Part shown: positions 1 to 64,000 of the stretch, piece by piece | Layout: every line of letters starts with the position of its first letter | Position numbering within the stretch: position 1 is the stretch's first letter | Translations under genes and position numbers: made by a program | DNA from: an uncultured Pseudomonadales bacterium | GTDB lineage: Bacteria > Patescibacteriota > Microgenomatia > UBA1400 > UBA1449 | DNA: 64,000 nucleotides | NCBI GenBank assembly: GCA_964386355.1 | Contig: CAYLQQ010000003.1 | Location: forward strand, 69,880 to 133,879 | Direction: 5' to 3' | Notes under the pieces: generated by a model | The model's database searches: none | What the model was told of the DNA's origin: nothing | The model's input: the letters and a program-made list of their open reading frames with translations, nothing else

Positions 1-369
1 ATAGGAGCTCCCCTAAAAATAAAAAGCCTAAAGCCTGACACTCAAAAACCCCTCCCTCCTCAAAATAAAATACCGATATTTACGGAAGATCAGATGCCAC
101 CAACACCAGACTTACCAAATACAATTGTTGGGGCAGTAATGACTCCACAGGGACAACTTCTCCCAAATGCAATTATTGAAATATGCGACAACCACAATTT
201 GCCGGTACGCGCCATTAAATCAAATCGATTGGGGCAGTTTTTTATTGCCACACCATTAGCCAGTGGCACATACACAATGATAATCGAACACGAAACACAT
301 AGCTTTGATACAATTACCATTGAGGCGGCGGGCGGCATAATTGCCCCACTTAAAATAATTTCAAAATAA
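1..369 (+). CDS. Partial CDS (5' end outside window). C-terminal part of a protein with a carboxypeptidase-regulatory-like (CarboxypepD_reg) beta-sandwich repeat
   Basis: The frame is open from nt 1 through the listed ORF 94..369 with no stop. The motif G-A-V-x-TPQGQ-L-P-NA-I...G-FF appears, and APLKI(K/I)S occurs at both ends, indicating internal repeats. Confidence 0.35.
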   Translation: MGAPLKIKSLKPDTQKPLPPQNKIPIFTEDQMPPTPDLPNTIVGAVMTPQGQLLPNAIIEICDNHNLPVRAIKSNRLGQFFIATPLASGTYTMIIEHETHSFDTITIEAAGGIIAPLKIISK

Positions 370-376
370 ATTTGTT

Positions 377-1288
377 ATGGCCAGTTCAATAGTTCCCATA
401 CAGGCAAGCACTCAGGAGCATATAGATATTTTAGATATACTGGATGATATTGTGATCTCCAAGGATGGGTCTTGTTCTATGATCTTACAAGTAACAGCAA
501 TAAATTTTGATCTTCTTTCCCAAACCGAACAAGATGCCATCATCTACGCATACGCAGGATTATTAAATTCACTCACCTTCCCGATTCAAATTATGATCCG
601 CTCGGCAATCAAAGATGTTACTAACTATATTAATCTTATAAAACAACAGGAACAGAAACAAAAAAAACAGCTATTATTGGACCAGTTAAAACAATATCGA
701 AGCTTTGTTGAAACCCTCATTAAAGACAATCGCGTTCTTGATAAGCGCTTTTTTGTTGTGATTCCCTTTTCTAGTCTAGAACTGGGATTGACCCCCACGC
801 TCGCATCATCGTTTAATAAAACAAAAAAATTGCCATACCCCAAGCCATATATTTTAGAGAGGGCAAAAATGAACCTATATCCAAAACGCGACCACCTTAT
901 GAGACAGTTTGCCCGCCTAGGCCTTCAATGTCGACAACTAAATACTCAACAGCTTATTGAGTTGTTTTTTAGTATTTACAACGAAGAGTCTGTGGGTCAA
1001 CGCATAGGAACAAGCAAAGAATACAGTGCACCAATGGTCACAGCCAAACAGGTGGCCAACCCAAAATCAGTTCCCACAATACCCATCTCTCAAGCCCAGG
1101 TTTCGGCTCAAGCCCAACATGCAATACCCGTGACACAACCACGTCCAATCAGTATCGTAGCAGAAACCGCACATACCCCCTCCCCTGTAACCCCAATAAT
1201 CCAACCATCAGAACAAAACATAGCTAATCAATCTCGAGTTGTTTATCAACCAAAAGAAACATCTGGCATACCATACGCCCAAAATTAA
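377..1288 (+). CDS. Hypothetical protein, possibly T4SS-associated; no TM segment and a Q/P/T-rich C-terminus
   Basis: ORF of 303 aa immediately upstream of the VirB4-like ATPase, with a 4-nt gap. No recognisable motif. Confidence 0.3.
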   Translation: MASSIVPIQASTQEHIDILDILDDIVISKDGSCSMILQVTAINFDLLSQTEQDAIIYAYAGLLNSLTFPIQIMIRSAIKDVTNYINLIKQQEQKQKKQLLLDQLKQYRSFVETLIKDNRVLDKRFFVVIPFSSLELGLTPTLASSFNKTKKLPYPKPYILERAKMNLYPKRDHLMRQFARLGLQCRQLNTQQLIELFFSIYNEESVGQRIGTSKEYSAPMVTAKQVANPKSVPTIPISQAQVSAQAQHAIPVTQPRPISIVAETAHTPSPVTPIIQPSEQNIANQSRVVYQPKETSGIPYAQN

Positions 1289-1291
1289 CCT

Positions 1292-3145
1292 ATGTTGTTT
1301 AAACTACCAAAAAAAACCAGCTCAAAAAACCAAACCCAGAACACGGGACCTAACCCAAGGGCGGTAATTGCGCAAGGCCTTACAACTCTGGGTGATATTA
1401 TTGCACCCCCATCCATAGAGGTGGACTTCTCGCATTTAAAAATTGGCAGCCTATTATATAAAACACTATTTGTTGCCGGATATCCGCGCTTTGTAGACGC
1501 TAATTGGCTTTCCCCTCTTATTAATTTCGACTATCCATTATCAATTAGTATGTTTATTCACCCCACCGAAGGAAAGGGCGTACTCGAAGATTTGAAGAGA
1601 AAAATTGGCGAGATGGAGGCAGAGATTCAAACAGATCTCCAGTCTGGTAAAATCGCCAACATCTCCACACAAGTACAACTTGAAGATGCTCGGGCGCTAC
1701 AGGAACAGCTGGCAAAGGGAACGGAGCGGTTCTTTCAATATGGTCTATATGTTAGTTTCTCAGCTTCGAACGAAAAAGAGCTTGAAACCATCTCAAAACA
1801 GATCCAATCGACTCTGGGGGCTTTACTCATCGTTTCCAAGCCCACCACACTCCAAATGGAGGCAGGATTTAAAACAACACTCCCCCTGTGCCGAGACTAT
1901 GTCCAAATTAATAGAAACATGGATACAACCTCTCTTGCTAGCACATTTCCTTTCACCTCATCTGAGCTTACCGATAACAAGGGAATAATGTACGGCATAA
2001 ATGCACACAACGAATCCCTCATTGTTTTTGACAGATTTTCTCTTGAAAATGCTAATTCTGTGGTATTTGCTAAATCTGGAGCAGGCAAATCATATTTTGT
2101 TAAACTAGAGGCCTTACGCTCAATGTTTTTTGACACAGAAGTAATTGTTATTGATCCTGAATCTGAGTACAATAATCTGTGCCAAGTGGTTGGTGGTGAC
2201 CGAATCACCTTTTCATTTAGCTCGCCGGTTCGTATTAACCCATTTGATCTTTCCCAGGTATACGAAGAGGGAGAAAATGAGCTTGGTTTAAAAATTCTCT
2301 CACTACATTCTCTTTTTAAGATCATAATGGGGCAGCTTGACCCAATGGAAGATGCTATTTTGGACCGAGCGCTTGTATCCACCTATAAACAGAAGGGTAT
2401 CACCCCGGAACCTAGAACCCAAAAAAATCCCCCACCTCTTATAGAAGATCTTTACAAGGTATTGATTGGCATGGAAGAGGAAAAATCAGCTTCGCTTGCT
2501 GCTCGCCTGGAAAAATATGTCAAGGGATCGTTGAGGGGCATTATTGACCAACCCTCAAATATCGACCTGCAAAATCAATTTACTGTTTTTGATATAAAAG
2601 ACCTAAGCAATGAGATGCGCCCCTTGGCAATGTATGTGATTTTGGATTTTATCTGGACCAAGATAAAAAAAGATCTTAAACGGCGAATACTTATCGTTGA
2701 CGAGGCCTGGTATCTGATGCAACACCCTGATTCTGCTCTATTTTTGTATGGCATTGCAAAAAGGGCGCGCAAATACTATCTTGGCGTTACTACAATAACT
2801 CAGGATGTTGAAGATTTCTTGGGCACAGACATGGGAAAAGCCATAGTCACAAACTCATCCATCCAAATTCTCCTCAAACAATCTTCAGCAGCTATTGAGC
2901 GCCTAGGGAAGGTTTTTTATCTTTCACAGGGAGAAAAAAACCTACTATTGTCGGCGGGTGTTGGAGAGGGTTTGTTTTTTGCTGGCGCTAACCATGTTGC
3001 AATGCGCATCATTGCCTCACCCCAAGAACACAAACTCATCACATCAAACCCCGCAGAACTCCTAGCTATGAAACAGCAGGCTATGGCAGCATCACAGCAA
3101 CTTCCGGGTGGGGTTCAGTCTGTATTGAGCGAGCTTGGCTACTAA
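1292..3145 (+). CDS. VirB4/TrbE/CagE-like type IV secretion/conjugation ATPase
   Basis: Walker A VVFAKSGAGKSYF, Walker B ILIVDEAWYLM, and overall length and layout typical of VirB4-family ATPases. Confidence 0.6.
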   Translation: MLFKLPKKTSSKNQTQNTGPNPRAVIAQGLTTLGDIIAPPSIEVDFSHLKIGSLLYKTLFVAGYPRFVDANWLSPLINFDYPLSISMFIHPTEGKGVLEDLKRKIGEMEAEIQTDLQSGKIANISTQVQLEDARALQEQLAKGTERFFQYGLYVSFSASNEKELETISKQIQSTLGALLIVSKPTTLQMEAGFKTTLPLCRDYVQINRNMDTTSLASTFPFTSSELTDNKGIMYGINAHNESLIVFDRFSLENANSVVFAKSGAGKSYFVKLEALRSMFFDTEVIVIDPESEYNNLCQVVGGDRITFSFSSPVRINPFDLSQVYEEGENELGLKILSLHSLFKIIMGQLDPMEDAILDRALVSTYKQKGITPEPRTQKNPPPLIEDLYKVLIGMEEEKSASLAARLEKYVKGSLRGIIDQPSNIDLQNQFTVFDIKDLSNEMRPLAMYVILDFIWTKIKKDLKRRILIVDEAWYLMQHPDSALFLYGIAKRARKYYLGVTTITQDVEDFLGTDMGKAIVTNSSIQILLKQSSAAIERLGKVFYLSQGEKNLLLSAGVGEGLFFAGANHVAMRIIASPQEHKLITSNPAELLAMKQQAMAASQQLPGGVQSVLSELGY

Positions 3146-3157
3146 ACATTTTTGGGG

Positions 3158-4267
3158 CTATATTTTCACCGGCATAATTATGTGTAAAGATGTAGTGCTT
3201 TTATTGTCTGAAAACTGCACGGGCGCCAAAGGACCATTACAAGCCATAACAATTTCATCCCCCACGGCTGACTTAACGTACTCCATTAAATATCTATAAT
3301 TAAAGGCAACGGAAAGTGGGTCGCCTTCAACAATTGCATCAACACTTGTTTCTGCTGACCCCCCTACCCCCTCTTTTGTAAAAAATCTTATTGCCTTGTT
3401 TTGAATTTCACACTGCACAATATTGGCTGACTGCCTGGCAAACAATGACACTTGTTTTATTGCCTGGGCGAGATCCCCCTTGTCGAGACGAACAGTCACG
3501 GAGGCTCCGGTGGGTAGTATCTTTTCAAATGGTGGAAAGTCACCCTGGATAAGCCGAATGTAAAACACTCGATCAGAGCCGATGAACCATACCCGACCAC
3601 CCTTTTTATCATAAGAGATTAAAATATCAGACTCACCGCCCCAATTTCGCAACAAACTAGCCAGGGGTTTGTATGGCACCAGCAAAATATCCTCCATCCC
3701 CTTGTCAAGCCGAACAGATGATAGGCTTAGCCTATACCCATCGCTGCCCACAATTTGCATACCCAACCCTTCTCTATATCTCATCAATACTCCTGCAAGA
3801 ACCGGTCGTGACTCGTCGGTTGCGACTGCTATAGACGCCCATTTTATGGCGAAAAGAAATTCCACTACCCCAATTTTGATAGCTCCGTTCTCCCGAGGCA
3901 TTTCCATGACGGGATACTCACTTAACTCAACCGTAGACATGGTGGCTCGACTTTTGCCGCTTTGTATTAAAAGCTTCCCCCTTTCTTCAAAGTCCAACTC
4001 AATCATTCCCCCTGGTAGTGTTGAAATGTATTCAGACAATGTCTGTGGGTTAATATACAGTTCTCCTTGCCCAACGATCTCCCCCTCCATCCACACCACC
4101 ACACCAGAGACTGAGTCACATGCCTCAACCTTTAATTGCCCCTCCCCCCACATAAGTCGTAAGGAAGAAAAAACCGGGTTAGATACATTGCCCTTAACAC
4201 AGCTCAGGGCTATGTTTATTGCATGTAAAAACTTGGATTGTTCAACAGTTGCTTTTTGTTTGCTCAT
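3158..4267 (-). CDS. dnaN: DNA polymerase III beta sliding clamp
   Basis: 369 aa. Immediately downstream of dnaA on the same strand. Three-domain clamp-like sequence with an N-terminus typical of DnaN. Confidence 0.85.
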   Translation of the reverse strand: MSKQKATVEQSKFLHAINIALSCVKGNVSNPVFSSLRLMWGEGQLKVEACDSVSGVVVWMEGEIVGQGELYINPQTLSEYISTLPGGMIELDFEERGKLLIQSGKSRATMSTVELSEYPVMEMPRENGAIKIGVVEFLFAIKWASIAVATDESRPVLAGVLMRYREGLGMQIVGSDGYRLSLSSVRLDKGMEDILLVPYKPLASLLRNWGGESDILISYDKKGGRVWFIGSDRVFYIRLIQGDFPPFEKILPTGASVTVRLDKGDLAQAIKQVSLFARQSANIVQCEIQNKAIRFFTKEGVGGSAETSVDAIVEGDPLSVAFNYRYLMEYVKSAVGDEIVMACNGPLAPVQFSDNKSTTSLHIIMPVKI

Positions 4268-4492
4268 ACGTTTTCAGTTGTATCAGATATTACTATTTTT
4301 TCAATACGCTGTAGTAGTAGGTATGGTGGATATGTGGAAAGGTTGGCACATATATGATTAGTGTGGGTGTGGATTGGGTGTGGTGTTTGTTGTTGGTAAT
4401 TTGGTCGCGCTGTGTATTGTTGAGATTGTCGGGGCGAATCATGTGTTTAGTGTGCGGACAGTTTCGTTTGTTATCAACAGCTTATCCACAAA
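4268..4492. promoter_or_regulatory. Candidate oriC segment / DnaA-box cluster between dnaA and dnaN
   Basis: TTATCCACA at 4482-4490 and TTATCAACA at 4471-4479. Several inverted near-boxes (GTGGATAT, TGTGGAAA, TGTGGATTG) at 4325-4372. AT-rich stretch at 4268-4330. Confidence 0.5.
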
Positions 4493-5875
4493 CTATCCAT
4501 ACATTTCTTTGCGAAGTGTGGATATCTCCATCTGGAGCTTAGGGGAGACACTAATAATTTTTGCAACCTTTTCCACAGCATGCATAACTGTTGTATGGTC
4601 TCTGCCCCCAAACATACGGCCGATTTCCATAAACGACACACCAAGGTCGTTTTTGAGGAGATACATTGCGTATTGGCGGGGAGTGACAATAGGCTTGGAT
4701 CTTCTGGGGCCAATAAGAGCCTGGGTTGGTATATCATAGTATTTTGACACTACCCTTACAACCTCCTTGGGGTTTATGTACGTTTTTGGTTTTGAAAGAC
4801 CATCTGTCGCTTCCTTTTTTAACATTTTTAATATCATTGGTCTTGATATGGGTTCTTTTGTAAATGTGCTTGTGGCAGAAAGTTTTGTTAAAAACCCCTG
4901 AAGCATCCGAGTTGAGGTTATTTCTGAGGCTATTTCCTGTGCCAGGTCCATGGGTAGGTTTATATCCATTTGTTTTGATTTGATAAGTAAAATAGCCGTT
5001 CTTAGTTCAAAATTTGGTTGTTGAATATCAATAATAAGTCCTTCCTCAAACCGCGAACGCAACCTGTCTTCTAAAAGTTGTATTTCCGAGGGTGGTCGGT
5101 CAGAGGTGAGAATGATTTGTCCCCCACTGGATTGTATGGCATTAAACGTATGAAAAAACTCTTCCTGAACTGTATTTTTCCCGGCGATAAACTGAATATC
5201 ATCAATAAGCAATCCGTCTACATGGCGATATTTGTTTCTAAACTGGGGAGTTCGCTTGTTTCGAATTGCCTCAATGATTTCGTTTGTAAAATGTTCTCCG
5301 GGACAGTAAATGAGCTTAAATTCTGGGTTGCGCTCTAGAATCCGTATCCCTATTGCCTGCATAAGGTGGGTTTTGCCAACACCCACATCGCCATATAAAA
5401 ATAATGGGTTATATGACGTCCCTGGATTTTTGGCTACAGCTGTAGCGGCTGCATACGCAACTTCATTGGTTGGAGAAACGGCAAAATTCTCAAAGGTGTG
5501 AGTGGTACGCAAGCCCGATCTTCGGATTGAGTTTTCTACGAGAGATTCTTGTTTTTGTTGATTAACAAATTCTTGCGTTTCTTGGCTAAAAAGATCTGGA
5601 ATTGTAGTTTTTGCTTGCTGGCTTGCGATCTGAAACGACACACTTACGGATTCTCGTAGAAGATTGCTAATGGTGGTGGTGACAAGCTCTAGGTGGTTTT
5701 TTGTCAAATAATCCTGAACAAAAATATTTGGACAGGATATAATGATTGTTGTATCGGCGTCTGTTTTTTTTATTTCCTGGATGTGGGTTTTTGCAAAATA
5801 CAAATTGAAATGGGAAAACGATATGTTTGGCTTTAGCTGTTCGAGTGTATTTGTCCAGAGGTTTTCTGTATTCAT
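4493..5875 (-). CDS. dnaA: Chromosomal replication initiator DnaA
   Basis: Walker A GDVGVGKTHL. C-terminal DnaA DNA-binding helix-turn-helix ...TPRQYAMYLLKNDLGVSFMEIGRMFGGRDHTTVMHA. Confidence 0.9.
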   Translation of the reverse strand: MNTENLWTNTLEQLKPNISFSHFNLYFAKTHIQEIKKTDADTTIIISCPNIFVQDYLTKNHLELVTTTISNLLRESVSVSFQIASQQAKTTIPDLFSQETQEFVNQQKQESLVENSIRRSGLRTTHTFENFAVSPTNEVAYAAATAVAKNPGTSYNPLFLYGDVGVGKTHLMQAIGIRILERNPEFKLIYCPGEHFTNEIIEAIRNKRTPQFRNKYRHVDGLLIDDIQFIAGKNTVQEEFFHTFNAIQSSGGQIILTSDRPPSEIQLLEDRLRSRFEEGLIIDIQQPNFELRTAILLIKSKQMDINLPMDLAQEIASEITSTRMLQGFLTKLSATSTFTKEPISRPMILKMLKKEATDGLSKPKTYINPKEVVRVVSKYYDIPTQALIGPRRSKPIVTPRQYAMYLLKNDLGVSFMEIGRMFGGRDHTTVMHAVEKVAKIISVSPKLQMEISTLRKEMYG

Positions 5876-6017
5876 ATTTCAAGTGTAATGTTGGCTGGCG
5901 CCTTAGATTAGCAAGTTATCCACACTGCGTCAAGTATTGGGGGGCTACGATACACTATTGGATTTGGTATTCGGCCGTGGTATGATATCTCCCTGTAATT
6001 AAGTACATTTATTGCCT
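5876..6017. promoter_or_regulatory. dnaA upstream region with a perfect DnaA box; second oriC candidate and dnaA/rpmH promoters
   Basis: TTATCCACA at 5916-5924. Divergent intergenic region between dnaA (-) and rpmH (+). Confidence 0.4.
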
Positions 6018-6182
6018 ATGTCAATGTCAAAGAGAATGTATCAGCCTAAGAAAAAGAAGCGAATTAGGACGCATGGATTTTTGTTGCGCATGCTTACAAA
6101 ACATGGTCAAGATGTCATAAGGCGCCGCAGGCAAAAAGGCCGGAAAAAACTAACTGTAGTCAAGAAGTTGTGGCATGACTAG
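6018..6182 (+). CDS. rpmH: 50S ribosomal protein L34 (small ORF absent from the ORF track)
   Basis: Translation [54 protein letters not shown] matches the L34 consensus (M.RTYQP.K.KR.RTHGFR.RM.T..GR.VL.RRR.KGR..L). Overlaps the rnpA start as in the canonical rpmH-rnpA arrangement. An alternative start is the ATG at 6024. Confidence 0.8.
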
Positions 6183-6498
6183 AAAGTCCAGGTTGTCCAC
6201 AAATCTAATTCCAATCCTTTTTCAAAGGGGCTTGCGGAAGCATTATCCACTTTTTCGTGCCCATATTTTAAAAGGAACTGGAGATGGGGTATGTGTAGTT
6301 GTTCCCAATCATATTGGATCAGCGGTTAAGAGAAATCGAACAAAACGTCGCCTCTTGTCAGCTCTATCACAGTATGTACGCAATAGTACAAAAGAAACCG
6401 CTATTGTGGTTGTTGCAAATAAAAATGTACTTTATAGTAAGTTTGACGAGCTGGTAGCTAGTTGTTTACAGCTTGATAAAACACTTAAATCATTATGA
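6175..6498 (+). CDS. rnpA: Ribonuclease P protein component
   Basis: 107 aa, basic, with the RNR-like motif KRNRTKRRL. Follows rpmH and precedes yidC. Confidence 0.8.
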
Positions 6499-7307
6499 AT
6501 CTTTGGCATATATTTTTATTTCAACCCCTAGTAAACATTTTGCTCTTCATGTATCAGGCACTGGGTGAGAATTTGGGGATTGCAATAATTGCAACTACAA
6601 TCCTAGTGAGACTATTGCTTATTCCGCTTACTTCTCCCGGAATGAAATCTGCTGCAAAAATGCAAGAGTTAAGGCCAGAGCTAGAAAAACTTAAGGTAAA
6701 ACATGGCAAAGACAAGCAGGCCCTTGCCCAAGCACAGCTTGAGTTATATAAAAAAAACAACATTAATCCTTTTGGAAGCCTACTCCCCACGATTCTTCAA
6801 TTTATATTACTTATTGCCATGTTCCAAGCATTTACTAGTGCGCTTAAACCTGGTCAGGCAATAGGGGAGATTAATAGCATGTTATATTCTTTTATTAGGT
6901 TGCCGGAAAACACTACGATAAATACGCAATTTTTATATTTAGATGTAACAAAACCAGATGTATTTGCTTTGCCAACCCCCCTGGTATTAGGCCCGTTGGT
7001 AATATCTGTTGTTCCTGGAATTTTTTTAATCGGCTCAGCTTTGGTGCAGTACTTGTCTACCAAGCTAATGCTGAAAGCTGGCGCAAAACAACAGGTTAAA
7101 AAATCCACAGGCGAAAATTCTGGTCCCGAAGATATGATGGTTACAATGCAAAAACAGATGATGGTTATTGGACCCATTATGACGCTTGTTATTGGATTCA
7201 ATTTTCCATCAGGCATGGTATTGTATTGGTTTGTAATTTCTCTGACTATGGTGGTTCAGCAGTTGTATATGCAGAGACAAAATAAGGCTGAACTTGAGCA
7301 AAAATAA
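6495..7307 (+). CDS. yidC: Membrane protein insertase YidC/Oxa1 (short form)
   Basis: 270 aa with multiple TM segments. The motif LRLLLIPLT...KMQELRPELEKLK...PFGSLLP is typical of short YidC. Conserved position after rnpA. Confidence 0.85.
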   Translation: MNLWHIFLFQPLVNILLFMYQALGENLGIAIIATTILVRLLLIPLTSPGMKSAAKMQELRPELEKLKVKHGKDKQALAQAQLELYKKNNINPFGSLLPTILQFILLIAMFQAFTSALKPGQAIGEINSMLYSFIRLPENTTINTQFLYLDVTKPDVFALPTPLVLGPLVISVVPGIFLIGSALVQYLSTKLMLKAGAKQQVKKSTGENSGPEDMMVTMQKQMMVIGPIMTLVIGFNFPSGMVLYWFVISLTMVVQQLYMQRQNKAELEQK

Positions 7308-7351
7308 TTTGTTTAAATAATTATAAATTCTCTTGTGGCTGTAAGCCCCAA

Positions 7352-7813
7352 TTGATTCAAAATATGGAGCATATTCAAGATGAAATACTGAGCGTGACTA
7401 AAGAACTTTTATCATTTCTTGAATATGATTGTTCGGTAGATATTATTACAGAAGGGGATGGATATTTAGTTCAGGTTAATACGGAGGATACTGGGGTATT
7501 AATAGGATATCACGGTCAAACGTTATCGGCATTACAAACTATTTTGGGGCACGCTCTTTATAAGCGGACTGGTCAGTGGTTAAAAATAACCTTAAATGTC
7601 AGTGATTACTGGCAAAAACGGCAAGAACAGCTCGAAAATATGGCTAAAAGAGCCGTTGAAGAGGTGTTGCATACCCATACCTCGTATACGCTACCCTATT
7701 TAAACGCAAAAGAAAGACGCCACATTCATATGATTCTTTCAGATGAGCCTGGTATAAAAACAGAATCGGTGGGTGAGGGTAGGGAGCGGCGGTTGGTTGT
7801 CTTTCCCCAATAA
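7352..7813 (+). CDS. jag: Jag/KhpB-like RNA-binding protein (KH + R3H)
   Basis: R3H-like C-terminus (KERRHIHMIL...PGIKTESVGEG..RRLVVFP). Conserved position downstream of yidC. Confidence 0.7.
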   Translation: MIQNMEHIQDEILSVTKELLSFLEYDCSVDIITEGDGYLVQVNTEDTGVLIGYHGQTLSALQTILGHALYKRTGQWLKITLNVSDYWQKRQEQLENMAKRAVEEVLHTHTSYTLPYLNAKERRHIHMILSDEPGIKTESVGEGRERRLVVFPQ

Positions 7814-7857
7814 TAAACTGCTGTTAGCTTGTGGCGCCATAAGATATACTTAAGATT

Positions 7858-9090
7858 ATGGGTTCGCGACACAGTCTTATACTTCTCAAAATTTTTCAAG
7901 TAGTTTTTTTGAGCCTTTTACCTCTTCAGCTTGGTTTACGGTTTTGGCAGGACAACTTACTATTAAGAGGCTATAGAATAGATTATTTAAGTGCATTCAT
8001 ATATCCAGCCGATTTGGTGGCTTTTGTTGCGGCAATATTTATCGGTATATGGTTTAGGGAAGTATGTATTAATAGTTTTGTTGGTAAACTGGCCATGGTA
8101 TTGTTTGTGTGGAATATAGTGCAATTATTGTGGATAGACCAATGGTTAACACACCTTTTTTGGTCCTTTAGATTGTTTTTTGGATTACTGTTGGTAGCCT
8201 CTTTTAAATATACTTTTTTTGAAATAAAAAATTACATTTTAAAAATTTTAATCATACAAATTATATGTATTGCACTTATATCTATTCTTCAAGTATTTAG
8301 CTCTGGCTCGGTAGGTGGAATGTTGCATTTTATTGGAGAAAGGAGATTTACAACAAGTACCCCCGGTATAGCAACTCAGTCAATCATGGGGACAGTTTTG
8401 CTGAGACCGTATGCAATGTTTTCACATCCAAACACCATGGCTGCTTACGTTTTTGTTAGCATGCTTATCATCCACCTAATTACCCAAAAATATAAAATAA
8501 CTAAGTCGACCAAATTGGTATATGTAATAGGAACAGTATTGCTACTTGTCAGCGCATCTCATACGGTCTGGTTAGCTGCTTTAGTCTATATTTTGATCTG
8601 CTTAACAGTATGTAAAAGTAGTAAAAAAGTAAAACATGTTATTGTTTCTTTGTTTTTGCTGTTTTTAGTATTATCTCCATTAATACTCATGTATTTCCCC
8701 ATACAAACCTATGATTTTGTTTCAAGAACAAAAATTATTACATCTCTACAGCTTAACTTCTTGGATTTATTGGTTGGGGTAGGGTGGTTTGGAAGTATTC
8801 TGCATCACATTGATACTATTTCAATACACACACTTCAACCTATCCATAATGCTCTGTGGGAATGTATTGTATCAATTGGAGTGGCTCCAGTACTAATGTT
8901 CTGTGTCCTTATTTTATTAAAAAAAGTTTTATATACTAGTTTCTTTAACAAACAAGCGTACTTAATTGTTTTGCCACTATGTATTATGGCCTCATTGGAC
9001 CATTACTTTATAACCCAACCCCAGACTTTGTATGTTTTGTTGGTTGCGGTTGGAGTAGTAATTAATGTAAAAGAAACTGAAAAAGTTTAA
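7858..9090 (+). CDS. Polytopic membrane protein (about 11 TM); possibly an O-antigen ligase/polymerase-like protein
   Basis: Hydrophobicity pattern only; no catalytic motif recognised. Confidence 0.3.
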   Translation: MGSRHSLILLKIFQVVFLSLLPLQLGLRFWQDNLLLRGYRIDYLSAFIYPADLVAFVAAIFIGIWFREVCINSFVGKLAMVLFVWNIVQLLWIDQWLTHLFWSFRLFFGLLLVASFKYTFFEIKNYILKILIIQIICIALISILQVFSSGSVGGMLHFIGERRFTTSTPGIATQSIMGTVLLRPYAMFSHPNTMAAYVFVSMLIIHLITQKYKITKSTKLVYVIGTVLLLVSASHTVWLAALVYILICLTVCKSSKKVKHVIVSLFLLFLVLSPLILMYFPIQTYDFVSRTKIITSLQLNFLDLLVGVGWFGSILHHIDTISIHTLQPIHNALWECIVSIGVAPVLMFCVLILLKKVLYTSFFNKQAYLIVLPLCIMASLDHYFITQPQTLYVLLVAVGVVINVKETEKV

Positions 9091-9325
9091 CCTACGTGCT
9101 AGCATTGATTGAGATTTACTGTTTTTACATTAGGTTTATAAGTTGAGAGTATGAAGCATACATATTTTCTCTTTAAACTCAAATATGTATACTCTTTAAA
9201 AGTAGTAGTTAAGAATATGGTAAGACGTGAAAGTTTTTGGTTGAAATGGCTCCGAATCTGTTACTCTAAAGATAAGAATTATAATTGATAACCATACTAA
9301 TGTTATTAAACCTATAGTATATAAT

Positions 9326-9757
9326 ATGAGTATAAATGATATAAATAACATAATCATACACAGTGATGGAGGTTCAAGGGGTAATCCCGGACCTTCAGCG
9401 ATAGGATATGTAATTGAACAAAATGGACAGAAAGATACTGAAGAATCTCGTTGTATTGGTTTGGCGACAAACAATGAGGCAGAGCATATCGCCATACAGG
9501 AGGCCCTTAGGTATGTATCAGACAATGGGAGCCTAAAAGCAGAAGTAGATTGTTTCCTTGATTCTGAACTAGTTGTTCGTCAGTTACAGGGTATATATAA
9601 AATTAAAAATGAACGTTTACGTGCAATAGCAGAAAATACATTTAAAATAATCCAAGACATGAAAAATAGGGGCTTTATAGTCCGTTTTACATCAGTTAAG
9701 CGAGAGTATAACGCAAGAGCTGATAGCATGGTTAATAAAGCACTTGATTCTCAATAA
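9326..9757 (+). CDS. rnhA: Ribonuclease HI
   Basis: HSDGGSRGNPGPSAIGYVI, NNEAEHIAIQEAL and ARADSMVNKALD correspond to the RNase H catalytic DEDD-type residues. Confidence 0.8.
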   Translation: MSINDINNIIIHSDGGSRGNPGPSAIGYVIEQNGQKDTEESRCIGLATNNEAEHIAIQEALRYVSDNGSLKAEVDCFLDSELVVRQLQGIYKIKNERLRAIAENTFKIIQDMKNRGFIVRFTSVKREYNARADSMVNKALDSQ

Positions 9758-9855
9758 TCAACTCCATTCCCTTATATTAAAAACAGTTCTTTGATAAAAA
9801 TCGAAGTTTTGTTCTGTTTAAGCTACAATAAGGACATTAGATACTAAATCTGCTC

Positions 9856-12800
9856 ATGCCCAAAAAATTTTCAACAGAATCAAATAATGGAGTTTACTGC
9901 GTAATAGTGGGAAGTGGCGATTTTTTGGGATGTGAGCTTGCACGTCAAATGCTGAGTCAGGGTTGTAGAGTTGTGATTGTGGATGATACCTCTGGAAAAA
10001 CTAATAATAACCTACAACAACTGAAAGAAAATTCAAATTTATCAGTTTTATCCACATCAAATAAAGATTTAGAGATTTTGTTTTCAACTAAACCTGACTA
10101 CATATTTTACCTAGAATTGATTGATTTATATGAACACAGAGATCCTAAGTATATATATCAGGAAACGTATCGCAAATTGGGATTTGAGCGGTACATGAGT
10201 TGGTGTCAAAAAGCTGAAGCAAAACTTCTATTGGGGTGTATTGAATCATTGTATGAAGAAAACGCTTCCTTAGTTAAAGGAAAAGATGTTGGAGATAAAA
10301 CAGAGAGATATTGGGAAATTCAGGAAAAATTTGAATCCCTTGTTTTTGCCTACAGCAAAGCACACGCATTGGATGTGCGTATAGTTCGCATCACGGAGCC
10401 TAGTGGAGCTGGAATGTCCATCGCTTCCAGCAATCCAATTACTAAGTGCTATATTTCAGCCGTGAAACAGGGATGTGTTGAGGTTGTTGGAGATGGAAAT
10501 CAGCTACTATATCCAACCCACATTAGTGACATAGCCTTTGGCATGATAAAGGCTATGTTTTCGCAGAGTTCAAACGGGAAAATGTATGCTCTGGTCAATA
10601 AGGAGGGTTTGTCTTTATTTAATCTCGTAAAATTTATTGAGCAAGCCCTGGGAAAGTCTATACGCATAGTTAACACATTCGAAAAAGAAATTACAGAAAA
10701 ACAAGGATTAACTCAGGCAATGTTGCTTAGTCAGGAAGTGCTTGGATGGTTTCCGCGCTGTAATATTAATACAATCCTACAAAATACGTTTGAGTGGTTA
10801 GGTAAGTCTGTGTCTGTAGACCATCAATATCAACAACCCACCACCCAGACAGTAGCTGAAACTCTCTCTATAAATAATTTACCAATAAAACACAAAGCAT
10901 CTCAAGCAACTGAGGATGGTTATGACTCTAAAAACAGTGACTCTTTTGATAGGATAAATGTTCATAGATTACAAGATGAAGAAGGGAAATTTGATAATCC
11001 CAAGAAATCCCAACCAAACACTGAGCTGCTTATAAACAAAAATTCTAAAAACAAGTTACCTGTGTTTACTATACAGCCGCCAGTACAGATAACCTCACCG
11101 TTTAGTAATGTAATAGGGAGATTGCCTGGCTTTACGGGAATTGCTCATACATCAACCAGGTATGTAATATTTGGCTTTGTGATGATTTTGTTGCTATTTA
11201 TTCTTCCGCAACTACTATTTATAACTGGTTCAAAAATTGCCCGTAATCACAATATTGCAATAACAAACTCACTATTGAAGTCAACCAGCATTAAACCTGA
11301 CTATTGGACAGATTCCATGCTGGTAATGACTGCAGGAAAAATACTGCCATGGGTAGAGTGGCAGCATGCACTGTTTGGTGTTGATACCACACAACAAGCT
11401 GAAGCGTTGTTGGTATACAAAGATCTGCTCGGAGTAGTTTCTGATGCAAATCAGCTTTTTTTACACACTGAGAAGGTTGTGGATGCGATATTTGGACGGG
11501 ATTCAGTAAATATGGTCAATACATTAGATCAGGCAAAACAGAACACGCTGTCATTGTCAGAAAAACTAGCATTTTTAGAAGCTCGCTATAAAAAAAACGA
11601 ATTACAGGACATGTTAGGAAGTGATATTGGGTTACTGAGAGAGTGGAATGTAAATTGGGGTGAAAGCTTAGTTTTGTTGAGCACCAGCATGCTTAGTGAG
11701 CAGCGCAAGATAATTGCTATAGCCATTCAGGACAGTCTTGAACTACGACCAACGGGGGGATATATGGATTCGATCATGTTTTTAACAATCGAGAAGGGTA
11801 AGCTATTGGATGTGCAGGTAAAAAGCGTTGATGAATTGGATGCGTCGTTACAAGGTGTTGTGCAGCCTCCTGATGATATTGCGCCAGTAATTAATGGCCG
11901 CTTAGGAGAGAAACAGTGGTGGCTTCGTGATGCTAATATGTATGCAAATTTTTATGGAAAAAGTGCTCCGCGAATTGCCTGGTTTATTGAAAAAGAGACG
12001 GGGATCAAAGTTAGTGCTGTGATTGCGGTTGACTCTTATTATTTTAAAGATATTTTACATTTGCTTGGCGGAGTATTTATTCCAGAGCTAAATGAAACCA
12101 TTACAGCCGACAATACACTGGAGCGATTATTCAGCCATGCCACATCAGCCATTGGAAGTAATGGAAACAAGCAGACAAGTTTTTTGCAACTGCTTAGTAT
12201 TAGGCTTGTTGAAAAAATAAAATCTATGCCATCTGATCAGGTGATAGGAATACTTCCGGTAATATCTGAACAGGCAAGAAAAAGACATATTATGGTATAT
12301 GATGAATCTTTTATTGATGATGGTCACCAGCTATGGAAAGGAGAAGTGCCAAAAACTATGTCGCAGGTGGTTGAGTTTGGCGATTTGCATATGCCTGGTT
12401 TTATAATGCCCATTGAAGCTAATGTGGGTATTAATAAAAGCAATTATCATATACAAAGAAACCTTGCTGCTAATGTCAAATTGGGAAATACAGGCTCTTC
12501 AGATATACAAGTAAAATATGAATTAAACAATATGAGCCAGACAGAAATGTGGCCATCAGGGAGCTATAAATCCATGGTTTGGTTATATCTTTCTCAAAAT
12601 GCAAACATAAAGAAAGTGGGCGTTACAAATGATAATTTTGAGTACATAGAACTTAAATCAACTGAAATAGAAATAGTTGAAGAGGGTGATAAAAAACGCG
12701 TTGGTTTTTATATTGAGGTACCTCCATTGTCAAAACGTACCATACAGATTGAATATGGCATGGAGGGATCTCAAAAAGATATAAAAAACGTTTCAATGTT

Positions 12801-12972
12801 TATTGCTAAACAATCGGGTGTCGGTGTTATGCCCGTACAGTTAGTGATTGAGTATCCCCCTTTATGGAGACCGGAAAAAATTACACACCAGACAGAGACT
12901 GGCAGTGGATCTTTGAAGCTAGTTAAAGATATTGAAACAGATTTGTTCTTTGCCGTTTCATTTTCTCGATAA
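9856..12972 (+). CDS. Fusion protein: N-terminal NAD(P)-binding epimerase/dehydratase-like Rossmann domain, one TM segment, and a large extracytoplasmic domain containing an LRPTGGYMDS motif (possibly DUF4012-like)
   Basis: VIVGSGDFLGCELARQMLSQGCRVVIVDD matches a GxxGxxG Rossmann fold. A hydrophobic segment follows (YVIFGFVMILLLFILPQLLFI), then about 580 aa of soluble domain. The DUF4012 assignment is from memory of the family motif. Confidence 0.45.
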   Translation: MPKKFSTESNNGVYCVIVGSGDFLGCELARQMLSQGCRVVIVDDTSGKTNNNLQQLKENSNLSVLSTSNKDLEILFSTKPDYIFYLELIDLYEHRDPKYIYQETYRKLGFERYMSWCQKAEAKLLLGCIESLYEENASLVKGKDVGDKTERYWEIQEKFESLVFAYSKAHALDVRIVRITEPSGAGMSIASSNPITKCYISAVKQGCVEVVGDGNQLLYPTHISDIAFGMIKAMFSQSSNGKMYALVNKEGLSLFNLVKFIEQALGKSIRIVNTFEKEITEKQGLTQAMLLSQEVLGWFPRCNINTILQNTFEWLGKSVSVDHQYQQPTTQTVAETLSINNLPIKHKASQATEDGYDSKNSDSFDRINVHRLQDEEGKFDNPKKSQPNTELLINKNSKNKLPVFTIQPPVQITSPFSNVIGRLPGFTGIAHTSTRYVIFGFVMILLLFILPQLLFITGSKIARNHNIAITNSLLKSTSIKPDYWTDSMLVMTAGKILPWVEWQHALFGVDTTQQAEALLVYKDLLGVVSDANQLFLHTEKVVDAIFGRDSVNMVNTLDQAKQNTLSLSEKLAFLEARYKKNELQDMLGSDIGLLREWNVNWGESLVLLSTSMLSEQRKIIAIAIQDSLELRPTGGYMDSIMFLTIEKGKLLDVQVKSVDELDASLQGVVQPPDDIAPVINGRLGEKQWWLRDANMYANFYGKSAPRIAWFIEKETGIKVSAVIAVDSYYFKDILHLLGGVFIPELNETITADNTLERLFSHATSAIGSNGNKQTSFLQLLSIRLVEKIKSMPSDQVIGILPVISEQARKRHIMVYDESFIDDGHQLWKGEVPKTMSQVVEFGDLHMPGFIMPIEANVGINKSNYHIQRNLAANVKLGNTGSSDIQVKYELNNMSQTEMWPSGSYKSMVWLYLSQNANIKKVGVTNDNFEYIELKSTEIEIVEEGDKKRVGFYIEVPPLSKRTIQIEYGMEGSQKDIKNVSMFIAKQSGVGVMPVQLVIEYPPLWRPEKITHQTETGSGSLKLVKDIETDLFFAVSFSR

Positions 12973-13047
12973 ATCTGATAAAATCTACTCTCGAAAATAG
13001 AACTTTTGTATGTTTAGATTTTGGTGTGTAGTAGGGTGATAACCCAA

Positions 13048-13075
13048 CTACTATCTACTATCTACTAACTACTAA
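13048..13075. repeat. Heptanucleotide tandem repeat (CTACTAW)x4 ending 5 bp upstream of the rplY start
   Basis: ctactat ctactat ctactaa ctactaa, read directly from the sequence. Confidence 0.8.
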
Positions 13076-13079
13076 TTGT

Positions 13080-13754
13080 ATGGTTGATAAAATTTCGCTT
13101 ACTGCTCAAAAACGAGAAGTTTTCGGTAGACAGGTAAAAAAACTTCGCAAAGATAAACTGATCCCTGCTAATGTATTTGGAAGCCATATTAATTCAGTGG
13201 CTCTTAGCATATCATTTGACGAGTTTCGGCGCGCATATAGTCAGGCTGGAGAAAGCTCCATCGTGTACCTAGCCATTGAAGGGGAGCCCAAAAACCGTCC
13301 TGTATTGATCAGACCTCCGCAGCTTCACCCAATTACCAGACAGGTTCTACACATTGACTTGCGCCAGGTTAATTTAAAAGAGAAAATTAAAACAATGATA
13401 GACCTGGTTTTGGTTGGGGAAGCACCCGCCCAAACCCAAGGAGCTTTGATTATTCAGCTTAGGGATCAGGTTGAGGTTGAGGCACTACCAACAGATCTGC
13501 CTGAACAAATTGAGGTTGATATTACCAAGCTAGAAAACATTGACGACACAATAGTTGCAAGTGAATTGCAAATAGACCGAACCAAAATAGAAATACAACT
13601 AGAGGACGAAGAGGTAATTGTCAAGGCTGAAGCGCCTAAAGAAGAAGTTGAAGAGGTTGCAGCAGACGAAGCAGCTGCAGAAGGTGAAACAGATGAAGCT
13701 CAGACAGAGCAGGAGAGTGGAGAAAACTCAGAGGAAAAGCCGGCTTCAGAATAA
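13080..13754 (+). CDS. rplY: 50S ribosomal protein L25 / general stress protein Ctc, with an acidic C-terminal tail
   Basis: The N-terminus AQKREVFGRQVKKLRKDKLIPANVFG matches the L25 family. Long E/A-rich C-terminus. Confidence 0.8.
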   Translation: MVDKISLTAQKREVFGRQVKKLRKDKLIPANVFGSHINSVALSISFDEFRRAYSQAGESSIVYLAIEGEPKNRPVLIRPPQLHPITRQVLHIDLRQVNLKEKIKTMIDLVLVGEAPAQTQGALIIQLRDQVEVEALPTDLPEQIEVDITKLENIDDTIVASELQIDRTKIEIQLEDEEVIVKAEAPKEEVEEVAADEAAAEGETDEAQTEQESGENSEEKPASE

Positions 13755-13776
13755 ACATCTAGTGAAAACAAATTAA

Positions 13777-13808
13777 GGGACAAGCTCACAAGGCCTGTCC
13801 CTTTTTTA
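13777..13808 (+). terminator. Rho-independent terminator after rplY
   Basis: GGGACAAG...CTTGTCCC-like stem (gggacaagctcacaaggcctgtccc) followed by TTTTTT. Confidence 0.6.
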
Positions 13809-13826
13809 TGGATAGAGCCAGTTGAT

Positions 13827-14810
13827 TTATTTTGTAGCTACATACTCAGGTGAGTTCCATAGTGGATTTAGCCATTGAGTCTGCTGAAGAGTTGAGTAGT
13901 GTTTTTGTGTATCATACAATTCCTGTTCATAATGAGATTTAAGTGCTAACAGCTGCCAACTATAAGGGTATTTGTCTAATAGTTGGGCAAGTCTAGCAAG
14001 TTGTTCACGTCGTCTCTGAGGAGATTGTAGTAAAGTTTCTGTCTCGTTAAGTGTATTCTTGTATAGCAGCGTACTTATTGGATGAGAAAGTTGTATGTAC
14101 TGTTTAGCTCTTTCAAGCGCTACCCTTGATTCTTCTTCTTGGTTACGTAAAAAATATTGCTTACTTAAGTTAAGCCAGCTACTGGGCAGGGCAGGGTATT
14201 TGTTTATGTTTTTTGTGTAAGGAAATCTTGAATAAAGTTTATTTATATGTGATGTATGGTATGTTTGATTTATAAGCAGTAGGGTTATTATCGTTAAGCA
14301 GGAATAGTACCTCCATCCCCATAATCGACCCGTTACATTTACGCGTTTTCTTATTGTATTCCCAAATTTGAATAACAGTTTATAGTTACTTAATTTGTTT
14401 CGAATGTGTTTTATTGCCCCATAGTGCTTTACTGGTTTTCCATTAAAGCCCGACATAATCACCCTTAGTTTTGGAATGTATGTATCTACTAGTAAGTTAT
14501 GTATGGTATGCAGAATTTGCTTAGGTGTGGTATGTGCTCCAGCCAGTTTGGTATTTTTTGGTTTTACCTGAACTTGTTTGATCTTTTCAATGTTTGTTTG
14601 TGTAGTTTTTGGGGAGTTTTTATCAGTATTGGTAGAACTAATATCTACTGGACTCTCTTGATTGCATGGTTTTACTGGTTCTTTATGTTCATGTGTGATG
14701 GTGCTTACTGTACGTTTAATTATAGAAAATCTATTACGCCATCGTTCTTTCTTTTCTTGGTGTTGCTTGCGTTTCTCTATTAGTTTTCGTCTAGGAGTGT
14801 ATTGTGGCAA
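13827..14810 (-). CDS. Hypothetical basic protein
   Basis: ORF of 327 aa; no motif recognised. Confidence 0.35.
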   Translation of the reverse strand: MPQYTPRRKLIEKRKQHQEKKERWRNRFSIIKRTVSTITHEHKEPVKPCNQESPVDISSTNTDKNSPKTTQTNIEKIKQVQVKPKNTKLAGAHTTPKQILHTIHNLLVDTYIPKLRVIMSGFNGKPVKHYGAIKHIRNKLSNYKLLFKFGNTIRKRVNVTGRLWGWRYYSCLTIITLLLINQTYHTSHINKLYSRFPYTKNINKYPALPSSWLNLSKQYFLRNQEEESRVALERAKQYIQLSHPISTLLYKNTLNETETLLQSPQRRREQLARLAQLLDKYPYSWQLLALKSHYEQELYDTQKHYSTLQQTQWLNPLWNSPEYVATK

Positions 14811-14882
14811 TGTGTATGTTGTAGTTTGTAGGTTGTGAATGTGAGTGTCTAAAACAACCCTACTAACTACTTGGTGTATTAA

Positions 14883-15599
14883 CTATTTACTGTTCCCACC
14901 AAATCTTCTATCCCTTGAAGAAAAATCTCGTAAAATTTCATCAAATTCTTTGATACTAAAATCTGGCATAAGCGTTTTTGTAAAATACAATTCGCTGTAC
15001 TGACACTGCCATGGTAAATAGCCCGAAAGACGGACATCCCCGCCAGTTCTGATAATAATATCAGGGTCAGGCATGTCATACGTATCAAGATATTGGCCAA
15101 AATCACGCTCTGTTAACTGGTTAACCATATCGGGATTAAATTTAGGAGATTGGATCATTTTTTTCATAGCCCTGATTATTTCATCCCTTCCGCCATAGTT
15201 TATGGCAATTGTAACCGTTAGCCGATGTTTGTCGTGAGATCTGTTTTTTAAATTGATTAATTTATTTTGAAGATTGACTGGTAGTTTTGAAATATCACCA
15301 ATGGTATTGAACTTAACCCCAGCTTCTTCATATTTCTGGGTATTTTTATCCAGAGCATAGCCGAGCAAATTAAACAGTTTGTTGACAAACTCCGCCCCCC
15401 GCCTCCAGTTTTCAGTCGAGAATGCCCAAAAAGTAATGTATGGAATACCCAACTCAAGGCTGTGGCAGACTATATTATCAAGGGTTGTATCAACGACGCG
15501 CCTATGTCCTGCAATGCTGGGGAGGTGGTGTTGTTTTGCCCATCGACGGTTGCCATCGACGATAAAGGCGACATGTTTTGGTAGTTGGGAATTCTCCAT
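14883..15599 (-). CDS. uppS: Undecaprenyl diphosphate synthase (cis-isoprenyl transferase)
   Basis: HVAFIVDGNRRWA, ITFWAFSTENWRR and RTGGDVRLSGYLPWQ are hallmark UPPS motifs. Confidence 0.9.
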   Translation of the reverse strand: MENSQLPKHVAFIVDGNRRWAKQHHLPSIAGHRRVVDTTLDNIVCHSLELGIPYITFWAFSTENWRRGAEFVNKLFNLLGYALDKNTQKYEEAGVKFNTIGDISKLPVNLQNKLINLKNRSHDKHRLTVTIAINYGGRDEIIRAMKKMIQSPKFNPDMVNQLTERDFGQYLDTYDMPDPDIIIRTGGDVRLSGYLPWQCQYSELYFTKTLMPDFSIKEFDEILRDFSSRDRRFGGNSK

Positions 15600-15733
15600 A
15601 TGGAGAGCATTATACTGCGCTCATGAAAAAAAAACGACCAAAGTATAAGAAGAGCTAATTAATTAGTTTACGTCAGGCAGTTTATTGGAATTACTTAATC
15701 TTTATATACATAAGATTAAGTAGGGTGTTAGTA

Positions 15734-16120
15734 TCACGGGTTTGATAGTTTTACAGCACCAAAACCCAGGTTGATACCAAAAATAAGTTCCAATAGCTGC
15801 ATAATCCAGTAAGCTAGAAAAATAATGACAAAACCTACTATAGTAGAGGTCATCATAGACTTACCCTTTTGCATCTTGTCCTTGTTTCCAACTGCAGTAA
15901 GTAGGGTAAAACCTGCAGATACAAACAGTACGAATAAAACGATGCCCGCAAAAGCAAAAATGTAGGGAGTAAAAGCTGTGATCATCTGTCCGATTGTTTG
16001 ATTGCTGTTAAACAGGCCTGCGCCAACCTTTGGCAGATCAGCTGGAGCATTATTACCGATAGGATCCGGCACTGGTTTGCCTGGGATTCCCGGTAGTGAA
16101 AAAGCAAGTATATCAGCCAT
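15734..16120 (-). CDS. Small VirB2/TrbC-like pilin-fold membrane protein (TM-hairpin)
   Basis: Two C-terminal TM helices separated by a short charged loop (GNKDKMQKGKSMM). Paralogous to the C-terminus of the adjacent gene. Confidence 0.4.
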   Translation of the reverse strand: MADILAFSLPGIPGKPVPDPIGNNAPADLPKVGAGLFNSNQTIGQMITAFTPYIFAFAGIVLFVLFVSAGFTLLTAVGNKDKMQKGKSMMTSTIVGFVIIFLAYWIMQLLELIFGINLGFGAVKLSNP

Positions 16121-16126
16121 ATGTTT

Positions 16127-17254
16127 TTATCTGCTAAATCCTGGAATTTGTAATATGTCTGTCCCTATGAGTTGGAGTAAAAACACAGAGAATATGATAA
16201 ATACCAAACCAGCTCCTGCGGAAACAAACATCTCTTTACCATTTTTAAGCTTTTCGGGATCACCCGCAGATGTCATGAGTTGAAATGAAGCAAACGCCAT
16301 AAGTAAAAAGGCAATACCACCGCCAAGGCCTATTCCCCATCGAAGCACCCAGCCTATCAATGGAATGGGTTCGTAGGGGATACAACCAAGCGCAGTTTTT
16401 ACACCAGGTTGTGTGGAATCATTATTATAAAAACATGTGTCAGGCTTTATTTTTACCGGAGGACCTTCTGTTGTATTTGTATCCTCAACAGTATCATCTT
16501 CAGGATTACAGACCTCAAGCTTGGTAAATCCGCTTTCGCAGACAATAGAGTCATTATTTTCTAATACTAATTTATGTTGAGTTAGGGAAAGCGAACTGAT
16601 ATCAATTTGTGCGGGAGGGCTTATCGATCCGTTTGATATGTTTACTTTTGTAGCAAAAGCTCTATTATCTATGCGAATAACAAATGGATTGAAAAAACTT
16701 GAATCAACTGGTTGACCCCCCTCTGTAACATTATTGCTAATAACTGTAATATTTTTTGTAGTTAAATCAAAACATGTTTTTGTACCGGCTGCGTTTGTAT
16801 CTGGAGTAATGGTAAGGCTTTCACAGGAGGGATTGACCTGGCCTCGCTTAATCGTATAAAAAGAATGACAAAGTTGTGTGCTACCATCACCGGTATATAC
16901 CCACACTATTCGTTGCCCACTTCTATACCCAAACTCACCAAAAAAGAGTTGTATAGCTCTACTATCAGTGATTGTGACGGGAATGTTATTTTGAACATTC
17001 TGTTCGTAGCGGTTTAGTACGCAGCCATTAATAACGGGATCGCAATTAATTAATACTTTATAAGTTGGCTGTCTTCCGCTGACGGTAAGTTTCATGTTTG
17101 GGGTTACTCGACTATATATTGGATCTGGTTCAACCTGTACTTGGATGTTTGCATCGGCGCATAAAGGGGAGGCATGTATGCGCGAGAGGCTTTCTGTCAA
17201 CAATAAAGTGATGAAGACCAAAGAAATAATAATTCTAACACCTCTTTTAAGCAT
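16127..17254 (-). CDS. Secreted Cys-rich ectodomain protein with a C-terminal VirB2/TrbC-like pilin-fold TM-hairpin; many NxS/T sequons
   Basis: Signal peptide. About 290-aa ectodomain with at least 12 Cys and NITV/NVTE/NISN/NGSI/NDST/NTTE sequons. C-terminal TM-loop(AGDPEKLKNGKEMF)-TM matches the downstream 128-aa protein. Confidence 0.4.
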   Translation of the reverse strand: MLKRGVRIIISLVFITLLLTESLSRIHASPLCADANIQVQVEPDPIYSRVTPNMKLTVSGRQPTYKVLINCDPVINGCVLNRYEQNVQNNIPVTITDSRAIQLFFGEFGYRSGQRIVWVYTGDGSTQLCHSFYTIKRGQVNPSCESLTITPDTNAAGTKTCFDLTTKNITVISNNVTEGGQPVDSSFFNPFVIRIDNRAFATKVNISNGSISPPAQIDISSLSLTQHKLVLENNDSIVCESGFTKLEVCNPEDDTVEDTNTTEGPPVKIKPDTCFYNNDSTQPGVKTALGCIPYEPIPLIGWVLRWGIGLGGGIAFLLMAFASFQLMTSAGDPEKLKNGKEMFVSAGAGLVFIIFSVFLLQLIGTDILQIPGFSR

Positions 17255-17450
17255 ACAATAAACTTAAAACCTTCCTTTGAATAATTAGGATTATTATCTC
17301 ATACTCACTAAAAAAATTGCAGAGGAGGAATATTCGTTGTCCTGCAGAGCTGGATTCCGCTTCGCTCATTGCTTGTTGGTTTTTAGCTAAGAGCTTGATT
17401 TCATAACGTAGGCTTATGTGGATGCGCTACAATAGGAACGAGAGCAATCT

Positions 17451-19235
17451 ATGAACAGAAAGTTACAAGTATCAATTTACAAGTATCAATTTAGAGGCAT
17501 GAAAAGATGTGTCTCAATAATTGCTATTTTGGCGCTTTCCATTACTACTTACTACTTACTACTTACTACTAGTTCTAAAGCTGATGAGTTAGAGGATATT
17601 GGTAAACAAATCGTAGAACTAGAACAAGCTAAAAAGATGAGTGAGGATGCAACTAAACCTCTGGAGATTGAGGCGGGACAGATCGAATTGCGTTTGCGGG
17701 CTATCCAATCGAGTATGGATAGGGCCGCTGAAAATATTAAAAACCTGGAAAAAGATATACAAAAACGAGAAAAAGACCTATCATATCAATATGAATTACT
17801 CTCTATCCGTGCTGAAAACTTATATAAGCAATTGCGCATGCCTAGAGAACTATTAGCTTTCTTTAGTCAGGGATCATTAGGGAGTATTGCCCGCCATTTG
17901 GGGTATCAGCGAGCAGTTGCCAGGCAAGATAAAGATGAAATTATTTCAATTTCGTCAGATTTGACTGATCTTGAGCAGGATAAGCAGAAAGTTGAGCAAG
18001 ACAAGAAAACGCTTGAGAATCTAGGGGAGCGGCTCAAACCCCAACTGGCTTTTTTTCAAAAAGAAATTGAGGGAGCTAAGGCTTACCAGCGCTCACTTGG
18101 GCAAAAAATTACAGAGCTGAGTGTAAAGCAGAAAGAATTATTGGCTAAAAAAACAGAAACATTCCAGACTTCAGTTGGAAGTGTACCTTTAGCTGATGAC
18201 CCTGCTTCCCAACCCGGCTATAACCCAGGATTTTCACCTGCGTTTGCAGCGTTCTCATTTGGTGCTCCCCACTTTAAGGGAATGAGCCAGTATGGTGCGT
18301 ATGGTCGGGCCAAAGAAGGGCAGAGTGTTGAGGATATTCTCAGGGCTTACTATGGGGGTGGTATAGAGATTAAAAAAGATTATGATACCAATATCCAAAT
18401 CAAGGTCGATGGGTATGGTAGTTACTCTTTAGAAGAATATGCCAAGCGGATTTATGAAGTACCAAACGGATGGGGTGATAATGGTGGTATGGCGGCCTTG
18501 CGAGCCCAGGCTGTAGCAGCACGATCGTATGCTTTAGCTCGGACCAATAATGGATCAGGATCAATTTGTGCCACAGAAGCTTGCCAGGTATTCAAACCCG
18601 AGCCAAAAGGAGGCAACTGGGAGCAGGCTGTCAATGATACAAAAGGGTGGGTTTTGATGGCCAATGGGCAGCCATTTTCTGCTTGGTATGCCTCTACGTC
18701 CGGAGGTTATCAGGAAAGCTATAGCCACAATGGTTATAGTACGCCAGGATTTTGGGATACAAAAAATGGCCGTTCAGGATGGACGAACGACGCCTATGAA
18801 AAAATTGGTGGATCGCCCTGGTTTTATAAAGCTTGGTATCGTACCAGGGGAGGGACCACCTGCGGACGTTCCCATCCTTGGTTAAATAGTGATGAGTTTT
18901 CTGATATTGTGAATGCGCTGATTGTATATAAAGCAGATAATGGCACACAAGGACATTTATCTCAGACCGATTCATCCTGTTTTGGCGAATCTATTCCCGA
19001 TACCTGGTCGCGTGAGCAGTTGCGGAATGAGGCCAACAATAGAGGGGGTGCTGTATCATCCGTAAGCTCTGTTTCAGTAACATATAGTAACTCTGGCGTT
19101 ACAGCTGAGGTTGCTGTTGGTACAAACCGTGGCACCTTACGTTTTAGTGGTGATGAATTCTATAAAATATTTAATTTACGTGCTCCCGGAGCCATTCATC
19201 TCACATCAGGATTATTTAATATCGAAAAAAAGTAG
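17451..19235 (+). CDS. SpoIID/LytB-domain protein (peptidoglycan remodelling) with an N-terminal signal/TM segment and a long coiled-coil
   Basis: AQAVAARSYAL and CATEACQVF match the SpoIID/LytB signature. About 200 aa of heptad-like coiled coil at the N-terminus, as in EnvC/M23 activators. Confidence 0.7.
   Translation: MNRKLQVSIYKYQFRGMKRCVSIIAILALSITTYYLLLTTSSKADELEDIGKQIVELEQAKKMSEDATKPLEIEAGQIELRLRAIQSSMDRAAENIKNLEKDIQKREKDLSYQYELLSIRAENLYKQLRMPRELLAFFSQGSLGSIARHLGYQRAVARQDKDEIISISSDLTDLEQDKQKVEQDKKTLENLGERLKPQLAFFQKEIEGAKAYQRSLGQKITELSVKQKELLAKKTETFQTSVGSVPLADDPASQPGYNPGFSPAFAAFSFGAPHFKGMSQYGAYGRAKEGQSVEDILRAYYGGGIEIKKDYDTNIQIKVDGYGSYSLEEYAKRIYEVPNGWGDNGGMAALRAQAVAARSYALARTNNGSGSICATEACQVFKPEPKGGNWEQAVNDTKGWVLMANGQPFSAWYASTSGGYQESYSHNGYSTPGFWDTKNGRSGWTNDAYEKIGGSPWFYKAWYRTRGGTTCGRSHPWLNSDEFSDIVNALIVYKADNGTQGHLSQTDSSCFGESIPDTWSREQLRNEANNRGGAVSSVSSVSVTYSNSGVTAEVAVGTNRGTLRFSGDEFYKIFNLRAPGAIHLTSGLFNIEKK
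17543..17570. repeat. Heptanucleotide tandem repeat (TACTACT)x4 inside the coding sequence of the SpoIID-like gene (encodes TTYYLLLTT)
   Basis: Read directly: tactact x4. Confidence 0.85.
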
Positions 19236-19293
19236 TATTGGTACATTATGTTGAGTTATGAATAGGTAGATTAAATTCTGATATAATATACAT

Positions 19294-19971
19294 ATGGTTC
19301 AAGAAATATACAAAAACCCTTCTTCAACAAAAGCTACCCAGTCAGCAAAGCAATCGTTTCCTCTTAGCCGTACCATGCTTGCCGATCTTGAAAAAGATCT
19401 ACGCCATATGGGTAAAAGTTTTTTTGCTGGTTTTGATAGTTATCCAAAAGCTATTAAATTTGAAAGTCAAGAAACAAAAGAACAGATTATTCTTTTGCTT
19501 CGACGTCATTTTATTACAAATATTCCATGGATTTTAATGGCTGCATTTCTCATTTTTTTATCCTTCCTCTTTCCCTTTTTTGGTGTATTAGAGCTTTTAC
19601 CGGGGCAGTATCAGATGATGACTTACATATTGTGGTATTTATTGGTGGCAGCGTATGTAATAGAAAAGACATTATCATGGCTATATAATGTGTACATCAT
19701 TACGGATGAGCGCATCGTGGATATTGACTTTTACTCGCTTGTCTATAAAAGAATATCTGAGGCAAAAATAGAAAAAATTGAAGATGTAACATATATTCAG
19801 GGCGGATTTATTCAGTCTCTATTTGATTTTGGTACTGTTACTATCCAAACAGCAGCAGAGAAACGAGAATTTGAGATGGAGTTTGTTCCCCAACCATCCC
19901 GTCTGGCAAAAGTACTAAATCAATTAATATTACAGGAAGAACAAGAAAAAATTGAGGGGAGGGTAAATTAA
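19294..19971 (+). CDS. Membrane protein with a bacterial PH (bPH_2/DUF304, YdbT-like) domain
   Basis: Two TM helices followed by ...ITDERIVDIDFYSLVYKRISEAKIEKIEDVTYIQGGFIQSLFDFGTVTIQTA, typical of bPH_2. Confidence 0.5.
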   Translation: MVQEIYKNPSSTKATQSAKQSFPLSRTMLADLEKDLRHMGKSFFAGFDSYPKAIKFESQETKEQIILLLRRHFITNIPWILMAAFLIFLSFLFPFFGVLELLPGQYQMMTYILWYLLVAAYVIEKTLSWLYNVYIITDERIVDIDFYSLVYKRISEAKIEKIEDVTYIQGGFIQSLFDFGTVTIQTAAEKREFEMEFVPQPSRLAKVLNQLILQEEQEKIEGRVN

Positions 19972-19972
19972 T

Positions 19973-20212
19973 ATGGCAAACATAATGGAAACACTTCCTC
20001 CCGAGACAGTTACCGTGGCTTTGTTACTATTAAAACTGATGTATCTTGTTGCAATAGGATTATATGTTGCTTTTGCAGTATTGGTTGTTCGCCAAATATC
20101 ACTAATGACCGGTACTCTTATCAGCTCTTTATCTCAACATATCAAATTAATCGGATTTATCCACCTACTTATCGCAATCGGTGCCTTTATTTTCGCGTTG
20201 GTAATTTTATAA
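19973..20212 (+). CDS. Small two-TM membrane protein
   Basis: 79 aa, hydrophobic, translationally coupled to the upstream gene. Confidence 0.3.
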   Translation: MANIMETLPPETVTVALLLLKLMYLVAIGLYVAFAVLVVRQISLMTGTLISSLSQHIKLIGFIHLLIAIGAFIFALVIL

Positions 20213-20284
20213 ATACGCTTCTTACCAAACTGCAATAATGTAGTTTTTTATCTATTCCGTATACAATGTTTGTAACCCAGCAAT

Positions 20285-22075
20285 GTGGGTTTAATTGTTA
20301 TGCCCATTAATACTACCATTATCCATGGCCTAAAAGAGCAGTTAACTCAAAACCAAACTAATCAATCTCATACAATTGTTGAGTGGCACGAGGCTACTCA
20401 GCGGTTTGTGAGTGTTGAAATGCAACCTTTGCTGTATGGTTTGGATATCACTTCGTATGCAAAACAAATAACTGCTCAATTACAGGCTTCAATTCCAACG
20501 TTTACTCAACTTGTATCTTGGCTGTCTGGCATAGACCCAAAAGTAGTTAAGTGTTCCGTATTAGTAGGACAATTTAAGCAAAAGGGTAATGAAATGCATA
20601 TGGAACTGCAATCATCTACACCGCAAATGGTTTTATTAAAGAGAGGTAGGGAGTTGTATCAGATGATTATTACTGCGGAAGGAGTTTCAGGCACATTCGT
20701 TGCAGGTGATATGTTACTAGCCGGCAACCAGCATATGCTTGAGCGTATAAAATCCATTTCTCAATCGGAGATTGAAAAGCTACAAGCGCTAATCGAAAAC
20801 CTTTCTAAAGCATATCAATTATCCAGCAAAATTATCGTAATGGAAAGCTTCAAGAAGAAGATCAGTCCCCGTGCTCTAATGTGGCTTAAAAGGACAACCT
20901 CTAATCTAATATCAAGAAAAAATATATCAAGTCCTTCAACACTTGTTCCTGATATTTTGCAACGAAAACCAATACTATTGGATAAAAGAAGAAAATATGC
21001 CCTCATTCTATCAATCGTATTTTTAATGCTGCTTACAACTAGTGTTGGTTTGGGTATTTCCAAGCGTCAGCAGTTTATGAAATCTCAAAAAGAGCAACAG
21101 CTTATCGATAATGTACGTTACCGGCTGGAGCAAGCCAAATCACTAGAGCAACTCAACCCAGCAAGAGCTAAGGTGCTGCTTACGGAAGCAAGGCAGGCAT
21201 TGCAAGCGTACAAAACTGAAAACCAGCTATCTTCGCAAATGGTGCAAAATCTAGACCGTGAGGTAGCTCTTGCGTATGAACTTGTATCCGGTCTCATTTT
21301 AGTACAAGAGGTGCCCCAGTATTTTGACCCACTTTTGATAAAAGATGTATTTATACCAACACAAATGACACTTTCAGATGATGAAATAAGTCTATTGGAT
21401 ACATCAAATAAGATTGCAGGAACAGTCTCTTTGGAGTCAAAATCATCTAAAGTGATTGCAGGAAGCTCAGTAATACAGTCAAATTCGAGGATTGCATCAG
21501 TACCAACTTGGCTGTTTCTACTATCAGGAAATAAGCTATCAGTTGTTGATAAACTGAGCCAAAAACAGATTAAGAGCTTTACTCTGTCAAAAACTGAGGT
21601 GTCTGATCTGGTTGGGTATGGGAATAATTTGTATGTTTTGGATGTGCTAGCCGGTCAAGTATTGCGGTTTAGGGGGACCAAAGATGGTTTATCAAAATCT
21701 GAGGAATTTTTTAACGAGCAACAAGACCTAAGTGGGGCGGTAGGTATATCAGTGGATGGGTCTGTTTGGGTGTTATACAAAGATGGTTCACTGGAAAAAT
21801 ACACAAGTGGTTTGAGGGACGCCCTTTTTCCCGATTTTGGTTTGGATAAACCAATACAAGAAGCAAGTTATATTTTTACTGATGAAAATCAAAAAGATGT
21901 ATATATACTAGACAAAAAACAGGGAAGGGTTATTGCTGTAAGCAAGCGCGGTGAATTTGTAGCTGAGTATAGCTGGGAAGGCCTTAAAATGTGTGATGAT
22001 TTTGTCGTATCCGAGGCAATCGGTAAAATTCTGGTCTTAAAAGATGGTAAGATATGGGGAATTGGGTTAAAATAA
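20285..22075 (+). CDS. Hypothetical single-pass membrane protein with a large C-terminal domain
   Basis: 596 aa with a TM around residue 250. No motif recognised. Confidence 0.4.
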   Translation: MGLIVMPINTTIIHGLKEQLTQNQTNQSHTIVEWHEATQRFVSVEMQPLLYGLDITSYAKQITAQLQASIPTFTQLVSWLSGIDPKVVKCSVLVGQFKQKGNEMHMELQSSTPQMVLLKRGRELYQMIITAEGVSGTFVAGDMLLAGNQHMLERIKSISQSEIEKLQALIENLSKAYQLSSKIIVMESFKKKISPRALMWLKRTTSNLISRKNISSPSTLVPDILQRKPILLDKRRKYALILSIVFLMLLTTSVGLGISKRQQFMKSQKEQQLIDNVRYRLEQAKSLEQLNPARAKVLLTEARQALQAYKTENQLSSQMVQNLDREVALAYELVSGLILVQEVPQYFDPLLIKDVFIPTQMTLSDDEISLLDTSNKIAGTVSLESKSSKVIAGSSVIQSNSRIASVPTWLFLLSGNKLSVVDKLSQKQIKSFTLSKTEVSDLVGYGNNLYVLDVLAGQVLRFRGTKDGLSKSEEFFNEQQDLSGAVGISVDGSVWVLYKDGSLEKYTSGLRDALFPDFGLDKPIQEASYIFTDENQKDVYILDKKQGRVIAVSKRGEFVAEYSWEGLKMCDDFVVSEAIGKILVLKDGKIWGIGLK

Positions 22076-22131
22076 CGGGAACAATAGCCATTTTGCCATT
22101 TTATATAAGAAGAAATTGAGTACAAACGAAT

Positions 22132-22569
22132 ATGAAGATTGTGAATAAATATGCAAGTTACGAATTTCAACTTTTTGACCGTTTTGAAGCTGGTATTGTT
22201 CTTATTGGGTCAGAAGTAAAAAGTGTCAAGCTAGGACGGGTATCATTAAAAGATGGCTTTGTAAAAATTGTTGGTGGAGAGCTATTGCTGCTTAATGTTC
22301 TGATCTCTCCTTATTCATTTGCTGATAACGAAAAGTACGAACCTAAACGGACCCGCAAGCTGCTCATGCACAAAAGCGAGATTCTGAAACTTTCCCAAAA
22401 ATTGGATACCAAACGCATGACGCTAGTTCCGACTGCTATGTATGTAAAGCAAGGAAAAATTAAAGTTGAAATAGCTTTGGCAAAAGGGAAAATGGAATTT
22501 GAAAAACGGGATGCAATCCGCAAGCGCGACCAGATGAGAGAGCAAGAAAAAATACTGAAGAGGTTTTAG
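22132..22569 (+). CDS. smpB: SsrA-binding protein
   Basis: FEAGIVLIGSEVKSV...KIVGGELLLLNVLISPY...KRTRKLLMHK matches the SmpB family. Confidence 0.9.
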   Translation: MKIVNKYASYEFQLFDRFEAGIVLIGSEVKSVKLGRVSLKDGFVKIVGGELLLLNVLISPYSFADNEKYEPKRTRKLLMHKSEILKLSQKLDTKRMTLVPTAMYVKQGKIKVEIALAKGKMEFEKRDAIRKRDQMREQEKILKRF

Positions 22570-22638
22570 GTGATAGGTTATAGTAGGGAACGAAAACTTT
22601 CGTTATAGTTTGTTGGGATGATCAGCAACTTGCCCATT

Positions 22639-23154
22639 TTATTTCTTTAAATCAACAGCATTTACAATGCAGACTTTACCAATATTTCTTTTCATTAGTT
22701 CAATCGCGTCTTGATGGAATTTGAGCCCATGGTGTGAAGCGCATAGGTCTTCAATAACTTTCACATTATGATCTTTTTCAAATGCTGCAAATGCGCTGGC
22801 AAGAACACATGCGTCAGTGTCAATTCCGCACAGGTAGAGCTCAACATCTTTCTTATTTGCAAGATACCTAACAAATTCATCTGATCCGAATATTGAAAAT
22901 GTATGTTTATTAAACGTGTGATGCTTGTTGGCATACGGAACTAACTCAGAAGCCAGTTCGACTTCTTTGCCATGCATCATATGGTTCCAAGCGAAAAGTT
23001 TAACAAAGTTAGAATTGGGATGATTTACGTACTGGAAGAAAACAACATCATTAAATACATGGGCTTCTATGCACTCTGCAATAGCCTTGGGAAGATGTAT
23101 TGTATGATCGTTTAGAAAATAGGTTTGGACATCAACAACAACCAAGATCTTCAT
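22639..23154 (-). CDS. Isochorismatase-family cysteine hydrolase
   Basis: MKILVVVDVQTYF and LCGIDTDACV (catalytic Cys) motifs. Confidence 0.65.
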   Translation of the reverse strand: MKILVVVDVQTYFLNDHTIHLPKAIAECIEAHVFNDVVFFQYVNHPNSNFVKLFAWNHMMHGKEVELASELVPYANKHHTFNKHTFSIFGSDEFVRYLANKKDVELYLCGIDTDACVLASAFAAFEKDHNVKVIEDLCASHHGLKFHQDAIELMKRNIGKVCIVNAVDLKK

Positions 23155-23192
23155 GATGATAGTTTATTAGTTTATATTCACTATACAAGACT

Positions 23193-23417
23193 TTAATTCC
23201 TAAACACAAAACCAGAATTTGTCTTTAGATATTTTTCAAAATCAAACGCTTTCTTCTTGGTTTCAAACGCAGCATAGAAAACCAATTCGACAGGTCTTAG
23301 GTTTTTTGTATGACTTACAAATTCTTGGCAATGTTCTTTAATTCTATTTTCCAAATTTGTAGAGAAACCGTGATAATAAGATCCGTTTGCTAATTGAAGA
23401 ATATATGCATAATACAT
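23193..23417 (-). CDS. GIY-YIG domain protein (UPF0213/YhbQ-like); likely start at the internal Met
   Basis: YYAYILQLANGSYYHGFSTNLENRIKEH matches the GIY-YIG core. The listed ORF extends to 23495, but its upstream part overlaps the region downstream of the tmRNA. Confidence 0.55.
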   Translation of the reverse strand: MYYAYILQLANGSYYHGFSTNLENRIKEHCQEFVSHTKNLRPVELVFYAAFETKKKAFDFEKYLKTNSGFVFRN

Positions 23418-23576
23418 GCTTTTACTAAGTTTGAAGTACACAAAATGTACTAAAAGGCAGTCCCACTTCACTTTAAAAAGCTTCGCGGAACACACTCCGC
23501 ATCAATGATCACACTAATACGAAAAATAAGAGTGGCCTGCCACGCGAAGCACTTTCTGTTAAGAAAGTGCGGAGTG

Positions 23577-24002
23577 TGGAGATGGGGGGAATCGCACCCC
23601 CGTCTAGCTTTGACTTCTCAATCGTCTACACACGTAGTTTGCTAGTGTACTGAAAAGATGATTAGCAAACGACTCATGTCTTTTCAGTTTAGCCTAAATT
23701 TGATTCCGCTTGGCAATTACGGAACTACACCTATCGTTTGGTTTCACCCACAATCGACTCCGATAAGAAAAGTTATTGTGAATGTCCTTAGAAGCAATTA
23801 AGCGTATAAAGCATTAACTACTGGTCTTTGGAAACTGGCAACTGTTTCGCGGATACTTTCTTTGGCATCAGCTACTACTCGTTGAACTCCAGTTTTGATG
23901 ACGCGTACGTCAGCATTTGTGTTTTGAAATTGTTTTACGACTACATTTCAAAGTCGGTGTGCAGATTTTCAAAGAACAAAACTGTCGAATCTAGGCATCC
24001 CC
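23577..24002 (-). ncRNA. ssrA: tmRNA (transfer-messenger RNA)
   Basis: The reverse-complement 5' end GGGGATGCCTAGATTCGACAG parallels the canonical GGGGCUGAUUCUGGAUUCGACGGG. The 3' end ...GACGGGGGTGCGATTCCCCCCATCTCCA forms a T-arm plus acceptor that pairs with the 5' GGGGATG, including a G3:U70 wobble. The gene lies about 1 kb from smpB and CCA is not encoded. Confidence 0.7.
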
Positions 24003-24079
24003 ATGGTTTGAATTTCCACACTCTATTATACTGGATGGTGTCAAATATTACTTATGTAAGTAAATTGTGGTTAATTTTT

Positions 24080-24781
24080 ATGTTACTGAGTTTGTTGCAC
24101 CTCATTTTCCCTCCTATTTGCCTCTCATGCGATCGATTTGGATATTTTATATGCCCCACATGCCAAAAGGATATGAGTAAGCTCAATGGTTTCATTTGTC
24201 CTGATTGTCTCAAGGTTTGTCCTGATGGTAATCTTCACAACTCATGCAGGGGTAGTGTCGATGGGCTTATTTCCTGTTGGAATTATGAAAAAGTAACGCA
24301 AAAAATTATCAAAGAAATTAAGTACCGGTTTTACTATGCCAGCATAAAAGAATTGATACATAGATTTATAGGACAGAGACAAACATCACAACCGTTTGAA
24401 GCATTTCTTGAATCAAAACCTCTTATCATTCCGATTCCTCTTCATCCAAAGCGCTTGGGTTATCGGGGATTTAATCAGGCTGAATTAATTGCCAGAGAGC
24501 TTCAAAACGCCTGGCAATTAGCCATTAGCACGAAAATACTGATCCGTACAAAATACACTAAACCTCAGGCAGAGCTGACCAAACAGGAGCGAATGCTTAA
24601 CACTAAAGATATGTTTACAGCTAATCCAAAACTGCTCAAATTAGGCGAAAAACCGCTTGAGGGCAGAAATATACTCTTAGTTGATGACGTCTGGACTACA
24701 GGTTCTACCTGTCAGGCATGTGCTAAAGTACTAAAAGGTTTGGGTGCCGAGAAGGTATGGGTGGTAACAGTGGCGAGATAA
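24080..24781 (+). CDS. comFC: ComF-family protein (phosphoribosyltransferase domain, competence protein ComFC-like)
   Basis: N-terminal Cys cluster (CLSC...CPTC...CPDC) and C-terminal PRTase motif ILLVDDVWTTGST. The start is moved to the internal ATG at 24080 because the upstream part of the listed ORF (23828-) overlaps the tmRNA gene. Confidence 0.7.
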   Translation: MLLSLLHLIFPPICLSCDRFGYFICPTCQKDMSKLNGFICPDCLKVCPDGNLHNSCRGSVDGLISCWNYEKVTQKIIKEIKYRFYYASIKELIHRFIGQRQTSQPFEAFLESKPLIIPIPLHPKRLGYRGFNQAELIARELQNAWQLAISTKILIRTKYTKPQAELTKQERMLNTKDMFTANPKLLKLGEKPLEGRNILLVDDVWTTGSTCQACAKVLKGLGAEKVWVVTVAR

Positions 24782-24784
24782 TAA

Positions 24785-25009
24785 CTACTCAGTTATTCGA
24801 AGATATGTAGCTATTCCCCATAGTAAACCTGCAAAAATATAATACAAACAGTATTTAGTAGAATCTTTACCTGTAATTTCAAGCATAGTGGATACATGTT
24901 TGTCGTACCACCACACTCGTTTCTGAACTAAACCCATTGCACCTATACCTAACAAAAAGATAGTTACGAGTATGCTTCCGCTAAGTAAAATTAAGTATAT
25001 TATGCTCAT
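24785..25009 (-). CDS. Small two-TM membrane protein (hypothetical)
   Basis: ORF of 74 aa, hydrophobic. Confidence 0.25.
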   Translation of the reverse strand: MSIIYLILLSGSILVTIFLLGIGAMGLVQKRVWWYDKHVSTMLEITGKDSTKYCLYYIFAGLLWGIATYLRITE

Positions 25010-25020
25010 AAAATAATCTG

Positions 25021-25103
25021 CGGAAGGGGCGAGATTCGAACTCGCGAAGCTTTCGCTTGCCGGTTTTCAAGACCGGTGCACTCGACCACTATGCGACCCT
25101 TCC
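25021..25103 (-). tRNA. tRNA-Ser (anticodon UGA), class II with a long variable arm
   Basis: Reverse complement GGAAGGGTCGCATAGTGGTCGAGTGCACCGGTCTTGAAAACCGG...GCGAGTTCGAATCTCGCCCCTTCCG folds as a cloverleaf. Anticodon loop CTTGAAA. Confidence 0.85.
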
Positions 25104-25400
25104 ATCAAAATTTCTTGCTTACTGCATTATTTAAACTTACTGATTTGACCACTACCCTGTTGTATTAACAACAGGGCGGCCTGTTCCTATCGGAACATGC
25201 ACGGTGCGACCCTTCCAGATATCCAATTTTCCGAACTTTTCTATCAAACAATCGGATTTGACCACTATACTAAAACTTTCAGTTTCAGCAAGATCTCTCT
25301 GTGCTTTGCACAAAATAGATGCGGTACGATTCTTCCCTGATGTGCTATTTTAACCCGAAACGGACAACTTTTCATCTTGGGTTATCGGCTCAATTTGTGC
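25104..25400. repeat. Three degenerate direct-repeat units, each containing a copy of the tRNA-Ser 5' end (tgcgacccttcc) and ending in gatttgaccac
   Basis: Unit ...ggtgcgacccttccagatatccaattttccgaacttttctatcaaacaatcggatttgaccac at 25203-25265 is about 95% identical to 28938-29003. A weaker copy gcggtacgattcttccctgat is at about 25320. Confidence 0.5.
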
Positions 25401-25414
25401 TATTATAAACTACT

Positions 25415-26041
25415 ATGGATCAAGTACATACTTCTCAAACTGACCCACATACAAACCAAAATTTTGATCCCAACGTAGCTACCTACCAAGAACCAATGCC
25501 TGTGTCTGTAGTTCGTGAACCGATGAAAGTACTTTTGGCATGGAGATCAGCGTCAAGGCCTTTTGAGCGAAAAGACAGGGAATTTTATACGACAGCTGGT
25601 TCAATCATTTTTCTCGTGTGTGTAATTCTGCTATTTATTAAAGAATTTCTTTTTATTATGGCCATCATTGCCATGGCCTTTTTTTATTACATTATTACTT
25701 CGGTTGAGCCTGAAAAAGTTGAACACAGGATCACAAATAAAGGGGTATTTTCTATTGATAAACTGTATGAATGGGCTCAATTAGGACGGTTTTGGTTTGA
25801 AACTAAACTTGGACAGGAAGTAGTAATGATAGAAAATTTTGTTAGCTTGCCACCTCGTCTCATGATTGTGTTAGGAGAACAAAAGAAAGAAGCAATCCAA
25901 TCAATATTAGAAAAATACTTGATCATGGAAAAACCTGAGCTTGGTCAAGTAGAAAAAATGGGTGCCTGGTTACAAAAGAAGGTTAATGTTGAAAGTTCAA
26001 CGCAAACAAAGTCCCCAAATCCACCCCAAACTAAACCCTGA
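25415..26041 (+). CDS. Hypothetical membrane protein
   Basis: ORF of 208 aa with central TM helices. Confidence 0.4.
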   Translation: MDQVHTSQTDPHTNQNFDPNVATYQEPMPVSVVREPMKVLLAWRSASRPFERKDREFYTTAGSIIFLVCVILLFIKEFLFIMAIIAMAFFYYIITSVEPEKVEHRITNKGVFSIDKLYEWAQLGRFWFETKLGQEVVMIENFVSLPPRLMIVLGEQKKEAIQSILEKYLIMEKPELGQVEKMGAWLQKKVNVESSTQTKSPNPPQTKP

Positions 26042-26086
26042 TAAATTGCTTTTAATCTGATAAAATATCGATTGCAGAAATGGATT

Positions 26087-26158
26087 GCTCTCATAGTTCA
26101 ATGGATAGAACAGGGGTTTGCGGAACCTCAGATGCAAGTTCGATTCTTGCTGGGAGCA
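26087..26158 (+). tRNA. tRNA-Arg; the anticodon reads GCG
   Basis: GCTCTCA-TA-GTTC-AATGGATA-GAAC-A-GGGGT-TTGCGGA-ACCTC-AGAT-GCAAG-TTCGATT-CTTGC-TGGGAGC-A. CCA is not encoded. Confidence 0.7.
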
Positions 26159-26164
26159 CTAAAT

Positions 26165-26193
26165 GAGACCGTTAGATTTTGGTCTCTTTTTTT
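26165..26193 (+). terminator. Rho-independent terminator after tRNA-Arg
   Basis: gagacc-gttagattttg-ggtctc followed by TTTTTTT. Confidence 0.5.
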
Positions 26194-26407
26194 ACGAGTT
26201 ATAACTGTATTATCATACCTAATTGCTGTTTCCACTAGGTGAAATGCAATTTTCCTTATCTCATAGTAGGCTTATAAGTAATTCGATTTGTCGTTCTTAG
26301 TTTTATTCTAATCCGTTTCTTTGTGAAACACCCCACTTCTTCAATTGAACTCGTATCTTTATAGTTTCCAATTACGGACTAAAAAACGAGACCGTTTTCT
26401 AACGGTT

Positions 26408-26482
26408 GCGCACTAAATACGTCATATGGATAGAACAGGGGTTTGCGGTCCCGCATATGCGGGACGATTCCAGCTGGGAGCA
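26408..26482 (+). pseudogene. tRNA-like remnant, chimeric: the D/anticodon region is identical to tRNA-Arg(GCG) and the 3' T/acceptor end resembles tRNA-Arg(CCG). It has no pairing 5' acceptor strand
   Basis: atggatagaacaggggtttgcgg is shared with 26099-26122. ...acgattccagctgggagca is shared with the 29618-29640 T-arm/acceptor. The 5' strand gcgcact cannot pair with TGGGAGC. Confidence 0.45.
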
Positions 26483-26500
26483 CGTATTATTGCTAAGCTA

Positions 26501-27280
26501 CTATTTTAGAAAAGATGCAGCCTCCTGATCTATAAATATCTTTACCTTTTCTCCCACATTTCTCAGAGCTGATGCTGGACAATCTTCAGATATAGGATCT
26601 AGTAAGCTTTCTCTAAGCAGCTCGGCATATTTTGTACCATAACAAACCAGTAGTATTTCTTTTGAATCAAGGATGGTCCCAATACCTTGGGTTAGGGCAG
26701 ACTCGGGTGAAGACTGTCCCCGTTCTTTCTGGTCACGCTCAACCGTTTCTTTACATAGTTGTGCGAGGTGAGTTCGCGAGGAAAAAGAAGTACCCCGCTC
26801 GTTAAATCCTATATGACACCCCGGTCCTATTCCGAGTATGGAAAGTTCGATTGGGTGTCGTGCAATCAACTCCTCATAGTGTAATGCCTCTTGTTTCGGA
26901 TCTTGTGCTTCTCCGTTTAGTGAGAAAATGCGTTCAGGAGCAATATGGAAAGGTCGATAAACGAGATCAGTCAGATATTTGACAAAACTGTAGGGCTCAG
27001 TCGGGTTGCATGGGAAATACTCATCAAGGTGAAATGCATATGTGTTACTAAAATCAGTTGTGCCGGATTCGATAAACTTAGATATTTCCTGGTAAACAGC
27101 TATTTTCGAATTGCCTGTAGCGTAACTGACAACCAGATCGGGTTTACTGCCAACCCTATCTGCAATGTAGGAAGCACATCCCTGGGATGTGGCCATCTCA
27201 TCAGAGTAGATGCGAATTTCTTTGATTTCGGGGTGAAAAAATGTTGTGTAGTTCATATATCTATGTATAGCACTACACAT
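26501..27280 (-). CDS. nagB: Glucosamine-6-phosphate deaminase/isomerase family (NagB/6-phosphogluconolactonase fold)
   Basis: VVSYATGNS and AFHLDEYFP motifs. Confidence 0.65.
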   Translation of the reverse strand: MCSAIHRYMNYTTFFHPEIKEIRIYSDEMATSQGCASYIADRVGSKPDLVVSYATGNSKIAVYQEISKFIESGTTDFSNTYAFHLDEYFPCNPTEPYSFVKYLTDLVYRPFHIAPERIFSLNGEAQDPKQEALHYEELIARHPIELSILGIGPGCHIGFNERGTSFSSRTHLAQLCKETVERDQKERGQSSPESALTQGIGTILDSKEILLVCYGTKYAELLRESLLDPISEDCPASALRNVGEKVKIFIDQEAASFLK

Positions 27281-27285
27281 ATATT

Positions 27286-28092
27286 TTATGAAGAGGTTAA
27301 TCCTTTAGATTTTAAAATTACCCGCTTCATATACGCATCAATAATTTTACCTAGTAACTTTTTAAATATACTTAAACGCACGGGATAAAAGTAATCTGAC
27401 TCAAACCAACCCATTTCCTTAAAGTGATTATGGTCTTTATTATCTTGCTGACTGTACTTGTGGCCTGAGCGGGTCAAATGGAAAATAAGAACTCTGAAAA
27501 GACTAGGACTGTATTTATTCACCGATGATAAAGCCCCTTCAATTCTCTGAATCTGTTTTTGCAGACCACGTTCAATCATACGCTGTTCGTTTTTGCTCCA
27601 GGCTAGTCCCGGATTGTATGCACCCGAGGTTAGGGTGAAGATACTTCCTTTCACAAAAATACCGCCCCAGAACCCTACTGTATCTTTGAAGTATTTTTCA
27701 ATCGTATCTCCACCATATACTCCCTGGGTAATGATTGAGGAAAAAACTTTCTTGAAAAAACGAGGTCGGTGATAGACAAATGCAAAGCGGTCAAAGAAAT
27801 TTTTCATCAAACCCGATACGTTTAGAGAGTAATTTGGGGTAGTAAATACAATACAGTCTGCTCTGTCCATCTTTTCTAAGATCATAGTCTTATCGTCTTT
27901 GAGCGGACATAGGTCTTCACCTCTAGAAAGGCAAACGGCACAACCTTTGCACATCTGCAGATTGAGGTCCTTTAAGTAAAGTACTTCGGTTTTGTATCTA
28001 TCTTCTAATAGTTCAACAAAACGTTTGACCACCCGTTGAGATTGACCTATGCGCGGGCTTCCGGCAATGATGAGGATCTTTTTCATATTCAA
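27286..28092 (-). CDS. Flavodoxin-like NAD(P)H-dependent FMN reductase / iron-sulfur flavoprotein family
   Basis: KKILIIAGSPRIGQS (flavodoxin-like P-loop) and CKGCAVCLSRGEDLCP (Cys cluster). Confidence 0.5.
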   Translation of the reverse strand: MNMKKILIIAGSPRIGQSQRVVKRFVELLEDRYKTEVLYLKDLNLQMCKGCAVCLSRGEDLCPLKDDKTMILEKMDRADCIVFTTPNYSLNVSGLMKNFFDRFAFVYHRPRFFKKVFSSIITQGVYGGDTIEKYFKDTVGFWGGIFVKGSIFTLTSGAYNPGLAWSKNEQRMIERGLQKQIQRIEGALSSVNKYSPSLFRVLIFHLTRSGHKYSQQDNKDHNHFKEMGWFESDYFYPVRLSIFKKLLGKIIDAYMKRVILKSKGLTSS

Positions 28093-28123
28093 GTTTTTTA
28101 ATGGATATAGAATTGAGAAAATC

Positions 28124-28810
28124 TTATAGATTTATACTTTTGGCTGCAAATTCTTTTTCTATGGAAATTTTCAAATCATTGAGAAGATATGGAAGGTGAG
28201 ACTTACCAATCTCAGTTTTTACTCTTTTCGGAAACATCTCTCTGAATTCTCCATACACTCGTAGCCACTCTGAGGGTTGGTATTTCTCCTTTAAATGGTC
28301 AATCGTCAACTTACTTAAATTGTCTGCATCAACAATAATTGCCTCGTCGTCAGTATTTGAAGCGTGTTCGTCAGCTGCATGGATAAGACGATTGATGGTT
28401 TTTATGTCCTTTGGCAAGTATTTTAATTTTTTTAAAAAGTTGATTGTGAATTTTTTCGAATTATCGTTAGCTTGTCTCTCAAATTGTAGGAGTTCGTCAA
28501 AAGTAATTTTCTTATCGCTAGACAAAACATCTCTCCAGCCAATATCGTGGATATATGCTGCGCTAATGAGAAGGGGCAAATAATCCCTTCCTTTTCCTAG
28601 TTTTTTCACCCACTCTACGACTCGCCTGGCATGGTTCCAATCGCCAGGACGACATCGTGAAATTTCTTTCTCAGCTTTTGATTTAAAAATGTCTTCATTA
28701 AAATTCATATCATTTGGATAATTTTGACTGGCGGAGGGGGCGAGATTTCCATTCGTCTCACTTCGTTCGCTCAGGATAGCCACGTGCTTTGCACTTGGTT
28801 GACTTCTCAT
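28124..28810 (-). CDS. HD-domain phosphohydrolase; start trimmed because the listed ORF overlaps tRNA-Ser(CGA)
   Basis: AAYIHDIGW and ADEH-type HD motifs. Upstream in-frame Met codons are at about 28708 and 28810; the start is uncertain. Confidence 0.45.
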   Translation of the reverse strand: MRSQPSAKHVAILSERSETNGNLAPSASQNYPNDMNFNEDIFKSKAEKEISRCRPGDWNHARRVVEWVKKLGKGRDYLPLLISAAYIHDIGWRDVLSSDKKITFDELLQFERQANDNSKKFTINFLKKLKYLPKDIKTINRLIHAADEHASNTDDEAIIVDADNLSKLTIDHLKEKYQPSEWLRVYGEFREMFPKRVKTEIGKSHLPYLLNDLKISIEKEFAAKSINL

Positions 28811-28864
28811 CTCGCCTTCATTGAAAAGAAAGAATCGGCATTTGAGCCGACTTTTTCTTTTCAG

Positions 28865-28953
28865 CGGAAGGGGCGAGATTCGAACTCGCGATATACCTTG
28901 CGGCATATGCCGATTTTCGAAATCGGTGCACTCGACCTCTATGCGACCCTTCC
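28865..28953 (-). tRNA. tRNA-Ser (anticodon CGA), class II
   Basis: Reverse complement GGAAGGGTCGCATAGAGGTCGAGTGCACCGATTTCGAAAATCGG...GCGAGTTCGAATCTCGCCCCTTCCG. Anticodon loop TTCGAAA. Confidence 0.85.
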
Positions 28954-29018
28954 AGATATTCAATTTTCCGAACTTTTCTATCAAACAATCGGATTTGACC
29001 ACGGTGCGACCCTTCCAG
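28954..29018. repeat. 49-bp spacer plus a 16-nt duplicate of the tRNA-Ser 5' end (ggtgcgacccttccag), immediately upstream of the tRNA-Ser(CGA) 5' end. Same unit as 25203-25265
   Basis: agatattcaattttccgaacttttctatcaaacaatcggatttgaccac ggtgcgacccttccag. Confidence 0.5.
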
Positions 29019-29162
29019 TATTCATGTATGTTTTTTTCTTTATTAACGCCAATTTTTACATGCCCTTGTTTTTGTTCCTCGCACTGCTTTTCAATCTGGT
29101 GTGACCATTCAATAACACTGGTATTATCTCACACAATCTTAAAAAGGGAGAATTTATGCAGA

Positions 29163-29549
29163 CTATGAGTTGTTACTTATAGACTTTTCGCCATACAGGA
29201 GGCGTGTTTTCATATCCATGTACTCTTTTAAGCCAACAATAGCAATGATTAGACTACTGATCGACAAACTTATGCCAATTACAAGCGAAAAAGTATCAGT
29301 AGAAAATAGTTTTATTACACTGACTCCGGAACCCATCAACATAAGAGATGTACGCACATAAGCTAGGAACGTACGCTTATTTGCCATCCGGGTTCTGTCG
29401 ATAGCTAAGTAATCTCTTAAGATTAGATTGTCTTGGGTGTTTTCACTTTCTGAGTTAGACATACTAGGGTGATTGTAAAGGCATAGACACGGCCATTTCA
29501 ATCCTAAATCTCTTGTCTCATGATATATAATATGTGGAACTGTAATCAT
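29163..29549 (-). CDS. DUF202/YidH-family small membrane protein
   Basis: RDYLAIDRTRMANKRTFLAYVRTSLML motif followed by three TM helices. Confidence 0.6.
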   Translation of the reverse strand: MITVPHIIYHETRDLGLKWPCLCLYNHPSMSNSESENTQDNLILRDYLAIDRTRMANKRTFLAYVRTSLMLMGSGVSVIKLFSTDTFSLVIGISLSISSLIIAIVGLKEYMDMKTRLLYGEKSISNNS

Positions 29550-29568
29550 ATATTATTAGATTAGCAAT

Positions 29569-29640
29569 GCTCTCATAGTTCAATGGATAGAATGTGGGTT
29601 TCCGGAACCTAAGATGCTGGTTCGATTCCAGCTGGGAGCA
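29569..29640 (+). tRNA. tRNA-Arg (anticodon CCG)
   Basis: GCTCTCA-TA-GTTC-AATGGATA-GAAT-G-TGGGT-TTCCGGA-ACCTA-AGAT-GCTGG-TTCGATT-CCAGC-TGGGAGC-A. Confidence 0.85.
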
Positions 29641-29671
29641 CTTTTGTAAAATAATATATAATTAAGTACCT

Positions 29672-30397
29672 ATGGACATTTTTGCAGTTTCGCAGTTCAA
29701 GTTTCCCTACCTTGACCTCAAATTTCCCGGCCAACACAGTGAAGAGCGAATTCTGTTTGTGACACGGGAAGGTTTGATTGTGCTTCGGGCTAAACTCGTT
29801 GCAGCTTTCACTGTACTTACTCTTGCTATGATTCTTGGTATTACTATTCTCTCAAGCTTCTCAATACTCGATTTTACATTTTCAGTTCTTATTCTGCCGT
29901 TTGTGGTTGTGTGGGGATTATTTTTTGTTTTTATTCCCTGGTGGATATATACCGTCTGGCGTAAGACCTTATTTATTGTCACTACGCGTCGTTTGACAAA
30001 ATTTATTCACACAACCCCCTGGTCCAGATATCAAATGTCATTAGGTCTTGATGCTATTTCCGATACAGGTGCCTATCAGAAGGGCTTTTTCCAGATACTG
30101 TTTGGCTTGGGCTATTTTGTAGCCCGTTCTCCCGCTGGGGCTGTTAAAAATTTTAAAATCATCAATATTGGATTTGCAGAGGACCTGCACAATTACGTCA
30201 ACAAATTACTATTTGTTTTTAACGAAAAAAAGCAAGATATTGACAGGTTTCGTCCATTTATTCCCAGCATGAAAGGTGAAATGCGAGATGAGTATGTCCG
30301 CAAAGTCGCTCCCCAGTATAGTAAGCCCAAACGGGTATTACCTCAGGCAGAAGGAGAGTATCTACCGGGTGATCAAACTAAACAACTTCCTCAATAA
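29672..30397 (+). CDS. Hypothetical membrane protein (four TM)
   Basis: ORF of 241 aa; no motif recognised. Confidence 0.4.
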   Translation: MDIFAVSQFKFPYLDLKFPGQHSEERILFVTREGLIVLRAKLVAAFTVLTLAMILGITILSSFSILDFTFSVLILPFVVVWGLFFVFIPWWIYTVWRKTLFIVTTRRLTKFIHTTPWSRYQMSLGLDAISDTGAYQKGFFQILFGLGYFVARSPAGAVKNFKIINIGFAEDLHNYVNKLLFVFNEKKQDIDRFRPFIPSMKGEMRDEYVRKVAPQYSKPKRVLPQAEGEYLPGDQTKQLPQ

Positions 30398-30398
30398 T

Positions 30399-30923
30399 AT
30401 GGACACAAGGGAAGAATTTTCTGCTGGTGGTGTAGTATACGCGTACCAACAACCAACAACCAACAACCAACAACCTATTTTTCTTCTGGGTAAACATTCT
30501 GGGTATCATAAGTGGGTTTTACCGAAAGGGTTAATCGAGCAAGGTGAAAAACCAGAAGAAACAGCTGTGCGGGAAACGGAAGAGGAGATGGGGGTGGTAG
30601 CAAAACTGGCAAAACCTGATCCTATACATATAGAAAGATACTCCTACACTGCTGACTATAAAATACCCCTGGATATTTCACTGCAGACATCACAAAGCTC
30701 ACGGAGAGTAAAGAACTATCAGGAAACTGGTGGAAGTGGAGTGTTAGTCAATAAAACAGTTACGTTATATCTTATGGAGTGGGTGAGCGGTGATCCCCAA
30801 AAAGATCATGGTTGGGAAATGGAAGAAGCAGGATGGTTTGACTACAAAACCAGTCTTGAGATGATGGGGTTTGAGGGGGAGAAGAAAGCACTAGAGAAAG
30901 CAATGGAAATTCTTTTAAAATAA
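30399..30923 (+). CDS. NUDIX hydrolase
   Basis: Nudix box GLIEQGEKPEETAVRETEEEMGV. The start is placed at the ATG at 30399 (MDTREEF), immediately after the upstream gene's stop. Confidence 0.75.
   Translation: MDTREEFSAGGVVYAYQQPTTNNQQPIFLLGKHSGYHKWVLPKGLIEQGEKPEETAVRETEEEMGVVAKLAKPDPIHIERYSYTADYKIPLDISLQTSQSSRRVKNYQETGGSGVLVNKTVTLYLMEWVSGDPQKDHGWEMEEAGWFDYKTSLEMMGFEGEKKALEKAMEILLK
30448..30475. repeat. Heptanucleotide tandem repeat (AACAACC)x4 inside the NUDIX coding sequence (encodes QQPTTNNQQP)
   Basis: Read directly: aacaacc x4, preceded by a partial acc. Confidence 0.85.
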
Positions 30924-31149
30924 AGACTTACCCTTTTTGGTGATAGACGATAAAATACCACCTGAAGCATAAAAGTAAATTGAGCTTTATTTCCCAGACT
31001 ACATGCTTCATAATTCGGTATCTTAATAGGAGGAGTCGCCCCGCGCCAAATCATATTTCAATATGATATGGCCGTCCCGCGAAGTGAAACGAAGCGGGAT
31101 AGTGGTCAAATATGTTTGTTTGATAGTTGAGTAAGTAAAATAAAAACCT

Positions 31150-31237
31150 GGAGGAGTCGCCTAGTGGTTCATGGCGCACGCCTGGAAAGCGTGTATGCTT
31201 CGTGCATTCGCGAGTTCGAATCTCGCCTCCTCCGCCA
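31150..31237 (+). tRNA. tRNA-Ser (anticodon GGA), class II, with CCA encoded
   Basis: GGAGGAG-TC-GCC-TAGTGGTTCAT-GGC-GCACGC-CTGGAAA-GCGTG-(long variable arm)-GCGAG-TTCGAAT-CTCGC-CTCCTCC-G-CCA. Confidence 0.85.
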
Positions 31238-32716
31238 TTCTAAAATATCAGTATTTTTTGGTAAGTCTTTGAGGTAGTCGTAAGGCTTTTTGTATTGTAC
31301 CTTCTGTATTTTCCCATCAGCTATCTCACAGTTCCAAAGTAAGAAATCAAGCAGTTCTTTCTTAACCTGTTTGTTTCCCTTTTTAAACTCAGAATGCAGG
31401 CTAATACAACGTTTTTTAATCTTTTCCAAAAGTTCCAAAGTTTTAGTGGGGTTGGGTGGTGTGTACTTGCTCAGAGCAATCTCGAGGTTGGTTTTCTCCT
31501 CCATTAAGGCTTTCCGTTTCTCCTGGTAGGTCTGTTCATCGAGGCTGTTCTCTAGAAGTAGGTCGAGTAGCCGGTTCAGCTTCTTCTGAATACCGGAGAG
31601 CTCCTGCTGCATCAGCTTGGCTCCATTGAGCTTGTCCTGTTCCCGAACCATTCTATCCTCCATATAGAGCTTGAGTGATAGCGAGGCTAAGTCACCTGGT
31701 AAGGAGGACTGCTTCATCAGACTTTGCAGCAAATCCTGTACCCCCGGCTCATCAAGGTAATCCCGATGCTGGGAACACACCCCTTTTCCGTTAGTGCAGT
31801 AGTAATACACATAGCGCCCTTTTTTAAGGCTAGCGGTTAGCTTGCATCCACACACAGCACATGATAGATACCCACGGTAGAGGAAGTTGTGAGTTTGTTT
31901 CTTGCTTCGGTTAGTCCCATTTAAAACAGTTTGAACTCTATCCCAAAGAGTTTTACTGACTGCTGGTTTGTGTTTACCTTTGTAAAGGATATCGTTTCTT
32001 AGAATTGCTCCATAATAGAATGGGTTTCTCAGACACTTGTGTAAAACCGACTTATGGACTTTTTTATTGCCTAATCTGGTACGTAATCCATCTTTGTACA
32101 GGATAGAAGCAACCTGTTTAAGAGAGTATTCACCTGTTGAGAATAATCTAAACAGCTTTTGAATGTACGTAAATCGCAGAGGATCAGGCACGATCTCTTT
32201 AGTTTCTTTATCGTTTAGGTAACCGATGTATGCCATACCCGGATAGCCGCCTTTTAGAAGTTTGGTTTCATTCCCATGCTTAACCTTGACTGAAAGTTCC
32301 CGGGAATAGTTTGAGGCAAACAGGAAATCAAATCCCATATAGAGTAAATCTTGAACTGATGAATAGATACGGTTAGGAGTTCTGATCTCTTTAAGTTTCC
32401 CTTGTTCGATGAGCTTGGCTATCTTTCCGGCCTCAATCCAGTTTCGACTTAACCTATCCAGGTGAACAGCCAGAATAGCATTGACCTCGCCTGATTCAAT
32501 ACGCTTAAGCATAGATGAGAATTGTGGGCGGTTGTTGTCATCTTTGGCACTGCGAGCTTCCTTAAGGACATCAATCACATTGAGGCCATCTCTGTCAGCT
32601 TGCTCAAGGTTAAGACGTTGCTGGGTTTCCAGTGATTGGATTTGCTTGGTATTTTCATCAGAGGACTTACGACAATAAGCTATATAGCGAAGAGAAGAAT
32701 TATTCATCATGAGCAT
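31169..32716 (-). CDS. Large serine recombinase (resolvase catalytic domain + recombinase domain + zinc ribbon + coiled-coil); its C-terminal codons overlap tRNA-Ser(GGA)
   Basis: RYIAYCRKSSDENTKQIQSLETQ (catalytic Ser), LDRLSRN, and CAVCGCKL...CTNGKGVC zinc ribbon. The start is probably at the MLMM Met cluster (32707-32716); the listed ORF begins at 32776. Confidence 0.75.
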   Translation of the reverse strand: MLMMNNSSLRYIAYCRKSSDENTKQIQSLETQQRLNLEQADRDGLNVIDVLKEARSAKDDNNRPQFSSMLKRIESGEVNAILAVHLDRLSRNWIEAGKIAKLIEQGKLKEIRTPNRIYSSVQDLLYMGFDFLFASNYSRELSVKVKHGNETKLLKGGYPGMAYIGYLNDKETKEIVPDPLRFTYIQKLFRLFSTGEYSLKQVASILYKDGLRTRLGNKKVHKSVLHKCLRNPFYYGAILRNDILYKGKHKPAVSKTLWDRVQTVLNGTNRSKKQTHNFLYRGYLSCAVCGCKLTASLKKGRYVYYYCTNGKGVCSQHRDYLDEPGVQDLLQSLMKQSSLPGDLASLSLKLYMEDRMVREQDKLNGAKLMQQELSGIQKKLNRLLDLLLENSLDEQTYQEKRKALMEEKTNLEIALSKYTPPNPTKTLELLEKIKKRCISLHSEFKKGNKQVKKELLDFLLWNCEIADGKIQKVQYKKPYDYLKDLPKNTDILEWRRRRDSNSRMHEAYTLSRRAP

Positions 32717-33641
32717 CACTCTTTCCGGCAGGCGGATTGTGGTAGCCATTATACTCAAAAAAATATACTTGACCATTCCTCTTACTTACAAACTTGCTAT
32801 TAAACGTAGATTCAATACCATGAGCACCCAACTCATCAAGAATATACTCAGCCTCATCAGAATAATATATTTTAGGTCTATCCAGATTACGGGAAGTAGC
32901 ATAACTACGATGTCCAACAAGTCTTTTGTCTAGAGCATTTTTAATCATGTACTTAGCCAAGTATTGTCCAACATGATCCAAGGTATACACTCGTTCAATT
33001 TTAATAAATCCGAATCCCCAGTATTGCGCAATGGTTTCTTTATCGAGAAAGGGAAAGTCTACCACAAGGTGATAGTGAACTGCTCCTCGTTTTTGAAACT
33101 CAACTACCCAGACATACTTAAACTTCCCATACTGTTTACGCATAGCTTTTAGGAAAGCTCCCATCTTGTCATGACAGACCTCAACATTGGTAATATCAAA
33201 ACTGTTGTGATCATTTAGAGTAAGCGTGAGAAACTTGGTGTGTGGATTGTCTCCAAAATTACCCTGCACAAGGCGTATTAGGTTGTTTGTAGCTCTGACT
33301 GCTGTACGTTTTCGGTACTCTTTACTCCTCTTTGTTTTTCGCTTAAATGGATCTTCAAAGGGTTTTCGCTTCTTAATCTCTTTAATTCGTATCGTTAAGG
33401 GAAACTCATATCGATAGTATTGGATTAAATTATTAATCTTAATTATTTTAATATTTGTCTGTTTGTAGGTGGGAGAGGTATCAAATTTTTCCTGTGCTTT
33501 ATATATGAGTTTTAGTGCTTCATTCCGTTTTGTGACGTTACTATCAAGTAGAGAAGGTGGGAACTGCCTGGGAGCAGTGGTATCCCGACTACCGTCGGGA
33601 TACAAGTGGCGCTCTAATAGTTTTTCTTTAGCCTTATTCAT
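32700..33641 (-). CDS. Rolling-circle replication initiator (HUH endonuclease Rep)
   Basis: Motif I FLTLTL, motif II AVHYHLVV (HUH), and motif III YLAKYMIKN (Y..K). Confidence 0.7.
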   Translation of the reverse strand: MNKAKEKLLERHLYPDGSRDTTAPRQFPPSLLDSNVTKRNEALKLIYKAQEKFDTSPTYKQTNIKIIKINNLIQYYRYEFPLTIRIKEIKKRKPFEDPFKRKTKRSKEYRKRTAVRATNNLIRLVQGNFGDNPHTKFLTLTLNDHNSFDITNVEVCHDKMGAFLKAMRKQYGKFKYVWVVEFQKRGAVHYHLVVDFPFLDKETIAQYWGFGFIKIERVYTLDHVGQYLAKYMIKNALDKRLVGHRSYATSRNLDRPKIYYSDEAEYILDELGAHGIESTFNSKFVSKRNGQVYFFEYNGYHNPPAGKSDAHDE

Positions 33642-33887
33642 ACACCTCCGTTTCCGGTGTATGGTTTAGGTACAAGGCTTTGCCTAAGTGAATGAGGGAT
33701 AACCTAATCTCAAGAAGATCATCGGAAGGTATAGTGATACCGAACGTATTTTGGAAGTATTCCTGTATTTGCTGGTACTGGGTTTCTTCAAGGGACTTGA
33801 CTTGCTTCATATAGCCAGACTAGGCTACGAAGCACAATTACATCAGGGATAAAGCGGGGGATATTTTACGGGGTATATTGTGGGAGA

Positions 33888-34628
33888 TTATGAAATATCA
33901 ATCAATTTATACCCCTCGGAACGGATGGCTACTATACTGTCCATGACCTTAGTTACATCATCTTTTCCAACGCCTGATTCCTTTAACCTTCTGCCAAACC
34001 TCTTTTTAATATCACGAATCAGATCTTGTGCTTGGCTTACATCTAAACCCTTTGTGGATACATTTAAGTTAAGGTAGCTAACAAAATCAATGTAGTTGAT
34101 TACTTTGCCTTTATGTTGAAACAAGTGCATAAAAAATCTAAATTCTCGATTATTAACGTTGATAGTTTTTGATTGGTTGCCTGTATACTGAAATGTAGCT
34201 CTGGTTAAATTGATGGTGATTGGGCCGTGAACATACAATAAATCATCCACACCTCTTATATTAGGTTTTACCAAATGTAATGTGTTATCTTTTTGAGCAG
34301 TTAACTCAGCTAGATCTCTGTCAATTTCCCTAAACGTATGTTCTAGATCATAGGGAAGCGGATAGATATGAGGAATAGTAGAAGCCAAATACTGTAAGTC
34401 CTCTTCAAACGTCTGCTTTGTGGAGTTCCAGTCTTTGATGTGTTCATCAGCTTTGTTAAATAACGAGGGGAAGCTTTTTAATCCCATGATTGGTAATTGA
34501 CGAAACTCAGGACGAATATCAATCACGGTAAATGGCTGTATTATCTGCTGGTATAGATCATCTAATAAATGAGAGGGAAAAATATACTGGTGAGATTGTT
34601 CTGAATATTCACTGTACACACAATCCAA
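33888..34628 (-). CDS. Hypothetical protein with a C-terminal OmpR/PhoB-like winged-helix DNA-binding domain
   Basis: C-terminus ...IRDIKKRFGRR...VMDSIVAIRSEGYKLI resembles trans_reg_C. Confidence 0.35.
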   Translation of the reverse strand: MDCVYSEYSEQSHQYIFPSHLLDDLYQQIIQPFTVIDIRPEFRQLPIMGLKSFPSLFNKADEHIKDWNSTKQTFEEDLQYLASTIPHIYPLPYDLEHTFREIDRDLAELTAQKDNTLHLVKPNIRGVDDLLYVHGPITINLTRATFQYTGNQSKTINVNNREFRFFMHLFQHKGKVINYIDFVSYLNLNVSTKGLDVSQAQDLIRDIKKRFGRRLKESGVGKDDVTKVMDSIVAIRSEGYKLIDIS

Positions 34629-34894
34629 AATCTCGAAAGCCTTTTGATAGAGGACATAATGGTAATACCTGACAGCTTTAAGGTAAAAGGTTTTAGTAGC
34701 TGGGGTTTTGCAATGACGGGGGTATACTCAAGCGGTAATTCATCCCATTCTGAGCTGTTCTTATCAAAGAGACTTAGAAATGTTTCAATAGCTGGAGCAA
34801 AGAAGTTGAGAACCTTATCTTGAAATAATGTTTTAATGTCATCAGTTAGCTTATTCATAAAAAATGTTCGTAATATTGACCAGTAGTATATCAC
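34562..34894 (-). CDS. Hypothetical protein
   Basis: ORF of 110 aa within the element. Confidence 0.25.
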   Translation of the reverse strand: MIYYWSILRTFFMNKLTDDIKTLFQDKVLNFFAPAIETFLSLFDKNSSEWDELPLEYTPVIAKPQLLKPFTLKLSGITIMSSIKRLSRFWIVCTVNIQNNLTSIFFPLIY

Positions 34895-34900
34895 CTCATA

Positions 34901-34928
34901 AAAAGCCTCCGGTTTAGGAGGCTTTTAT
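34901..34928. terminator. Bidirectional rho-independent terminator
   Basis: AAAA-GCCTCC-ggttta-GGAGGC-TTTTAT. Confidence 0.5.
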
Positions 34929-34947
34929 ATTAATCTTTTAAAAAATA

Positions 34948-35616
34948 TTATATTTCTGAACCAATATCTTTATACTCATTAACCGGAGTTGGGACCGGAC
35001 TACTATCTGGTTTTTCTGCAGTACTAGCTCTATGTTCATTAAAGGCTTTATCAATAACAACGCAAGCATCTTTATACGGTAAAGAGGCATAAGAATATTC
35101 AGGTTTAAATCCAATACCTTGACCATAATTACCCACTCTTACTTCGTAAGTAATTCCACCGGGCAAAGAAATATCTACCTGAGGTTCTCTTCCTATACTA
35201 TTACTATTTGGACGGTAGTACTCTGCATCAGCCTGTTGTTTTGCTGCCTGAGCCTTTAATTGAAAGTTGTCTTCACCCCCAACTAACGCATATATTTGTT
35301 CTTTTGTCAAAGAATTCACTCCAAAAGTATATTTCATTTTATTAGGATCGCGCGGGATATGAGCTCTATTATCTCTCTTTTCAAAATCCTCCCACTTACT
35401 CTCATCATCAAAAACTGCGCCTACAGCACAAGGTTGCAGACTTAAAGCATAGTCAGCACCACTTCCTGATTGAATGGCATTTTCTAATGCAGAACCAGAC
35501 CAATTTGTTAATAGTTCCTTCCACATTGCAGTCATATTATTAATGAGCCGATCTGCAGTCTCTTTTTTTGTTTCCTCAATAGTCCCTAACTGTTCTGTCG
35601 TTGTAGTTTCAGTCAT
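34948..35616 (-). CDS. Hypothetical protein (element cargo; possible structural protein)
   Basis: ORF of 222 aa; no motif recognised. Confidence 0.35.
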   Translation of the reverse strand: MTETTTTEQLGTIEETKKETADRLINNMTAMWKELLTNWSGSALENAIQSGSGADYALSLQPCAVGAVFDDESKWEDFEKRDNRAHIPRDPNKMKYTFGVNSLTKEQIYALVGGEDNFQLKAQAAKQQADAEYYRPNSNSIGREPQVDISLPGGITYEVRVGNYGQGIGFKPEYSYASLPYKDACVVIDKAFNEHRASTAEKPDSSPVPTPVNEYKDIGSEI

Positions 35617-35881
35617 ATTTCTCCTTAATATTATTAATATTTATTGAGGTAATATTAACATCGCTAGATCTTTTAAATCAAGGTCTAGAAAATAATTTAA
35701 AATTACTTTTTTCCTCTATAAAAGTTCCAACATCGTCCCATCTCCTCCGCCAGGCGAGACAGAATAGTCTTTATGATTACTCTAGTAATCAATTTAAACA
35801 CTCTGTCTTTGTCAGGGGATTTGTTACAATCATTGGGTACAAAGTTAGAATGTATTGAATTAATAGTAAATAACTAGAGTT

Positions 35882-36352
35882 CTAACAATCACCCCTACCT
35901 ATAAGCACTAATGCTTGATCGATTTCCTGTGCTGCAATCCAAGGTTTGAAATTCTTCGGAATATGAAGAAAGGTGTATCGGGATTTAAGTTGTTTTTGGT
36001 TAATAAGCTTCATAATTTCCCAACTGGTTTGATTACAATAAGAATTACCAATTGCTGTGGCATACTTCATACCAAGAGTTGGTTGCAAAAATGGCTGTAT
36101 TTCTGTGGTTATTAAGTGGTCACTTTCTATCAAATTATTCCTAAACTGATTAGTGCATATTGTTTCAATGCGAATTTTTTCCTGATCAACACCAGAATAT
36201 GAACCTAACCCTACAATATATTCCGGCTGGTCATGCAATAGCATATTTAGATAATGATCAAGGTTATTAGGGAAAACCAGATAACAGCAACTCAGTTGCT
36301 TAAGTCTATATAAAATATGGCCAGTACCACCTAAAGCAAATCCATAAATCAT
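35882..36352 (-). CDS. Pyroglutamyl-peptidase I-like (peptidase C15), compact form
   Basis: DQPEYIVGLGSYSG, IGNSYCNQT (Cys nucleophile region) and TFLHIPKN (His) align with the Pcp active-site blocks. Confidence 0.45.
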   Translation of the reverse strand: MIYGFALGGTGHILYRLKQLSCCYLVFPNNLDHYLNMLLHDQPEYIVGLGSYSGVDQEKIRIETICTNQFRNNLIESDHLITTEIQPFLQPTLGMKYATAIGNSYCNQTSWEIMKLINQKQLKSRYTFLHIPKNFKPWIAAQEIDQALVLIGRGDC

Positions 36353-36357
36353 AAAGT

Positions 36358-38586
36358 TTAAAACAAACTGAGTTGGTCTTCATTGATAACTTTCTTTTTG
36401 ATTGGGCTATTGAGCTTTGATAAACCCAAACTGCGATAGGTTCGTAAGCGTTTATAGTACATGATTTTTAACATTGGCACCTGGTCATCAAAATAATCAT
36501 GAACCACTGCTTGAGTTTTTCCTTCATATGGCCGCTGGACCCGGCCAATATTCTGGATCAATTTCCCCTTCCAGGAAAACGGAAAGGCTAAGAATAGGTG
36601 CGAGACTTCGGGCCAATCAAAACCTTCTCCAATTAGTTTACCGGTAGCAATTAGCAGTTGAAAACGGTCCTGATGTAATCTTTTAGCAATCCGTTCCCGT
36701 TGCTTTTTCGTCATAATACCTGTTGCAACCGCGGCATGAACACCTTTGATCTTTTGGCGAGTCATTTCAAGTAAGGTTTTACAGTGTTCCAGACGTTCGG
36801 ATAGTACCAAACACTTAGCTCCAGTAGCCAAAACAGCGGCAATATCAGTGACAATTTGCTCGTTTCGCTCTTTATCGGCAATTACTAACCGGCTTGCCTC
36901 CTGAAAATCCTCACATTTCGTATTCCCTTTGAATTGTGTTTTACGAGTAACCAATTGAGTTTCGATAGTAGGATTGATCTGAGTAGTTTTCTGTCCAGCT
37001 TCAGGTTCGGCAGTAACGATCTGATCTGATAGGTAGTAATACATTAACTTGTCTAGTTTATCTTTTCGATAGGCGGTAGCCGATAAACCCAATACATATT
37101 TAGCTGGAAATTGCTTAACTACCTGACTAAAGGTATTTGCTGGAACATGGTGGCATTCATCAATAATGACTAGTCCAAAGTCATTCTTAATTTCCTCTAT
37201 TCCTCTTCTGAAAAGAGTCATATAGGAAGCAATAGTGATCTTTTTCCCAACTTTCCATTTATTATCACCAATCAAACCAATGTCGTCCTTTGAAAGCTTG
37301 AAGTAATCACTAATTCGTTTATGCCACTGTTGAAGTAAAGTGTTGGTATGAACAATGATTAATGTCCTTTGCCGTAATTTTTTCATTAAAGCCAAAGCGA
37401 CCATAGTTTTGCCAAATCCAGGATTAGCATTTAAGATTACCCGGTTATACCCAATCAATTGTTTCAGGACTTTTTGCTGATCTTTCCTTAAAATAAGTTT
37501 TGAAGGAAAACTCGTGGTTTTTGTGGTGACCCTCTGATCATCAAAGGTAACTTTTAAATGTTCTTGCTGTGCAAAAGCAATTGTTTTCTCTAAAAAGCCT
37601 ATTGGTGCCAAAATCCCTTCAGGTTGAATTTCGAGAGTCTTAATAAATCGGGGAGTTTGCCAGGTTGAATAACCCAGACGTTCTTTTTCATAGAACTCAG
37701 GATTAGGAAAGTTGAGTTCCTGCTTCAGATATCGGTAGAGTTTATCCGGAAACCAAACGTTCGGAATAAATATACCAGAACTTAAGATTAATTTAGTTTC
37801 CTGCCCTTGAGTGGTAATAACTTTCTCACCGGCTTCAATTGATCCAACATCATCAAGGATGTTTTCGGCTTTCTCTGATTGAGTTTGAGAGGTCATTGTA
37901 ATTGGCTGGATTACAGGTATCTTCAAAATACTATCAATCCTACTGATAGCTATCTTTTTAACGCTGCCCAATATTTTCCACTGATCAGGAAATACCTTAC
38001 CCTCTTCATCAATGAAAGCGGTATACCCCTGTTTTAGGAACTGACCACAAAGAGGCAGGCAAATCAAGTTACCATAACCTTTGCCGGTATGCTCATCAGC
38101 GCTGGGAAACATCCGGTCAAAGGTATGCCGGTTAGTAATCCCGGCTTGGGATAAGAAATATTTACCCAATTGTCTGGCTTTATACCCCTCAACCAATTTC
38201 TCAAAGAAGAACCATAAGTGAGAACCGTTGCCGGATTTTGACCGTTCAATTAAATACGGTAAGTCATAGGTTCGAGCAATATCAGTTACTTTCCTAGTAG
38301 CTTCAAGCCAATTTTGACCATCAAAGTCAAAAGCTAAAAAGGCAGTCGTATTATCCGGAAACAATGGGTAAACACCAATAACCTCTTTGCCTGTCAGATG
38401 AGATTCAATAACCTGATCTGTTAATGCTTGAGGTTGGTGGTTTATAGAGTATACCGGTGTATAACCCGACTTTTTGCCAGAGTAATCTACCCAAAACCTG
38501 GCAAAAACATCCGTTCTAGTCCTAAAAAGTGACCGGGCTAGGTTAATTTGCTCTAAAGTAATAGGATTTCCCATAGAATTACCCAA
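36358..38586 (-). CDS. Fusion of a bifunctional primase-polymerase (AEP/Prim-Pol) N-terminal domain and a C-terminal SF2 helicase (DEAD/ResIII + HelicC)
   Basis: AEP motifs hLtGkeviGvY, AFDFDG and SGNGSHLWFFF. Helicase Walker A NPGFGKT and DExH box VIIDECHH. Confidence 0.65.
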   Translation of the reverse strand: MGNSMGNPITLEQINLARSLFRTRTDVFARFWVDYSGKKSGYTPVYSINHQPQALTDQVIESHLTGKEVIGVYPLFPDNTTAFLAFDFDGQNWLEATRKVTDIARTYDLPYLIERSKSGNGSHLWFFFEKLVEGYKARQLGKYFLSQAGITNRHTFDRMFPSADEHTGKGYGNLICLPLCGQFLKQGYTAFIDEEGKVFPDQWKILGSVKKIAISRIDSILKIPVIQPITMTSQTQSEKAENILDDVGSIEAGEKVITTQGQETKLILSSGIFIPNVWFPDKLYRYLKQELNFPNPEFYEKERLGYSTWQTPRFIKTLEIQPEGILAPIGFLEKTIAFAQQEHLKVTFDDQRVTTKTTSFPSKLILRKDQQKVLKQLIGYNRVILNANPGFGKTMVALALMKKLRQRTLIIVHTNTLLQQWHKRISDYFKLSKDDIGLIGDNKWKVGKKITIASYMTLFRRGIEEIKNDFGLVIIDECHHVPANTFSQVVKQFPAKYVLGLSATAYRKDKLDKLMYYYLSDQIVTAEPEAGQKTTQINPTIETQLVTRKTQFKGNTKCEDFQEASRLVIADKERNEQIVTDIAAVLATGAKCLVLSERLEHCKTLLEMTRQKIKGVHAAVATGIMTKKQRERIAKRLHQDRFQLLIATGKLIGEGFDWPEVSHLFLAFPFSWKGKLIQNIGRVQRPYEGKTQAVVHDYFDDQVPMLKIMYYKRLRTYRSLGLSKLNSPIKKKVINEDQLSLF

Positions 38587-38607
38587 TATTATACCCTATC
38601 ATATAGA

Positions 38608-38665
38608 AGTTTCCTTGACAGAAGGAAACTTATAGTGCATACTTTCCTTTGTACAAGGAAACTTT
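38608..38665. promoter_or_regulatory. Two adjacent operator-like sites in the divergent promoter between the PrimPol-helicase and the AAA ATPase: a perfect inverted repeat, then a TTGTACAA-centred imperfect palindrome; both carry AAGGAAACTT
   Basis: AGTTTCCTT-gacag-AAGGAAACT (38608-38630) and TTTCCTTTGTACAAGGAAACTT (38643-38664). Confidence 0.45.
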
Positions 38666-38696
38666 GTTAATAAATTTCCTAGTACTTAGCTTACCT

Positions 38697-39986
38697 ATGG
38701 CCGATAAAGACATCCTTAAAACCATTATTACAGATAACCAGCAGCGCGTACTCCCCGAAGTTTGGAAGCGGAGTCTAGAGATACCGCTTGAAAGTAGCAA
38801 GATCATTACCTTAAGCGGAGTTAGACGGAGTGGGAAAACGTATCACCTTTTCAACCTCATGAGCCAATTGAAAAATCAGGGAGTAGAAGCTAAACGTATT
38901 CTGTATATTAATTTTGAAGATGAGCGGCTACGCTTATCTGTTGATGAATTGGATTTAATCATTCAAGCTTACCAGGAATTATACCCGGATTTAAAACTAT
39001 CTGAGTGTTATTTTTTCTTTGATGAAATCCAGGAAATTGAAGGTTGGGAAAAATTTATCGCCAGAATCTATGCTTCAATCAGTCAGCATGTTTTTATTAC
39101 CGGTTCAAATGCTAAATTATTATCCAGAGAAATTGCCACCGCTTTACGTGGCCGGACCCTAACGTTTGAAATTTATCCTTTATCATTTACAGAATTTGTT
39201 AAGGTAATATCTCCTGGGTTAAGCCCTTATAGCAGCGCTGACAAAGCCAAGTTAGCGAGCCTGTTTGACCAGTTTCTATGCCAGGGAGGTTTTCCCGAAA
39301 TAATAAAACAGGAAGATAGCTTAAAAGAAAAAGTCTTACAGGAATACTTTAATGTCATGGTCTTTAGGGACTTAATTGAACGCTACCAAATTTCTCAAGC
39401 GACAATTTTGAAATATTTCTGTAAACGGGTAGTGGGGGCTAGTGGCGGAGAATTTAGTGTCAATAAAATCTTTAATGAGCTAAAATCTCAGGGATATCAG
39501 GTGGGAAAAGACACTTTGTATGACTATCAAGGGTACGTGGATGCCATTTATTTAAACCGGTTTATTCCCAGGTACTCACATTCGGTCGTTAAAGCTGAAA
39601 GCTCCCAAAAGAAAACGTATGTGATTGATCAGGGGCTTGGAGTGGCTCTAGATTATAAATTTGCCCAGGATAGAGGAAGACTACTGGAGACTACGGTTGC
39701 TTTAGAGATATTAAAACAAGGTAAGCAGATTGCCTATCAGCAAAATGGCAGTGAATGTGATTTTGTCACAATAGAAAAAGGTGCTGTTACCTCAGCTATA
39801 CAAGTGGCTGCTCAGCTAAGTGATTCTAAAACCAGAGAAAGGGAAATAAAAGGGTTAGTCCAAACCTGTCAGAAATTTAATTTGCCAGAAGGTAGTATAA
39901 TTACTTTTGACCAGATAGAACAACTGGAACAAGATGGTATTCATGTTCAGATAATGCCTGCTTGGCAATGTTTTCTGAAAGTTTAG
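38697..39986 (+). CDS. AAA+ ATPase of the DUF4143/AAA_14 family
   Basis: Walker A GVRRSGKTY and Walker B-like YFFFDEIQ, with the C-terminal DUF4143 region. The start is moved to the ATG at 38697 (MADKDIL), downstream of the palindromes. Confidence 0.6.
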   Translation: MADKDILKTIITDNQQRVLPEVWKRSLEIPLESSKIITLSGVRRSGKTYHLFNLMSQLKNQGVEAKRILYINFEDERLRLSVDELDLIIQAYQELYPDLKLSECYFFFDEIQEIEGWEKFIARIYASISQHVFITGSNAKLLSREIATALRGRTLTFEIYPLSFTEFVKVISPGLSPYSSADKAKLASLFDQFLCQGGFPEIIKQEDSLKEKVLQEYFNVMVFRDLIERYQISQATILKYFCKRVVGASGGEFSVNKIFNELKSQGYQVGKDTLYDYQGYVDAIYLNRFIPRYSHSVVKAESSQKKTYVIDQGLGVALDYKFAQDRGRLLETTVALEILKQGKQIAYQQNGSECDFVTIEKGAVTSAIQVAAQLSDSKTREREIKGLVQTCQKFNLPEGSIITFDQIEQLEQDGIHVQIMPAWQCFLKV

Positions 39987-40096
39987 GAATTAGAATTTAG
40001 TGGTGAATAAATAGCTTCTAAGGATATGGAATTCTCCAAAACCCAAGTTCTAACTTTGTAACAAGTGTACCACCATCTTTCGCTTCTTACACTTCT

Positions 40097-41512
40097 TTGT
40101 TACTATCCCACAGTATGAAGTTCCAATTGCCAGACAAACTCACCTTTGTCGATATCGAAACTACCGGTTGCCATCCCCAAAAAGACAGAATTATTGAGAT
40201 TGGCATATTGCGCGTGGAAGATAATACGCTCGTCCAAAGTTACCAAACGCTTCTCAACCCCCAAACCCATATCTCACCCTTTATCGAGGACCTGACGGGA
40301 ATAAAAGCTACTGATCTGGAACAAGCACCTCTTTTTGAAGATATTCACCACGAACTATTTGACATATTAGATGAATCGGTATTTGTTGCCCATAATGTCA
40401 GGTTTGATTATGGGTTTATACGTAATGAATTTTTACGGTTAGGTAAAAAGTTCAGTGCTGATCATTTTTGTACAGCCAGGCTCTCCAAATCATTGTACCC
40501 ACAATATTCCAGGCATAACCTGGATGAGTTGATGCATAGGTTTGGTTTTGTATGTGAGAGTAGGCATCGGGCATTTGATGATGCTAAGGTATTGTGGGAT
40601 TTTTATCAGCTGGTACAAAAGCAGATCGACAAGGAGCATCTCATCAAGGCAGTGATGATTGGTTTAAAAAAACCAACCATCCCAATCAATTTAAACGAAT
40701 CAGTTCTCAAAGATATTCCTGATTGCCCGGGCGTTTACATTTTTTATGGCCAAAACGGTATGCCGATATACGTTGGGAAAAGTAAGCACTTACATGACCG
40801 GGTTTGCTCCCACTTTAGCGCCGATTACCTCTCGAGTAAAGACATGAAACTGAGCCAGCAGGTGTTTTCTATTGAGATACGCGAAACTGCGGGAGAGTTA
40901 GGGGCGTTACTTCTCGAGTCAAAGCTGGTCAAGCAACTGATGCCTATTTACAACCGCATGCTGCGCAAAGCACGTACACTCATTTTACTGAAACGCACAC
41001 AAAATGAGGATGGGTACTATACGATCTCAATCGGAGAAGCATTGGAAGTAAAACCCGATGAGATACCGGATATCATGGGAGTTTTCAGATCCAAACTTCA
41101 GGCGATCGACTTTCTTGTCAACATTACCAAAGAACACCGATTGTGCCAAAAGCTGTTGGGTTTGGAAAAGAGTGCCAAAAGCTGTTTTGGCTACCAGCTT
41201 AAGACTTGTAAGGGCGCATGTCTGGGTAAAGAAAAACCAGCTAGTTACAATGTTCGGTTAATGGACGCGCTGTCCAAAACTAAACTGCATAGCTGGCCAT
41301 TTGGGGGACCAATTGAGATTATTGAGGAGAACGAAGAATTGAATAGAAAAGATGTTTTTTTGATTGATAATTGGTGTATTGTCAAAACTACAGTCTTCAA
41401 TGGTGAAGTAAAAACAGATGCGTTCCAAAAGAAGCTTGATGTAGATGTGTACAGAATTTTAAAACGGCATGTATACCGCACCCAATCATATATACATTCT
41501 CATTCTGCATAA
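40097..41512 (+). CDS. DnaQ-like DEDDh 3'-5' exonuclease fused to a UvrC/Cho-like GIY-YIG nuclease domain (Cho-like excinuclease)
   Basis: Exo I FVDIETTG, Exo III HRAFDDAKV, and GIY-YIG GVYIFYGQNGMPIYVGKSKHLHDRVCSHF. Confidence 0.6.
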   Translation: MLLSHSMKFQLPDKLTFVDIETTGCHPQKDRIIEIGILRVEDNTLVQSYQTLLNPQTHISPFIEDLTGIKATDLEQAPLFEDIHHELFDILDESVFVAHNVRFDYGFIRNEFLRLGKKFSADHFCTARLSKSLYPQYSRHNLDELMHRFGFVCESRHRAFDDAKVLWDFYQLVQKQIDKEHLIKAVMIGLKKPTIPINLNESVLKDIPDCPGVYIFYGQNGMPIYVGKSKHLHDRVCSHFSADYLSSKDMKLSQQVFSIEIRETAGELGALLLESKLVKQLMPIYNRMLRKARTLILLKRTQNEDGYYTISIGEALEVKPDEIPDIMGVFRSKLQAIDFLVNITKEHRLCQKLLGLEKSAKSCFGYQLKTCKGACLGKEKPASYNVRLMDALSKTKLHSWPFGGPIEIIEENEELNRKDVFLIDNWCIVKTTVFNGEVKTDAFQKKLDVDVYRILKRHVYRTQSYIHSHSA

Positions 41513-41559
41513 ATCCAACTTCCTTTATTCTTTGTCTCTCAACCTTTATACTAAATCTA

Positions 41560-43395
41560 ATGCCCAATTCCGCACAACTGGTTCCGCTGTGGGTCCGTTT
41601 TGCTACAGGAGAGAAACTTACTGGACTCAATGCTCTATCTCTTTTGTATCTACGCACTCAGGATACCGACTACGGTGGTGGGGATTTTGGCAGCCTGTAT
41701 AAACTAATAGATATTACTAGAGAAAATGGCTTATCTAGTATTCAACTTCTACCGCTTTTTGATACCGCGGAATATTCCAGCCCATATATGCCAGTCAGTT
41801 TTTTTGCGCTCAATCCAATTTATCTTTGGGTTGATGACCCCCTATTTGAAGGTTTGGGGGAAAAGCTAAGACAGGAACAAATACAGTGGGTTGACCAGCA
41901 GATTCCCCAATATGTTTTGTACGGGAAATTACGCCAGTTTAAGCTTGATGTGCTCAATCTTGCCTATGGGAAGCTGAAAACCATTCCTGAGTTTGAAACG
42001 TATAAAAAAGAGTGCAGGAGAGATACTCGTACCTGGGCTGAATTTTGCGCTTTTAAAGAGACTCATACGGGTGATTGGCAAAAGTGGCCAAAAACAACCG
42101 GTACAAACTCCAAACGGGTCGACTTTTACCTTTTTGTACAGTGGATTTTAGGAAGACAGTTGCAGTATATAAAACAGTATGCTGAACAAAGAGGTGTATA
42201 TATATGTTTGGACCGCCCGCTATATCCCCAAGTACAAAGCAGTGATGCATGGTCCAGGCAGGAACTGTTTTATTTAAAACCAGATGGATATCCGCAGTAT
42301 GTTTCGGGCTGCAGTAATCCCCAGGATCCGTTTGGTGACCAGGTTTGGGGACATGCAGTATATGATTTTAATACCCACGAACCTAAGATCAGAAGTTGGT
42401 TTGAAGATAGCATTGAGTATATGGTGCAGTTTTGTGATGCGGTGCGCCTCGATCATGTATTAGCTTTGATATGGAAATACTACCTAATAGATCCTCAAAC
42501 AAGTAGGGGTGAGCATAGAGTAGCTCAGGGACGGCGCTTGCTCGAGGACCTTGTGTGCAAATTTCCTCACACGTTCTTTATAGCTGAAGAAACAGGCTAT
42601 GAAAGTGAGGAAGCCGTTGATAAGCCCTTGAGAGAAATTGGGATGTCCGGTGTGCGCTGTATTCAATGGACAACAGAGAGAAACTACGATGTTTTATCAT
42701 ATCCACGTGCAAGTGTTGCGTATACTTCAACTCACGATTCCCAGCCACTTGTCACATGGTTCTCACAAAAAAGACAAACAGATAAAAGTTTGTGGTTACA
42801 AAAAATACGTGCACCATCTTCAATATCTGCTTTTCAGTTGCGCACGTCATTGATACATTCGGTTTTAACGTCCCCGGCACAGTTGTGTATGATCAATATT
42901 ATGGATATTCTGGGTGATACGCGGCGGCTGAATACGCCGGCCACTTCGGATGCTGACAACTGGAAGCTGCGTATGTTGCGTCCACTTGAGAAGGTAAAGT
43001 ATGGAAGTATCACAAATCATTCTAGTTCTGTGAACACGAGCGGAGCAGACCCCCAATCAGCTTATATGACACCCTCATATCCGAGGGTACTACACCTTGA
43101 TAATAATAGTAATTTCTCATTTTACATTGCTTCAAAAAATAAATTTGAGTATATCCAAATACATACAAACTTGCCAGAAATAAGCAAAGATAAAAAGTGG
43201 AGCGTGACCACTATACATGCATCTGAAATTAAACCAATCAAGATGGGGGATTATTATATTTGGAACATATCTATTTCAAAGACCTCCCTTACTGTACCAG
43301 GAACGTATGAGCTAGCTGTTAGCATCAAGTACGAAAATGGCGAATACACGTATCTTCAGAGCATGGGAAAGAATCTGAAAATCAATATATTGTAA
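41560..43395 (+). CDS. malQ: 4-alpha-glucanotransferase (amylomaltase, GH77) with a C-terminal extension
   Basis: LLPLFDTAEYSSPY, WGHAVYDF and ETGYESEEAVD resemble GH77 blocks. Confidence 0.75.
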   Translation: MPNSAQLVPLWVRFATGEKLTGLNALSLLYLRTQDTDYGGGDFGSLYKLIDITRENGLSSIQLLPLFDTAEYSSPYMPVSFFALNPIYLWVDDPLFEGLGEKLRQEQIQWVDQQIPQYVLYGKLRQFKLDVLNLAYGKLKTIPEFETYKKECRRDTRTWAEFCAFKETHTGDWQKWPKTTGTNSKRVDFYLFVQWILGRQLQYIKQYAEQRGVYICLDRPLYPQVQSSDAWSRQELFYLKPDGYPQYVSGCSNPQDPFGDQVWGHAVYDFNTHEPKIRSWFEDSIEYMVQFCDAVRLDHVLALIWKYYLIDPQTSRGEHRVAQGRRLLEDLVCKFPHTFFIAEETGYESEEAVDKPLREIGMSGVRCIQWTTERNYDVLSYPRASVAYTSTHDSQPLVTWFSQKRQTDKSLWLQKIRAPSSISAFQLRTSLIHSVLTSPAQLCMINIMDILGDTRRLNTPATSDADNWKLRMLRPLEKVKYGSITNHSSSVNTSGADPQSAYMTPSYPRVLHLDNNSNFSFYIASKNKFEYIQIHTNLPEISKDKKWSVTTIHASEIKPIKMGDYYIWNISISKTSLTVPGTYELAVSIKYENGEYTYLQSMGKNLKINIL

Positions 43396-43407
43396 GCTAT
43401 TCAAAAT

Positions 43408-44139
43408 ATGTATAATTACAGTATGAAGCTTCGGAAACTTAAACTATTTATTCATAAGTTTTTCCTCTGGAAAAAAACGATCCCCACTGCAAGCCTTTTG
43501 TTATTTGCTGTTTTTGTGTTAGTACTTTTTTTCATCACTCAAGGTATGCGGCAAAAGAAGCAGGTCGCACAACAACCAAAAGGTATAGTGTTTGAAACTT
43601 TTTGGGAGATACTGCAAACTGAAAGTAAAAACTTTTTAAACGGAAGTGATTTGTATATTGCCGGTATTGAAGTAGTAAATTCAGGACAGTTTGTCAGGAG
43701 AGCTGGAAGATCCGCCATATGGCAGGCAAAAATAGTCCGCTGTGAGCAATTTTTTACCCAGCCAACAGAAGAAGACCAAAATAAGCTAAGTTGTGCAGGT
43801 CAGTCAGCGCTAGCAAGCATTGCCGACCCGGAAGCAACTAATTTATCTGGAAATCTTACTATTCAAGCTGACGAAATTCCGTTTTTGGGCACTGTAGTCA
43901 AAGCCTCAGATATCGTAATCGGTCCAAGTGTGGCTGAAGATACTGCAAATAAGCACGTCAACTATTCAGTTACTAAAACAGATGACTACTACTACAAACT
44001 GGTCATCAATCCTACAACCTTAAGACCTCTCTGGCAGATTGCTAAACAATGCAGTATACAGGCTAGGCAGGAAAAAACGTGCGATTCCTCGGAAGATTGG
44101 GTCGTTTTAGTTGATGCTACCTCCGGACAAACTCTCTGA
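43408..44139 (+). CDS. Hypothetical exported/membrane-anchored protein
   Basis: N-terminal TM; 243 aa. Confidence 0.35.
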   Translation: MYNYSMKLRKLKLFIHKFFLWKKTIPTASLLLFAVFVLVLFFITQGMRQKKQVAQQPKGIVFETFWEILQTESKNFLNGSDLYIAGIEVVNSGQFVRRAGRSAIWQAKIVRCEQFFTQPTEEDQNKLSCAGQSALASIADPEATNLSGNLTIQADEIPFLGTVVKASDIVIGPSVAEDTANKHVNYSVTKTDDYYYKLVINPTTLRPLWQIAKQCSIQARQEKTCDSSEDWVVLVDATSGQTL

Positions 44140-44151
44140 TACACTCAAACC

Positions 44152-44820
44152 ATGAAGCCCAATATTAACCACCTGATAAAAATCATATCTCAAATCAATA
44201 CTAGTACTGAACCGGTTGTTGAGATTGGATCATTTCAAGTTCCAGGGCAAGAGCACTATGCCAATTTACGTCCATATTTTGAGGGCAAGCAATACATTGG
44301 CTGCGATATGAGAAAAGGCATGGGTGTTGACCGTATTGAAAATATTGAAAAACTAAGCTTTAAGGATAACTCTGTAGGAACACTGCTCTGTTTAGAAACA
44401 TATGAACATGTGTGGGATATTTTTAAGGCAACTTCAGAAGTAATGCGAGTTTTGAAACCAGGGGGATTACTTGTGTTAAGTACAGTATTTAATCATCCCA
44501 TTCATGACCACCCATCTGATTATTGGCGTTTTACACCCGAGTCTTTGAACCAACTGTATAAAGCACTTAACCCACGACTGGTTGGATGGGAGGGTGAACC
44601 GGAAAACCCGCATACTGTTTTTATAGTAGGGTATAAGCATGGAGATAAAAAACAATCTGCTATTCTTAAAACAATCGCTCAAGCATATACGCAGTATTTT
44701 GATACGAAACCTTCCGAGTCCTTGAGACTACAGCTTCGCAAATGGCGCCACCAACCCATGCAGCAGATACGAAAACATATATCTGTCAAAGAAGAATTTA
44801 ACTTTAGCCTCAACAGTTGA
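44152..44820 (+). CDS. Class I SAM-dependent methyltransferase
   Basis: VVEIGSF...GCD (motif I-like) and VLKPGGLLVLS (motif post II/III). Confidence 0.55.
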   Translation: MKPNINHLIKIISQINTSTEPVVEIGSFQVPGQEHYANLRPYFEGKQYIGCDMRKGMGVDRIENIEKLSFKDNSVGTLLCLETYEHVWDIFKATSEVMRVLKPGGLLVLSTVFNHPIHDHPSDYWRFTPESLNQLYKALNPRLVGWEGEPENPHTVFIVGYKHGDKKQSAILKTIAQAYTQYFDTKPSESLRLQLRKWRHQPMQQIRKHISVKEEFNFSLNS

Positions 44821-45217
44821 CAACTAGCTTAAATTATTCATCTATATAGCCAATTAAACTCACACATACATACTTGTAACAATCTCAGTTATGGTTGGAT
44901 TTTTTTATAATACCCTTCAAGAGCTTGTTGATCAATGCCTAAGTAAGAGTTGAAACAACCAAAGAATTGGTTTACCAATTCTGATTACTCTTCACATAGC
45001 TTTGCACTCAATAATATCTTTATTGGTAAGTTTCTCGTAGCATCAATCAAGCATGATGATTTATTTAGGTATGTATAACTCTCATCAATAATTGCCTTCG
45101 AAGAATTAAATCTAATAATTAATATATCAGTTTATATATCCCTGCTATAATCACGCTATACCTCCTGTTCCGATATATTGGAAATGTAGGTATTTTTATC
45201 ACATTTATAAGGCGCTA

Positions 45218-46987
45218 ATGGCAGGTAAGGACGAGGTAAAGCAAAAGATCGATATAGTTGATTACATAGGCTCGCAAATTCAGCTCAAACGGGCTGGTCG
45301 CAATTTTAAGGGCCTCTGTCCCTTTCACCTCGAGAAAACACCCTCATTCCATGTTTCTTCAGATAGGCAGATATTCAAGTGCTTTGGTTGCGGCAAATCG
45401 GGTGACATTTTCACCTTTTACCAGGAACGAGAGGGTGTGACCTTTTTTGAGGCGCTTAAAGATTTGGCTAAGATTGCCGGTGTAGAGCTTGACAGCTTCG
45501 AACCTAGCGATGAGTATAACCAGAAGCAGCGGTTATTAGAGTTACATGCAGCAGTAGCCAAGCTATTTAACTACCTTTTAATCCAACACCAAATAGGTAA
45601 AAAAGCCTTCCTCTACATCCAGGAGCGGGGTGTTACATCCAGTCAGATCAAAGAATTTAACCTTGGCTACGCTCCTGATAGTTGGCGAACGGTAACCGAT
45701 TATTTGACCAGAAGAAAAGGCTATAAGCCCGAAGAGGTTGAGGCGGCTGGATTGGCTATTCGCAGTTCAAACGGCTGGTACGACCGGTTTAGGGGGCGGA
45801 TCATGTTTCCGCTTACCGATCACAGGGGCAACCTGGTCGGGTTTTCAGGCAGGATACTACCTGATTTGGATGATGGTAAATCAGGCAAGTACATAAACAC
45901 ACCAGAAACAAGCATTTATCACAAAAGCCAGCTTTTATTCCCTTTATACAACCTCAAAGACAGGATTCGGGATGAAAAAAGCGTTGTCGTTGTTGAGGGG
46001 GAGTTTGATGTATTATCCAGTATTCGTGCAAGTGTAAGCAACGTCGTAGCTGTAAAAGGCTCAGCTTTGACAAAAGAACAGATTAGCCTCATCAAACGCT
46101 ACTGCGATACTGTTATTTTATCGCTGGATGCCGATAGCGCTGGCGTAGCAGCCGCTAAGCGCGCTATAAGTACACTTCAGATTCAGGAGCTGACTATCAA
46201 AGTGGTTGAAATACCAAACGGTAAAGATCCGGACGAGCTTGCCAGATCTGATCCCAAAGCTTGGCGGGAGGCTGTGAAACATGCGGTCAATATTTATGAT
46301 TTTTTCCTGGATGTAGCTCTGCGTCAGAATGACCCCAAAACCGTTGAAGGCCAAAAAAAGATGAGTGCCGAGTTATTACCCATTTTTTCAAAAATAGAGA
46401 ATAAAATTGAACAAGATCATTATCTCAAAAAACTGGCAGATACATTAGGCATGGCTAAAACTGTAATAGAAGGGGAAATGGAGCGGTTGGTCAAAAAAAG
46501 CCAGATCAATAGGCAATACATTAGCAGTGATACTAATCAGATTGAGAAAAAACCAAGTAGCCGTTTGGAGGCTTTGCTAGATGAGCAATTGACGCTTGTT
46601 ATACATTACTGGGAGACGGTCAGGATATGGTTTGTACCCGGCAGTCTTTTTGCCCAACAACTTGCAGATTTCCCGAAATCAGCCGTAACCTCGATTATGG
46701 AGCTACTCGTGGATAGGCAGCCTGAAAGTATGATTAGCTTTGCAAAAACCTTACCAATGCAACTTCAACCTAAATTTGATGACTGTTTCTTACAAGAACC
46801 AGAACAGATGTCGGTAGAAAAATTACGTAAATCTATAGAAAATATGCAGGCTGATATTGCAAAAATAGAACTTCGTGATAAACTAAACAAGTTGCGCCGC
46901 GATCTTACCTCGACAACTACCGAGCAGCGAGCAACAGTTGAGCAGCAAATCAATGACGTTTTGCTGCGTTTTCGTGTTTACAACTGA
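45218..46987 (+). CDS. dnaG: DNA primase
   Basis: CHC2 zinc finger CPFHLEKTPSFHV...CFGCGKSGD and TOPRIM (VVVEGEFDVLS...LDADSAG). Confidence 0.85.
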   Translation: MAGKDEVKQKIDIVDYIGSQIQLKRAGRNFKGLCPFHLEKTPSFHVSSDRQIFKCFGCGKSGDIFTFYQEREGVTFFEALKDLAKIAGVELDSFEPSDEYNQKQRLLELHAAVAKLFNYLLIQHQIGKKAFLYIQERGVTSSQIKEFNLGYAPDSWRTVTDYLTRRKGYKPEEVEAAGLAIRSSNGWYDRFRGRIMFPLTDHRGNLVGFSGRILPDLDDGKSGKYINTPETSIYHKSQLLFPLYNLKDRIRDEKSVVVVEGEFDVLSSIRASVSNVVAVKGSALTKEQISLIKRYCDTVILSLDADSAGVAAAKRAISTLQIQELTIKVVEIPNGKDPDELARSDPKAWREAVKHAVNIYDFFLDVALRQNDPKTVEGQKKMSAELLPIFSKIENKIEQDHYLKKLADTLGMAKTVIEGEMERLVKKSQINRQYISSDTNQIEKKPSSRLEALLDEQLTLVIHYWETVRIWFVPGSLFAQQLADFPKSAVTSIMELLVDRQPESMISFAKTLPMQLQPKFDDCFLQEPEQMSVEKLRKSIENMQADIAKIELRDKLNKLRRDLTSTTTEQRATVEQQINDVLLRFRVYN

Positions 46988-47103
46988 TATATAAACATCA
47001 TTCTGGAGTTGCGCTACTTTACTCAGTTAACCAGGTTACGATTGAATCCGGTGGATTCTATCAAATGCCTATAGGCTCTTTCCAGAATGACATTTTTTGA
47101 TTC

Positions 47104-48405
47104 ATGGCTACTAAAACATCCACCCTTACCCCAAAACAGCAGCAGGATATTAAAAACCTGATTGATAAAGCTAAAAAACAGGGCTTCGTCAGCCAGGATG
47201 ATGTCATGATGATTTTTCCTCATGCTGAGGACAATATCGAGGCTGTTGATAAACTCTATGACCAGTTTTATAAACTAGGAGTAGACATTTTTGAGTCAGT
47301 GGCTGAGGAAGAGCAAACTGAAGAGGTGCAGGAATCTTCTGATCTGCAAAAAGAACTGGAACTTCTCATATCTTTGGAAAATAAAAAAATCGCAGATCCT
47401 GTCCGGATGTACCTGCGTGAGATCGGACGTATTCCTCTTTTGACCCGTGAACAAGAGATAGATTTGGCACGTAAAACTGAGGCATATGAGGTAAAGCGTA
47501 AAATTGTGGTTTTAAACAATGCTCGTGTCAAACAGGTTGGCGAGCAGCCAACAGATGAGGAAATTACAAAATTGATCAAGGAAAATTATGAGTATGATAT
47601 TGCTGTTGAAGACGTAAGTGTATGGCGTCAAACGCTTCCTATACAAGGACTAACATATAGCCTTATTCCAAATGATCCAGATAAAAAGGCCAAACAAGAC
47701 TTAACGACTGCCAATCTTCGCCTGGTTGTTTCAATTGCCAAAAAATATATCGGTAGAGGGATGAGCTTTCTAGATCTAATTCAGGAAGGAAACAAAGGGC
47801 TGATCAGGGCTGTAGAAAAATACGACTGGAAACGGGGCTATAAGTTTTCCACGTATGCTACCTGGTGGATCAGGCAAGCCATCACTAGAGCTATAGCTGA
47901 TCAGGCGAGGACCATTCGTATTCCCGTACACATGGTCGAGACGATCAATAAGCTTGTGCGGACCCAAAGACGGCTGATGCAGGAGCTAGGCAGAGAACCT
48001 ACTCCAGAGGAAGTTTCCAAAGACATGGAAATAGAGCCTGATAAAGTTCGTGAGATCATGAAAATCTCTCAAAAAACCACCTCCCTGGAAACTCCCATAG
48101 GTGATGATGAGGATTCATATCTGGGAGATTTTATTGCCGATGAGACAACCGAATCGCCGTACGAAATGACCTCTAAGAGGCTCCTGCGTGAGAATTTGAT
48201 GGAAGTTTTGGGGGCTTTGTCTGACCGTGAAGCAAAAGTGCTTAAAATGCGTTTTGGTTTGGACGGTAAACGGCCAATGACGCTTGAGGAGGTTGGAGCT
48301 GAATTTGGAGTTACTCGCGAGCGTATCAGGCAAATTGAAGCTAAGGCATTGCGTAAGCTCAAGCACCCATCCCGTCGAAAAAAGCTACAAGATTTTTTGG
48401 AATAA
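47104..48405 (+). CDS. rpoD: RNA polymerase sigma-70 factor
   Basis: Region 2.4 [22 protein letters not shown] and region 4 [27 protein letters not shown]. Confidence 0.9.
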
Positions 48406-48438
48406 TTACTTTACCTAAGTTTGTACAGCATTACCTAA

Positions 48439-48882
48439 TTGTTCTATATAATAGGATTGTACCGATTTGATTTGGTACAACTTACGTATATGCTTTCTCC
48501 TCAATTGCAACGAGGCTTATTTGATTTGGTGTACTTTACCTGGCTACACAACAGCGAGGCAATTGCCTACTTTGTAGGTTGTGTGCTGACGCTCATTCTT
48601 CAGTTTATTAGACCTAGGCGGCTTAATTTACTGTTCTTTGTTGGGTTTTTACTCCTTCTTCTCGAGTTTCAATATGTCAAACATATTGTTGAGCCGCTTG
48701 AGCAGCAAACGCTCCAAACAGTACTTCAGCAGGGAGCAACAGGCGCACGCTTTACTAAATTAACCGGTATATTTTTAGAAAAATTGATTCCGTTTGGATT
48801 ATATCTAGGAGGTTGGGGGGCAGTATTCGTAGGGATATGGCTAGGAAATAAACACTTAATTAATACGAACAAGGAAAGTTAA
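48439..48882 (+). CDS. Hypothetical membrane protein
   Basis: 147 aa, four TM. Confidence 0.3.
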   Translation: MFYIIGLYRFDLVQLTYMLSPQLQRGLFDLVYFTWLHNSEAIAYFVGCVLTLILQFIRPRRLNLLFFVGFLLLLLEFQYVKHIVEPLEQQTLQTVLQQGATGARFTKLTGIFLEKLIPFGLYLGGWGAVFVGIWLGNKHLINTNKES

Positions 48883-48907
48883 GTTACATATTGATATGTA
48901 GCTATCT

Positions 48908-49618
48908 ATGTATTATGATTTATACATGGGATATCAAGGAAAATATCAAGAGAAGCAACTAGCAATTAATCTTCGCTCTCAAGGATTGTCGTACTCCGAA
49001 ATATATAAACACATTACAGTGTCAAAAGATACACTAAGCAGATGGTGCAGAGATGTTCTTTTAGACGATAATCAGATCAAATTATTGCAACAAAAAAGGA
49101 TTAATGGCGGTCAAAAAGGAGGTATAGTTGCATCAGAAAATAAAAAAAGAAAACGGATAAAGATAACAGAAAGAATAACCAGGGATGCAATTATTGAAAT
49201 TGGTAGGTTAAATGATAGAGAAATTTTTCTTGTGGGTGTTGCCCTATACTTAGGCGAGGGGTTGAAGGGAGATTGTGAGGTTGGGTTTACCAATGGGAAC
49301 ACTAAGGTTATTGAATTTATGATGTTTTGGTTTAGAAAAGTATGTAAAGTGGCAGAAAGTAAGTTTAGAGGTCAAATATGGATCCACGACAACCTTGACA
49401 TGGTAAAGGCAAAACACTTTTGGCACAAATTAACTGGAATACCCTTAAGTCAGTTTAGGAAAACATATATTGCTAAAAACAATAATAATTCAAAAAAAAT
49501 ACGCAAACAAATCCATGAGAATGGAATATTTGCAATAAAAATATCTGATGTAAAATTACAAAGGAGAATACTGGGATGGTGTGCTGGAATTTTAGATCAA
49601 GTTAAGGTAAAATCGTAA
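48908..49618 (+). CDS. Hypothetical protein with an N-terminal HTH and a LAGLIDADG-like segment; possible homing-endonuclease relative
   Basis: LRSQGLSYSEIYKHITVSKDTLSRWCRDV (HTH) and FLVGVALYLGEGLKGD (weak LAGLIDADG-like). Lies immediately upstream of the intron-containing tRNA-Asn. Confidence 0.3.
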   Translation: MYYDLYMGYQGKYQEKQLAINLRSQGLSYSEIYKHITVSKDTLSRWCRDVLLDDNQIKLLQQKRINGGQKGGIVASENKKRKRIKITERITRDAIIEIGRLNDREIFLVGVALYLGEGLKGDCEVGFTNGNTKVIEFMMFWFRKVCKVAESKFRGQIWIHDNLDMVKAKHFWHKLTGIPLSQFRKTYIAKNNNNSKKIRKQIHENGIFAIKISDVKLQRRILGWCAGILDQVKVKS

Positions 49619-49748
49619 GGTTATTTTAAATTCCCCGATAGCTTCAGCGAAGCAATCCCTGAGGATATTATCCGAAAGGGACAATGGCATTTGCCAGGTT
49701 CGAATTTATGAAAACTGAAGTAAAAGGGAAAGTTTGACAATTTAATAT

Positions 49749-50132
49749 TCCCCGATAGCTCAATGGCAGAGCATTCGCCTGTTAGAAAATAGCAGCGCCT
49801 TGCAGTAATGTGAGGATGAAAAGTGGGTGAATTCAGGGAAACCTAATTCAAAAGTATTGTTCCCTTTTTTTAGTGGAATAGGCGCGAAGCCGCCTTTAGG
49901 GTTTTACCTACAAAATACTTAAGATATGGTAATCCTGAGCCAAGTTTTTCACTATTTTAAAAAATTTAGTGAGAAAAAGGTGCAGAGACTAGCTGATTAC
50001 AGCAGGCTTGGCCTACGGCCAGGCACAGCGCCCACTCTCCAATAGTTTGGAGAAAGAGATAGTCCATGCTGTGGTGAAAGCCATAGGTTACATGTAAGCG
50101 AAGGGTTCCTGGTTCGAGTCCAGGTCGGGGAG
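49749..50132 (+). tRNA. Split tRNA-Asn (anticodon GUU): 5' exon 49749-49782 and 3' exon 50095-50132, interrupted in the anticodon loop by a candidate group I intron of about 312 nt
   Basis: The exons give TCCCCGA-TA-GCTC-AATGGCA-GAGC-A-TTCGC-CTGT|TAA-GCGAA-GGGTT-CCTGG-TTCGAGT-CCAGG-TCGGGGA-G. The acceptor (7/7) and anticodon stem (5/5) pair perfectly across the insertion. The 5' exon ends in U and the insert ends in G (acatg|taagcgaa). GCAG at 49792-49795 can pair with the exon end CUGU as a P1. Confidence 0.55.
49783..50094 (+). ncRNA. Candidate self-splicing (group I-like) intron within tRNA-Asn(GUU)
   Basis: Inference from exon complementarity, insert length and terminal nucleotides. The P3-P9 core could not be verified by eye. 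Confidence 0.4.
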
Positions 50133-50229
50133 CATTTCTATGGATTTCTACGATTTTCTTCGGATTTTTTCATCACCATACACTCATACAAGCGTAGCTT
50201 AATCCTCATATTCTCGGTATAGTAATTAT

Positions 50230-51174
50230 ATGCTTTCTCACCTGTTCATCCTCATTGTGTGTTTTGTGATTATCTGGTTTAGTTCAGGGATTGTGGTTAA
50301 GGGAGTTGAGAAACTGGCATACCGTTTCAAACTATCCCGGTTTGCTGTATCTGTTTTTTTATTGGGAGTAGTTACCTCACTGCCGGAAATCGGAGTGCTG
50401 GTTAACTCGCTTTTGCTTAATACACCGGAAGTATCCTTAGGAAATCTGGTAGGCGGGCAGATGTATATTCTCTTTTTCATTATCCCGCTTTTGGCAATGG
50501 TGGTAGGTAACATCAAACTACATACTGCCCTCAAGGACAAATCCCTGATAATTACCTTACTGGTATTAGGAGCGCCCTTGGGTGTTCTAGTTGATAAACA
50601 GGTAAATATCGGAGAAGCTTGGTTGTTACTTGTCCTATATCTGGTTTTTATTGTGGTGTATTGGAAGAAGATGAGCTTTCTGGAGAGAGTAGAACAAAAG
50701 CTGCATCACGTTAAAAATGGGGATGGGCTACTGCTATTTAAAGTGTTGGGAGGAATGGGATTAATACTTCTGGCCAGTAATCGGATTGTTACCGAGATAC
50801 ACATACTATCTACTTTATTTAGTATTCACGAATTTTTTGTCAGTATGATTATTATGGCAGTGGGCACGAATACCCCGGAATTGTCGCTGATGCTTAGAGG
50901 GGTGGTGGCGAAACGCTACGATGTGGCTTTGGGTAACTATGTCGGTTCCGCAGCTCTTAATTCGCTGTTAATTACCCTGCTGGTGTTAGGTAGAGGTGGA
51001 AGTGTCGCTATCCATATGAACCTGACTATCCTATTCGTTTTAATGGGTGGTATTGTCTGTTTCTGGTACTTTGCCCGTTCCAAGGGAACGATATCCCGAC
51101 TGGAAGGGATTTGTTTACTGGTGTTTTACCTTCTGTTCATTAGTGTCGGTTTCTTTCAGGAAATCACTACATAA
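50230..51174 (+). CDS. CaCA-family cation/Ca2+ antiporter (YrbG-like)
   Basis: Two alpha-repeat motifs, GVVTSLPEIGV and GTNTPELSLML, in a 10-TM protein. Confidence 0.7.
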   Translation: MLSHLFILIVCFVIIWFSSGIVVKGVEKLAYRFKLSRFAVSVFLLGVVTSLPEIGVLVNSLLLNTPEVSLGNLVGGQMYILFFIIPLLAMVVGNIKLHTALKDKSLIITLLVLGAPLGVLVDKQVNIGEAWLLLVLYLVFIVVYWKKMSFLERVEQKLHHVKNGDGLLLFKVLGGMGLILLASNRIVTEIHILSTLFSIHEFFVSMIIMAVGTNTPELSLMLRGVVAKRYDVALGNYVGSAALNSLLITLLVLGRGGSVAIHMNLTILFVLMGGIVCFWYFARSKGTISRLEGICLLVFYLLFISVGFFQEITT

Positions 51175-51343
51175 AGTTGTATTCACGTATTTCAGGCTAC
51201 AGCAGGAACGGGGTTACCTTTTTGTAGCTTCTTAATTTCCTCCCACCGTGTACGTATTAAGCTCATTTGGACCGTGTTTTCAAAGGAAGAAAGCACGGTA
51301 TTTAAGGCAGTTATATAGTCTCTAGGGCAAGGGAGCAATTTCT

Positions 51344-52462
51344 ATGGATTTCATCAACTGCAATAGTCTCGTTTTCGATATAATTATTCCCATGAACAGC
51401 AAAATAAATCTTACGGATTTGGGTTACGATGAGTTCTTTGAATCCGAAAAGAAGGAATCCGGTTTAACAAAGTACCCGGTAGCCAGAGTAATTGCCGAAT
51501 ACAAAGAAGCTTACAGGGTAAAAAATGCTGATGGAGAATACTTGGCAAGGATTACCGGTAAACAAATGTATAAAGCCCAAAAAAGAGAAGACTATCCTGC
51601 TGTCGGTGATTGGGCAGTGATTGACGTTCTTCCTGATAACAAAGCAGTAATACTGGCAACTTTACCGAGAAGAACAATACTAAAGAAACAATACAATGAT
51701 AAACATGACGCACAAATAATTGCTGCAAATATTGATACTGCGTTTATCGTGGAGTCTATGGATAGGGACTATAACCTCAACCGGTTTGAAAGATTTCTTG
51801 TATTGGTAAGCGAAGGTAAAATAAGACCAATTATTGTGCTTAACAAAACAGATTTAATTTCAAAGGCAGAATTGGAATCAAGGATTATCCAGATTAAAGA
51901 CAGATGTAACGATATAGAAATTATTTGCTCCAGTACAGTCAAAGAGCAGGGATTAAACGATATGTCAAATCATATAATCAGAGGGAAAACATATTGTTTT
52001 CTTGGCTCATCAGGAGTAGGCAAATCTTCTCTGATAAACAAATTGCTTGGAAAGGATACAATTAAAACAGGAGAAATAAATTTTGATACTGAAAGAGGCA
52101 GACATACCACCACTACCAGAGAAATGTATTTTTTGGAGAATGGAGGGATTGTTATTGATAATCCGGGAACAAGAGAAGTAGGGATAGCGAATTCTGATAT
52201 TGGTCTGAAGAGCGTATTTGATGAAATAAGTCTTTTATCTAATAAATGCAAGTATGCCAATTGTACTCATACGCATGAGCCAGATTGTGCTGTTTTGAAA
52301 GCTACAGAAAAAAAGGAACTAGATAAAGGGAAATATGATAACTACATCAAATTAAAAAAAGAATCTGAGTTCTACAAAATGAACGAAATGGAGAAAAGAG
52401 CAAAAGACCGCAAATTCGGACAAATGGTAAAAAAATATCATGATTTGTTTAAGGACAATTAA
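51344..52462 (+). CDS. rsgA: Ribosome small-subunit biogenesis GTPase RsgA (YjeQ)
   Basis: Circularly permuted GTPase motifs: G4 LNKTD, G1 GSSGVGKSSL, G3 DNPG. C-terminal zinc finger CKYANCTHTHEPDCAV. AGGGAG SD upstream. Confidence 0.8.
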   Translation: MDFINCNSLVFDIIIPMNSKINLTDLGYDEFFESEKKESGLTKYPVARVIAEYKEAYRVKNADGEYLARITGKQMYKAQKREDYPAVGDWAVIDVLPDNKAVILATLPRRTILKKQYNDKHDAQIIAANIDTAFIVESMDRDYNLNRFERFLVLVSEGKIRPIIVLNKTDLISKAELESRIIQIKDRCNDIEIICSSTVKEQGLNDMSNHIIRGKTYCFLGSSGVGKSSLINKLLGKDTIKTGEINFDTERGRHTTTTREMYFLENGGIVIDNPGTREVGIANSDIGLKSVFDEISLLSNKCKYANCTHTHEPDCAVLKATEKKELDKGKYDNYIKLKKESEFYKMNEMEKRAKDRKFGQMVKKYHDLFKDN

Positions 52463-52763
52463 ACTCTATTTGCTTTTTAGTTTCTTTATTTCTTCCCCAT
52501 TTATCTTAACTCACTAATATACCTCAGTTTCTGAAAAGCTTTGATTAATGTATTGCCGGGGGTATCTGCAATTTCTTAATCTCATTCCATCTCACCCTTA
52601 TCAAACTCATCTGGATTGGGTTTTGGAATAAGCGCATGATGTTATCAAACGCAGTTATTGGGAGTTCAAGGCTAGGGAGCATTGATATATAAAGATATAG
52701 TATATTGAAAGACTCTCCTCGTGTTTATTATACTTTATTAAAGTTGTGACGTAATATATCTCC

Positions 52764-53081
52764 ATGACTAAAATTAATATTTCAGGCGGAGTTGTACACA
52801 CAGTTCCAGCGGATTTACAGGAAGCTTTATCTTCTGATCCAAATATTATAGCAATGTGGGAAGGGCTCACACCGCTTGCGCGTAATGAATGGATCTGTTG
52901 GGTTACCTTTGTTAAGAAAGATGAGACCAGAAGGAATCATATTAAAAGATTAGTGAGTGAACTCAAGAAAAATAAACGTAGACCTTGTTGTTGGATAGGG
53001 TGTATCCATAGAACAGATAAACCACTTAGCCCTTCTGTAAAAAACATACTCTTCAGGGATTCTAAAAAGGACTCAAAGTGA
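52764..53081 (+). CDS. YdeI/OmpD-associated family protein
   Basis: The pattern ...PADLQEAL..DPN...W..LTPLARNEWICWV...KKDETRRNHIKRLVSEL fits PF13376-type proteins. Confidence 0.5.
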   Translation: MTKINISGGVVHTVPADLQEALSSDPNIIAMWEGLTPLARNEWICWVTFVKKDETRRNHIKRLVSELKKNKRRPCCWIGCIHRTDKPLSPSVKNILFRDSKKDSK

Positions 53082-53146
53082 TGTAAAGTAAGGTACTTCT
53101 TCAAGCTATCAACACTTTATAGTTTGTATGCTAAGATAGGAAATAT

Positions 53147-53455
53147 ATGAACATACCCAAACAAATCAACCAGTCTATTCAAATACAAGAAGGATCAGTT
53201 GTTAGCAGAGAAATAATCAGTAAGCCAACAGGGACTGTTACCTTGTTTGCTTTCGATAAGGGGCAGGGACTGAGCGAGCACAAAACGCCCTACGATGCTT
53301 TGGTGGTGGTCACAGAAGGAGTTGCCGAAATTACAATCTCAGGTACGGTGCACGAAGTGAAAATGGGAGAGATGCTACTCATGCCAGCCAATGAACCTCA
53401 CGCAGTCAAGGCCGTTGGTTCGTTTAAGATGATGTTGACTATGGTTAAGTCATAA
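53147..53455 (+). CDS. Cupin-domain protein
   Basis: LSEHKTPYDALVVV..G...I..G.VHEV..GEMLLMPANEPHAV fits the cupin_2 two-motif pattern. Confidence 0.6.
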   Translation: MNIPKQINQSIQIQEGSVVSREIISKPTGTVTLFAFDKGQGLSEHKTPYDALVVVTEGVAEITISGTVHEVKMGEMLLMPANEPHAVKAVGSFKMMLTMVKS

Positions 53456-53458
53456 ATT

Positions 53459-54097
53459 ATGAAATTCAATCTCCATACACTATTATTGCTTCTGGTAATC
53501 ATACTTTTATCAATATTGATCTATCTAATTACTAAAAAAGAAAATAATTCCTTTTCAAACAATTCTACCCAAACACCAGATGAAACAGAAATTGTTGTAA
53601 GCTCAGATACAAAGACTGCTGATATTGTTGTCACGCCATTACCGGAGAAAGAAACAAAGAGCTTAAAGGTTTATACGGATAGTGAGCGGGGTTTTTCAGT
53701 TGAGTATCCTGATAATATTAAGCCTGAGAATATGCAAAGCGGAGAAGTGACTTTCACCGTATGGGGGCCTACGCAGGCTGAGGACACAGAATTTTATGAC
53801 GGTATCCTGATCAGCTTCCAGTCCATATCATTTGATGGTTTGGATCTAAAAGAGCGGGTCGAAGAAGAGCGGGAAATGCTTGCAGATCTCTATGGTGAGC
53901 CTCTCTCAGAAATTGACCCCATTACTATTGATGGACAGGAGGGGTATATCTATAACGATCACATAGCCCAATACATCTATGTGCCTCAAGCGGGGCAACG
54001 TTACCTCTATATTGTCAATATGACAAAAGACCCAGGCAATATGGGATACAAAGATACAGTGTACAAAATGATAGAAAGTATTAAAATTCTCGAATAA
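53459..54097 (+). CDS. Hypothetical secreted protein
   Basis: Signal/TM anchor followed by an acidic soluble domain. Confidence 0.35.
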   Translation: MKFNLHTLLLLLVIILLSILIYLITKKENNSFSNNSTQTPDETEIVVSSDTKTADIVVTPLPEKETKSLKVYTDSERGFSVEYPDNIKPENMQSGEVTFTVWGPTQAEDTEFYDGILISFQSISFDGLDLKERVEEEREMLADLYGEPLSEIDPITIDGQEGYIYNDHIAQYIYVPQAGQRYLYIVNMTKDPGNMGYKDTVYKMIESIKILE

Positions 54098-54112
54098 AAT
54101 ATCTGTAATTAA

Positions 54113-54958
54113 ATGTTTGTTCAACTTAATATGAAACATAAAAAATCCATTCTCATTGCTCTTTTAGTGCTGTTAATACTGGTATGCATTCTGGGTTATG
54201 CTTGGATAGGTAAAGAATCAAGAGGATCTCAACAGACTGGAAGTAAAACAACCAATAGTACAGTAGCAACTCAAAACAAGGCTGTTACATCAGAAGATTA
54301 TTTACTAGAGGGTTATCCCAGTAAGACCGTACCTCTGTACAAATCTAAAAAAGTCAGCGCTTCGAAATTCTTTGTAAATAAAGACCCACAGCGTTTTGCA
54401 GGCTATTTTGGCAAGACGGTCAACTATTTCAATGTAGTCTTTGAAACCGAAGCAACACCACAAGAGTATCTAAACTACTACCGATCCCTGATGAGTGAGG
54501 CAAACGAAGAATCGGTCTCCGATTCCCAGATCGAGGGTACGATCGGCAAGTACAAAGTAGAAGCTTCCCATTATGGAGATAACCCTGAAAACTATGGCTA
54601 CCTGCAAGTGTATCTGCCAGAAGATGAGTACCAGTCAGACAATCGCTATTTCCAGAATTATCCCAACCTGGTGGAGTTTGACCAGACCACGCCCGAGTAT
54701 GAGAGCAGCTATGGGTTGCTTAACCAGAAGGGTGGCGAGGTCGAATATACTCAGTACTTCCTGATGCCCCAAAAAGATGAAGATAGGGATGCATTGATAC
54801 AGGTCTATCAGGAGAAACATCAGGCAGAGCAAGGCTACAGTTTTGATGAAGAGAGCGGTACTATGAAGTGGCAAAAGAATGGATTTACCGTGACTATGAC
54901 ATTTTCCAAAGACCACGGGAGGATCTACTTAATGATCCGAAAACCGATGGATAAATAA
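54113..54958 (+). CDS. Hypothetical secreted protein
   Basis: Signal/TM anchor; Y/E/Q-rich. Confidence 0.35.
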   Translation: MFVQLNMKHKKSILIALLVLLILVCILGYAWIGKESRGSQQTGSKTTNSTVATQNKAVTSEDYLLEGYPSKTVPLYKSKKVSASKFFVNKDPQRFAGYFGKTVNYFNVVFETEATPQEYLNYYRSLMSEANEESVSDSQIEGTIGKYKVEASHYGDNPENYGYLQVYLPEDEYQSDNRYFQNYPNLVEFDQTTPEYESSYGLLNQKGGEVEYTQYFLMPQKDEDRDALIQVYQEKHQAEQGYSFDEESGTMKWQKNGFTVTMTFSKDHGRIYLMIRKPMDK

Positions 54959-54962
54959 AGCC

Positions 54963-55382
54963 ATGAACTCCTTTTACAAAAAATCAATTCTCTTCTGGTT
55001 TGTATTGCTGGTACTAGCTTTAATCAATGCAACGATCCGTGAAACGACGTACAAACCTTTGCTTACCCCTAGTATCGGCACGCTGTGGGCTCACCAGATT
55101 AGTTTAGTGACTGGAATTCTGCTGTTTTTTGCTGCCATTTATTACTTCCTCAAGCATGTAAAGGATCCGTACTCAAAAAAAGACCTCATCCTTGTTGGAT
55201 TACTGTGGATCGGGATGACTGTCGTATTTGAAACCTTTATGAACGCACAAATCCGCAAGCTGAGTCTGCAAGAAGTGCTTGAAACCTACTATTTTTGGCG
55301 AGGAGATACCTGGGTATTTGTCTTGCTGTCCCTGCTCATCTCTCCCCTGGTTGCTGATACGCGTATCCACAAAACTAGCTAA
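54963..55382 (+). CDS. Hypothetical four-TM membrane protein
   Basis: Hydrophobicity only. Confidence 0.3.
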   Translation: MNSFYKKSILFWFVLLVLALINATIRETTYKPLLTPSIGTLWAHQISLVTGILLFFAAIYYFLKHVKDPYSKKDLILVGLLWIGMTVVFETFMNAQIRKLSLQEVLETYYFWRGDTWVFVLLSLLISPLVADTRIHKTS

Positions 55383-55402
55383 AACATATCACCGCGTATT
55401 TA

Positions 55403-56473
55403 CTATTTGAAAACCTTTTTAGTTATATGTTCTAAAGCCACTGCAATCATAAACGAAATTGCGAGTGTAACAATAAATCTGATGCAGAACTGAAAAATAT
55501 CCGATACAGGTAAAATTGGAAATAGTTTATATTTTGAACCTAAATACAAGATCAGCATATGGATTAAGTATATACCGTAGCTTGACTTACCAAGCTTTGA
55601 CGCAAACCGATTGACTATCAGCCAGTGAGGATATTTAAAAAGCAATAAGGCAAGACAAGTAAAAAAGATACTAAACAGGTAGTGTCCGGAGATAATTTCG
55701 AGAGGTAACAGCAGCTGCACAGCTACAAGAATAAAAATACCAAATCCAAATAATAGTATGGTGCGCTTATCTTGATCAGAAATTTGGGATTTTTTCAGAA
55801 TATGAGCCAAAGTCAGACCGACACAAAAGACAGGCAGCTGGGATATGGGAAACAGGTAGCTAAAATCAGACCACAGGGACTGATTTGAAGTAAGAGGATT
55901 TTCCAAGAGAAATAACCGTATACCCTGAGATACTAAAAAACTTACCATAAGCAGTAGGCCTGCTTTTTTTAGATCTGCAAACAGGGGATACAGGAAAGGA
56001 AACAGAAGTGAAAAGAAAATCAGCACAGGAATAAACCAGCTACCGGGGAAAATAATATTAAAAAGCGAAGGTATAAAGCTATTAGCAAAGGTTAAAATTG
56101 CAATTATTTGGGGAATATGTAGCGGTGGGGCATTGATTACCAGCCATATGGCAAGTGTGAGATAGTAAGGCGGAGCGAGTCTTTTTAGGCGATGAAAACA
56201 GAAGTGAAGGTAATTACTCAAACCTACACAGTACTTTTGCCATGATAGACTGAGACTGATGGCGCTGAGAATAAAGAAAACCTGTACTCCCCGCGATCCC
56301 TGGCTGATAAAAGTTTGTACATACGAAGGCAGCACCAGATCTGAAAATGAAGTGCTGTGAAACAGGACAATACCCAGGATTGCCCAGCCTTTGAGCGAGT
56401 CTAATACTACATTTCTACTATTATGCTCGATTAATGGTGGCATAATGAGGAATTTCTGAGCAACCATGCTCAT
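55403..56473 (-). CDS. Acyltransferase family 3 (OafA/YrhL-like) integral membrane acyltransferase
   Basis: 10-11 TM helices with the N-terminal GWAILGIVLFHS-type motif. Confidence 0.6.
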   Translation of the reverse strand: MSMVAQKFLIMPPLIEHNSRNVVLDSLKGWAILGIVLFHSTSFSDLVLPSYVQTFISQGSRGVQVFFILSAISLSLSWQKYCVGLSNYLHFCFHRLKRLAPPYYLTLAIWLVINAPPLHIPQIIAILTFANSFIPSLFNIIFPGSWFIPVLIFFSLLFPFLYPLFADLKKAGLLLMVSFLVSQGIRLFLLENPLTSNQSLWSDFSYLFPISQLPVFCVGLTLAHILKKSQISDQDKRTILLFGFGIFILVAVQLLLPLEIISGHYLFSIFFTCLALLLFKYPHWLIVNRFASKLGKSSYGIYLIHMLILYLGSKYKLFPILPVSDIFQFCIRFIVTLAISFMIAVALEHITKKVFK

Positions 56474-56569
56474 ACCAGCTCTATAGCATTCACAAGCAAA
56501 TAGTTTCTTATATTCCTGTGATGGTTTCTATTCTATAGCTGAGTATAATACAATTAGTATACGGTTACT

Positions 56570-57115
56570 ATGAAAAATTTGAGGTATCCAGTGAATGGGT
56601 ATACTCATGTATATATGGCAGAAAAACAAAGTAAATCCACAGAAGAAAAAGTTACAAGCAAAGAGCCTTCAAAACTGACCAAAATTCGTTATAATCGCAA
56701 GTTTCGTCTAGGATTAATCTTAGTACTTATGGCTATCGTGGCTGTGCTTTTCTTTCTGTGGGAAAAGGCCAGGATAGCTCTGGCAATTGCCTTTGTGGCT
56801 TTGCTGGCTGCTCTTGGTTTGGAAGTATCTCAAAATGATTGGGATCTGGGTAAGCTATGGGAAACTAAATCATTTCAGGAGTCGAAAGTCAGCAGAGATG
56901 AGTCAGGTAATATTCTCTTTGACAAACTGGGCAACATCACCACCGATAGCAGCATAGGTAAAAAAGCAGATGATTACAACTGCGATGATTTTGCTACCCA
57001 GCCTGAGTCTCAGGCATTTTTCCAAAAAGTCGGGGGTGTAGGAAATGATGTCAACCGACTCGATGGAGACAAAGATGGCGAAGCCTGCGAATCGTTACCC
57101 ATAGGAAAAGAATAG
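56570..57115 (+). CDS. Membrane-anchored protein with a C-terminal Excalibur calcium-binding domain
   Basis: [16 protein letters not shown] matches the Excalibur DxDxDGxxCE motif. Single N-terminal TM. Confidence 0.6.
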
Positions 57116-57150
57116 GGATTGATGTAATAAAACTACGCACTTTCTAATCT

Positions 57151-57906
57151 ATGAAACTTGTCATGGCTATTGCGTACGTTATGATGATAGTAGTCAACGC
57201 TTTGGCTAACATTTTGCCGATCAATGGGTTTACTACCGGTGAGGTATCTGACTTGTACCCAAACCTCTTTGCCCCTGCTGGGATCACTTTTTCAATTTGG
57301 GGACTGATCTACCTGCTTCTGGGGGTATATGTGGTGAGCCAGTTTTTAGGCAAAAATAGCCAAGATACAGAGGCGACACGTAAGGTGAACCTATACTTTA
57401 CAATCTCATCAATTATAAACAGTTTCTGGATTCTAGCCTGGCATTACCGGTGGATTGGTTTGACTGTAGTTTTAATGTTGGCTCTGCTTTATTGCTTGAT
57501 TAAAATTGCTGATCTTTCTCACGATATGTCTTTGAATGTATCCGAAAAACTGCTGATCAAAATTCCCTTCGGCGTCTATTTTGGCTGGATCACAGTGGCT
57601 ACCATTGCCAACATCACTGCCTTTTTGGTCAGTATCGGTTGGAAAGATTTCATTTTTCCTGATTATATATGGATGATCATCGTGCTTTTTGTCTGGGTTG
57701 GGATTTCGATCTGGAGGACATGGAAGGATAAAAATCTCGCTTACGGTCTGGTTCCCGTCTGGGCGTACCTGGGGATTTATCTAAAACATACATCTCTGTC
57801 AGGATTTAATGGGCAATATCCACATGTGATCACAGCTGTGATCATTTGCCTGATCATTTTATTAGCTTCAAATGCCTATATGGTCTTTAAAAAGAGGTAT
57901 TTTTAA
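57151..57906 (+). CDS. Trp-rich multi-TM membrane protein, possibly TspO/MBR-related
   Basis: Weak resemblance only (P..I.FSIWGLIYLLLG...W). Confidence 0.3.
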   Translation: MKLVMAIAYVMMIVVNALANILPINGFTTGEVSDLYPNLFAPAGITFSIWGLIYLLLGVYVVSQFLGKNSQDTEATRKVNLYFTISSIINSFWILAWHYRWIGLTVVLMLALLYCLIKIADLSHDMSLNVSEKLLIKIPFGVYFGWITVATIANITAFLVSIGWKDFIFPDYIWMIIVLFVWVGISIWRTWKDKNLAYGLVPVWAYLGIYLKHTSLSGFNGQYPHVITAVIICLIILLASNAYMVFKKRYF

Positions 57907-58195
57907 TCTTTTAAACACATGTTTCGATTATCATGAAGTCATCTTTATTTGTGTAAGATCAGTTTATTGAGATGATGGTAAAAAATACAACTTACAAAAA
58001 CTAAAATATGACAAATGATATACAACCTTGAAAAGATGTAAGTATTTTGGGACTATGAATTATAGATGAGTCATGAACGCCACCCATGTAAAGATGCCAT
58101 TTATTTTTCCCTCTCAGAGACCAGATCTTTAAACTGTTTTTTAGAAGCATATAAAAATCACCTTCAAGGTCCTGTTTATATTCAAAACCATACGG

Positions 58196-58894
58196 GTGAT
58201 GTTAAGTGTCAATCTCCGAAAAAAAATGTGCGAGGCAAGAGCTATAAACCTGCAATCTTACTTTCTTAATCCTTATGCCGACATACATACATACGAATGG
58301 GGCAGGACTATCTGGGCTGAGATCTTTGTTGTTGATCTGCTTAGGAAAGTATATGGAGGTAAGCTAATAGAGAGAGGGTTTCAGGTCATGTTAGCTCAGG
58401 ATACCTTGGACCATTCTTCAAATACTGATCCGATCCAAAAAGGAGCAGATATTATTATTGTTGATACTAAGAACTACTCAAAAACAGCAATAGGAACAGG
58501 AGTGTGTGGTATTGATGTCACAACAGGAGGTAAAAGTATGGTCCGGTGGAAACTACGTGGCAGACCTTCGTTTCAAGCTCAAACAGCCATTCCAGTTTTA
58601 GTCCTGCCAACCAGCAGATTGCTTGCATACTGTGGAGATGATGGGATGAAAGTACTGCATCATATTGATGATTCCAGAAATGTAGTTACAGGTACAGGAG
58701 CAACATCAGTTATGGATGGAATGAATGGGGATACATTTACCGAATGGCAACAGGGAACTAGCTATGCTTTACAGGAAGCTGTGGGTCATTGTTATACAAA
58801 CTTGCAAAAAAATTGGCAAGCTTCTTTAAATGCGTTTGTGTATGGTGATCATGTAATGCGTATGCTTAAAATCACTCAGTCTTTATTTCAGTAA
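58196..58894 (+). CDS. Hypothetical protein
   Basis: ORF of 232 aa; no motif recognised. Confidence 0.3.
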   Translation: MMLSVNLRKKMCEARAINLQSYFLNPYADIHTYEWGRTIWAEIFVVDLLRKVYGGKLIERGFQVMLAQDTLDHSSNTDPIQKGADIIIVDTKNYSKTAIGTGVCGIDVTTGGKSMVRWKLRGRPSFQAQTAIPVLVLPTSRLLAYCGDDGMKVLHHIDDSRNVVTGTGATSVMDGMNGDTFTEWQQGTSYALQEAVGHCYTNLQKNWQASLNAFVYGDHVMRMLKITQSLFQ

Positions 58895-58900
58895 TTTCAT

Positions 58901-59548
58901 TCATCTACAGACTATTCGATCCTTACATGAAGCCGACCCTAACCACGTGTGCGGGTTGCCTTCCCAGCACCAGCCAAGGTTGGGTTGTTTTGCGGAGTTA
59001 ATCCAGATAGCAGGAACACATTTATTATCGGATTTTCGTGAGGCAAGCAGGGAAAAACAGTTGTTTTTGATCAAAAACTCGGGGTAGTGGGTTAGGATAG
59101 CTATTCCCTCATCAATAGATAAGGGAGAGCGGTCTTGTTTTATGATAAATTCAAATGCATCCTTGGGTGCCATATTTAATGTCTCTTCACCTCTGTCTAT
59201 ATCAACTAAAAGGTAGGCTTCACTCTTTGGAGGTTTGATCTTCTCAATATTTGAAAAGTCGGACGATTGGTGGGGGAAAAGTTTGGTGATACCTCTTTTT
59301 CCGTTTTTCTCAACCTTTGACATCATAGTTTCTGAGGGGATTAGATTACTGTTAATCACAATAACAAAGGGTAAGTAGCCTTGTTCTATATCAGGAGCTT
59401 TAAGGTTAAAGGGATTAACTTTTTCTTTCAAAAGTGATATTTGTGACACAAACTGGGATTCACTCATGCCAGCTAAACTCGGGTAGCCTTTGCTGACGAG
59501 ACTAATTATTTGTTTTTGGAATTCGGATTCTGGATCAAAGTCAACCAT
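58901..59548 (-). CDS. Hypothetical protein
   Basis: ORF of 215 aa with a Cys/Trp-rich C-terminus. Confidence 0.3.
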   Translation of the reverse strand: MVDFDPESEFQKQIISLVSKGYPSLAGMSESQFVSQISLLKEKVNPFNLKAPDIEQGYLPFVIVINSNLIPSETMMSKVEKNGKRGITKLFPHQSSDFSNIEKIKPPKSEAYLLVDIDRGEETLNMAPKDAFEFIIKQDRSPLSIDEGIAILTHYPEFLIKNNCFSLLASRKSDNKCVPAIWINSAKQPNLGWCWEGNPHTWLGSASCKDRIVCR

Positions 59549-59659
59549 TCTATGATTTTAGCACTTAGTCATTTTAGTGGTAATAGAATATTTTATTTTG
59601 TAAGATAATAAATCGTAAAACTATCGAAAGAAGGTGGTTTATACTGTTAAAATAAGTGT

Positions 59660-60541
59660 ATGAAACTGAAGGCATACCTTGATCTGCTTCGCGCCCACTT
59701 TATTCCTGCCTGGATTCTCATCTTTACCGCAGGGTATATGACGGCTGTACACTTGTTTGACGGGTTTGATCCAATCACACTAATTAAAGTCATTTTAATA
59801 GCTGTGTTTGGATTTGAGGCTGGGATGGTCTTAAACGATTACGTTGATAGAGACCTAGACAGGAGAGATATTGACAGTTCACTTACCAGATACTTCCGCC
59901 CGTTTAAAACACGACCTCTAGCCAGTGGCGAGCTCAAGCCGGAAATTGCCCTTTATACGTTTATAGTCTTTGCTGCCATCGCATCGGGAATTATTCTCAT
60001 GCTTCCATCTCCCCACCGCTGGTACGTTATGGTCATCATGGTCTACTCGTATGTGGTTGAGTACTTTTATCAGGTTAAAAAACGTAGGCAGTCTTTTCCT
60101 TGGGCACAGCTTATCGGTAGGACTGACTTCTCACTCTTTCCGGTTGCCGGCTACCTGGTTCTTGCCAAGCCTGACCTGAATGTACTTATGTACTTTCTCT
60201 ACTTTTATCCGCTAGCTCAAGCTCACCTAGCGGTCAATGATCTGGCCGATCTGGAAAACGATAAAGTACGCAAGCTTCAGTCTGTACCAATCTTATGGGG
60301 AGTAAAGGGGACTGTGTGGTGGATTATCCTGTTTATCTTAGCACATATTATTACGGCAAGTACATTTGTATTACAAGTAAATCCAGCAGCTTTACCAGGT
60401 TTTATCATTAGTTTTATCATTTTGCTATTTGCTGCTGCTTCAATATATCGCAAATCAATTCCATTAGTGTCCCTAAAGGTGCTTCCGTTGGTACATCTGT
60501 GTATGGCAATCCAAGCGATTGCACTTATATTCTTAAAATAA
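59660..60541 (+). CDS. UbiA-family prenyltransferase
   Basis: NDYVDRDLDRRD and NDLADLENDK Asp-rich motifs in an 8-9-TM protein. Confidence 0.75.
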   Translation: MKLKAYLDLLRAHFIPAWILIFTAGYMTAVHLFDGFDPITLIKVILIAVFGFEAGMVLNDYVDRDLDRRDIDSSLTRYFRPFKTRPLASGELKPEIALYTFIVFAAIASGIILMLPSPHRWYVMVIMVYSYVVEYFYQVKKRRQSFPWAQLIGRTDFSLFPVAGYLVLAKPDLNVLMYFLYFYPLAQAHLAVNDLADLENDKVRKLQSVPILWGVKGTVWWIILFILAHIITASTFVLQVNPAALPGFIISFIILLFAAASIYRKSIPLVSLKVLPLVHLCMAIQAIALIFLK

Positions 60542-60563
60542 TACGTTAATCTCTTATAGATTT

Positions 60564-60905
60564 ATGCAAACCATTGATGAGTATATTAAACAGTTTTTTC
60601 CATCCCTACGAACACAGCTTGAGTTATTGCGAAAAACTATTCTGGAGGTAGCACCTCAAGCCACTGAAGCTATCAAGTATGGGATGCCTACGTTTGTACT
60701 AAGGGATAATTTAGTCCACTTCGCAGCATATAAAAGCCATATCGGGTTGTATCCGGCACCATCTGCAATTGAGGCATTTAATGAAGAACTGAAACCATAT
60801 AAAACCTCAAAAGGTGCCATCCAGTTTCCTATAAACCAACCTTTACCGTTAGATATCATCCGCAGGATAGTTGAGTTTCGGGTCAGGGAACAGCTTGGCA
60901 AGTAA
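60564..60905 (+). CDS. DUF1801 (YdhG-like) domain protein
   Basis: The pattern ...EAIKYGMPTF.....LVHFAAYKSHIGLYP fits the DUF1801 family. Confidence 0.55.
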   Translation: MQTIDEYIKQFFPSLRTQLELLRKTILEVAPQATEAIKYGMPTFVLRDNLVHFAAYKSHIGLYPAPSAIEAFNEELKPYKTSKGAIQFPINQPLPLDIIRRIVEFRVREQLGK

Positions 60906-60949
60906 TATTGATTGTAAATAATAATCATTGGGAGTAGTACCATATAGCC

Positions 60950-61573
60950 ATGACTATCAAGCAACTCTACCGAGAGTACCAAATACCTAAAAACCTTCAG
61001 GAGCATATGCTGCGGGTGGCAGCTCTGGCTCAGATCATTTGTGAAAATTGGAACGAGGATATTGATAGTGATGCGGTCGTTAAAGCCTGTTGTCTGCATG
61101 ATATAGCCAAGCCAATGACGTTTGATATAGGGAAGCAAGCTCAATTCGGGATGGCAACAGAGGATATTGCTAAACTCAATAAACTTCAGAAACGACTGAA
61201 AAAGGGATATGGAGATGATGAGTATAAAGCTACGTTCGGGATTTGCAAGGAAGTTGGGTGTAATGCTTCAACACTAAATATTATAAGAAGATTGGAATGG
61301 GATTATACACCCCAATTACTTCACGAAAATTATAGGGAAGGGCTAATTTTCATTTACTGTGATATGCGGATCGGGCCTGATGGCATTTTACCTGTACAGG
61401 AACGAATACATGAGTGCCATGCCCGTACTCAAAGTTATTTGCTCGATACCTATCTTCACTATAGCAGTTTAGTCGAGCCAGAAATTGTAAAGCAAGTTCG
61501 AGTGGATGTACTTTCCATAACTGATCAGGACTTGTATGACAGGTTTGGTATGCTTTTAGATACAAAGATTTAA
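60950..61573 (+). CDS. HD-domain protein
   Basis: HML...CCLHDIAKP matches an H..HD motif. Confidence 0.5.
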   Translation: MTIKQLYREYQIPKNLQEHMLRVAALAQIICENWNEDIDSDAVVKACCLHDIAKPMTFDIGKQAQFGMATEDIAKLNKLQKRLKKGYGDDEYKATFGICKEVGCNASTLNIIRRLEWDYTPQLLHENYREGLIFIYCDMRIGPDGILPVQERIHECHARTQSYLLDTYLHYSSLVEPEIVKQVRVDVLSITDQDLYDRFGMLLDTKI

Positions 61574-61671
61574 CCAATATTCTCCCCATTTTCGAGTACT
61601 CAGAACTGATGTTACTATAAAATGTATAAAATACTTTACAAAAAGAATAAAATGTTATACATTTATAGTAT

Positions 61672-62067
61672 ATGAACATCAAACAGTACAAACAAGTCAG
61701 GGTAGTGGTTGCTCTTTTTATCTCATTCATTGTTGCATCTGCGCTCACCCGTGATAGTAACCTTTTGGCAATTATTGCGGTTTTTACTGGCATGCTGTTT
61801 ATGACGGTTGCCCGTAAACGTACCAAGATCATGGTTGATGAGCGAGAGAAGACAATCAGGGAGAAAGCAGCCCAGATGACATATGCTATCTTTACTCCTA
61901 CGATTGGCCTGGGTTCATTCTTTCTGTTTATTTTAAGCTCCCGCAATCCGTACCCCTTCCTATTCTCACTGGGTCAGGTTTTGGCATATTTAACATTATT
62001 TATCCTAGCTCTGTACTCGATTTTGTATCATTTCCTAAACCGGAAGTATGGAGGTTCGGATGAATAA
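61672..62067 (+). CDS. Membrane protein of the kind commonly paired with YozG-like XRE regulators (DUF2178-like)
   Basis: Four TM; its 3' end overlaps the downstream HTH gene. Confidence 0.4.
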   Translation: MNIKQYKQVRVVVALFISFIVASALTRDSNLLAIIAVFTGMLFMTVARKRTKIMVDEREKTIREKAAQMTYAIFTPTIGLGSFFLFILSSRNPYPFLFSLGQVLAYLTLFILALYSILYHFLNRKYGGSDE

Positions 62068-62269
62068 TAAGATCAAGGTCTTGCGGGCAATACACGACCT
62101 AACTCAGGAGCAACTGGCAGAGAAACTGGGAGTGAGCCGGCAGACGGTTTTAGCAATTGAAGCTAATAAATACCTGCCTTCACTGGGGTTGGCATTTAAG
62201 ATCGCCAGGCTCTTTGCGGTCCCTATCGAAGATATATTTATATATGAGGAGGCGTATGAAGATCAGTAA
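62048..62269 (+). CDS. XRE-family HTH transcriptional regulator (YozG-like)
   Basis: LTQEQLAEKLGVSRQTVLAIEANKYLPSLGLAFKIARLF. Confidence 0.8.
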   Translation: MEVRMNNKIKVLRAIHDLTQEQLAEKLGVSRQTVLAIEANKYLPSLGLAFKIARLFAVPIEDIFIYEEAYEDQ

Positions 62270-62672
62270 ACTCAAACAGTTTCTTATGTATGCATTTGCG
62301 CTTGGGGCAAGCAGCGCTTTATTCTTGTTTATTATTAGTTGTGTCTGGATAGAATTTGAAGTGAAACAGCAGTGCTTTACTGCCAAACAGGAATATAAAG
62401 GGGATTGTGTAGAAGCACTTACTGCAGTCTTGAGGGATGAAAGTAAACCTTACGGGCAGCGAAACTCTGCCATTTGGGCTTTGGGGCAGCTGGGGGATAG
62501 CCGGGCGCTTCCAGTTATGGAAACGTATTACACAGGTAATATACCGGCTCGTGAACCTTGGGATGGAGTGATGAGCCAGTATGAACTGAAAAAAGCGATC
62601 AACTTAGCAAGGGGCGGGACGAACATCGGGGCGTGGGTGTGGAGATATGATATTGATGACAAATTACCTTAA
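62256..62672 (+). CDS. HEAT-repeat (PBS-lyase type) protein with an N-terminal TM
   Basis: AIWALGQLGDSRALPVM repeat signature. The start is moved to MKISKLKQ because the listed ORF start overlaps the HTH gene. Confidence 0.45.
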   Translation: MKISKLKQFLMYAFALGASSALFLFIISCVWIEFEVKQQCFTAKQEYKGDCVEALTAVLRDESKPYGQRNSAIWALGQLGDSRALPVMETYYTGNIPAREPWDGVMSQYELKKAINLARGGTNIGAWVWRYDIDDKLP

Positions 62673-63163
62673 TACTTTTTCAGCAAGCTTTCCATAACTG
62701 CAATTTCTTTCTGTTGAGACTCAATTATTTGGGTGCATAGCTGTTGGATCTGGGGATCAGTCAGGTCTGACCGTTCACACATGAGGATGGCGCCTGAGTG
62801 GTGAGGGATCATGGAAACAAGAAACTGCTTATCACTTATCAAAGTTTGATTACGGATAAACAGAAAAAAGACGACAAAAAGGATTAAACTTCCCCAAAAA
62901 ATCAGCTTCTTGCCCATGGTGTTTTTATACATAGACCCCATGAGGAGTATTTCTAAAGCCAGCATTGGTGCGGTCATGATGGCAGCCATATATGCCTGAT
63001 TGAGACTAGGAAGTACACTTGACCAGCTATTCACCATAGAGAACATCAGCATATACATGATCAGAAAATGGAACAAACCCATAGCCAGTAGGCGGTTAAG
63101 GCTCATAGTGTGCATACAGCTAGGATATAGTTCTTTGGTAATAAATCCTGAAGGTGCAAGCAA
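62669..63163 (-). CDS. DUF305-family protein
   Basis: MIPHHSGAILM and EIAVMESLL match DUF305 conserved blocks. Confidence 0.6.
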   Translation of the reverse strand: MLAPSGFITKELYPSCMHTMSLNRLLAMGLFHFLIMYMLMFSMVNSWSSVLPSLNQAYMAAIMTAPMLALEILLMGSMYKNTMGKKLIFWGSLILFVVFFLFIRNQTLISDKQFLVSMIPHHSGAILMCERSDLTDPQIQQLCTQIIESQQKEIAVMESLLKKY

Positions 63164-63180
63164 GCAAGAAGCAAGAGTAT

Positions 63181-63208
63181 AAAAACCCCCGGCCAGGAGC
63201 CGGGGGTA
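63181..63208 (-). terminator. Rho-independent terminator for the minus-strand gene ending at 63232
   Basis: CCCCCGGC-cagga-GCCGGGGG stem; on the minus strand it is followed by TTTTTAT. Confidence 0.55.
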
Positions 63209-63231
63209 ATAAGAAACATGTGTGGTCTAGA

Positions 63232-64000
63232 CTACTCTTCCGGTGTAGGTTCAGGCTCAGTAGTCGGAGAAACCTGAGGGGAAGCCGAAGCCGTTGGCCT
63301 TGCAGTTGGCGAGACCTTGACAGTCGGACTGGCAGAGGGCTTTGCTGATGCAGTTGCTGAACTAGAAGGCTTAGGTAGGGCACTGGCAGAAGCGCTGGGA
63401 ACTGCAATCGGGTTTTTGGTTAGTATCCCAGTAGCTTTGCCAGGAATAATGTGTATCCTAAAAGCCAAAAGACCTAGCTCATTCTGGGTACCAGCAGCGG
63501 CTACCCGCATGCCAACTGCCAATTGGGCAGAACCGCTAGCTTCACCGCCCTTGCCAGACACAAGCGTATTGGCGTTATAGTAGACAGTAAAGGTTCTGTC
63601 TCTTTGGATCTGGTGAACTAAGGTAATCGTGTCTTCACTGACTGCAGTGATAATGCCTGAAACAGCGTTTCGTTTGAGAACTGCACTGCCGCTTGCCTGG
63701 TAGGCATAGGTTTTAGTAATTTTAAGTTTTTTTGCAGCTGCACTCCCCGTACTTTCTGATGAGGAGAGTTGTAATAGTTTAGCAGCACCGACCTTTTCTG
63801 ATTTTTGTACTGTCTTTTTGGCTGTTACAAAGGTTTTAACTTCTTTTTCCAGAGTTGCTTTGGATTTGGGAGTAGGACTGGCTTCTGCTTTTTTAGCTAC
63901 TGCAGCTTTGGTCGCTTTGGGTTCCTGAGTAGGTTTGCCTGTAACTTTTTCAGCTTGTTGGGCGTTAACTTCAGCGACTTTGGGATTTTTATTTGTTTTA
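63232..64000 (-). CDS. Partial CDS (N-terminus outside window): K/A-rich protein with a P/T/S/A-rich low-complexity C-terminus
   Basis: The minus-strand frame stays open from 63232 to the window edge. The listed 109-aa ORF is its C-terminal part. The region is locally GC-rich. Confidence 0.4.
   Translation of the reverse strand, partial: KTNKNPKVAEVNAQQAEKVTGKPTQEPKATKAAVAKKAEASPTPKSKATLEKEVKTFVTAKKTVQKSEKVGAAKLLQLSSSESTGSAAAKKLKITKTYAYQASGSAVLKRNAVSGIITAVSEDTITLVHQIQRDRTFTVYYNANTLVSGKGGEASGSAQLAVGMRVAAAGTQNELGLLAFRIHIIPGKATGILTKNPIAVPSASASALPKPSSSATASAKPSASPTVKVSPTARPTASASPQVSPTTEPEPTPEE

Follow-up and report, generated by a model that had tools for sequence, protein, structure and literature searches.

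IEE, the IS-excision enhancer of Escherichia coli O157:H7 (ECs1305 / Z1568; Kusumoto 2011; Calvo 2023, PMC9943667), brings about transposase-dependent IS excision and adjacent deletions. Its ATPase domain does not unwind DNA, and its biochemistry calls for an end-processing nuclease (PMC9943667). Eukaryotic Pol theta, in which a polymerase is fused to a helicase-like ATPase and which promotes microhomology-mediated end joining, has been named as a functional analogue of IEE (PMC11724360). Marinitoga CAPP, a CRISPR-associated Prim-Pol, and T4 UvsW are HHpred relatives of IEE (bioRxiv 10.1101/2023.06.07.543989). A further relevant group is TOTE, the TPR, OB, TBP, Effector conflict systems (Aravind, Iyer & Burroughs 2022, as cited in PMC12458937).

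The window analysed here is a stretch of 64,000 nt from the chromosome of a CPR bacterium (Patescibacteria, Microgenomates-like), a group that does not figure among the phyla published as having IEE homologues. Four open reading frames are located at 35882-36352 (minus strand), 36358-38586 (minus), 38649-39986 (plus) and 40097-41512 (plus), and the region is flanked by MalQ (41560-43395) and DnaG (45218-46987). A first-pass annotation, made from the letters of the DNA alone, had given these frames, with MalQ and DnaG as flanking core genes, and its coordinates and all of its domain calls are correct. It also joined a PrimPol-helicase, a DUF4143 ATPase and a DnaQ-GIY-YIG nuclease into one module. 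We consider instead, with a probability of about 0.75, that the region is a juxtaposition of three independent things.

The IEE-like gene occupies 36358-38574 (minus) in the public gene call, with an ATG start at 38574 and a product of 738 aa; the open reading frame reaches a TTG at 38586 (742 aa). BLASTP aligns the protein end to end with E. coli IEE (WP_000233452.1) at 31% identity over 750 columns (E 2e-114). In Pfam the 742-aa frame displays an archaeo-eukaryotic primase-polymerase (AEP) domain at aa 12-219 (PF22548, AEP-TOTE, E 6e-62; 37930-38553, minus) and an SF2 ATPase core at aa 364-700 (36487-37497, minus), with matches to ResIII/DEAD (aa 364-506) and Helicase_C (aa 586-685). E. coli IEE has the same two-domain layout over its full length, matching PF22548 at 1.7e-98 as well as ResIII and Helicase_C, and PGAP gives both proteins the same 'TOTE ... 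AEP' name. Their PDB relatives are also the same. In profile searches with the window protein, the AEP domain matches CAPP (7nqd/7nqf, 1.7e-30, aa 7-224), and the ATPase matches archaeal XPB (1.6e-37), T4 UvsW (1.4e-27) and RadD (8.6e-23).

In the alignment, the AEP catalytic residues D87, D89, H123 and D157 correspond to D142, D144, H178 and D216 of IEE, Y73 to Y128, the Walker A K393 to K451 and the arginine finger R682 to R735. All IEE residues named as catalytic are kept in the window protein, with roles taken from PMC9943667, and the motifs DFD (D87/D89), SGxGxH (H123), GFGKT (K393) and DECH (476-479) are invariant among relatives. Profile search bears out the primase-polymerase and SF2 helicase domains that had been read from these motifs, with PF22548 as the AEP family. 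The suggestion of an uncharacterised DNA-targeting defence or repair cluster pointed in the right direction, but 'uncharacterised' is wrong: on sequence grounds the protein is a member of the IEE (Z1568-like) family, which has been studied by experiment (PMC9943667).

The window protein is shorter than IEE (738 against 786 aa) and is without the Cys4 insert of the IEE AEP domain (about aa 84-106) and the ~45-aa N-terminal extension, so that the activities of the CPR form may differ. Its gene also has a recurrent divergent DUF4143 neighbour. CAPP (PDB 7NQD/7NQF; NCBIfam PrimPol_Msp) provides the closest solved AEP domain, and the PADLOC model for CRISPR-associated PrimPol matches at 6.7e-50. 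However, the NCBIfam score is 98.7 against a cut-off of 200, CAPP is fused to a TPR region rather than to an SF2 ATPase, and neither cas genes nor a repeat array are found in 31-46 kb (Pfam, repeat search). TOTE has given its name to the Pfam family of the AEP domain, but Pfam scans of most ORFs of at least 100 aa in 27-48 kb reveal no TPR-OB/CSD or TBP gene, and such genes are also missing from the common neighbour clusters of ~160 homologous loci. The likeness to Pol theta is an analogy only, since Pol theta is of family A rather than AEP and has the reverse domain order. The pRN1 ORF904 and D5-like/P4-type primase-helicases likewise have an N-terminal AEP followed by a P-loop motor; these are SF3/SF4 replicative enzymes in replicons, whereas the window protein is of SF2 XPB/UvsW type and is cargo.

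We infer the biochemical activity and in vivo substrate of the window protein from E. coli IEE. By this comparison the AEP domain would act as an error-prone DNA polymerase, dependent on Mn2+ and tolerant of dislocated primers and templates, and the SF2 domain as a DNA-dependent ATPase that holds and synapses DNA without unwinding it. Jointly they would anneal single-stranded 3′ ends at microhomologies of a few bases and then extend them, a process of microhomology-mediated end joining like that of a small Pol theta. In vivo, DNA may be resealed or deleted in this way after a transposase or recombinase cut. The window was searched by tblastn with ten transposases and recombinases taken from other loci (IS1, IS3, IS30, IS66, mutator, Tn3 and serine and tyrosine recombinases). 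Only the serine recombinase was detected, and none of the known types of IEE substrate was found near the gene.

Homologous loci number at least 537 (~33% identity) and are scattered sporadically across many phyla. Full-length copies are present in 98 plasmid records and in none of 50,697 phage records. In two enterobacterial plasmids the gene lies between Tn3 resolvase and transposase genes, and in a Pantoea plasmid (the one plasmid whose neighbours were read for this) it is cargo next to the plasmid's own RepA. Frequent neighbours are Fic proteins, integrases, and AbiE-type and other toxin-antitoxin-like proteins, the likeness being judged by eye rather than by profile; HigB, BrnT and PIN toxin-antitoxin genes are annotated beside some family members. 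In CPR the context differs in every genome. The IEE-like gene is accessory, horizontally mobile and mobile-element-associated, as the first-pass annotation had supposed, and it shares with E. coli IEE the life style of an accessory gene spread horizontally on integrative elements, plasmids and transposons.

The neighbouring gene, at 38697-39986 (plus), codes for an AAA+ (AAA_14) ATPase with a C-terminal DUF4143, and is the only DUF4143 gene in the window. The open reading frame is 445 aa (38649-39986; AAA_14 5e-36, DUF4143 1.4e-12), and the likely start, judged from relatives, is the ATG at 38697 (429 aa). DUF4143 ATPases had been proposed as island genes, and this one corresponds to the PADLOC candidate PDC-S01 (E 3.8e-105). 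DUF4143 has been placed in the PD-(D/E)XK superfamily (PMC3424549); motif comparison shows that the E-x-K nuclease motif is lost in the CPR DUF4143 partners of IEE and reads Q-V-A here.

Between the divergent genes (38609-38662), a repeat search reveals the palindromes GTTTCCTTgacagAAGGAAAC (38609-38629) and TTTCCTTtgtacAAGGAAA (38643-38661). A promoter-like site of the DUF4143 gene (TTGACA-17-CATACT, 38615-38643) shares its -35 and start region with these palindromes, which probably represent an operator. The intergenic palindrome is kept in L091, a relative about 90% identical, and in L084, while loci L001, L089, L090 and L163 display another palindrome, GTTTTCAyTGTCAATGAAAAC, beside another DUF4143 subfamily. 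The divergent arrangement, with 81-113 bp between the genes, recurs in five of nine distinct CPR contexts, in agreement with the pairing noted at first pass. Thus IEE and DUF4143 are probably co-regulated island neighbours. Outside CPR a DUF4143 gene lies within 200 bp of IEE in four loci and within 5 kb in four more, and adjacency is seen in Gammaproteobacteria, Syntrophales, Ruminococcus and an Acinetobacter plasmid. The partners come from at least two unrelated DUF4143 subfamilies (27-33% identity), and this repeated pairing, which exceeds plain co-residence, hints at a functional link.

A 4.5-kb integrated element adjoins these genes. Its right att copy, the 11-bp ctcctccgcca, is at 35742-35752 (plus), as first described, and the left copy at 31227-31237 is the 3′ end of tRNA-Ser(gga). 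In L091 the DUF4143, IEE and Pcp-like genes stand beside tRNA-Ser without the element. L091 is collinear with window positions 35742-40075 at 89.7% identity and then runs straight into tRNA-Ser, the tRNA 3′ end being joined directly to the sequence of window position 35753 onward. This is an empty site. Because L091 has the genes without the element, the genes of the IEE block are not part of it; the right att copy is a boundary marker only, outside the block, and the serine-recombinase element inserted at tRNA-Ser later than the IEE gene was placed there.

The link between the two divergent genes could also mean a co-regulated defence or anti-mobile-element pair, in which sensing of foreign DNA, or loading on it, would fall to the ATPase, with the PrimPol-ATPase as a replaceable effector, or the IEE-like protein alone could be a TOTE-related single-gene immune effector. 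An immune role is kept as a candidate because of the Pfam/PGAP name, which refers to predicted 'conflict systems', and the many toxin-antitoxin and defence-type neighbours, but we regard it as unlikely. The shared palindrome-bearing region, the adjacency outside CPR, the PDC-S01 match, the frequent toxin-antitoxin, AbiE and Fic genes, and an AEP clade named for TOTE and close to CRISPR-associated Prim-Pols are consistent with defence. So is the slot between DUF4143 and the Pcp-like gene, which holds IEE, PRiA4_ORF3 (in L163, otherwise syntenic with L090) or a 321-aa unknown. However, the flank read contains no DUF4143 gene in about four of the nine CPR contexts and roughly 140 of ~150 non-CPR loci, and orientation is variable outside CPR. 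The IEE and DUF4143 phylogenies are incongruent and either gene is exchanged independently; therefore neighbouring cassettes fit better than an obligate pair. The loss of the E-x-K motif and the absence of the TOTE hallmark genes (TPR-OB, TBP) also argue against defence, and literature searches gave no paper in which IEE defends against phage.

The first-pass annotation took the block for the possible replication apparatus of a larger or second tandem element at tRNA-Ser, with a primase-helicase assisted by an ATPase and a nuclease; a plasmid-derived island would be another form of this reading. AEP-helicase fusions are generally known as typical replicases of small plasmids and phages (PMC11724360), the block immediately adjoins a tRNA gene serving as att site, synteny with L091 stops on its far side, and a weak inverted repeat (35831-35850 / 40048-40067) brackets it. 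But the bracketing 12-mer is not significant and is absent from other loci, no further att-like repeat was found to the right, and the tRNA 3′ end has just one other near match, on the opposite side (28729-28746). Integrase, Rep and partition genes are all absent from the block, and the other CPR copies occur in unrelated contexts without element hallmarks. Together with the type of ATPase (SF2, not SF3/SF4; that of IEE does not unwind DNA, PMC9943667), the lack of full-length copies in the phage records and the separate RepA in Pantoea, this largely refutes replication, which is now very improbable. Least probable of all is a single chromosomal DNA-repair cluster of IEE, DUF4143 and DnaQ-Cho, core to the lineage. 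All three genes are DNA-acting, DnaQ-Cho follows DUF4143 on one strand at a distance of 110 nt, and an end-processing nuclease is called for by IEE biochemistry (PMC9943667). Yet a DnaQ-GIY-YIG gene is adjacent to the AEP-helicase in 0 of 166 other loci, and CPR genomes carry IEE far less often than DnaQ-Cho. L091 synteny ends at ~40075, 22 nt before the DnaQ-Cho start and thus between DUF4143 and DnaQ-Cho, where the terminator hairpin of another gene is found. A DnaQ-Cho homologue elsewhere lies among GreA, SecG and UvrC genes without IEE. The three-gene module fails on the same evidence.

Under the preferred reading of independent things in juxtaposition, DnaQ-Cho and the Pcp-like gene are probably ordinary chromosomal genes that flank the IEE/DUF4143 pair by chance. 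DnaQ-Cho (471 aa, 40097-41512, plus) looks like a housekeeping gene, a mere neighbour unlinked to the IEE block. It combines a DnaQ-type DEDDh 3′-5′ exonuclease (RNase_T/DEDDh 8e-35) with a Cho/UvrC-N-type GIY-YIG nuclease, the fusion originally annotated, and a 100%-identical database entry bears Pfam UvrC_M and Cho_C. This is the architecture of Cho and the Mycobacterium-type DnaQ-UvrC-like nucleases (PRK07883, PRK10545). The NCBIfam matches (PRK07883 3.9e-72, Cho 5.5e-57) are below the curated equivalog cut-offs (243 vs 495; 193 vs 367), and the protein therefore represents a CPR lineage of these nucleases that has diverged.

The remaining gene (35882-36352, minus), 5 nt downstream of the IEE-like gene, codes for a 156-aa protein without a Pfam match. 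In PDB profile searches only pyroglutamyl-peptidase (Pcp) chains are returned (best 3.5e-4). Its AF2 model (pLDDT 95.6) gives Foldseek PDB matches at E <= 0.001 that are pyrrolidone-carboxyl peptidases in 34 of 34 cases (TMq 0.64-0.78), and the Glu63/Cys106/His130 triad is invariant, so that Glu-Cys-His is intact. The Pcp-like guess made at first pass was a good one: the protein is a miniature of the peptidase C15 fold. This mini-Pcp is an independent gene family, and in L167 and L168 its gene stands alone.

The four open reading frames that the first-pass annotation had placed in this part of the window are present at their coordinates. The largest, on the minus strand at 36358-38586, encodes 742 aa, and its proposed archaeo-eukaryotic primase (AEP) domain is borne out by a Pfam match to PF22548 (“AEP-TOTE”) at aa 12-219 (E 6e-62). 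An SF2 motor follows, with ResIII/DEAD at aa 364-506 and Helicase_C at aa 586-685 (Pfam). The public gene call for this gene is a 738-aa product from ATG 38574, and a minus-strand TATAAT is found 13 nt upstream of this ATG. A profile made from the window protein and 13 relatives was used in a search of PDB. The AEP domain matches the Marinitoga CRISPR-associated Prim-Pol (7nqd/7nqf, 1.7e-30), and the motor domain matches archaeal XPB (1.6e-37), T4 UvsW (1.4e-27) and RadD. Among these structural relatives are those reported from HHpred for the IS-excision enhancer (IEE) of E. coli O157:H7, i.e., 7NQE and 2OCA (Marinitoga CAPP and T4 UvsW; bioRxiv 10.1101/2023.06.07.543989).

Alignment of the window protein with O157:H7 IEE (WP_000233452.1, with the RefSeq name [quoted passage not shown]) shows 31% identity between window residues 10-721 and IEE residues 47-774 (BLASTP, E 2e-114). 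IEE matches PF22548 at 1.7e-98 and has a Pfam architecture identical to that of the window protein; in both, an SF2 (DEAH) ATPase is C-terminal to the AEP domain in one polypeptide, and the two are collinear over their full length. The IEE metal ligands D142/D144/D216, the nucleotide-binding H178, the Y128 that stands where an rNTP-selecting His would be, the Walker A K451 and the arginine finger R735 (PMC9943667) align with window D87/D89/D157, H123, Y73, K393 and R682, respectively. All of these are invariant among 14 relatives of the Patescibacteria (CPR) clade, with the exception of R682, which is conserved in at least 90%. However, an N-terminal extension of ~45 aa in IEE is missing from the window protein, and a Cys4 (zinc-ribbon-like) insert in the IEE AEP domain falls on a gap in the window protein, and the consensus of the CPR clade does not have it either. 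Among other homologues, the insert is present in one gammaproteobacterial (Lamprobacter) and one Bacillus protein and absent from the one Bacteroidota protein read (L009). The insert marks a subfamily difference and is not stated to define the IEE family. Judged from its sequence, the main gene of the region is a new, Cys4-less CPR member of the known IEE family.

IEE is a protein of 786 aa in which a Z1568-like AEP domain is fused to an SF2 helicase-like domain. In a transposase-dependent manner, it increases how often IS629 and other elements of the IS3, IS1 and IS30 families are excised, and it also causes adjacent deletions (PMC9943667). In vitro the AEP domain polymerizes DNA in an error-prone reaction that depends on Mn2+ and tolerates strand dislocation, and the C-terminal domain has DNA-dependent ATPase activity but no unwinding activity. 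Joining of 3′ overhangs with homology of 4 nt or more requires both domains (PMC9943667). IEE has been likened to Pol theta (PMC11724360). With this literature as support, the window gene is a candidate for IEE-type microhomology end joining and mobile-element excision. No transposase genes of the families queried are found in the 64-kb window, i.e., there is no IS substrate of those types. Public records name such genes only “DEAD/DEAH helicase” or “type III restriction res subunit”. The IEE-type gene is common in candidate-phyla-radiation genomes and now gains a concrete, testable function, and the host range of the IEE family now includes a major uncultured lineage with tiny genomes, in which mobile-DNA control and end joining are poorly understood.

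Full-length relatives, at ~33% identity, are found in at least 537 loci in contigs that represent one genome per species, and these belong to Bacteroidota, Pseudomonadota, Bacillota, Acidobacteriota, Planctomycetota and other phyla. A metagenome scan for close relatives returned mostly homologues of ~33% identity and added little to the CPR clade. Plasmid records with a full-length relative number 98; none of 50,697 phage records has one, and phage matches are confined to the motor. On the plasmids Pantoea pDSJ06 (L164 5259-9166) and E. albertii pESA134_1 (L165 5259-11196), the gene order is Tn3 resolvase, IEE relative, Tn3 transposase, and pDSJ06 carries its own RepA. An Acinetobacter plasmid has a HigB gene and a transcriptional-regulator gene, followed by the IEE relative. 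When 658 neighbour proteins from ~160 loci were clustered, no universal partner gene was found, the largest cluster covering at most 15 loci. An inspection of representative sequences by eye gives as the commonest neighbours Fic proteins, tyrosine integrases, DUF4143 ATPases, AbiE-type toxin-antitoxin genes and serine recombinases. In other CPR genomes, where the IEE proteins are 63-74% identical, the surroundings of the gene are unrelated. Such a distribution is what a stand-alone accessory gene shows when it resides in mobile or variable DNA. The best matches of the four window proteins are from Patescibacteria (Gottesman-, Roizman-, Shapiro- and Levybacteria).

Several smaller features of the homologues were also seen. 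The pDSJ06 and pESA134_1 homologues are Tn3 transposon passengers of 796 aa, and the Tn3 transposase gene of pDSJ06 is truncated. Bacteroidota homologues (L009, L006, L013, L015) are ~990 aa long, with a ~265-aa C-terminal extension (L009 12179-12976) that has no Pfam match. A ~240-aa protein, also without a Pfam match, recurs beside CPR IEE genes that have no mini-Pcp neighbour (L001 10262-10984, L086 6261-6995, L004 8073-8801), and its position and strand vary. On a Patescibacteria contig (L005 37-1536), an IEE homologue that is 37% identical is divergent from an IS66-family transposase gene, and a mini-Pcp gene follows the homologue.

In the window the IEE-like gene lies between a pyroglutamyl-peptidase-like gene (mini-Pcp, 156 aa, 35882-36352, minus strand) and a gene for a DUF4143 ATPase (445 aa, 38649-39986, plus strand); next to the latter is a DnaQ-Cho gene (471 aa, 40097-41512, plus strand). 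Locus L091, with an AEP-helicase that is 90% identical, is collinear with window 35742-40075 at 89.7% DNA identity. The homology ends at ~40075, so that the last 22 nt ahead of DnaQ-Cho are not covered; at this point L091 displays the 3′ end of another gene and a terminator hairpin. On the other side, the 3′ end of the L091 tRNA-Ser(gga) gene joins directly onto the sequence of window 35753 onward (L091 4534-4623). L091 continues straight into tRNA-Ser(gga), and therefore 31238-35752 is an insertion. This 4.5-kb element is bounded by an 11-bp repeat, and its genes are a serine recombinase (31169-32776), a rolling-circle Rep (32700-33641) and three unknown open reading frames. A 90% relative has the site in clean, empty form, which confirms that the element inserted recently and with an att repeat of 11 bp; the DUF4143-IEE-Pcp block is older than this insertion. 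Separately, an isolated 18-mer, ATCTCGCCCCCTCCGCCA, at 28729-28746 on the minus strand has one mismatch to the tRNA-Ser(gga) end. This 18-mer, ~118 nt downstream of the tRNA-Ser(cga) gene (28864-28953), may be what remains of an att site that a different element used.

The first-pass annotation had read the AEP-helicase, the DUF4143 ATPase and the DnaQ-GIY-YIG protein as one module for replication, or for defence or repair. The part of this reading that holds is an accessory AEP-helicase in mobile regions; the three-gene module and the replicon do not. The genes are not a unit, because the L091 synteny stops before DnaQ-Cho and the 166 other loci with an IEE homologue gave no match to DnaQ-Cho. 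It is very improbable that the block from mini-Pcp to DUF4143 (35753-40075) is the replicon of a second element in tandem at tRNA-Ser. The motor is of the XPB/UvsW-like SF2 type and not a replicative SF3/SF4 helicase, the block has no integrase, and the full-length gene is absent from phages and carried by plasmids as cargo, for example inside Tn3 or beside RepA. A further att-like repeat was looked for to the right of the block and not found; apart from the known repeat, the tRNA 3′ end is closely matched only by the 18-mer at 28729-28746, on the opposite side. An imperfect 20-nt inverted repeat with the core ACAAAGTTAGAA does bracket the block (35831-35850 and 40048-40067); the L091 synteny break is 8 nt beyond the end of its right arm, and the core is also present at 23003. 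Transposon-like ends were rejected as an explanation: the 12-mer core is not statistically significant, its count being reached in 4 of 100 shuffles, and it is absent from other loci.

Two systems with related proteins were also considered. In TOTE conflict systems, as defined in PMC12458937, TPR-OB (S1/CSD) and TBP-like proteins are encoded with the effector. Pfam searches of most open reading frames of at least 100 aa in 27-48 kb revealed no TPR, CSD/S1 or TBP domains, and a TOTE conflict system was rejected on the absence of TPR-OB and TBP genes from that region. A CRISPR-associated Prim-Pol (CAPP) was likewise rejected: the NCBIfam model PrimPol_Msp scores 98.7 bits against the window protein, below its cut-off of 200, no cas domains are detected in the neighbours (Pfam), and no repeat array is present in 31-46 kb. 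A role in defence, either of DUF4143 and the IEE-like protein as a two-gene system or of the IEE-like protein alone as an immune effector, is unlikely. It is favored by the island-type neighbours and by the status of the DUF4143 protein as a PADLOC candidate (PDC-S01, 3.8e-105 with the 445-aa open reading frame). Searches of the literature turned up no account of IEE protecting against phages. To annotate AEP-helicase, ATPase and nuclease together as a replicon, or as a defence system of three genes, would be an error, which is avoided here in favor of an IEE family member.

The DUF4143 protein has AAA_14 (PF13173, 5e-36) followed by DUF4143 (PF13635, 1.4e-12), an order of the COG1373 type, and the start codon of relatives corresponds to ATG 38697. 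It is the single DUF4143 gene of the 64-kb window. In five of nine distinct CPR contexts (window/L091, L084, L001, L089, L090), a DUF4143 gene is divergent from the IEE gene and 81-113 bp from its start. Outside CPR, four loci have a DUF4143 gene within 200 bp of IEE, and another four have one within 5 kb. The recurrence of the pairing is real and still calls for an explanation. The DUF4143 proteins are of two types, A (window, L091, L084) and B (L001, L089, L090, L163), with 27-33% identity between types; the associated IEE proteins are 63-74% identical, and their similarities do not track the type of partner. By sequence comparison, the DUF4143 partners of CPR IEE genes are not orthologous. 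Each type has its own palindrome at the DUF4143 start codon, GTTTCCTT-n5-AAGGAAAC in type A and GTTTTCAyTGTCAATGAAAAC in type B. The window copies (38609-38629 and 38643-38661) overlap a promoter-like site directed toward the DUF4143 gene, at its −35 and its start region. The palindromes form a predicted operator, which possibly serves both divergent genes. As a general feature of DUF4143 genes, palindromes gave mixed results.

DUF4143 has been classed in the PD-(D/E)xK superfamily (PMC3424549). In the C-terminal region of the window protein (39700-39830), E331 and D355 are kept, and Q-V-A is found at the E-x-K position. All CPR partners of IEE have Q-V-A/T/V at this position; non-CPR DUF4143 proteins have E-V-K or E-M-K, with the exception of one from Geobacter, which is of the Q-V-A/T/V type. 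A nuclease role of CPR DUF4143 is doubtful because Q-V-A/T/V replaces E-x-K, and the pattern suggests that the CPR partners and the Geobacter protein constitute a nuclease-dead subfamily.

Locus L163 is syntenic with L090 at 77-78% DNA identity over the DUF4143 gene and the intergenic region, and again over the mini-Pcp gene. The IEE gene of L090 (7964-10213) is replaced exactly in L163 (5338-6022) by a 208-aa PRiA4_ORF3 gene (PF07929, 2.7e-59). In L162, the slot between DUF4143 and mini-Pcp has a 321-aa gene with no Pfam match. The simplest reading is a variable slot beside the DUF4143 gene that holds independent cassettes, but a functional DUF4143-effector pairing is possible. With a probability of roughly 0.15, the CPR DUF4143 ATPase and its divergently transcribed neighbour would make up a system of two components, the second of which can be exchanged. 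The ATPase, its nuclease domain degenerate and its gene under a palindromic operator, would be joined by an IEE-type PrimPol-ATPase, a PRiA4_ORF3 protein or the 321-aa protein, and would recruit the IEE-type enzyme to foreign or transposing DNA. If true, the large DUF4143/COG1373 family would have a functional partner for the first time, and IEE a role beyond IS excision in E. coli. The recurrent pairing can be tested at little cost, and the family that it concerns is a large one.

Of the four genes, DnaQ-Cho and mini-Pcp are bystanders. Pfam detects a DEDDh exonuclease and GIY-YIG in the 471-aa DnaQ-Cho protein, and UvrC_M and Cho_C in an identical database entry and in a 53% relative. The GIY-YIG, UvrC_M and Cho_C domains are those of Cho and DnaQ-UvrC-like excinucleases, to which the N-terminal DEDDh exonuclease is added; NCBIfam Cho and PRK07883 match below their equivalog cut-offs. 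The family is very large in CPR, with >6,000 matches at E ≤ 1e-20. Beyond the two closest, the best 120 matches are spread evenly near 50% identity, and one homologue sits among greA, secG and uvrC-like genes.

The 156-aa mini-Pcp has no Pfam match. A profile of ~70 homologues matches only pyrrolidone-carboxyl peptidases in PDB, and all 34 Foldseek PDB matches at E ≤ 0.001 of its AlphaFold model (pLDDT 95.6) are Pcp structures. Glu63/Cys106/His130 are invariant and aligned with the Pcp catalytic segments. Fold and Glu-Cys-His triad are thus shared with pyroglutamyl peptidase I (peptidase C15); however, the protein is ~55 aa shorter and lacks a Pfam match, and is therefore a divergent mini-form. 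The gene is also found standing alone. That mini-Pcp is the detached C-terminal domain of the ~990-aa Bacteroidota homologues was rejected, as jackhmmer gave no such match. The family is restricted to CPR, with ~70 clusters of ~160-aa proteins (P0121-P0192), and the L091 copy is split in two. Pieces of 65-110 bp (L089 10739-10838, L090 10744-10810, L163 1901-2000 and 8415-8522) adjoin the mini-Pcp gene downstream in two genomes, and two are found in L163. They are 76-90% identical to the 3′ end of L163 gene 7621-8514, which encodes ...WYEFGRIDW...EYPEWT... and has a weak, below-cut-off match to a recombinase zinc ribbon. The pieces may be footprints of integrative elements at this site.

Follow-up and report, generated by a model that had tools for sequence, protein, structure and literature searches.

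The 64-kb stretch of DNA analyzed here (the window) carries a tRNA-Asn(GUU) gene that is split between positions 35 and 36 of the anticodon by a genuine group I intron (Table 1). Introns of this kind are already known; the new part is the gene that flanks it, which encodes a homing-endonuclease-like protein and which is almost always located beside such split tRNA genes. We hold with moderate confidence a reading of the whole locus in which an ORF-less, IA-type intron would move together with a free-standing homing endonuclease (collaborative homing), and in which a decayed tRNA copy between the two would be a scar.

Table 1. Features of the split tRNA-Asn locus (coordinates are those of the window).
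Feature	Coordinates	Strand	Basis and remarks
Free-standing gene for an HTH + single-LAGLIDADG-domain protein, 230 aa; candidate homing endonuclease	48926-49618	+	Longest ORF from 48908
Degenerate, non-functional tRNA-Asn copy, ~78 nt, that holds the 14-nt repeat	49631-49708 (about)	+	Alignment to spliced tRNA
Spacer ending in AT-rich motif TTGACAATTTAATAT, found before tRNA-Asn in relatives	49709-49748	+	ORF-to-tRNA spacer comparison
tRNA-Asn(GUU) gene, split at anticodon 35/36	49749-50132	+	Exons + 312-nt intron
5' exon, tRNA positions 1-35, last nucleotide U35	49749-49782	+	ARAGORN on joined exons; Rfam P1 alignment
Group I intron, 312 nt, without ORF, terminal G50094	49783-50094	+	RF00028 match and covariation
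P1, CCUGU/UA (49779-49784; slash, splice site) x internal guide UAGCAG (49790-49795)	49779-49795	+	Rfam alignment
P2 hairpin, 7 bp, GUAA loop	49798-49815	+	94% of cells paired; compensatory changes in 7/7 pairs
P3 5' strand, partner 50029-50036	49822-49829	+	Inner pairs well supported; outer pairs blurred by MAFFT alignment
P4 (49833-38 x 49933-38) and P5 (49842-43 x 49928-29)	49833-49938	+	P4 99-100% paired, P5 98% paired
P6 and P6a/b	49939-49981	+	Rfam alignment; basal pairs 98% paired
P7 5' strand (guanosine-binding helix), partner 50060-50065	49985-49991	+	Six pairs, 98.8% paired, nearly invariant (n = 70)
Two small P7.1/P7.2-like hairpins between P7 and P3'	49992-50026	+	35-nt insertion in Rfam alignment
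P8 hairpin	50037-50052	+	Rfam alignment; region aligned poorly among homologs
P9 hairpin, GAAA loop	50069-50086	+	96.6% of cells paired; compensatory changes in 6/7 pairs
3' exon, tRNA positions 36-73	50095-50132	+	ARAGORN; comparison with intron-less tRNA-Asn

The sequence-only reading had described a tRNA-Asn(GUU) with an intron in its anticodon loop, and all of the elements that it described are present where it placed them. When the exons are joined, ARAGORN calls a canonical 72-nt tRNA-Asn(GUU); the discriminator, G50132, is the end of the mature tRNA, that is, the CCA is not encoded. Relatives do have intron-less tRNA-Asn genes, as that reading had thought worth checking; these align with the spliced tRNA without gaps (82% and 76% identity), and the exon junction (TCGCCTGT joined to TAAGCGAAGGG) is identical in both. 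ARAGORN found no further tRNA-Asn within the 64-kb window. In default mode the program misses the tRNA at 49749-50132; in intron mode it detects the gene, places the splice site off by two bases, and labels the product tRNA-Thr(GGU). We preferred Asn to this label on three grounds: the U.G pair in P1, the rule that the intron ends in G, and the identity with intron-less tRNA-Asn. With an essential gene overlooked by default tRNA finders and mislabeled by intron-aware tools, a complete genome can seem to be without tRNA-Asn.

An Infernal search with the Rfam group I intron model is strongly positive: RF00028 (gathering score, 50 bits) matches 49773-50086 over its full length (model positions 1-253 of 253) with 96.1 bits and an E-value of 1.6e-23. 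The splice-site signals that had been noticed from the letters are borne out by this alignment: the U that ends the 5' exon forms the conserved P1 U.G pair (U49782.G49792) inside a 6-bp P1, the GCAG near the 5' end of the intron is part of the internal guide sequence, and G50094 is the last nucleotide of the intron, directly before the 3' exon UAAGCG. The P3-P9 core, which could not be confirmed by eye, is now covered by the full-length alignment and by covariation across 70 homologs. In these, 83.1% of the cells in the core helices are paired as compared with 69.0% in shuffles (0/500 as high), and pairing falls to 34-50% when the helix partners are slid; in P2, P4, P5, P7, and P9, pairing reaches 94-100% and compensatory changes are numerous (e.g., CG/GC and AU/GC/CG swaps in P4), and the covariation alignment is of poor quality at P8 and distal P6. 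Two segments are insertions in the Rfam alignment: a window-specific extension of P5 (~69 nt; fold -20.8 kcal/mol, z -1.8) and the hairpins between P7 and P3' (fold -19.0 kcal/mol, z -4.3). These hairpins fit subgroup IA, and the intron is probably of IA type, the assignment itself being that of Nakagawa et al. (PMC13011429) for the tRNA-Asn introns of Patescibacteria. In an intron-anchored scan, the 35/36 intron is present in all 120 loci with enough flanking sequence (120/120), and the same tRNA-Asn split occurs in >180 loci overall.

The suggestion that the intron would bring tRNA-Asn into the list of bacterial tRNAs known to carry group I introns has been overtaken by the literature. Nakagawa et al. 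(mSystems 2026, PMC13011429; preprint 2025) reported tRNA-Asn(GUU) introns at 35/36 in 15/95 complete Patescibacteria genomes, found that two related introns self-splice in vitro with no protein, and already documented the ARAGORN mis-call of the split gene as tRNA-Thr. They credit earlier tFind work with the first detection of the 35/36 site; the text of the 2020 tFind preprint makes no mention of Asn, so knowledge of the site before 2025 rests on their citation of tFind.

Upstream of the tRNA gene, the HTH/LAGLIDADG-like ORF that had been noted at 48908-49618 does encode both of these domains; its true start is probably the ATG at 48926, because the N-terminus of the family is MGYxGK. An N-terminal HTH is linked by a 45-residue helix to a LAGLIDADG-like domain, which has the alpha-bb-alpha-bb-alpha order of the LAGLIDADG fold, gives a weak match to I-DmoI (E 0.0035) in a profile search of PDB sequences, and carries the motif ..LYxx(E/D)GxK, in which Y114, E/D117, G118, and K120 are 100% conserved (91/91 homologs). 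No Pfam LAGLIDADG model matches the protein, the only Pfam match being HTH_23 at 23.7 bits (below the cut-off); NCBIfam gives no LAGLIDADG match either, only weak HTH matches to transposase models. The ORF is located outside of the intron: in the window, 130 nt separate its end from the 5' exon, and in relatives this distance is usually 3-36 nt. We considered whether the ORF of relatives might be placed within the P1 or P2 loop of the intron and rejected this, since in every case the 5' exon comes after the ORF.

This ORF belongs to a conserved family (ORF228) that is associated with split tRNA genes, and its position beside one is no coincidence. In metagenomes, a split tRNA-Asn is found directly downstream of the ORF228 homolog in 66/69 distinct evaluable homologs; in a paralogous sister family (412 hits), a split initiator tRNA-Met(CAU) with an intron at 33/34 is located 84-106 nt away in 6/6 loci. 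These 66 and 6 loci pair a free-standing endonuclease-like gene with an ORF-less intron. The intron frequencies beside the two families are 96% and 100%, as compared with published base rates of 16% and 2% (the latter from 2/95 Patescibacteria genomes with split initiator tRNA-Met; PMC13011429). The order dnaG-rpoD-ORF-tRNA is common to the window and to Patescibacteria-type MAGs, and the named homologs are nearly all labeled Patescibacteria, Microgenomates, Woesebacteria, or Berkelbacteria, with one Nevskiaceae label. The host is accordingly placed in the ultra-small Patescibacteria (CPR). The contexts upstream of ORF228 vary between loci, and some loci have the ORF between rpoD and tRNA-Asn whereas others do not, a difference that is seen even among MAGs labeled Daviesbacteria. 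ORF228 and an intron-internal HNH gene never occur together. Introns longer than 312 nt are found in 0/74 ORF-linked loci and in 5/21 ORF-less Patescibacteria-labeled loci (hypergeometric p ~3.5e-4, uncorrected for phylogeny).

By homology to the introns that splice in vitro, we envisage folding of the intron into P1-P9 once the precursor is transcribed, followed by attack of an external guanosine after U49782, the U of the P1 U.G pair; the freed 5' exon would then attack after G50094, so that the exons are ligated into a functional tRNA-Asn. From the conserved motif and the linkage, the likeliest role of the upstream protein appears to be that of a free-standing homing endonuclease that moves with the ORF-less intron. 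The enzyme, probably a homodimer, would cut the intron-less tRNA-Asn gene at or near the palindromic DNA of the anticodon arm. The broken allele would then receive a copy of both the endonuclease gene and the intron, which lie about 55-170 bp from each other. The one pointer to the intron insertion site as the putative target is this palindrome, which is centered at position 35 and is split by the introns at both 33/34 and 35/36. If the target is indeed the insertion site, the intron would shield the host allele and both would be co-inherited, as in the model of collaborative (trans) homing of phage group I introns reviewed by Hausner et al. (2014, PMC3984707). The cases there are the free-standing endonuclease F-CphI of cyanophage S-PM2, whose gene neighbors the psbA intron, and mobE of T4, which is paired with the I-TevIII intron.

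Among the points in favor of this reading are a truncated copy of the ORF (L101) and displaced tRNA 5' fragments in several loci. Against it, two lineages (L189/191/192 and L197) keep an intact ORF, with the motif, directly upstream of an intron-less tRNA-Asn whose anticodon arm is identical to that of the split genes; an enzyme that cuts this site should cut its own chromosome. Upstream of tRNA-Asn in ORF-less loci no relics of ORF228 were found, bar the truncated copy of L101; with nearly all copies of the ORF intact, the pattern resembles prolonged vertical transmission under selection more than a selfish cycle of gain and decay. The divergence of the ORF follows that of RpoD (Mantel test; Spearman 0.54, p ~5e-4), an intermediate value that is not decisive between vertical and horizontal transmission.

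LAGLIDADG maturases stabilize intron folds in organelles, and the upstream protein might similarly be a maturase, a splicing helper that would bind the intron RNA and keep it folded in vivo, possibly while acting as an endonuclease too. The tight linkage, seen at two different split tRNA genes, would suit this role, as would the apparent cotranscription of the gene with the tRNA across gaps of 3-36 nt; its long-term conservation and partial co-divergence with RpoD fit a benefit to the host, and the ORF-linked introns, which are the most reduced (median 206.5 nt vs 256 nt for ORF-less loci), could depend on a protein. However, the homologous tRNA-Asn introns self-splice in vitro without one, ~70% of the intron-bearing Patescibacteria-labeled loci are without the ORF, and the intron in the window is long, with extra stabilizing hairpins; also, the strictly conserved catalytic acidic residue and the N-terminal HTH suggest that the protein cleaves and binds DNA. 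We regard a maturase as unlikely.

WhiA is a LAGLIDADG-derived regulator that has lost the catalytic acidic residues, and the protein could, in the same way, be a domesticated DNA-binding regulator that remains near the tRNA for regulation or by synteny and is unrelated to the intron. In many genomes the ORF does sit in a conserved dnaG-rpoD neighborhood, and both the copies beside intron-less tRNA-Asn and the correlation with RpoD divergence would be expected of a regulator. Nevertheless, the catalytic residue that WhiA has lost is kept throughout the family (E/D117), and two paralogous families are found beside two split tRNA genes in unrelated neighborhoods and in different orientations; with the intron frequencies given above so far over their base rates, synteny alone is insufficient, and we judge this explanation to be distinctly improbable.

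[quoted passage not shown] The 14-nt duplicate of the tRNA 5' end that had been noticed at 49629-49642 is real, and it is the start of this longer degenerate copy, which appears to be intron-less and has suffered damage to its D-loop, anticodon loop, and 3' half. Aligned locally with the mature tRNA, it reaches a score of 42 (shuffles, 16.9 +/- 3.2, maximum 26), with a z-score of 6.7 against the whole spacer. The copy starts 12 nt past the stop codon of the ORF, that is, at the place of the real 5' exon in relatives, and the fold of 49629-49748 as a whole is better than that of shuffles (z -3.2). A scan for promoters and terminators gave nothing above chance. Analogous displaced tRNA 5' fragments occur in other loci (L115, L151/L156). 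Those in the window and in L115 are likelier to be independent events than a duplication shared by recent common ancestry, because the two are not close (51% identity for the ORF, 65% for RpoD). Descent of the window's spacer from the GIY-YIG insert of L151, as a relic, is not supported; the two resemble each other weakly (z 2.4), mostly through the shared tRNA fragment and AT-rich ends.

The fallback offered by the sequence-only reading, that there is no intron and that the tRNA halves and the 14-mer are att-type fragments of an integrated element, deserves practically no credence: a partial tRNA copy does lie upstream and serine recombinase genes adjoin tRNA-Asn in some relatives, but the full-length 96-bit group I match falls exactly between the halves, the joined exons give a tRNA, the splice-site rules are obeyed, the core helices covary, the same split recurs in >180 loci, the flanking genes called on the matching contig (L001, 6.7 kb) encode a Na/Ca exchanger and RsgA, and none encodes an integrase, and what is duplicated is the tRNA 5' end, located upstream and enclosing only ~105 nt without a gene, whereas the att repeats of integrases are typically tRNA 3' ends located downstream.

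It has long been asked how group I introns and endonuclease genes came to be associated in the first place, and the basis for collaborative homing is two cases from phages. In the present data, a LAGLIDADG-type gene adjoins an ORF-less tRNA intron in hundreds of bacterial lineages, and two independent gene families show this arrangement. We tentatively propose, as a possibility that falls somewhat short of probable, that Patescibacteria have two paralogous families of free-standing HTH-LAGLIDADG endonucleases, each of which serves one ORF-less tRNA intron (Asn 35/36; initiator Met 33/34), mobilizing and maintaining it by collaborative homing on the chromosome. [quoted passage not shown] The recurrent linkage and the natural variation (loci with and without the ORF, loci with and without the intron, a truncated copy, intron-internal HNH genes, and displaced tRNA fragments) make the question of origin directly testable.

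The intron shares with those of Nakagawa et al. (PMC13011429) the host gene, tRNA-Asn(GUU), the insertion site (GU/U), the U before the 5' splice site, the 3'-terminal G, detection by RF00028, the ARAGORN miss or tRNA-Thr mis-call (their Table 1), the lack of an internal ORF, and IA-like hairpins between P7 and P3'. It differs in that, at 312 nt, it is longer than most of its ORF-less relatives, from the 69-nt P5 extension and a second post-P7 hairpin. Those authors sought endonuclease genes inside the introns only and concluded that mobility is limited; the flanking LAGLIDADG gene and the decayed tRNA copy are not mentioned. The classical bacterial tRNA introns, that is, those of cyanobacterial tRNA-Leu(UAA) at 34/35, tRNA-fMet at 33/34, and Azoarcus/Agrobacterium tRNA-Ile/Arg at 36/37, are mostly IC3, whereas this one is IA-like and is located at 35/36. 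The cyanobacterial tRNA-fMet introns contain an internal PD-(D/E)XK endonuclease; the Patescibacteria tRNA-fMet introns found here have no internal ORF and have the LAGLIDADG gene alongside. Further tRNA genes that are split in Patescibacteria are those for Asp and Tyr (35/36), Phe (33/34), and Thr (36/37).

As compared with I-CreI, I-CeuI, I-MsoI, and WhiA, the upstream protein is distinguished by matching no Pfam LAGLIDADG model, by the HTH joined through its long helix, and by a gene that is inside neither an intron nor an intein. Collaborative homing in phages involves protein-coding genes of the phage; here the putative cleavage and target would be on bacterial chromosomes and in tRNA genes, and two lineages keep the gene beside an intron-less tRNA. 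The enzyme family also differs, LAGLIDADG with an N-terminal HTH, in two paralogous families for two tRNA genes, and the arrangement is old and widespread, in hundreds of lineages.

The two sequence blocks that the sequence-only reading had joined into a tRNA-Asn cloverleaf interrupted by a group I intron do form such a gene: given the joined exons, ARAGORN calls a tRNA-Asn(GUU) whose acceptor stem pairs 7/7 and whose arms are standard, and the Infernal search that the reading had proposed as a check gives a decisively positive match of RF00028 to the intervening sequence (96.1 bits, gathering threshold 50, E 1.6e-23; all 253 model positions covered). We regard a split tRNA-Asn with a group I intron as virtually certain. 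The conserved P1 U.G pair of RF00028 falls on U49782.G49792 in the Rfam alignment, which places the 5' splice site after anticodon U35 and the intron terminus at G50094; the structural details noticed by eye (U before the 5' splice site, terminal G, and P1) were likewise correct. The spliced tRNA aligns without gaps to the intron-less tRNA-Asn(GUU) of related contigs (82% and 76% identity), and its junction, TCGCCTGTTAAGCGAAGGG, is identical in one of the two. Default ARAGORN calls no tRNA at 49749-50132; we rejected its intron-mode call, tRNA-Thr(GGU) at 49749-50133, in which the splice site is off by two bases. ARAGORN and tFind are known to miss intron-split tRNA-Asn genes or to call them tRNA-Thr (Nakagawa et al., PMC13011429). 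CCA is not encoded, and no second tRNA-Asn was found within the 64-kb window, which also contains a tmRNA gene (23574-24002, minus strand; Rfam 94 bits) and, at 25020-31237, five clustered tRNA genes (three Ser, two Arg).

Features of the split tRNA-Asn locus in the window, helices of its intron, and further loci of the tRNA-fMet sister family
Feature	Coordinates	Strand	Remarks
HTH-LAGLIDADG ORF	48908-49618 (probable start ATG 48926)	+	family of ~228 aa
14-nt repeat ATTCCCCGATAGCT	49629-49642		start of ~78-nt stretch aligning to mature tRNA
tRNA-Asn 5' exon TCCCCGATAGCTCAATGGCAGAGCATTCGCCTGT	49749-49782	+	read from sequence
Group I intron, 312 nt	49783-50094	+	Rfam RF00028
P1	49779-84 with 49790-95		
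P2	49798-804 with 49809-15		
P3	49822-29 with 50029-36		
P4	49833-38 with 49933-38		
P5	49842-43 with 49928-29		
P6	49939-40 with 49980-81		
P7	49985, 49987-91 with 50060-65		
P8	50037-42 with 50047-52		
P9	50069-75 with 50080-86		
tRNA-Asn 3' exon TAAGCGAAGGGTTCCTGGTTCGAGTCCAGGTCGGGGAG	50095-50132	+	read from sequence
Five further independent sister-family members (L207, L209, L211, L212/L213, L214)	tRNA ~1030-1420; ORF 1501-2178	tRNA -	contigs examined

The helix assignment is taken from the RF00028 alignment of the window intron and was tested on 70 homologous introns, drawn from many genomes and aligned with MAFFT, with column shuffles and sliding as controls. Standard pairs occupy 83.1% of the cells, compared with 69.0 +/- 0.4% after column shuffling (0 of 500 shuffles reach the observed value) and 34-50% after sliding the 3' partners by 1-3 columns; the covariation score is 0.371, compared with 0.138 shuffled and 0.07-0.125 slid. 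The paired cells amount to 94% in P2, 99-100% in P4, 98% in P5, 98.8% in P7 (nearly invariant), and 96.6% in P9, and compensatory changes are plentiful (e.g., the swaps CG/GC and AU/GC/CG in P4). Thus, P2, P4, P5, P7, and P9 are strongly supported; alignment quality blurs the pairing in outer P3, P8, and distal P6. Relative to the Rfam consensus, the window intron has two insertions, a 69-nt extension of P5 and a 35-nt segment, inserted between P7 (5' strand) and P3 (3' strand), that folds into two stable hairpins (-19.0 kcal/mol, z -4.3). Hairpins P7.1/P7.2 at this position are a hallmark of subgroup IA.

Group I introns at 35/36 have been described in 15 tRNA-Asn(GUU) genes from 95 complete Patescibacteria genomes; these introns belong to subgroup IA, as do nearly all 35/36 introns (Nakagawa et al., PMC13011429). 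The window intron therefore joins a known class, of which it is a somewhat enlarged member (312 nt), and the novelty that had been claimed for it falls. In vitro, one Asn and one Asp intron of this kind are spliced out precisely, mutation of the 3'-terminal G abolishes splicing, and endonuclease genes lie inside only 12 of 333 bacterial tRNA introns, four of the 12 being tRNA-Asn introns with HNH genes (PMC13011429). That paper mentions no maturase and no endonuclease gene that is free-standing, adjacent, or upstream, and our literature search found no other description of a flanking HTH-LAGLIDADG gene or of a sister family at tRNA-fMet.

The part worth pursuing is this conserved free-standing HTH-LAGLIDADG gene, together with its tRNA-fMet sister family. 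The ORF family has at least 152 matches (45-63% identity), and the named members are almost all Patescibacteria MAGs; the family N-terminus, MGYxGK, suggests that ATG 48926 is probably the real start in the window. A promoter-like TTGATA-17-TATGAT (10/12 matches, within 48891-48928) ends 7 nt 5' of this ATG, from which a nearly leaderless mRNA would follow; the number of such sites around the ORF is not above chance. Pfam returned nothing above cut-off for the ORF (HTH_23 sub-threshold only), and the NCBIfam matches are weak and confined to an HTH resemblance to transposases. AlphaFold, run with an alignment of 41 sequences, gave a confident model (pLDDT 88.4) in which an N-terminal HTH is joined by a 45-residue helix to an alpha-bb-alpha-bb-alpha module; Foldseek found no informative match for the whole chain, and the family sequence profile weakly matches I-DmoI (E 0.0035). 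The motif FxxGxxLYxx(E/D)GxK is strictly conserved, with Y114, E/D117, G118, and K120 present in 91/91 sequences; the acidic residue closing the LAGLIDADG helix is catalytic in active enzymes.

We sampled the linkage of the ORF to split tRNA-Asn in two ways, anchored on the ORF and on the intron. In the first four ORF homologues with contigs examined, a split tRNA-Asn starts ~20 nt past the ORF stop (4/4). A metagenome scan with the family alignment gave 80 ORF-anchored loci with 70 distinct ORF sequences, 69 of them evaluable: in 57, a split tRNA-Asn(GUU) lies no more than 80 nt from the stop codon; seven have the intron on a contig that stops short of the 3' exon; two near-identical loci (L151, L156) have the split gene 361 nt away, beyond an inserted GIY-YIG gene; two stand beside a tRNA-Asn that lacks the intron; and one carries a different insertion. 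The intron is thus present at 96% of the ORF-anchored loci vs 16% of the Patescibacteria genomes in the published survey. The intron-anchored sample, collected from species-representative genomes with an exact pattern (P7 3' strand plus 3' exon), comprises at least 120 loci, and every locus listed with sufficient flank rebuilds a tRNA-Asn(GUU) split at 35/36. Among the matches listed, the ORF occurs in 8 of ~29 evaluable Patescibacteria-labelled loci, always on the same strand and directly upstream, and a full-length ORF in none labelled as another phylum. The sole truncated relic among the loci examined abuts the split tRNA-Asn of a Ratteibacteria MAG, outside Patescibacteria by label (L101, ~1927-2296 oriented); it encodes only the N-terminal 90 residues (HTH and long helix), and the LAGLIDADG domain is absent.

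In many ORF-less Patescibacteria, two Daviesbacteria among them, rpoD directly precedes the split tRNA-Asn, and a third Daviesbacteria MAG carries the ORF; the insertion site of the ORF is therefore constant, and its presence varies. The neighbours upstream of the ORF-tRNA pair differ between loci. In eight intron-anchored loci (L025, L028, L046, L053, L056, L061, L084, L096), including some with non-Patescibacteria labels (e.g., Aminicenantes, 'Eubacteriales'), the split tRNA-Asn is preceded at 800-1100 nt by a sigma-70 family gene, so the rpoD-tRNA-Asn neighbourhood may predate the phylum. Just downstream of the tRNA-Asn 3' end, some relatives have a large serine recombinase gene (Resolvase + Recombinase; L003/L004 3977-5536 and L006 3953-5710, both minus strand), which suggests integration of genomic islands at their tRNA-Asn.

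A second family shows the same kind of association. An ORF paralogue in L020 (3861-4547; 136 bits to the family HMM), away from tRNA-Asn, adjoins another group I intron (tRNA region 4621-4970; Rfam 56.4 bits) that splits an initiator-type tRNA-Met(CAU), with the C1xA72 mismatch, between 33 and 34. This sister family (~225 aa, 412 matches) is likewise from Patescibacteria. Each of the five further members is accompanied by a split tRNA-Met(CAU) encoded on the other strand, the tRNA 5' end being 84-106 nt from the ORF start; the introns score 63-80 bits with Rfam in four of the five, and exon joining gives tRNA-Met(CAU) in all. The gene thus stands beside a split tRNA-fMet in 6/6 loci examined; introns of this kind number 2 in 95 Patescibacteria genomes (Nakagawa et al., PMC13011429).

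The region between ORF and tRNA-Asn also carries displaced tRNA sequence. The ~78-nt stretch in the window, which begins 12 nt past the ORF stop (the place of the functional 5' exon in relatives), aligns to the mature tRNA along its D and anticodon arms and into the T arm (5' half), with indels and without the 3' acceptor strand; its anticodon arm reads CCTG-AGGATA-TTATCCGAAAGGG vs CCTGTTAAGCGAAGGG in the mature tRNA. It is a decayed copy resembling an intron-less tRNA-Asn. The functional gene lies 118 nt further on, after a second copy of an AT-rich pre-tRNA motif: the spacer ends in TTGACAATTTAATAT (49734-49748), variants of which (TTCTTTTACAT, TTTTGACAA) directly precede tRNA-Asn in relatives. 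The spacer (49629-49748) folds better than shuffles (-31.5 kcal/mol, z -3.2). A Daviesbacteria MAG (L115, JACPDA010000004.1) has the same layout, with a 131-nt spacer from ORF stop to tRNA-Asn: the ORF stop is followed by a degenerate copy of the 5' part of the MAG's own tRNA-Asn, and GC-rich hairpins (~110 nt) separate this copy from the real gene; L115 is not close to the window (ORF 51%, RpoD 65% identity), so its event was probably independent. In L151/L156 (~3170-3533), the intact small GIY-YIG gene (PF01541, E 1.3e-15) comes after a displaced tRNA 5' fragment whose D-loop contains a GC-rich hairpin. Such fragments therefore arise repeatedly at the locus, and in our interpretation they would be scars left by duplications or by the repair of breaks. 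We rejected integrase att repeats for the 14-nt duplicate, which is a tRNA 5' end, lies upstream, and encloses ~105 nt without a gene or an adjacent integrase. A GIY-YIG gene (752-1015, minus strand) also lies near the tRNA-fMet unit of L214.

Some tRNA-Asn introns contain nuclease genes of their own. Among the matches listed, introns of 519-604 nt occur in 18 loci (L008, L013, L014, L019, L023, L024, L036, L045, L048, L051, L062, L067, L069, L070, L080, L093, L113, L116), none with a flanking LAGLIDADG gene; in each of six translated, the largest ORF is HNH-like (CxxCGY...FHH...CxNCH), and these six include loci labelled Nitrospira, Elusimicrobiota, and Deltaproteobacteria. Introns longer than 312 nt are found in 0/74 ORF-linked cases, compared with 5/21 ORF-less Patescibacteria-labelled ones among the matches listed (519-604 nt, HNH-like ORFs; p ~3.5e-4, uncorrected for phylogeny).

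In collaborative homing, known from two phage systems, an endonuclease encoded outside an ORF-less intron targets its insertion site (Hausner et al. 2014, PMC3984707). We favour, tentatively, such a role for the ORF as a free-standing homing endonuclease; the combined statement, the tRNA-Asn intron together with this role, we consider probable. This reading is supported by the LAGLIDADG fold with its conserved catalytic residue, by the close association with split genes for two tRNAs, by an ORF that comes and goes at a fixed site, by its mutual exclusion with intron-internal HNH genes, by the one truncated copy, and by a locus that attracts other nuclease genes (e.g., GIY-YIG in L151/L156). 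LAGLIDADG enzymes with a single domain normally work as homodimers at near-palindromic sites; the predicted target would be anticodon-arm DNA, which is naturally palindromic around position 35 and is interrupted at its centre by the 35/36 and 33/34 introns.

Three observations count against homing and keep two other explanations alive. In two lineages (L189/L191/L192, tRNA 3222-3294 in L189; L197, 3211-3285), an intact ORF homologue, its LAGLIDADG motif intact as well, immediately precedes a tRNA-Asn(GUU) that lacks an intron and has the same anticodon arm as the split genes; the divergence of the ORF is correlated with that of RpoD (Spearman 0.54, p ~5e-4); and the ORF copies are overwhelmingly intact, with no relics found in ORF-less loci. 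A maturase or splicing helper would agree with the ORF-linked introns being the shortest (median 206.5 nt, n=66, in the ORF-anchored loci vs 256 nt, n=99, without the ORF among the intron-anchored matches listed); however, homologous introns self-splice without protein and the ORF is absent from most intron-bearing genomes. We consider this role unlikely. Slightly less likely still is a domesticated WhiA-like DNA-binding regulator, which leaves both the conserved catalytic residue and the two-family pattern unexplained. A chance or purely syntenic association of the gene families with split tRNA genes is very unlikely.

Nakagawa et al. concluded that horizontal transfer of these introns is probably limited (PMC13011429). 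About three quarters of the matches listed (at least 120 loci) are labelled other than Patescibacteria (Nitrospira, Elusimicrobia, Aminicenantes, Binatia, Methylomirabilota, Omnitrophota, Margulisiibacteriota, cyanobacteria; some labels may be unreliable), so the spread of the tRNA-Asn 35/36 intron in MAGs is broader than that in their survey (9/28 in complete genomes). If the upstream protein is an active endonuclease, these loci would provide the first examples of collaborative homing in cells and on a large scale.
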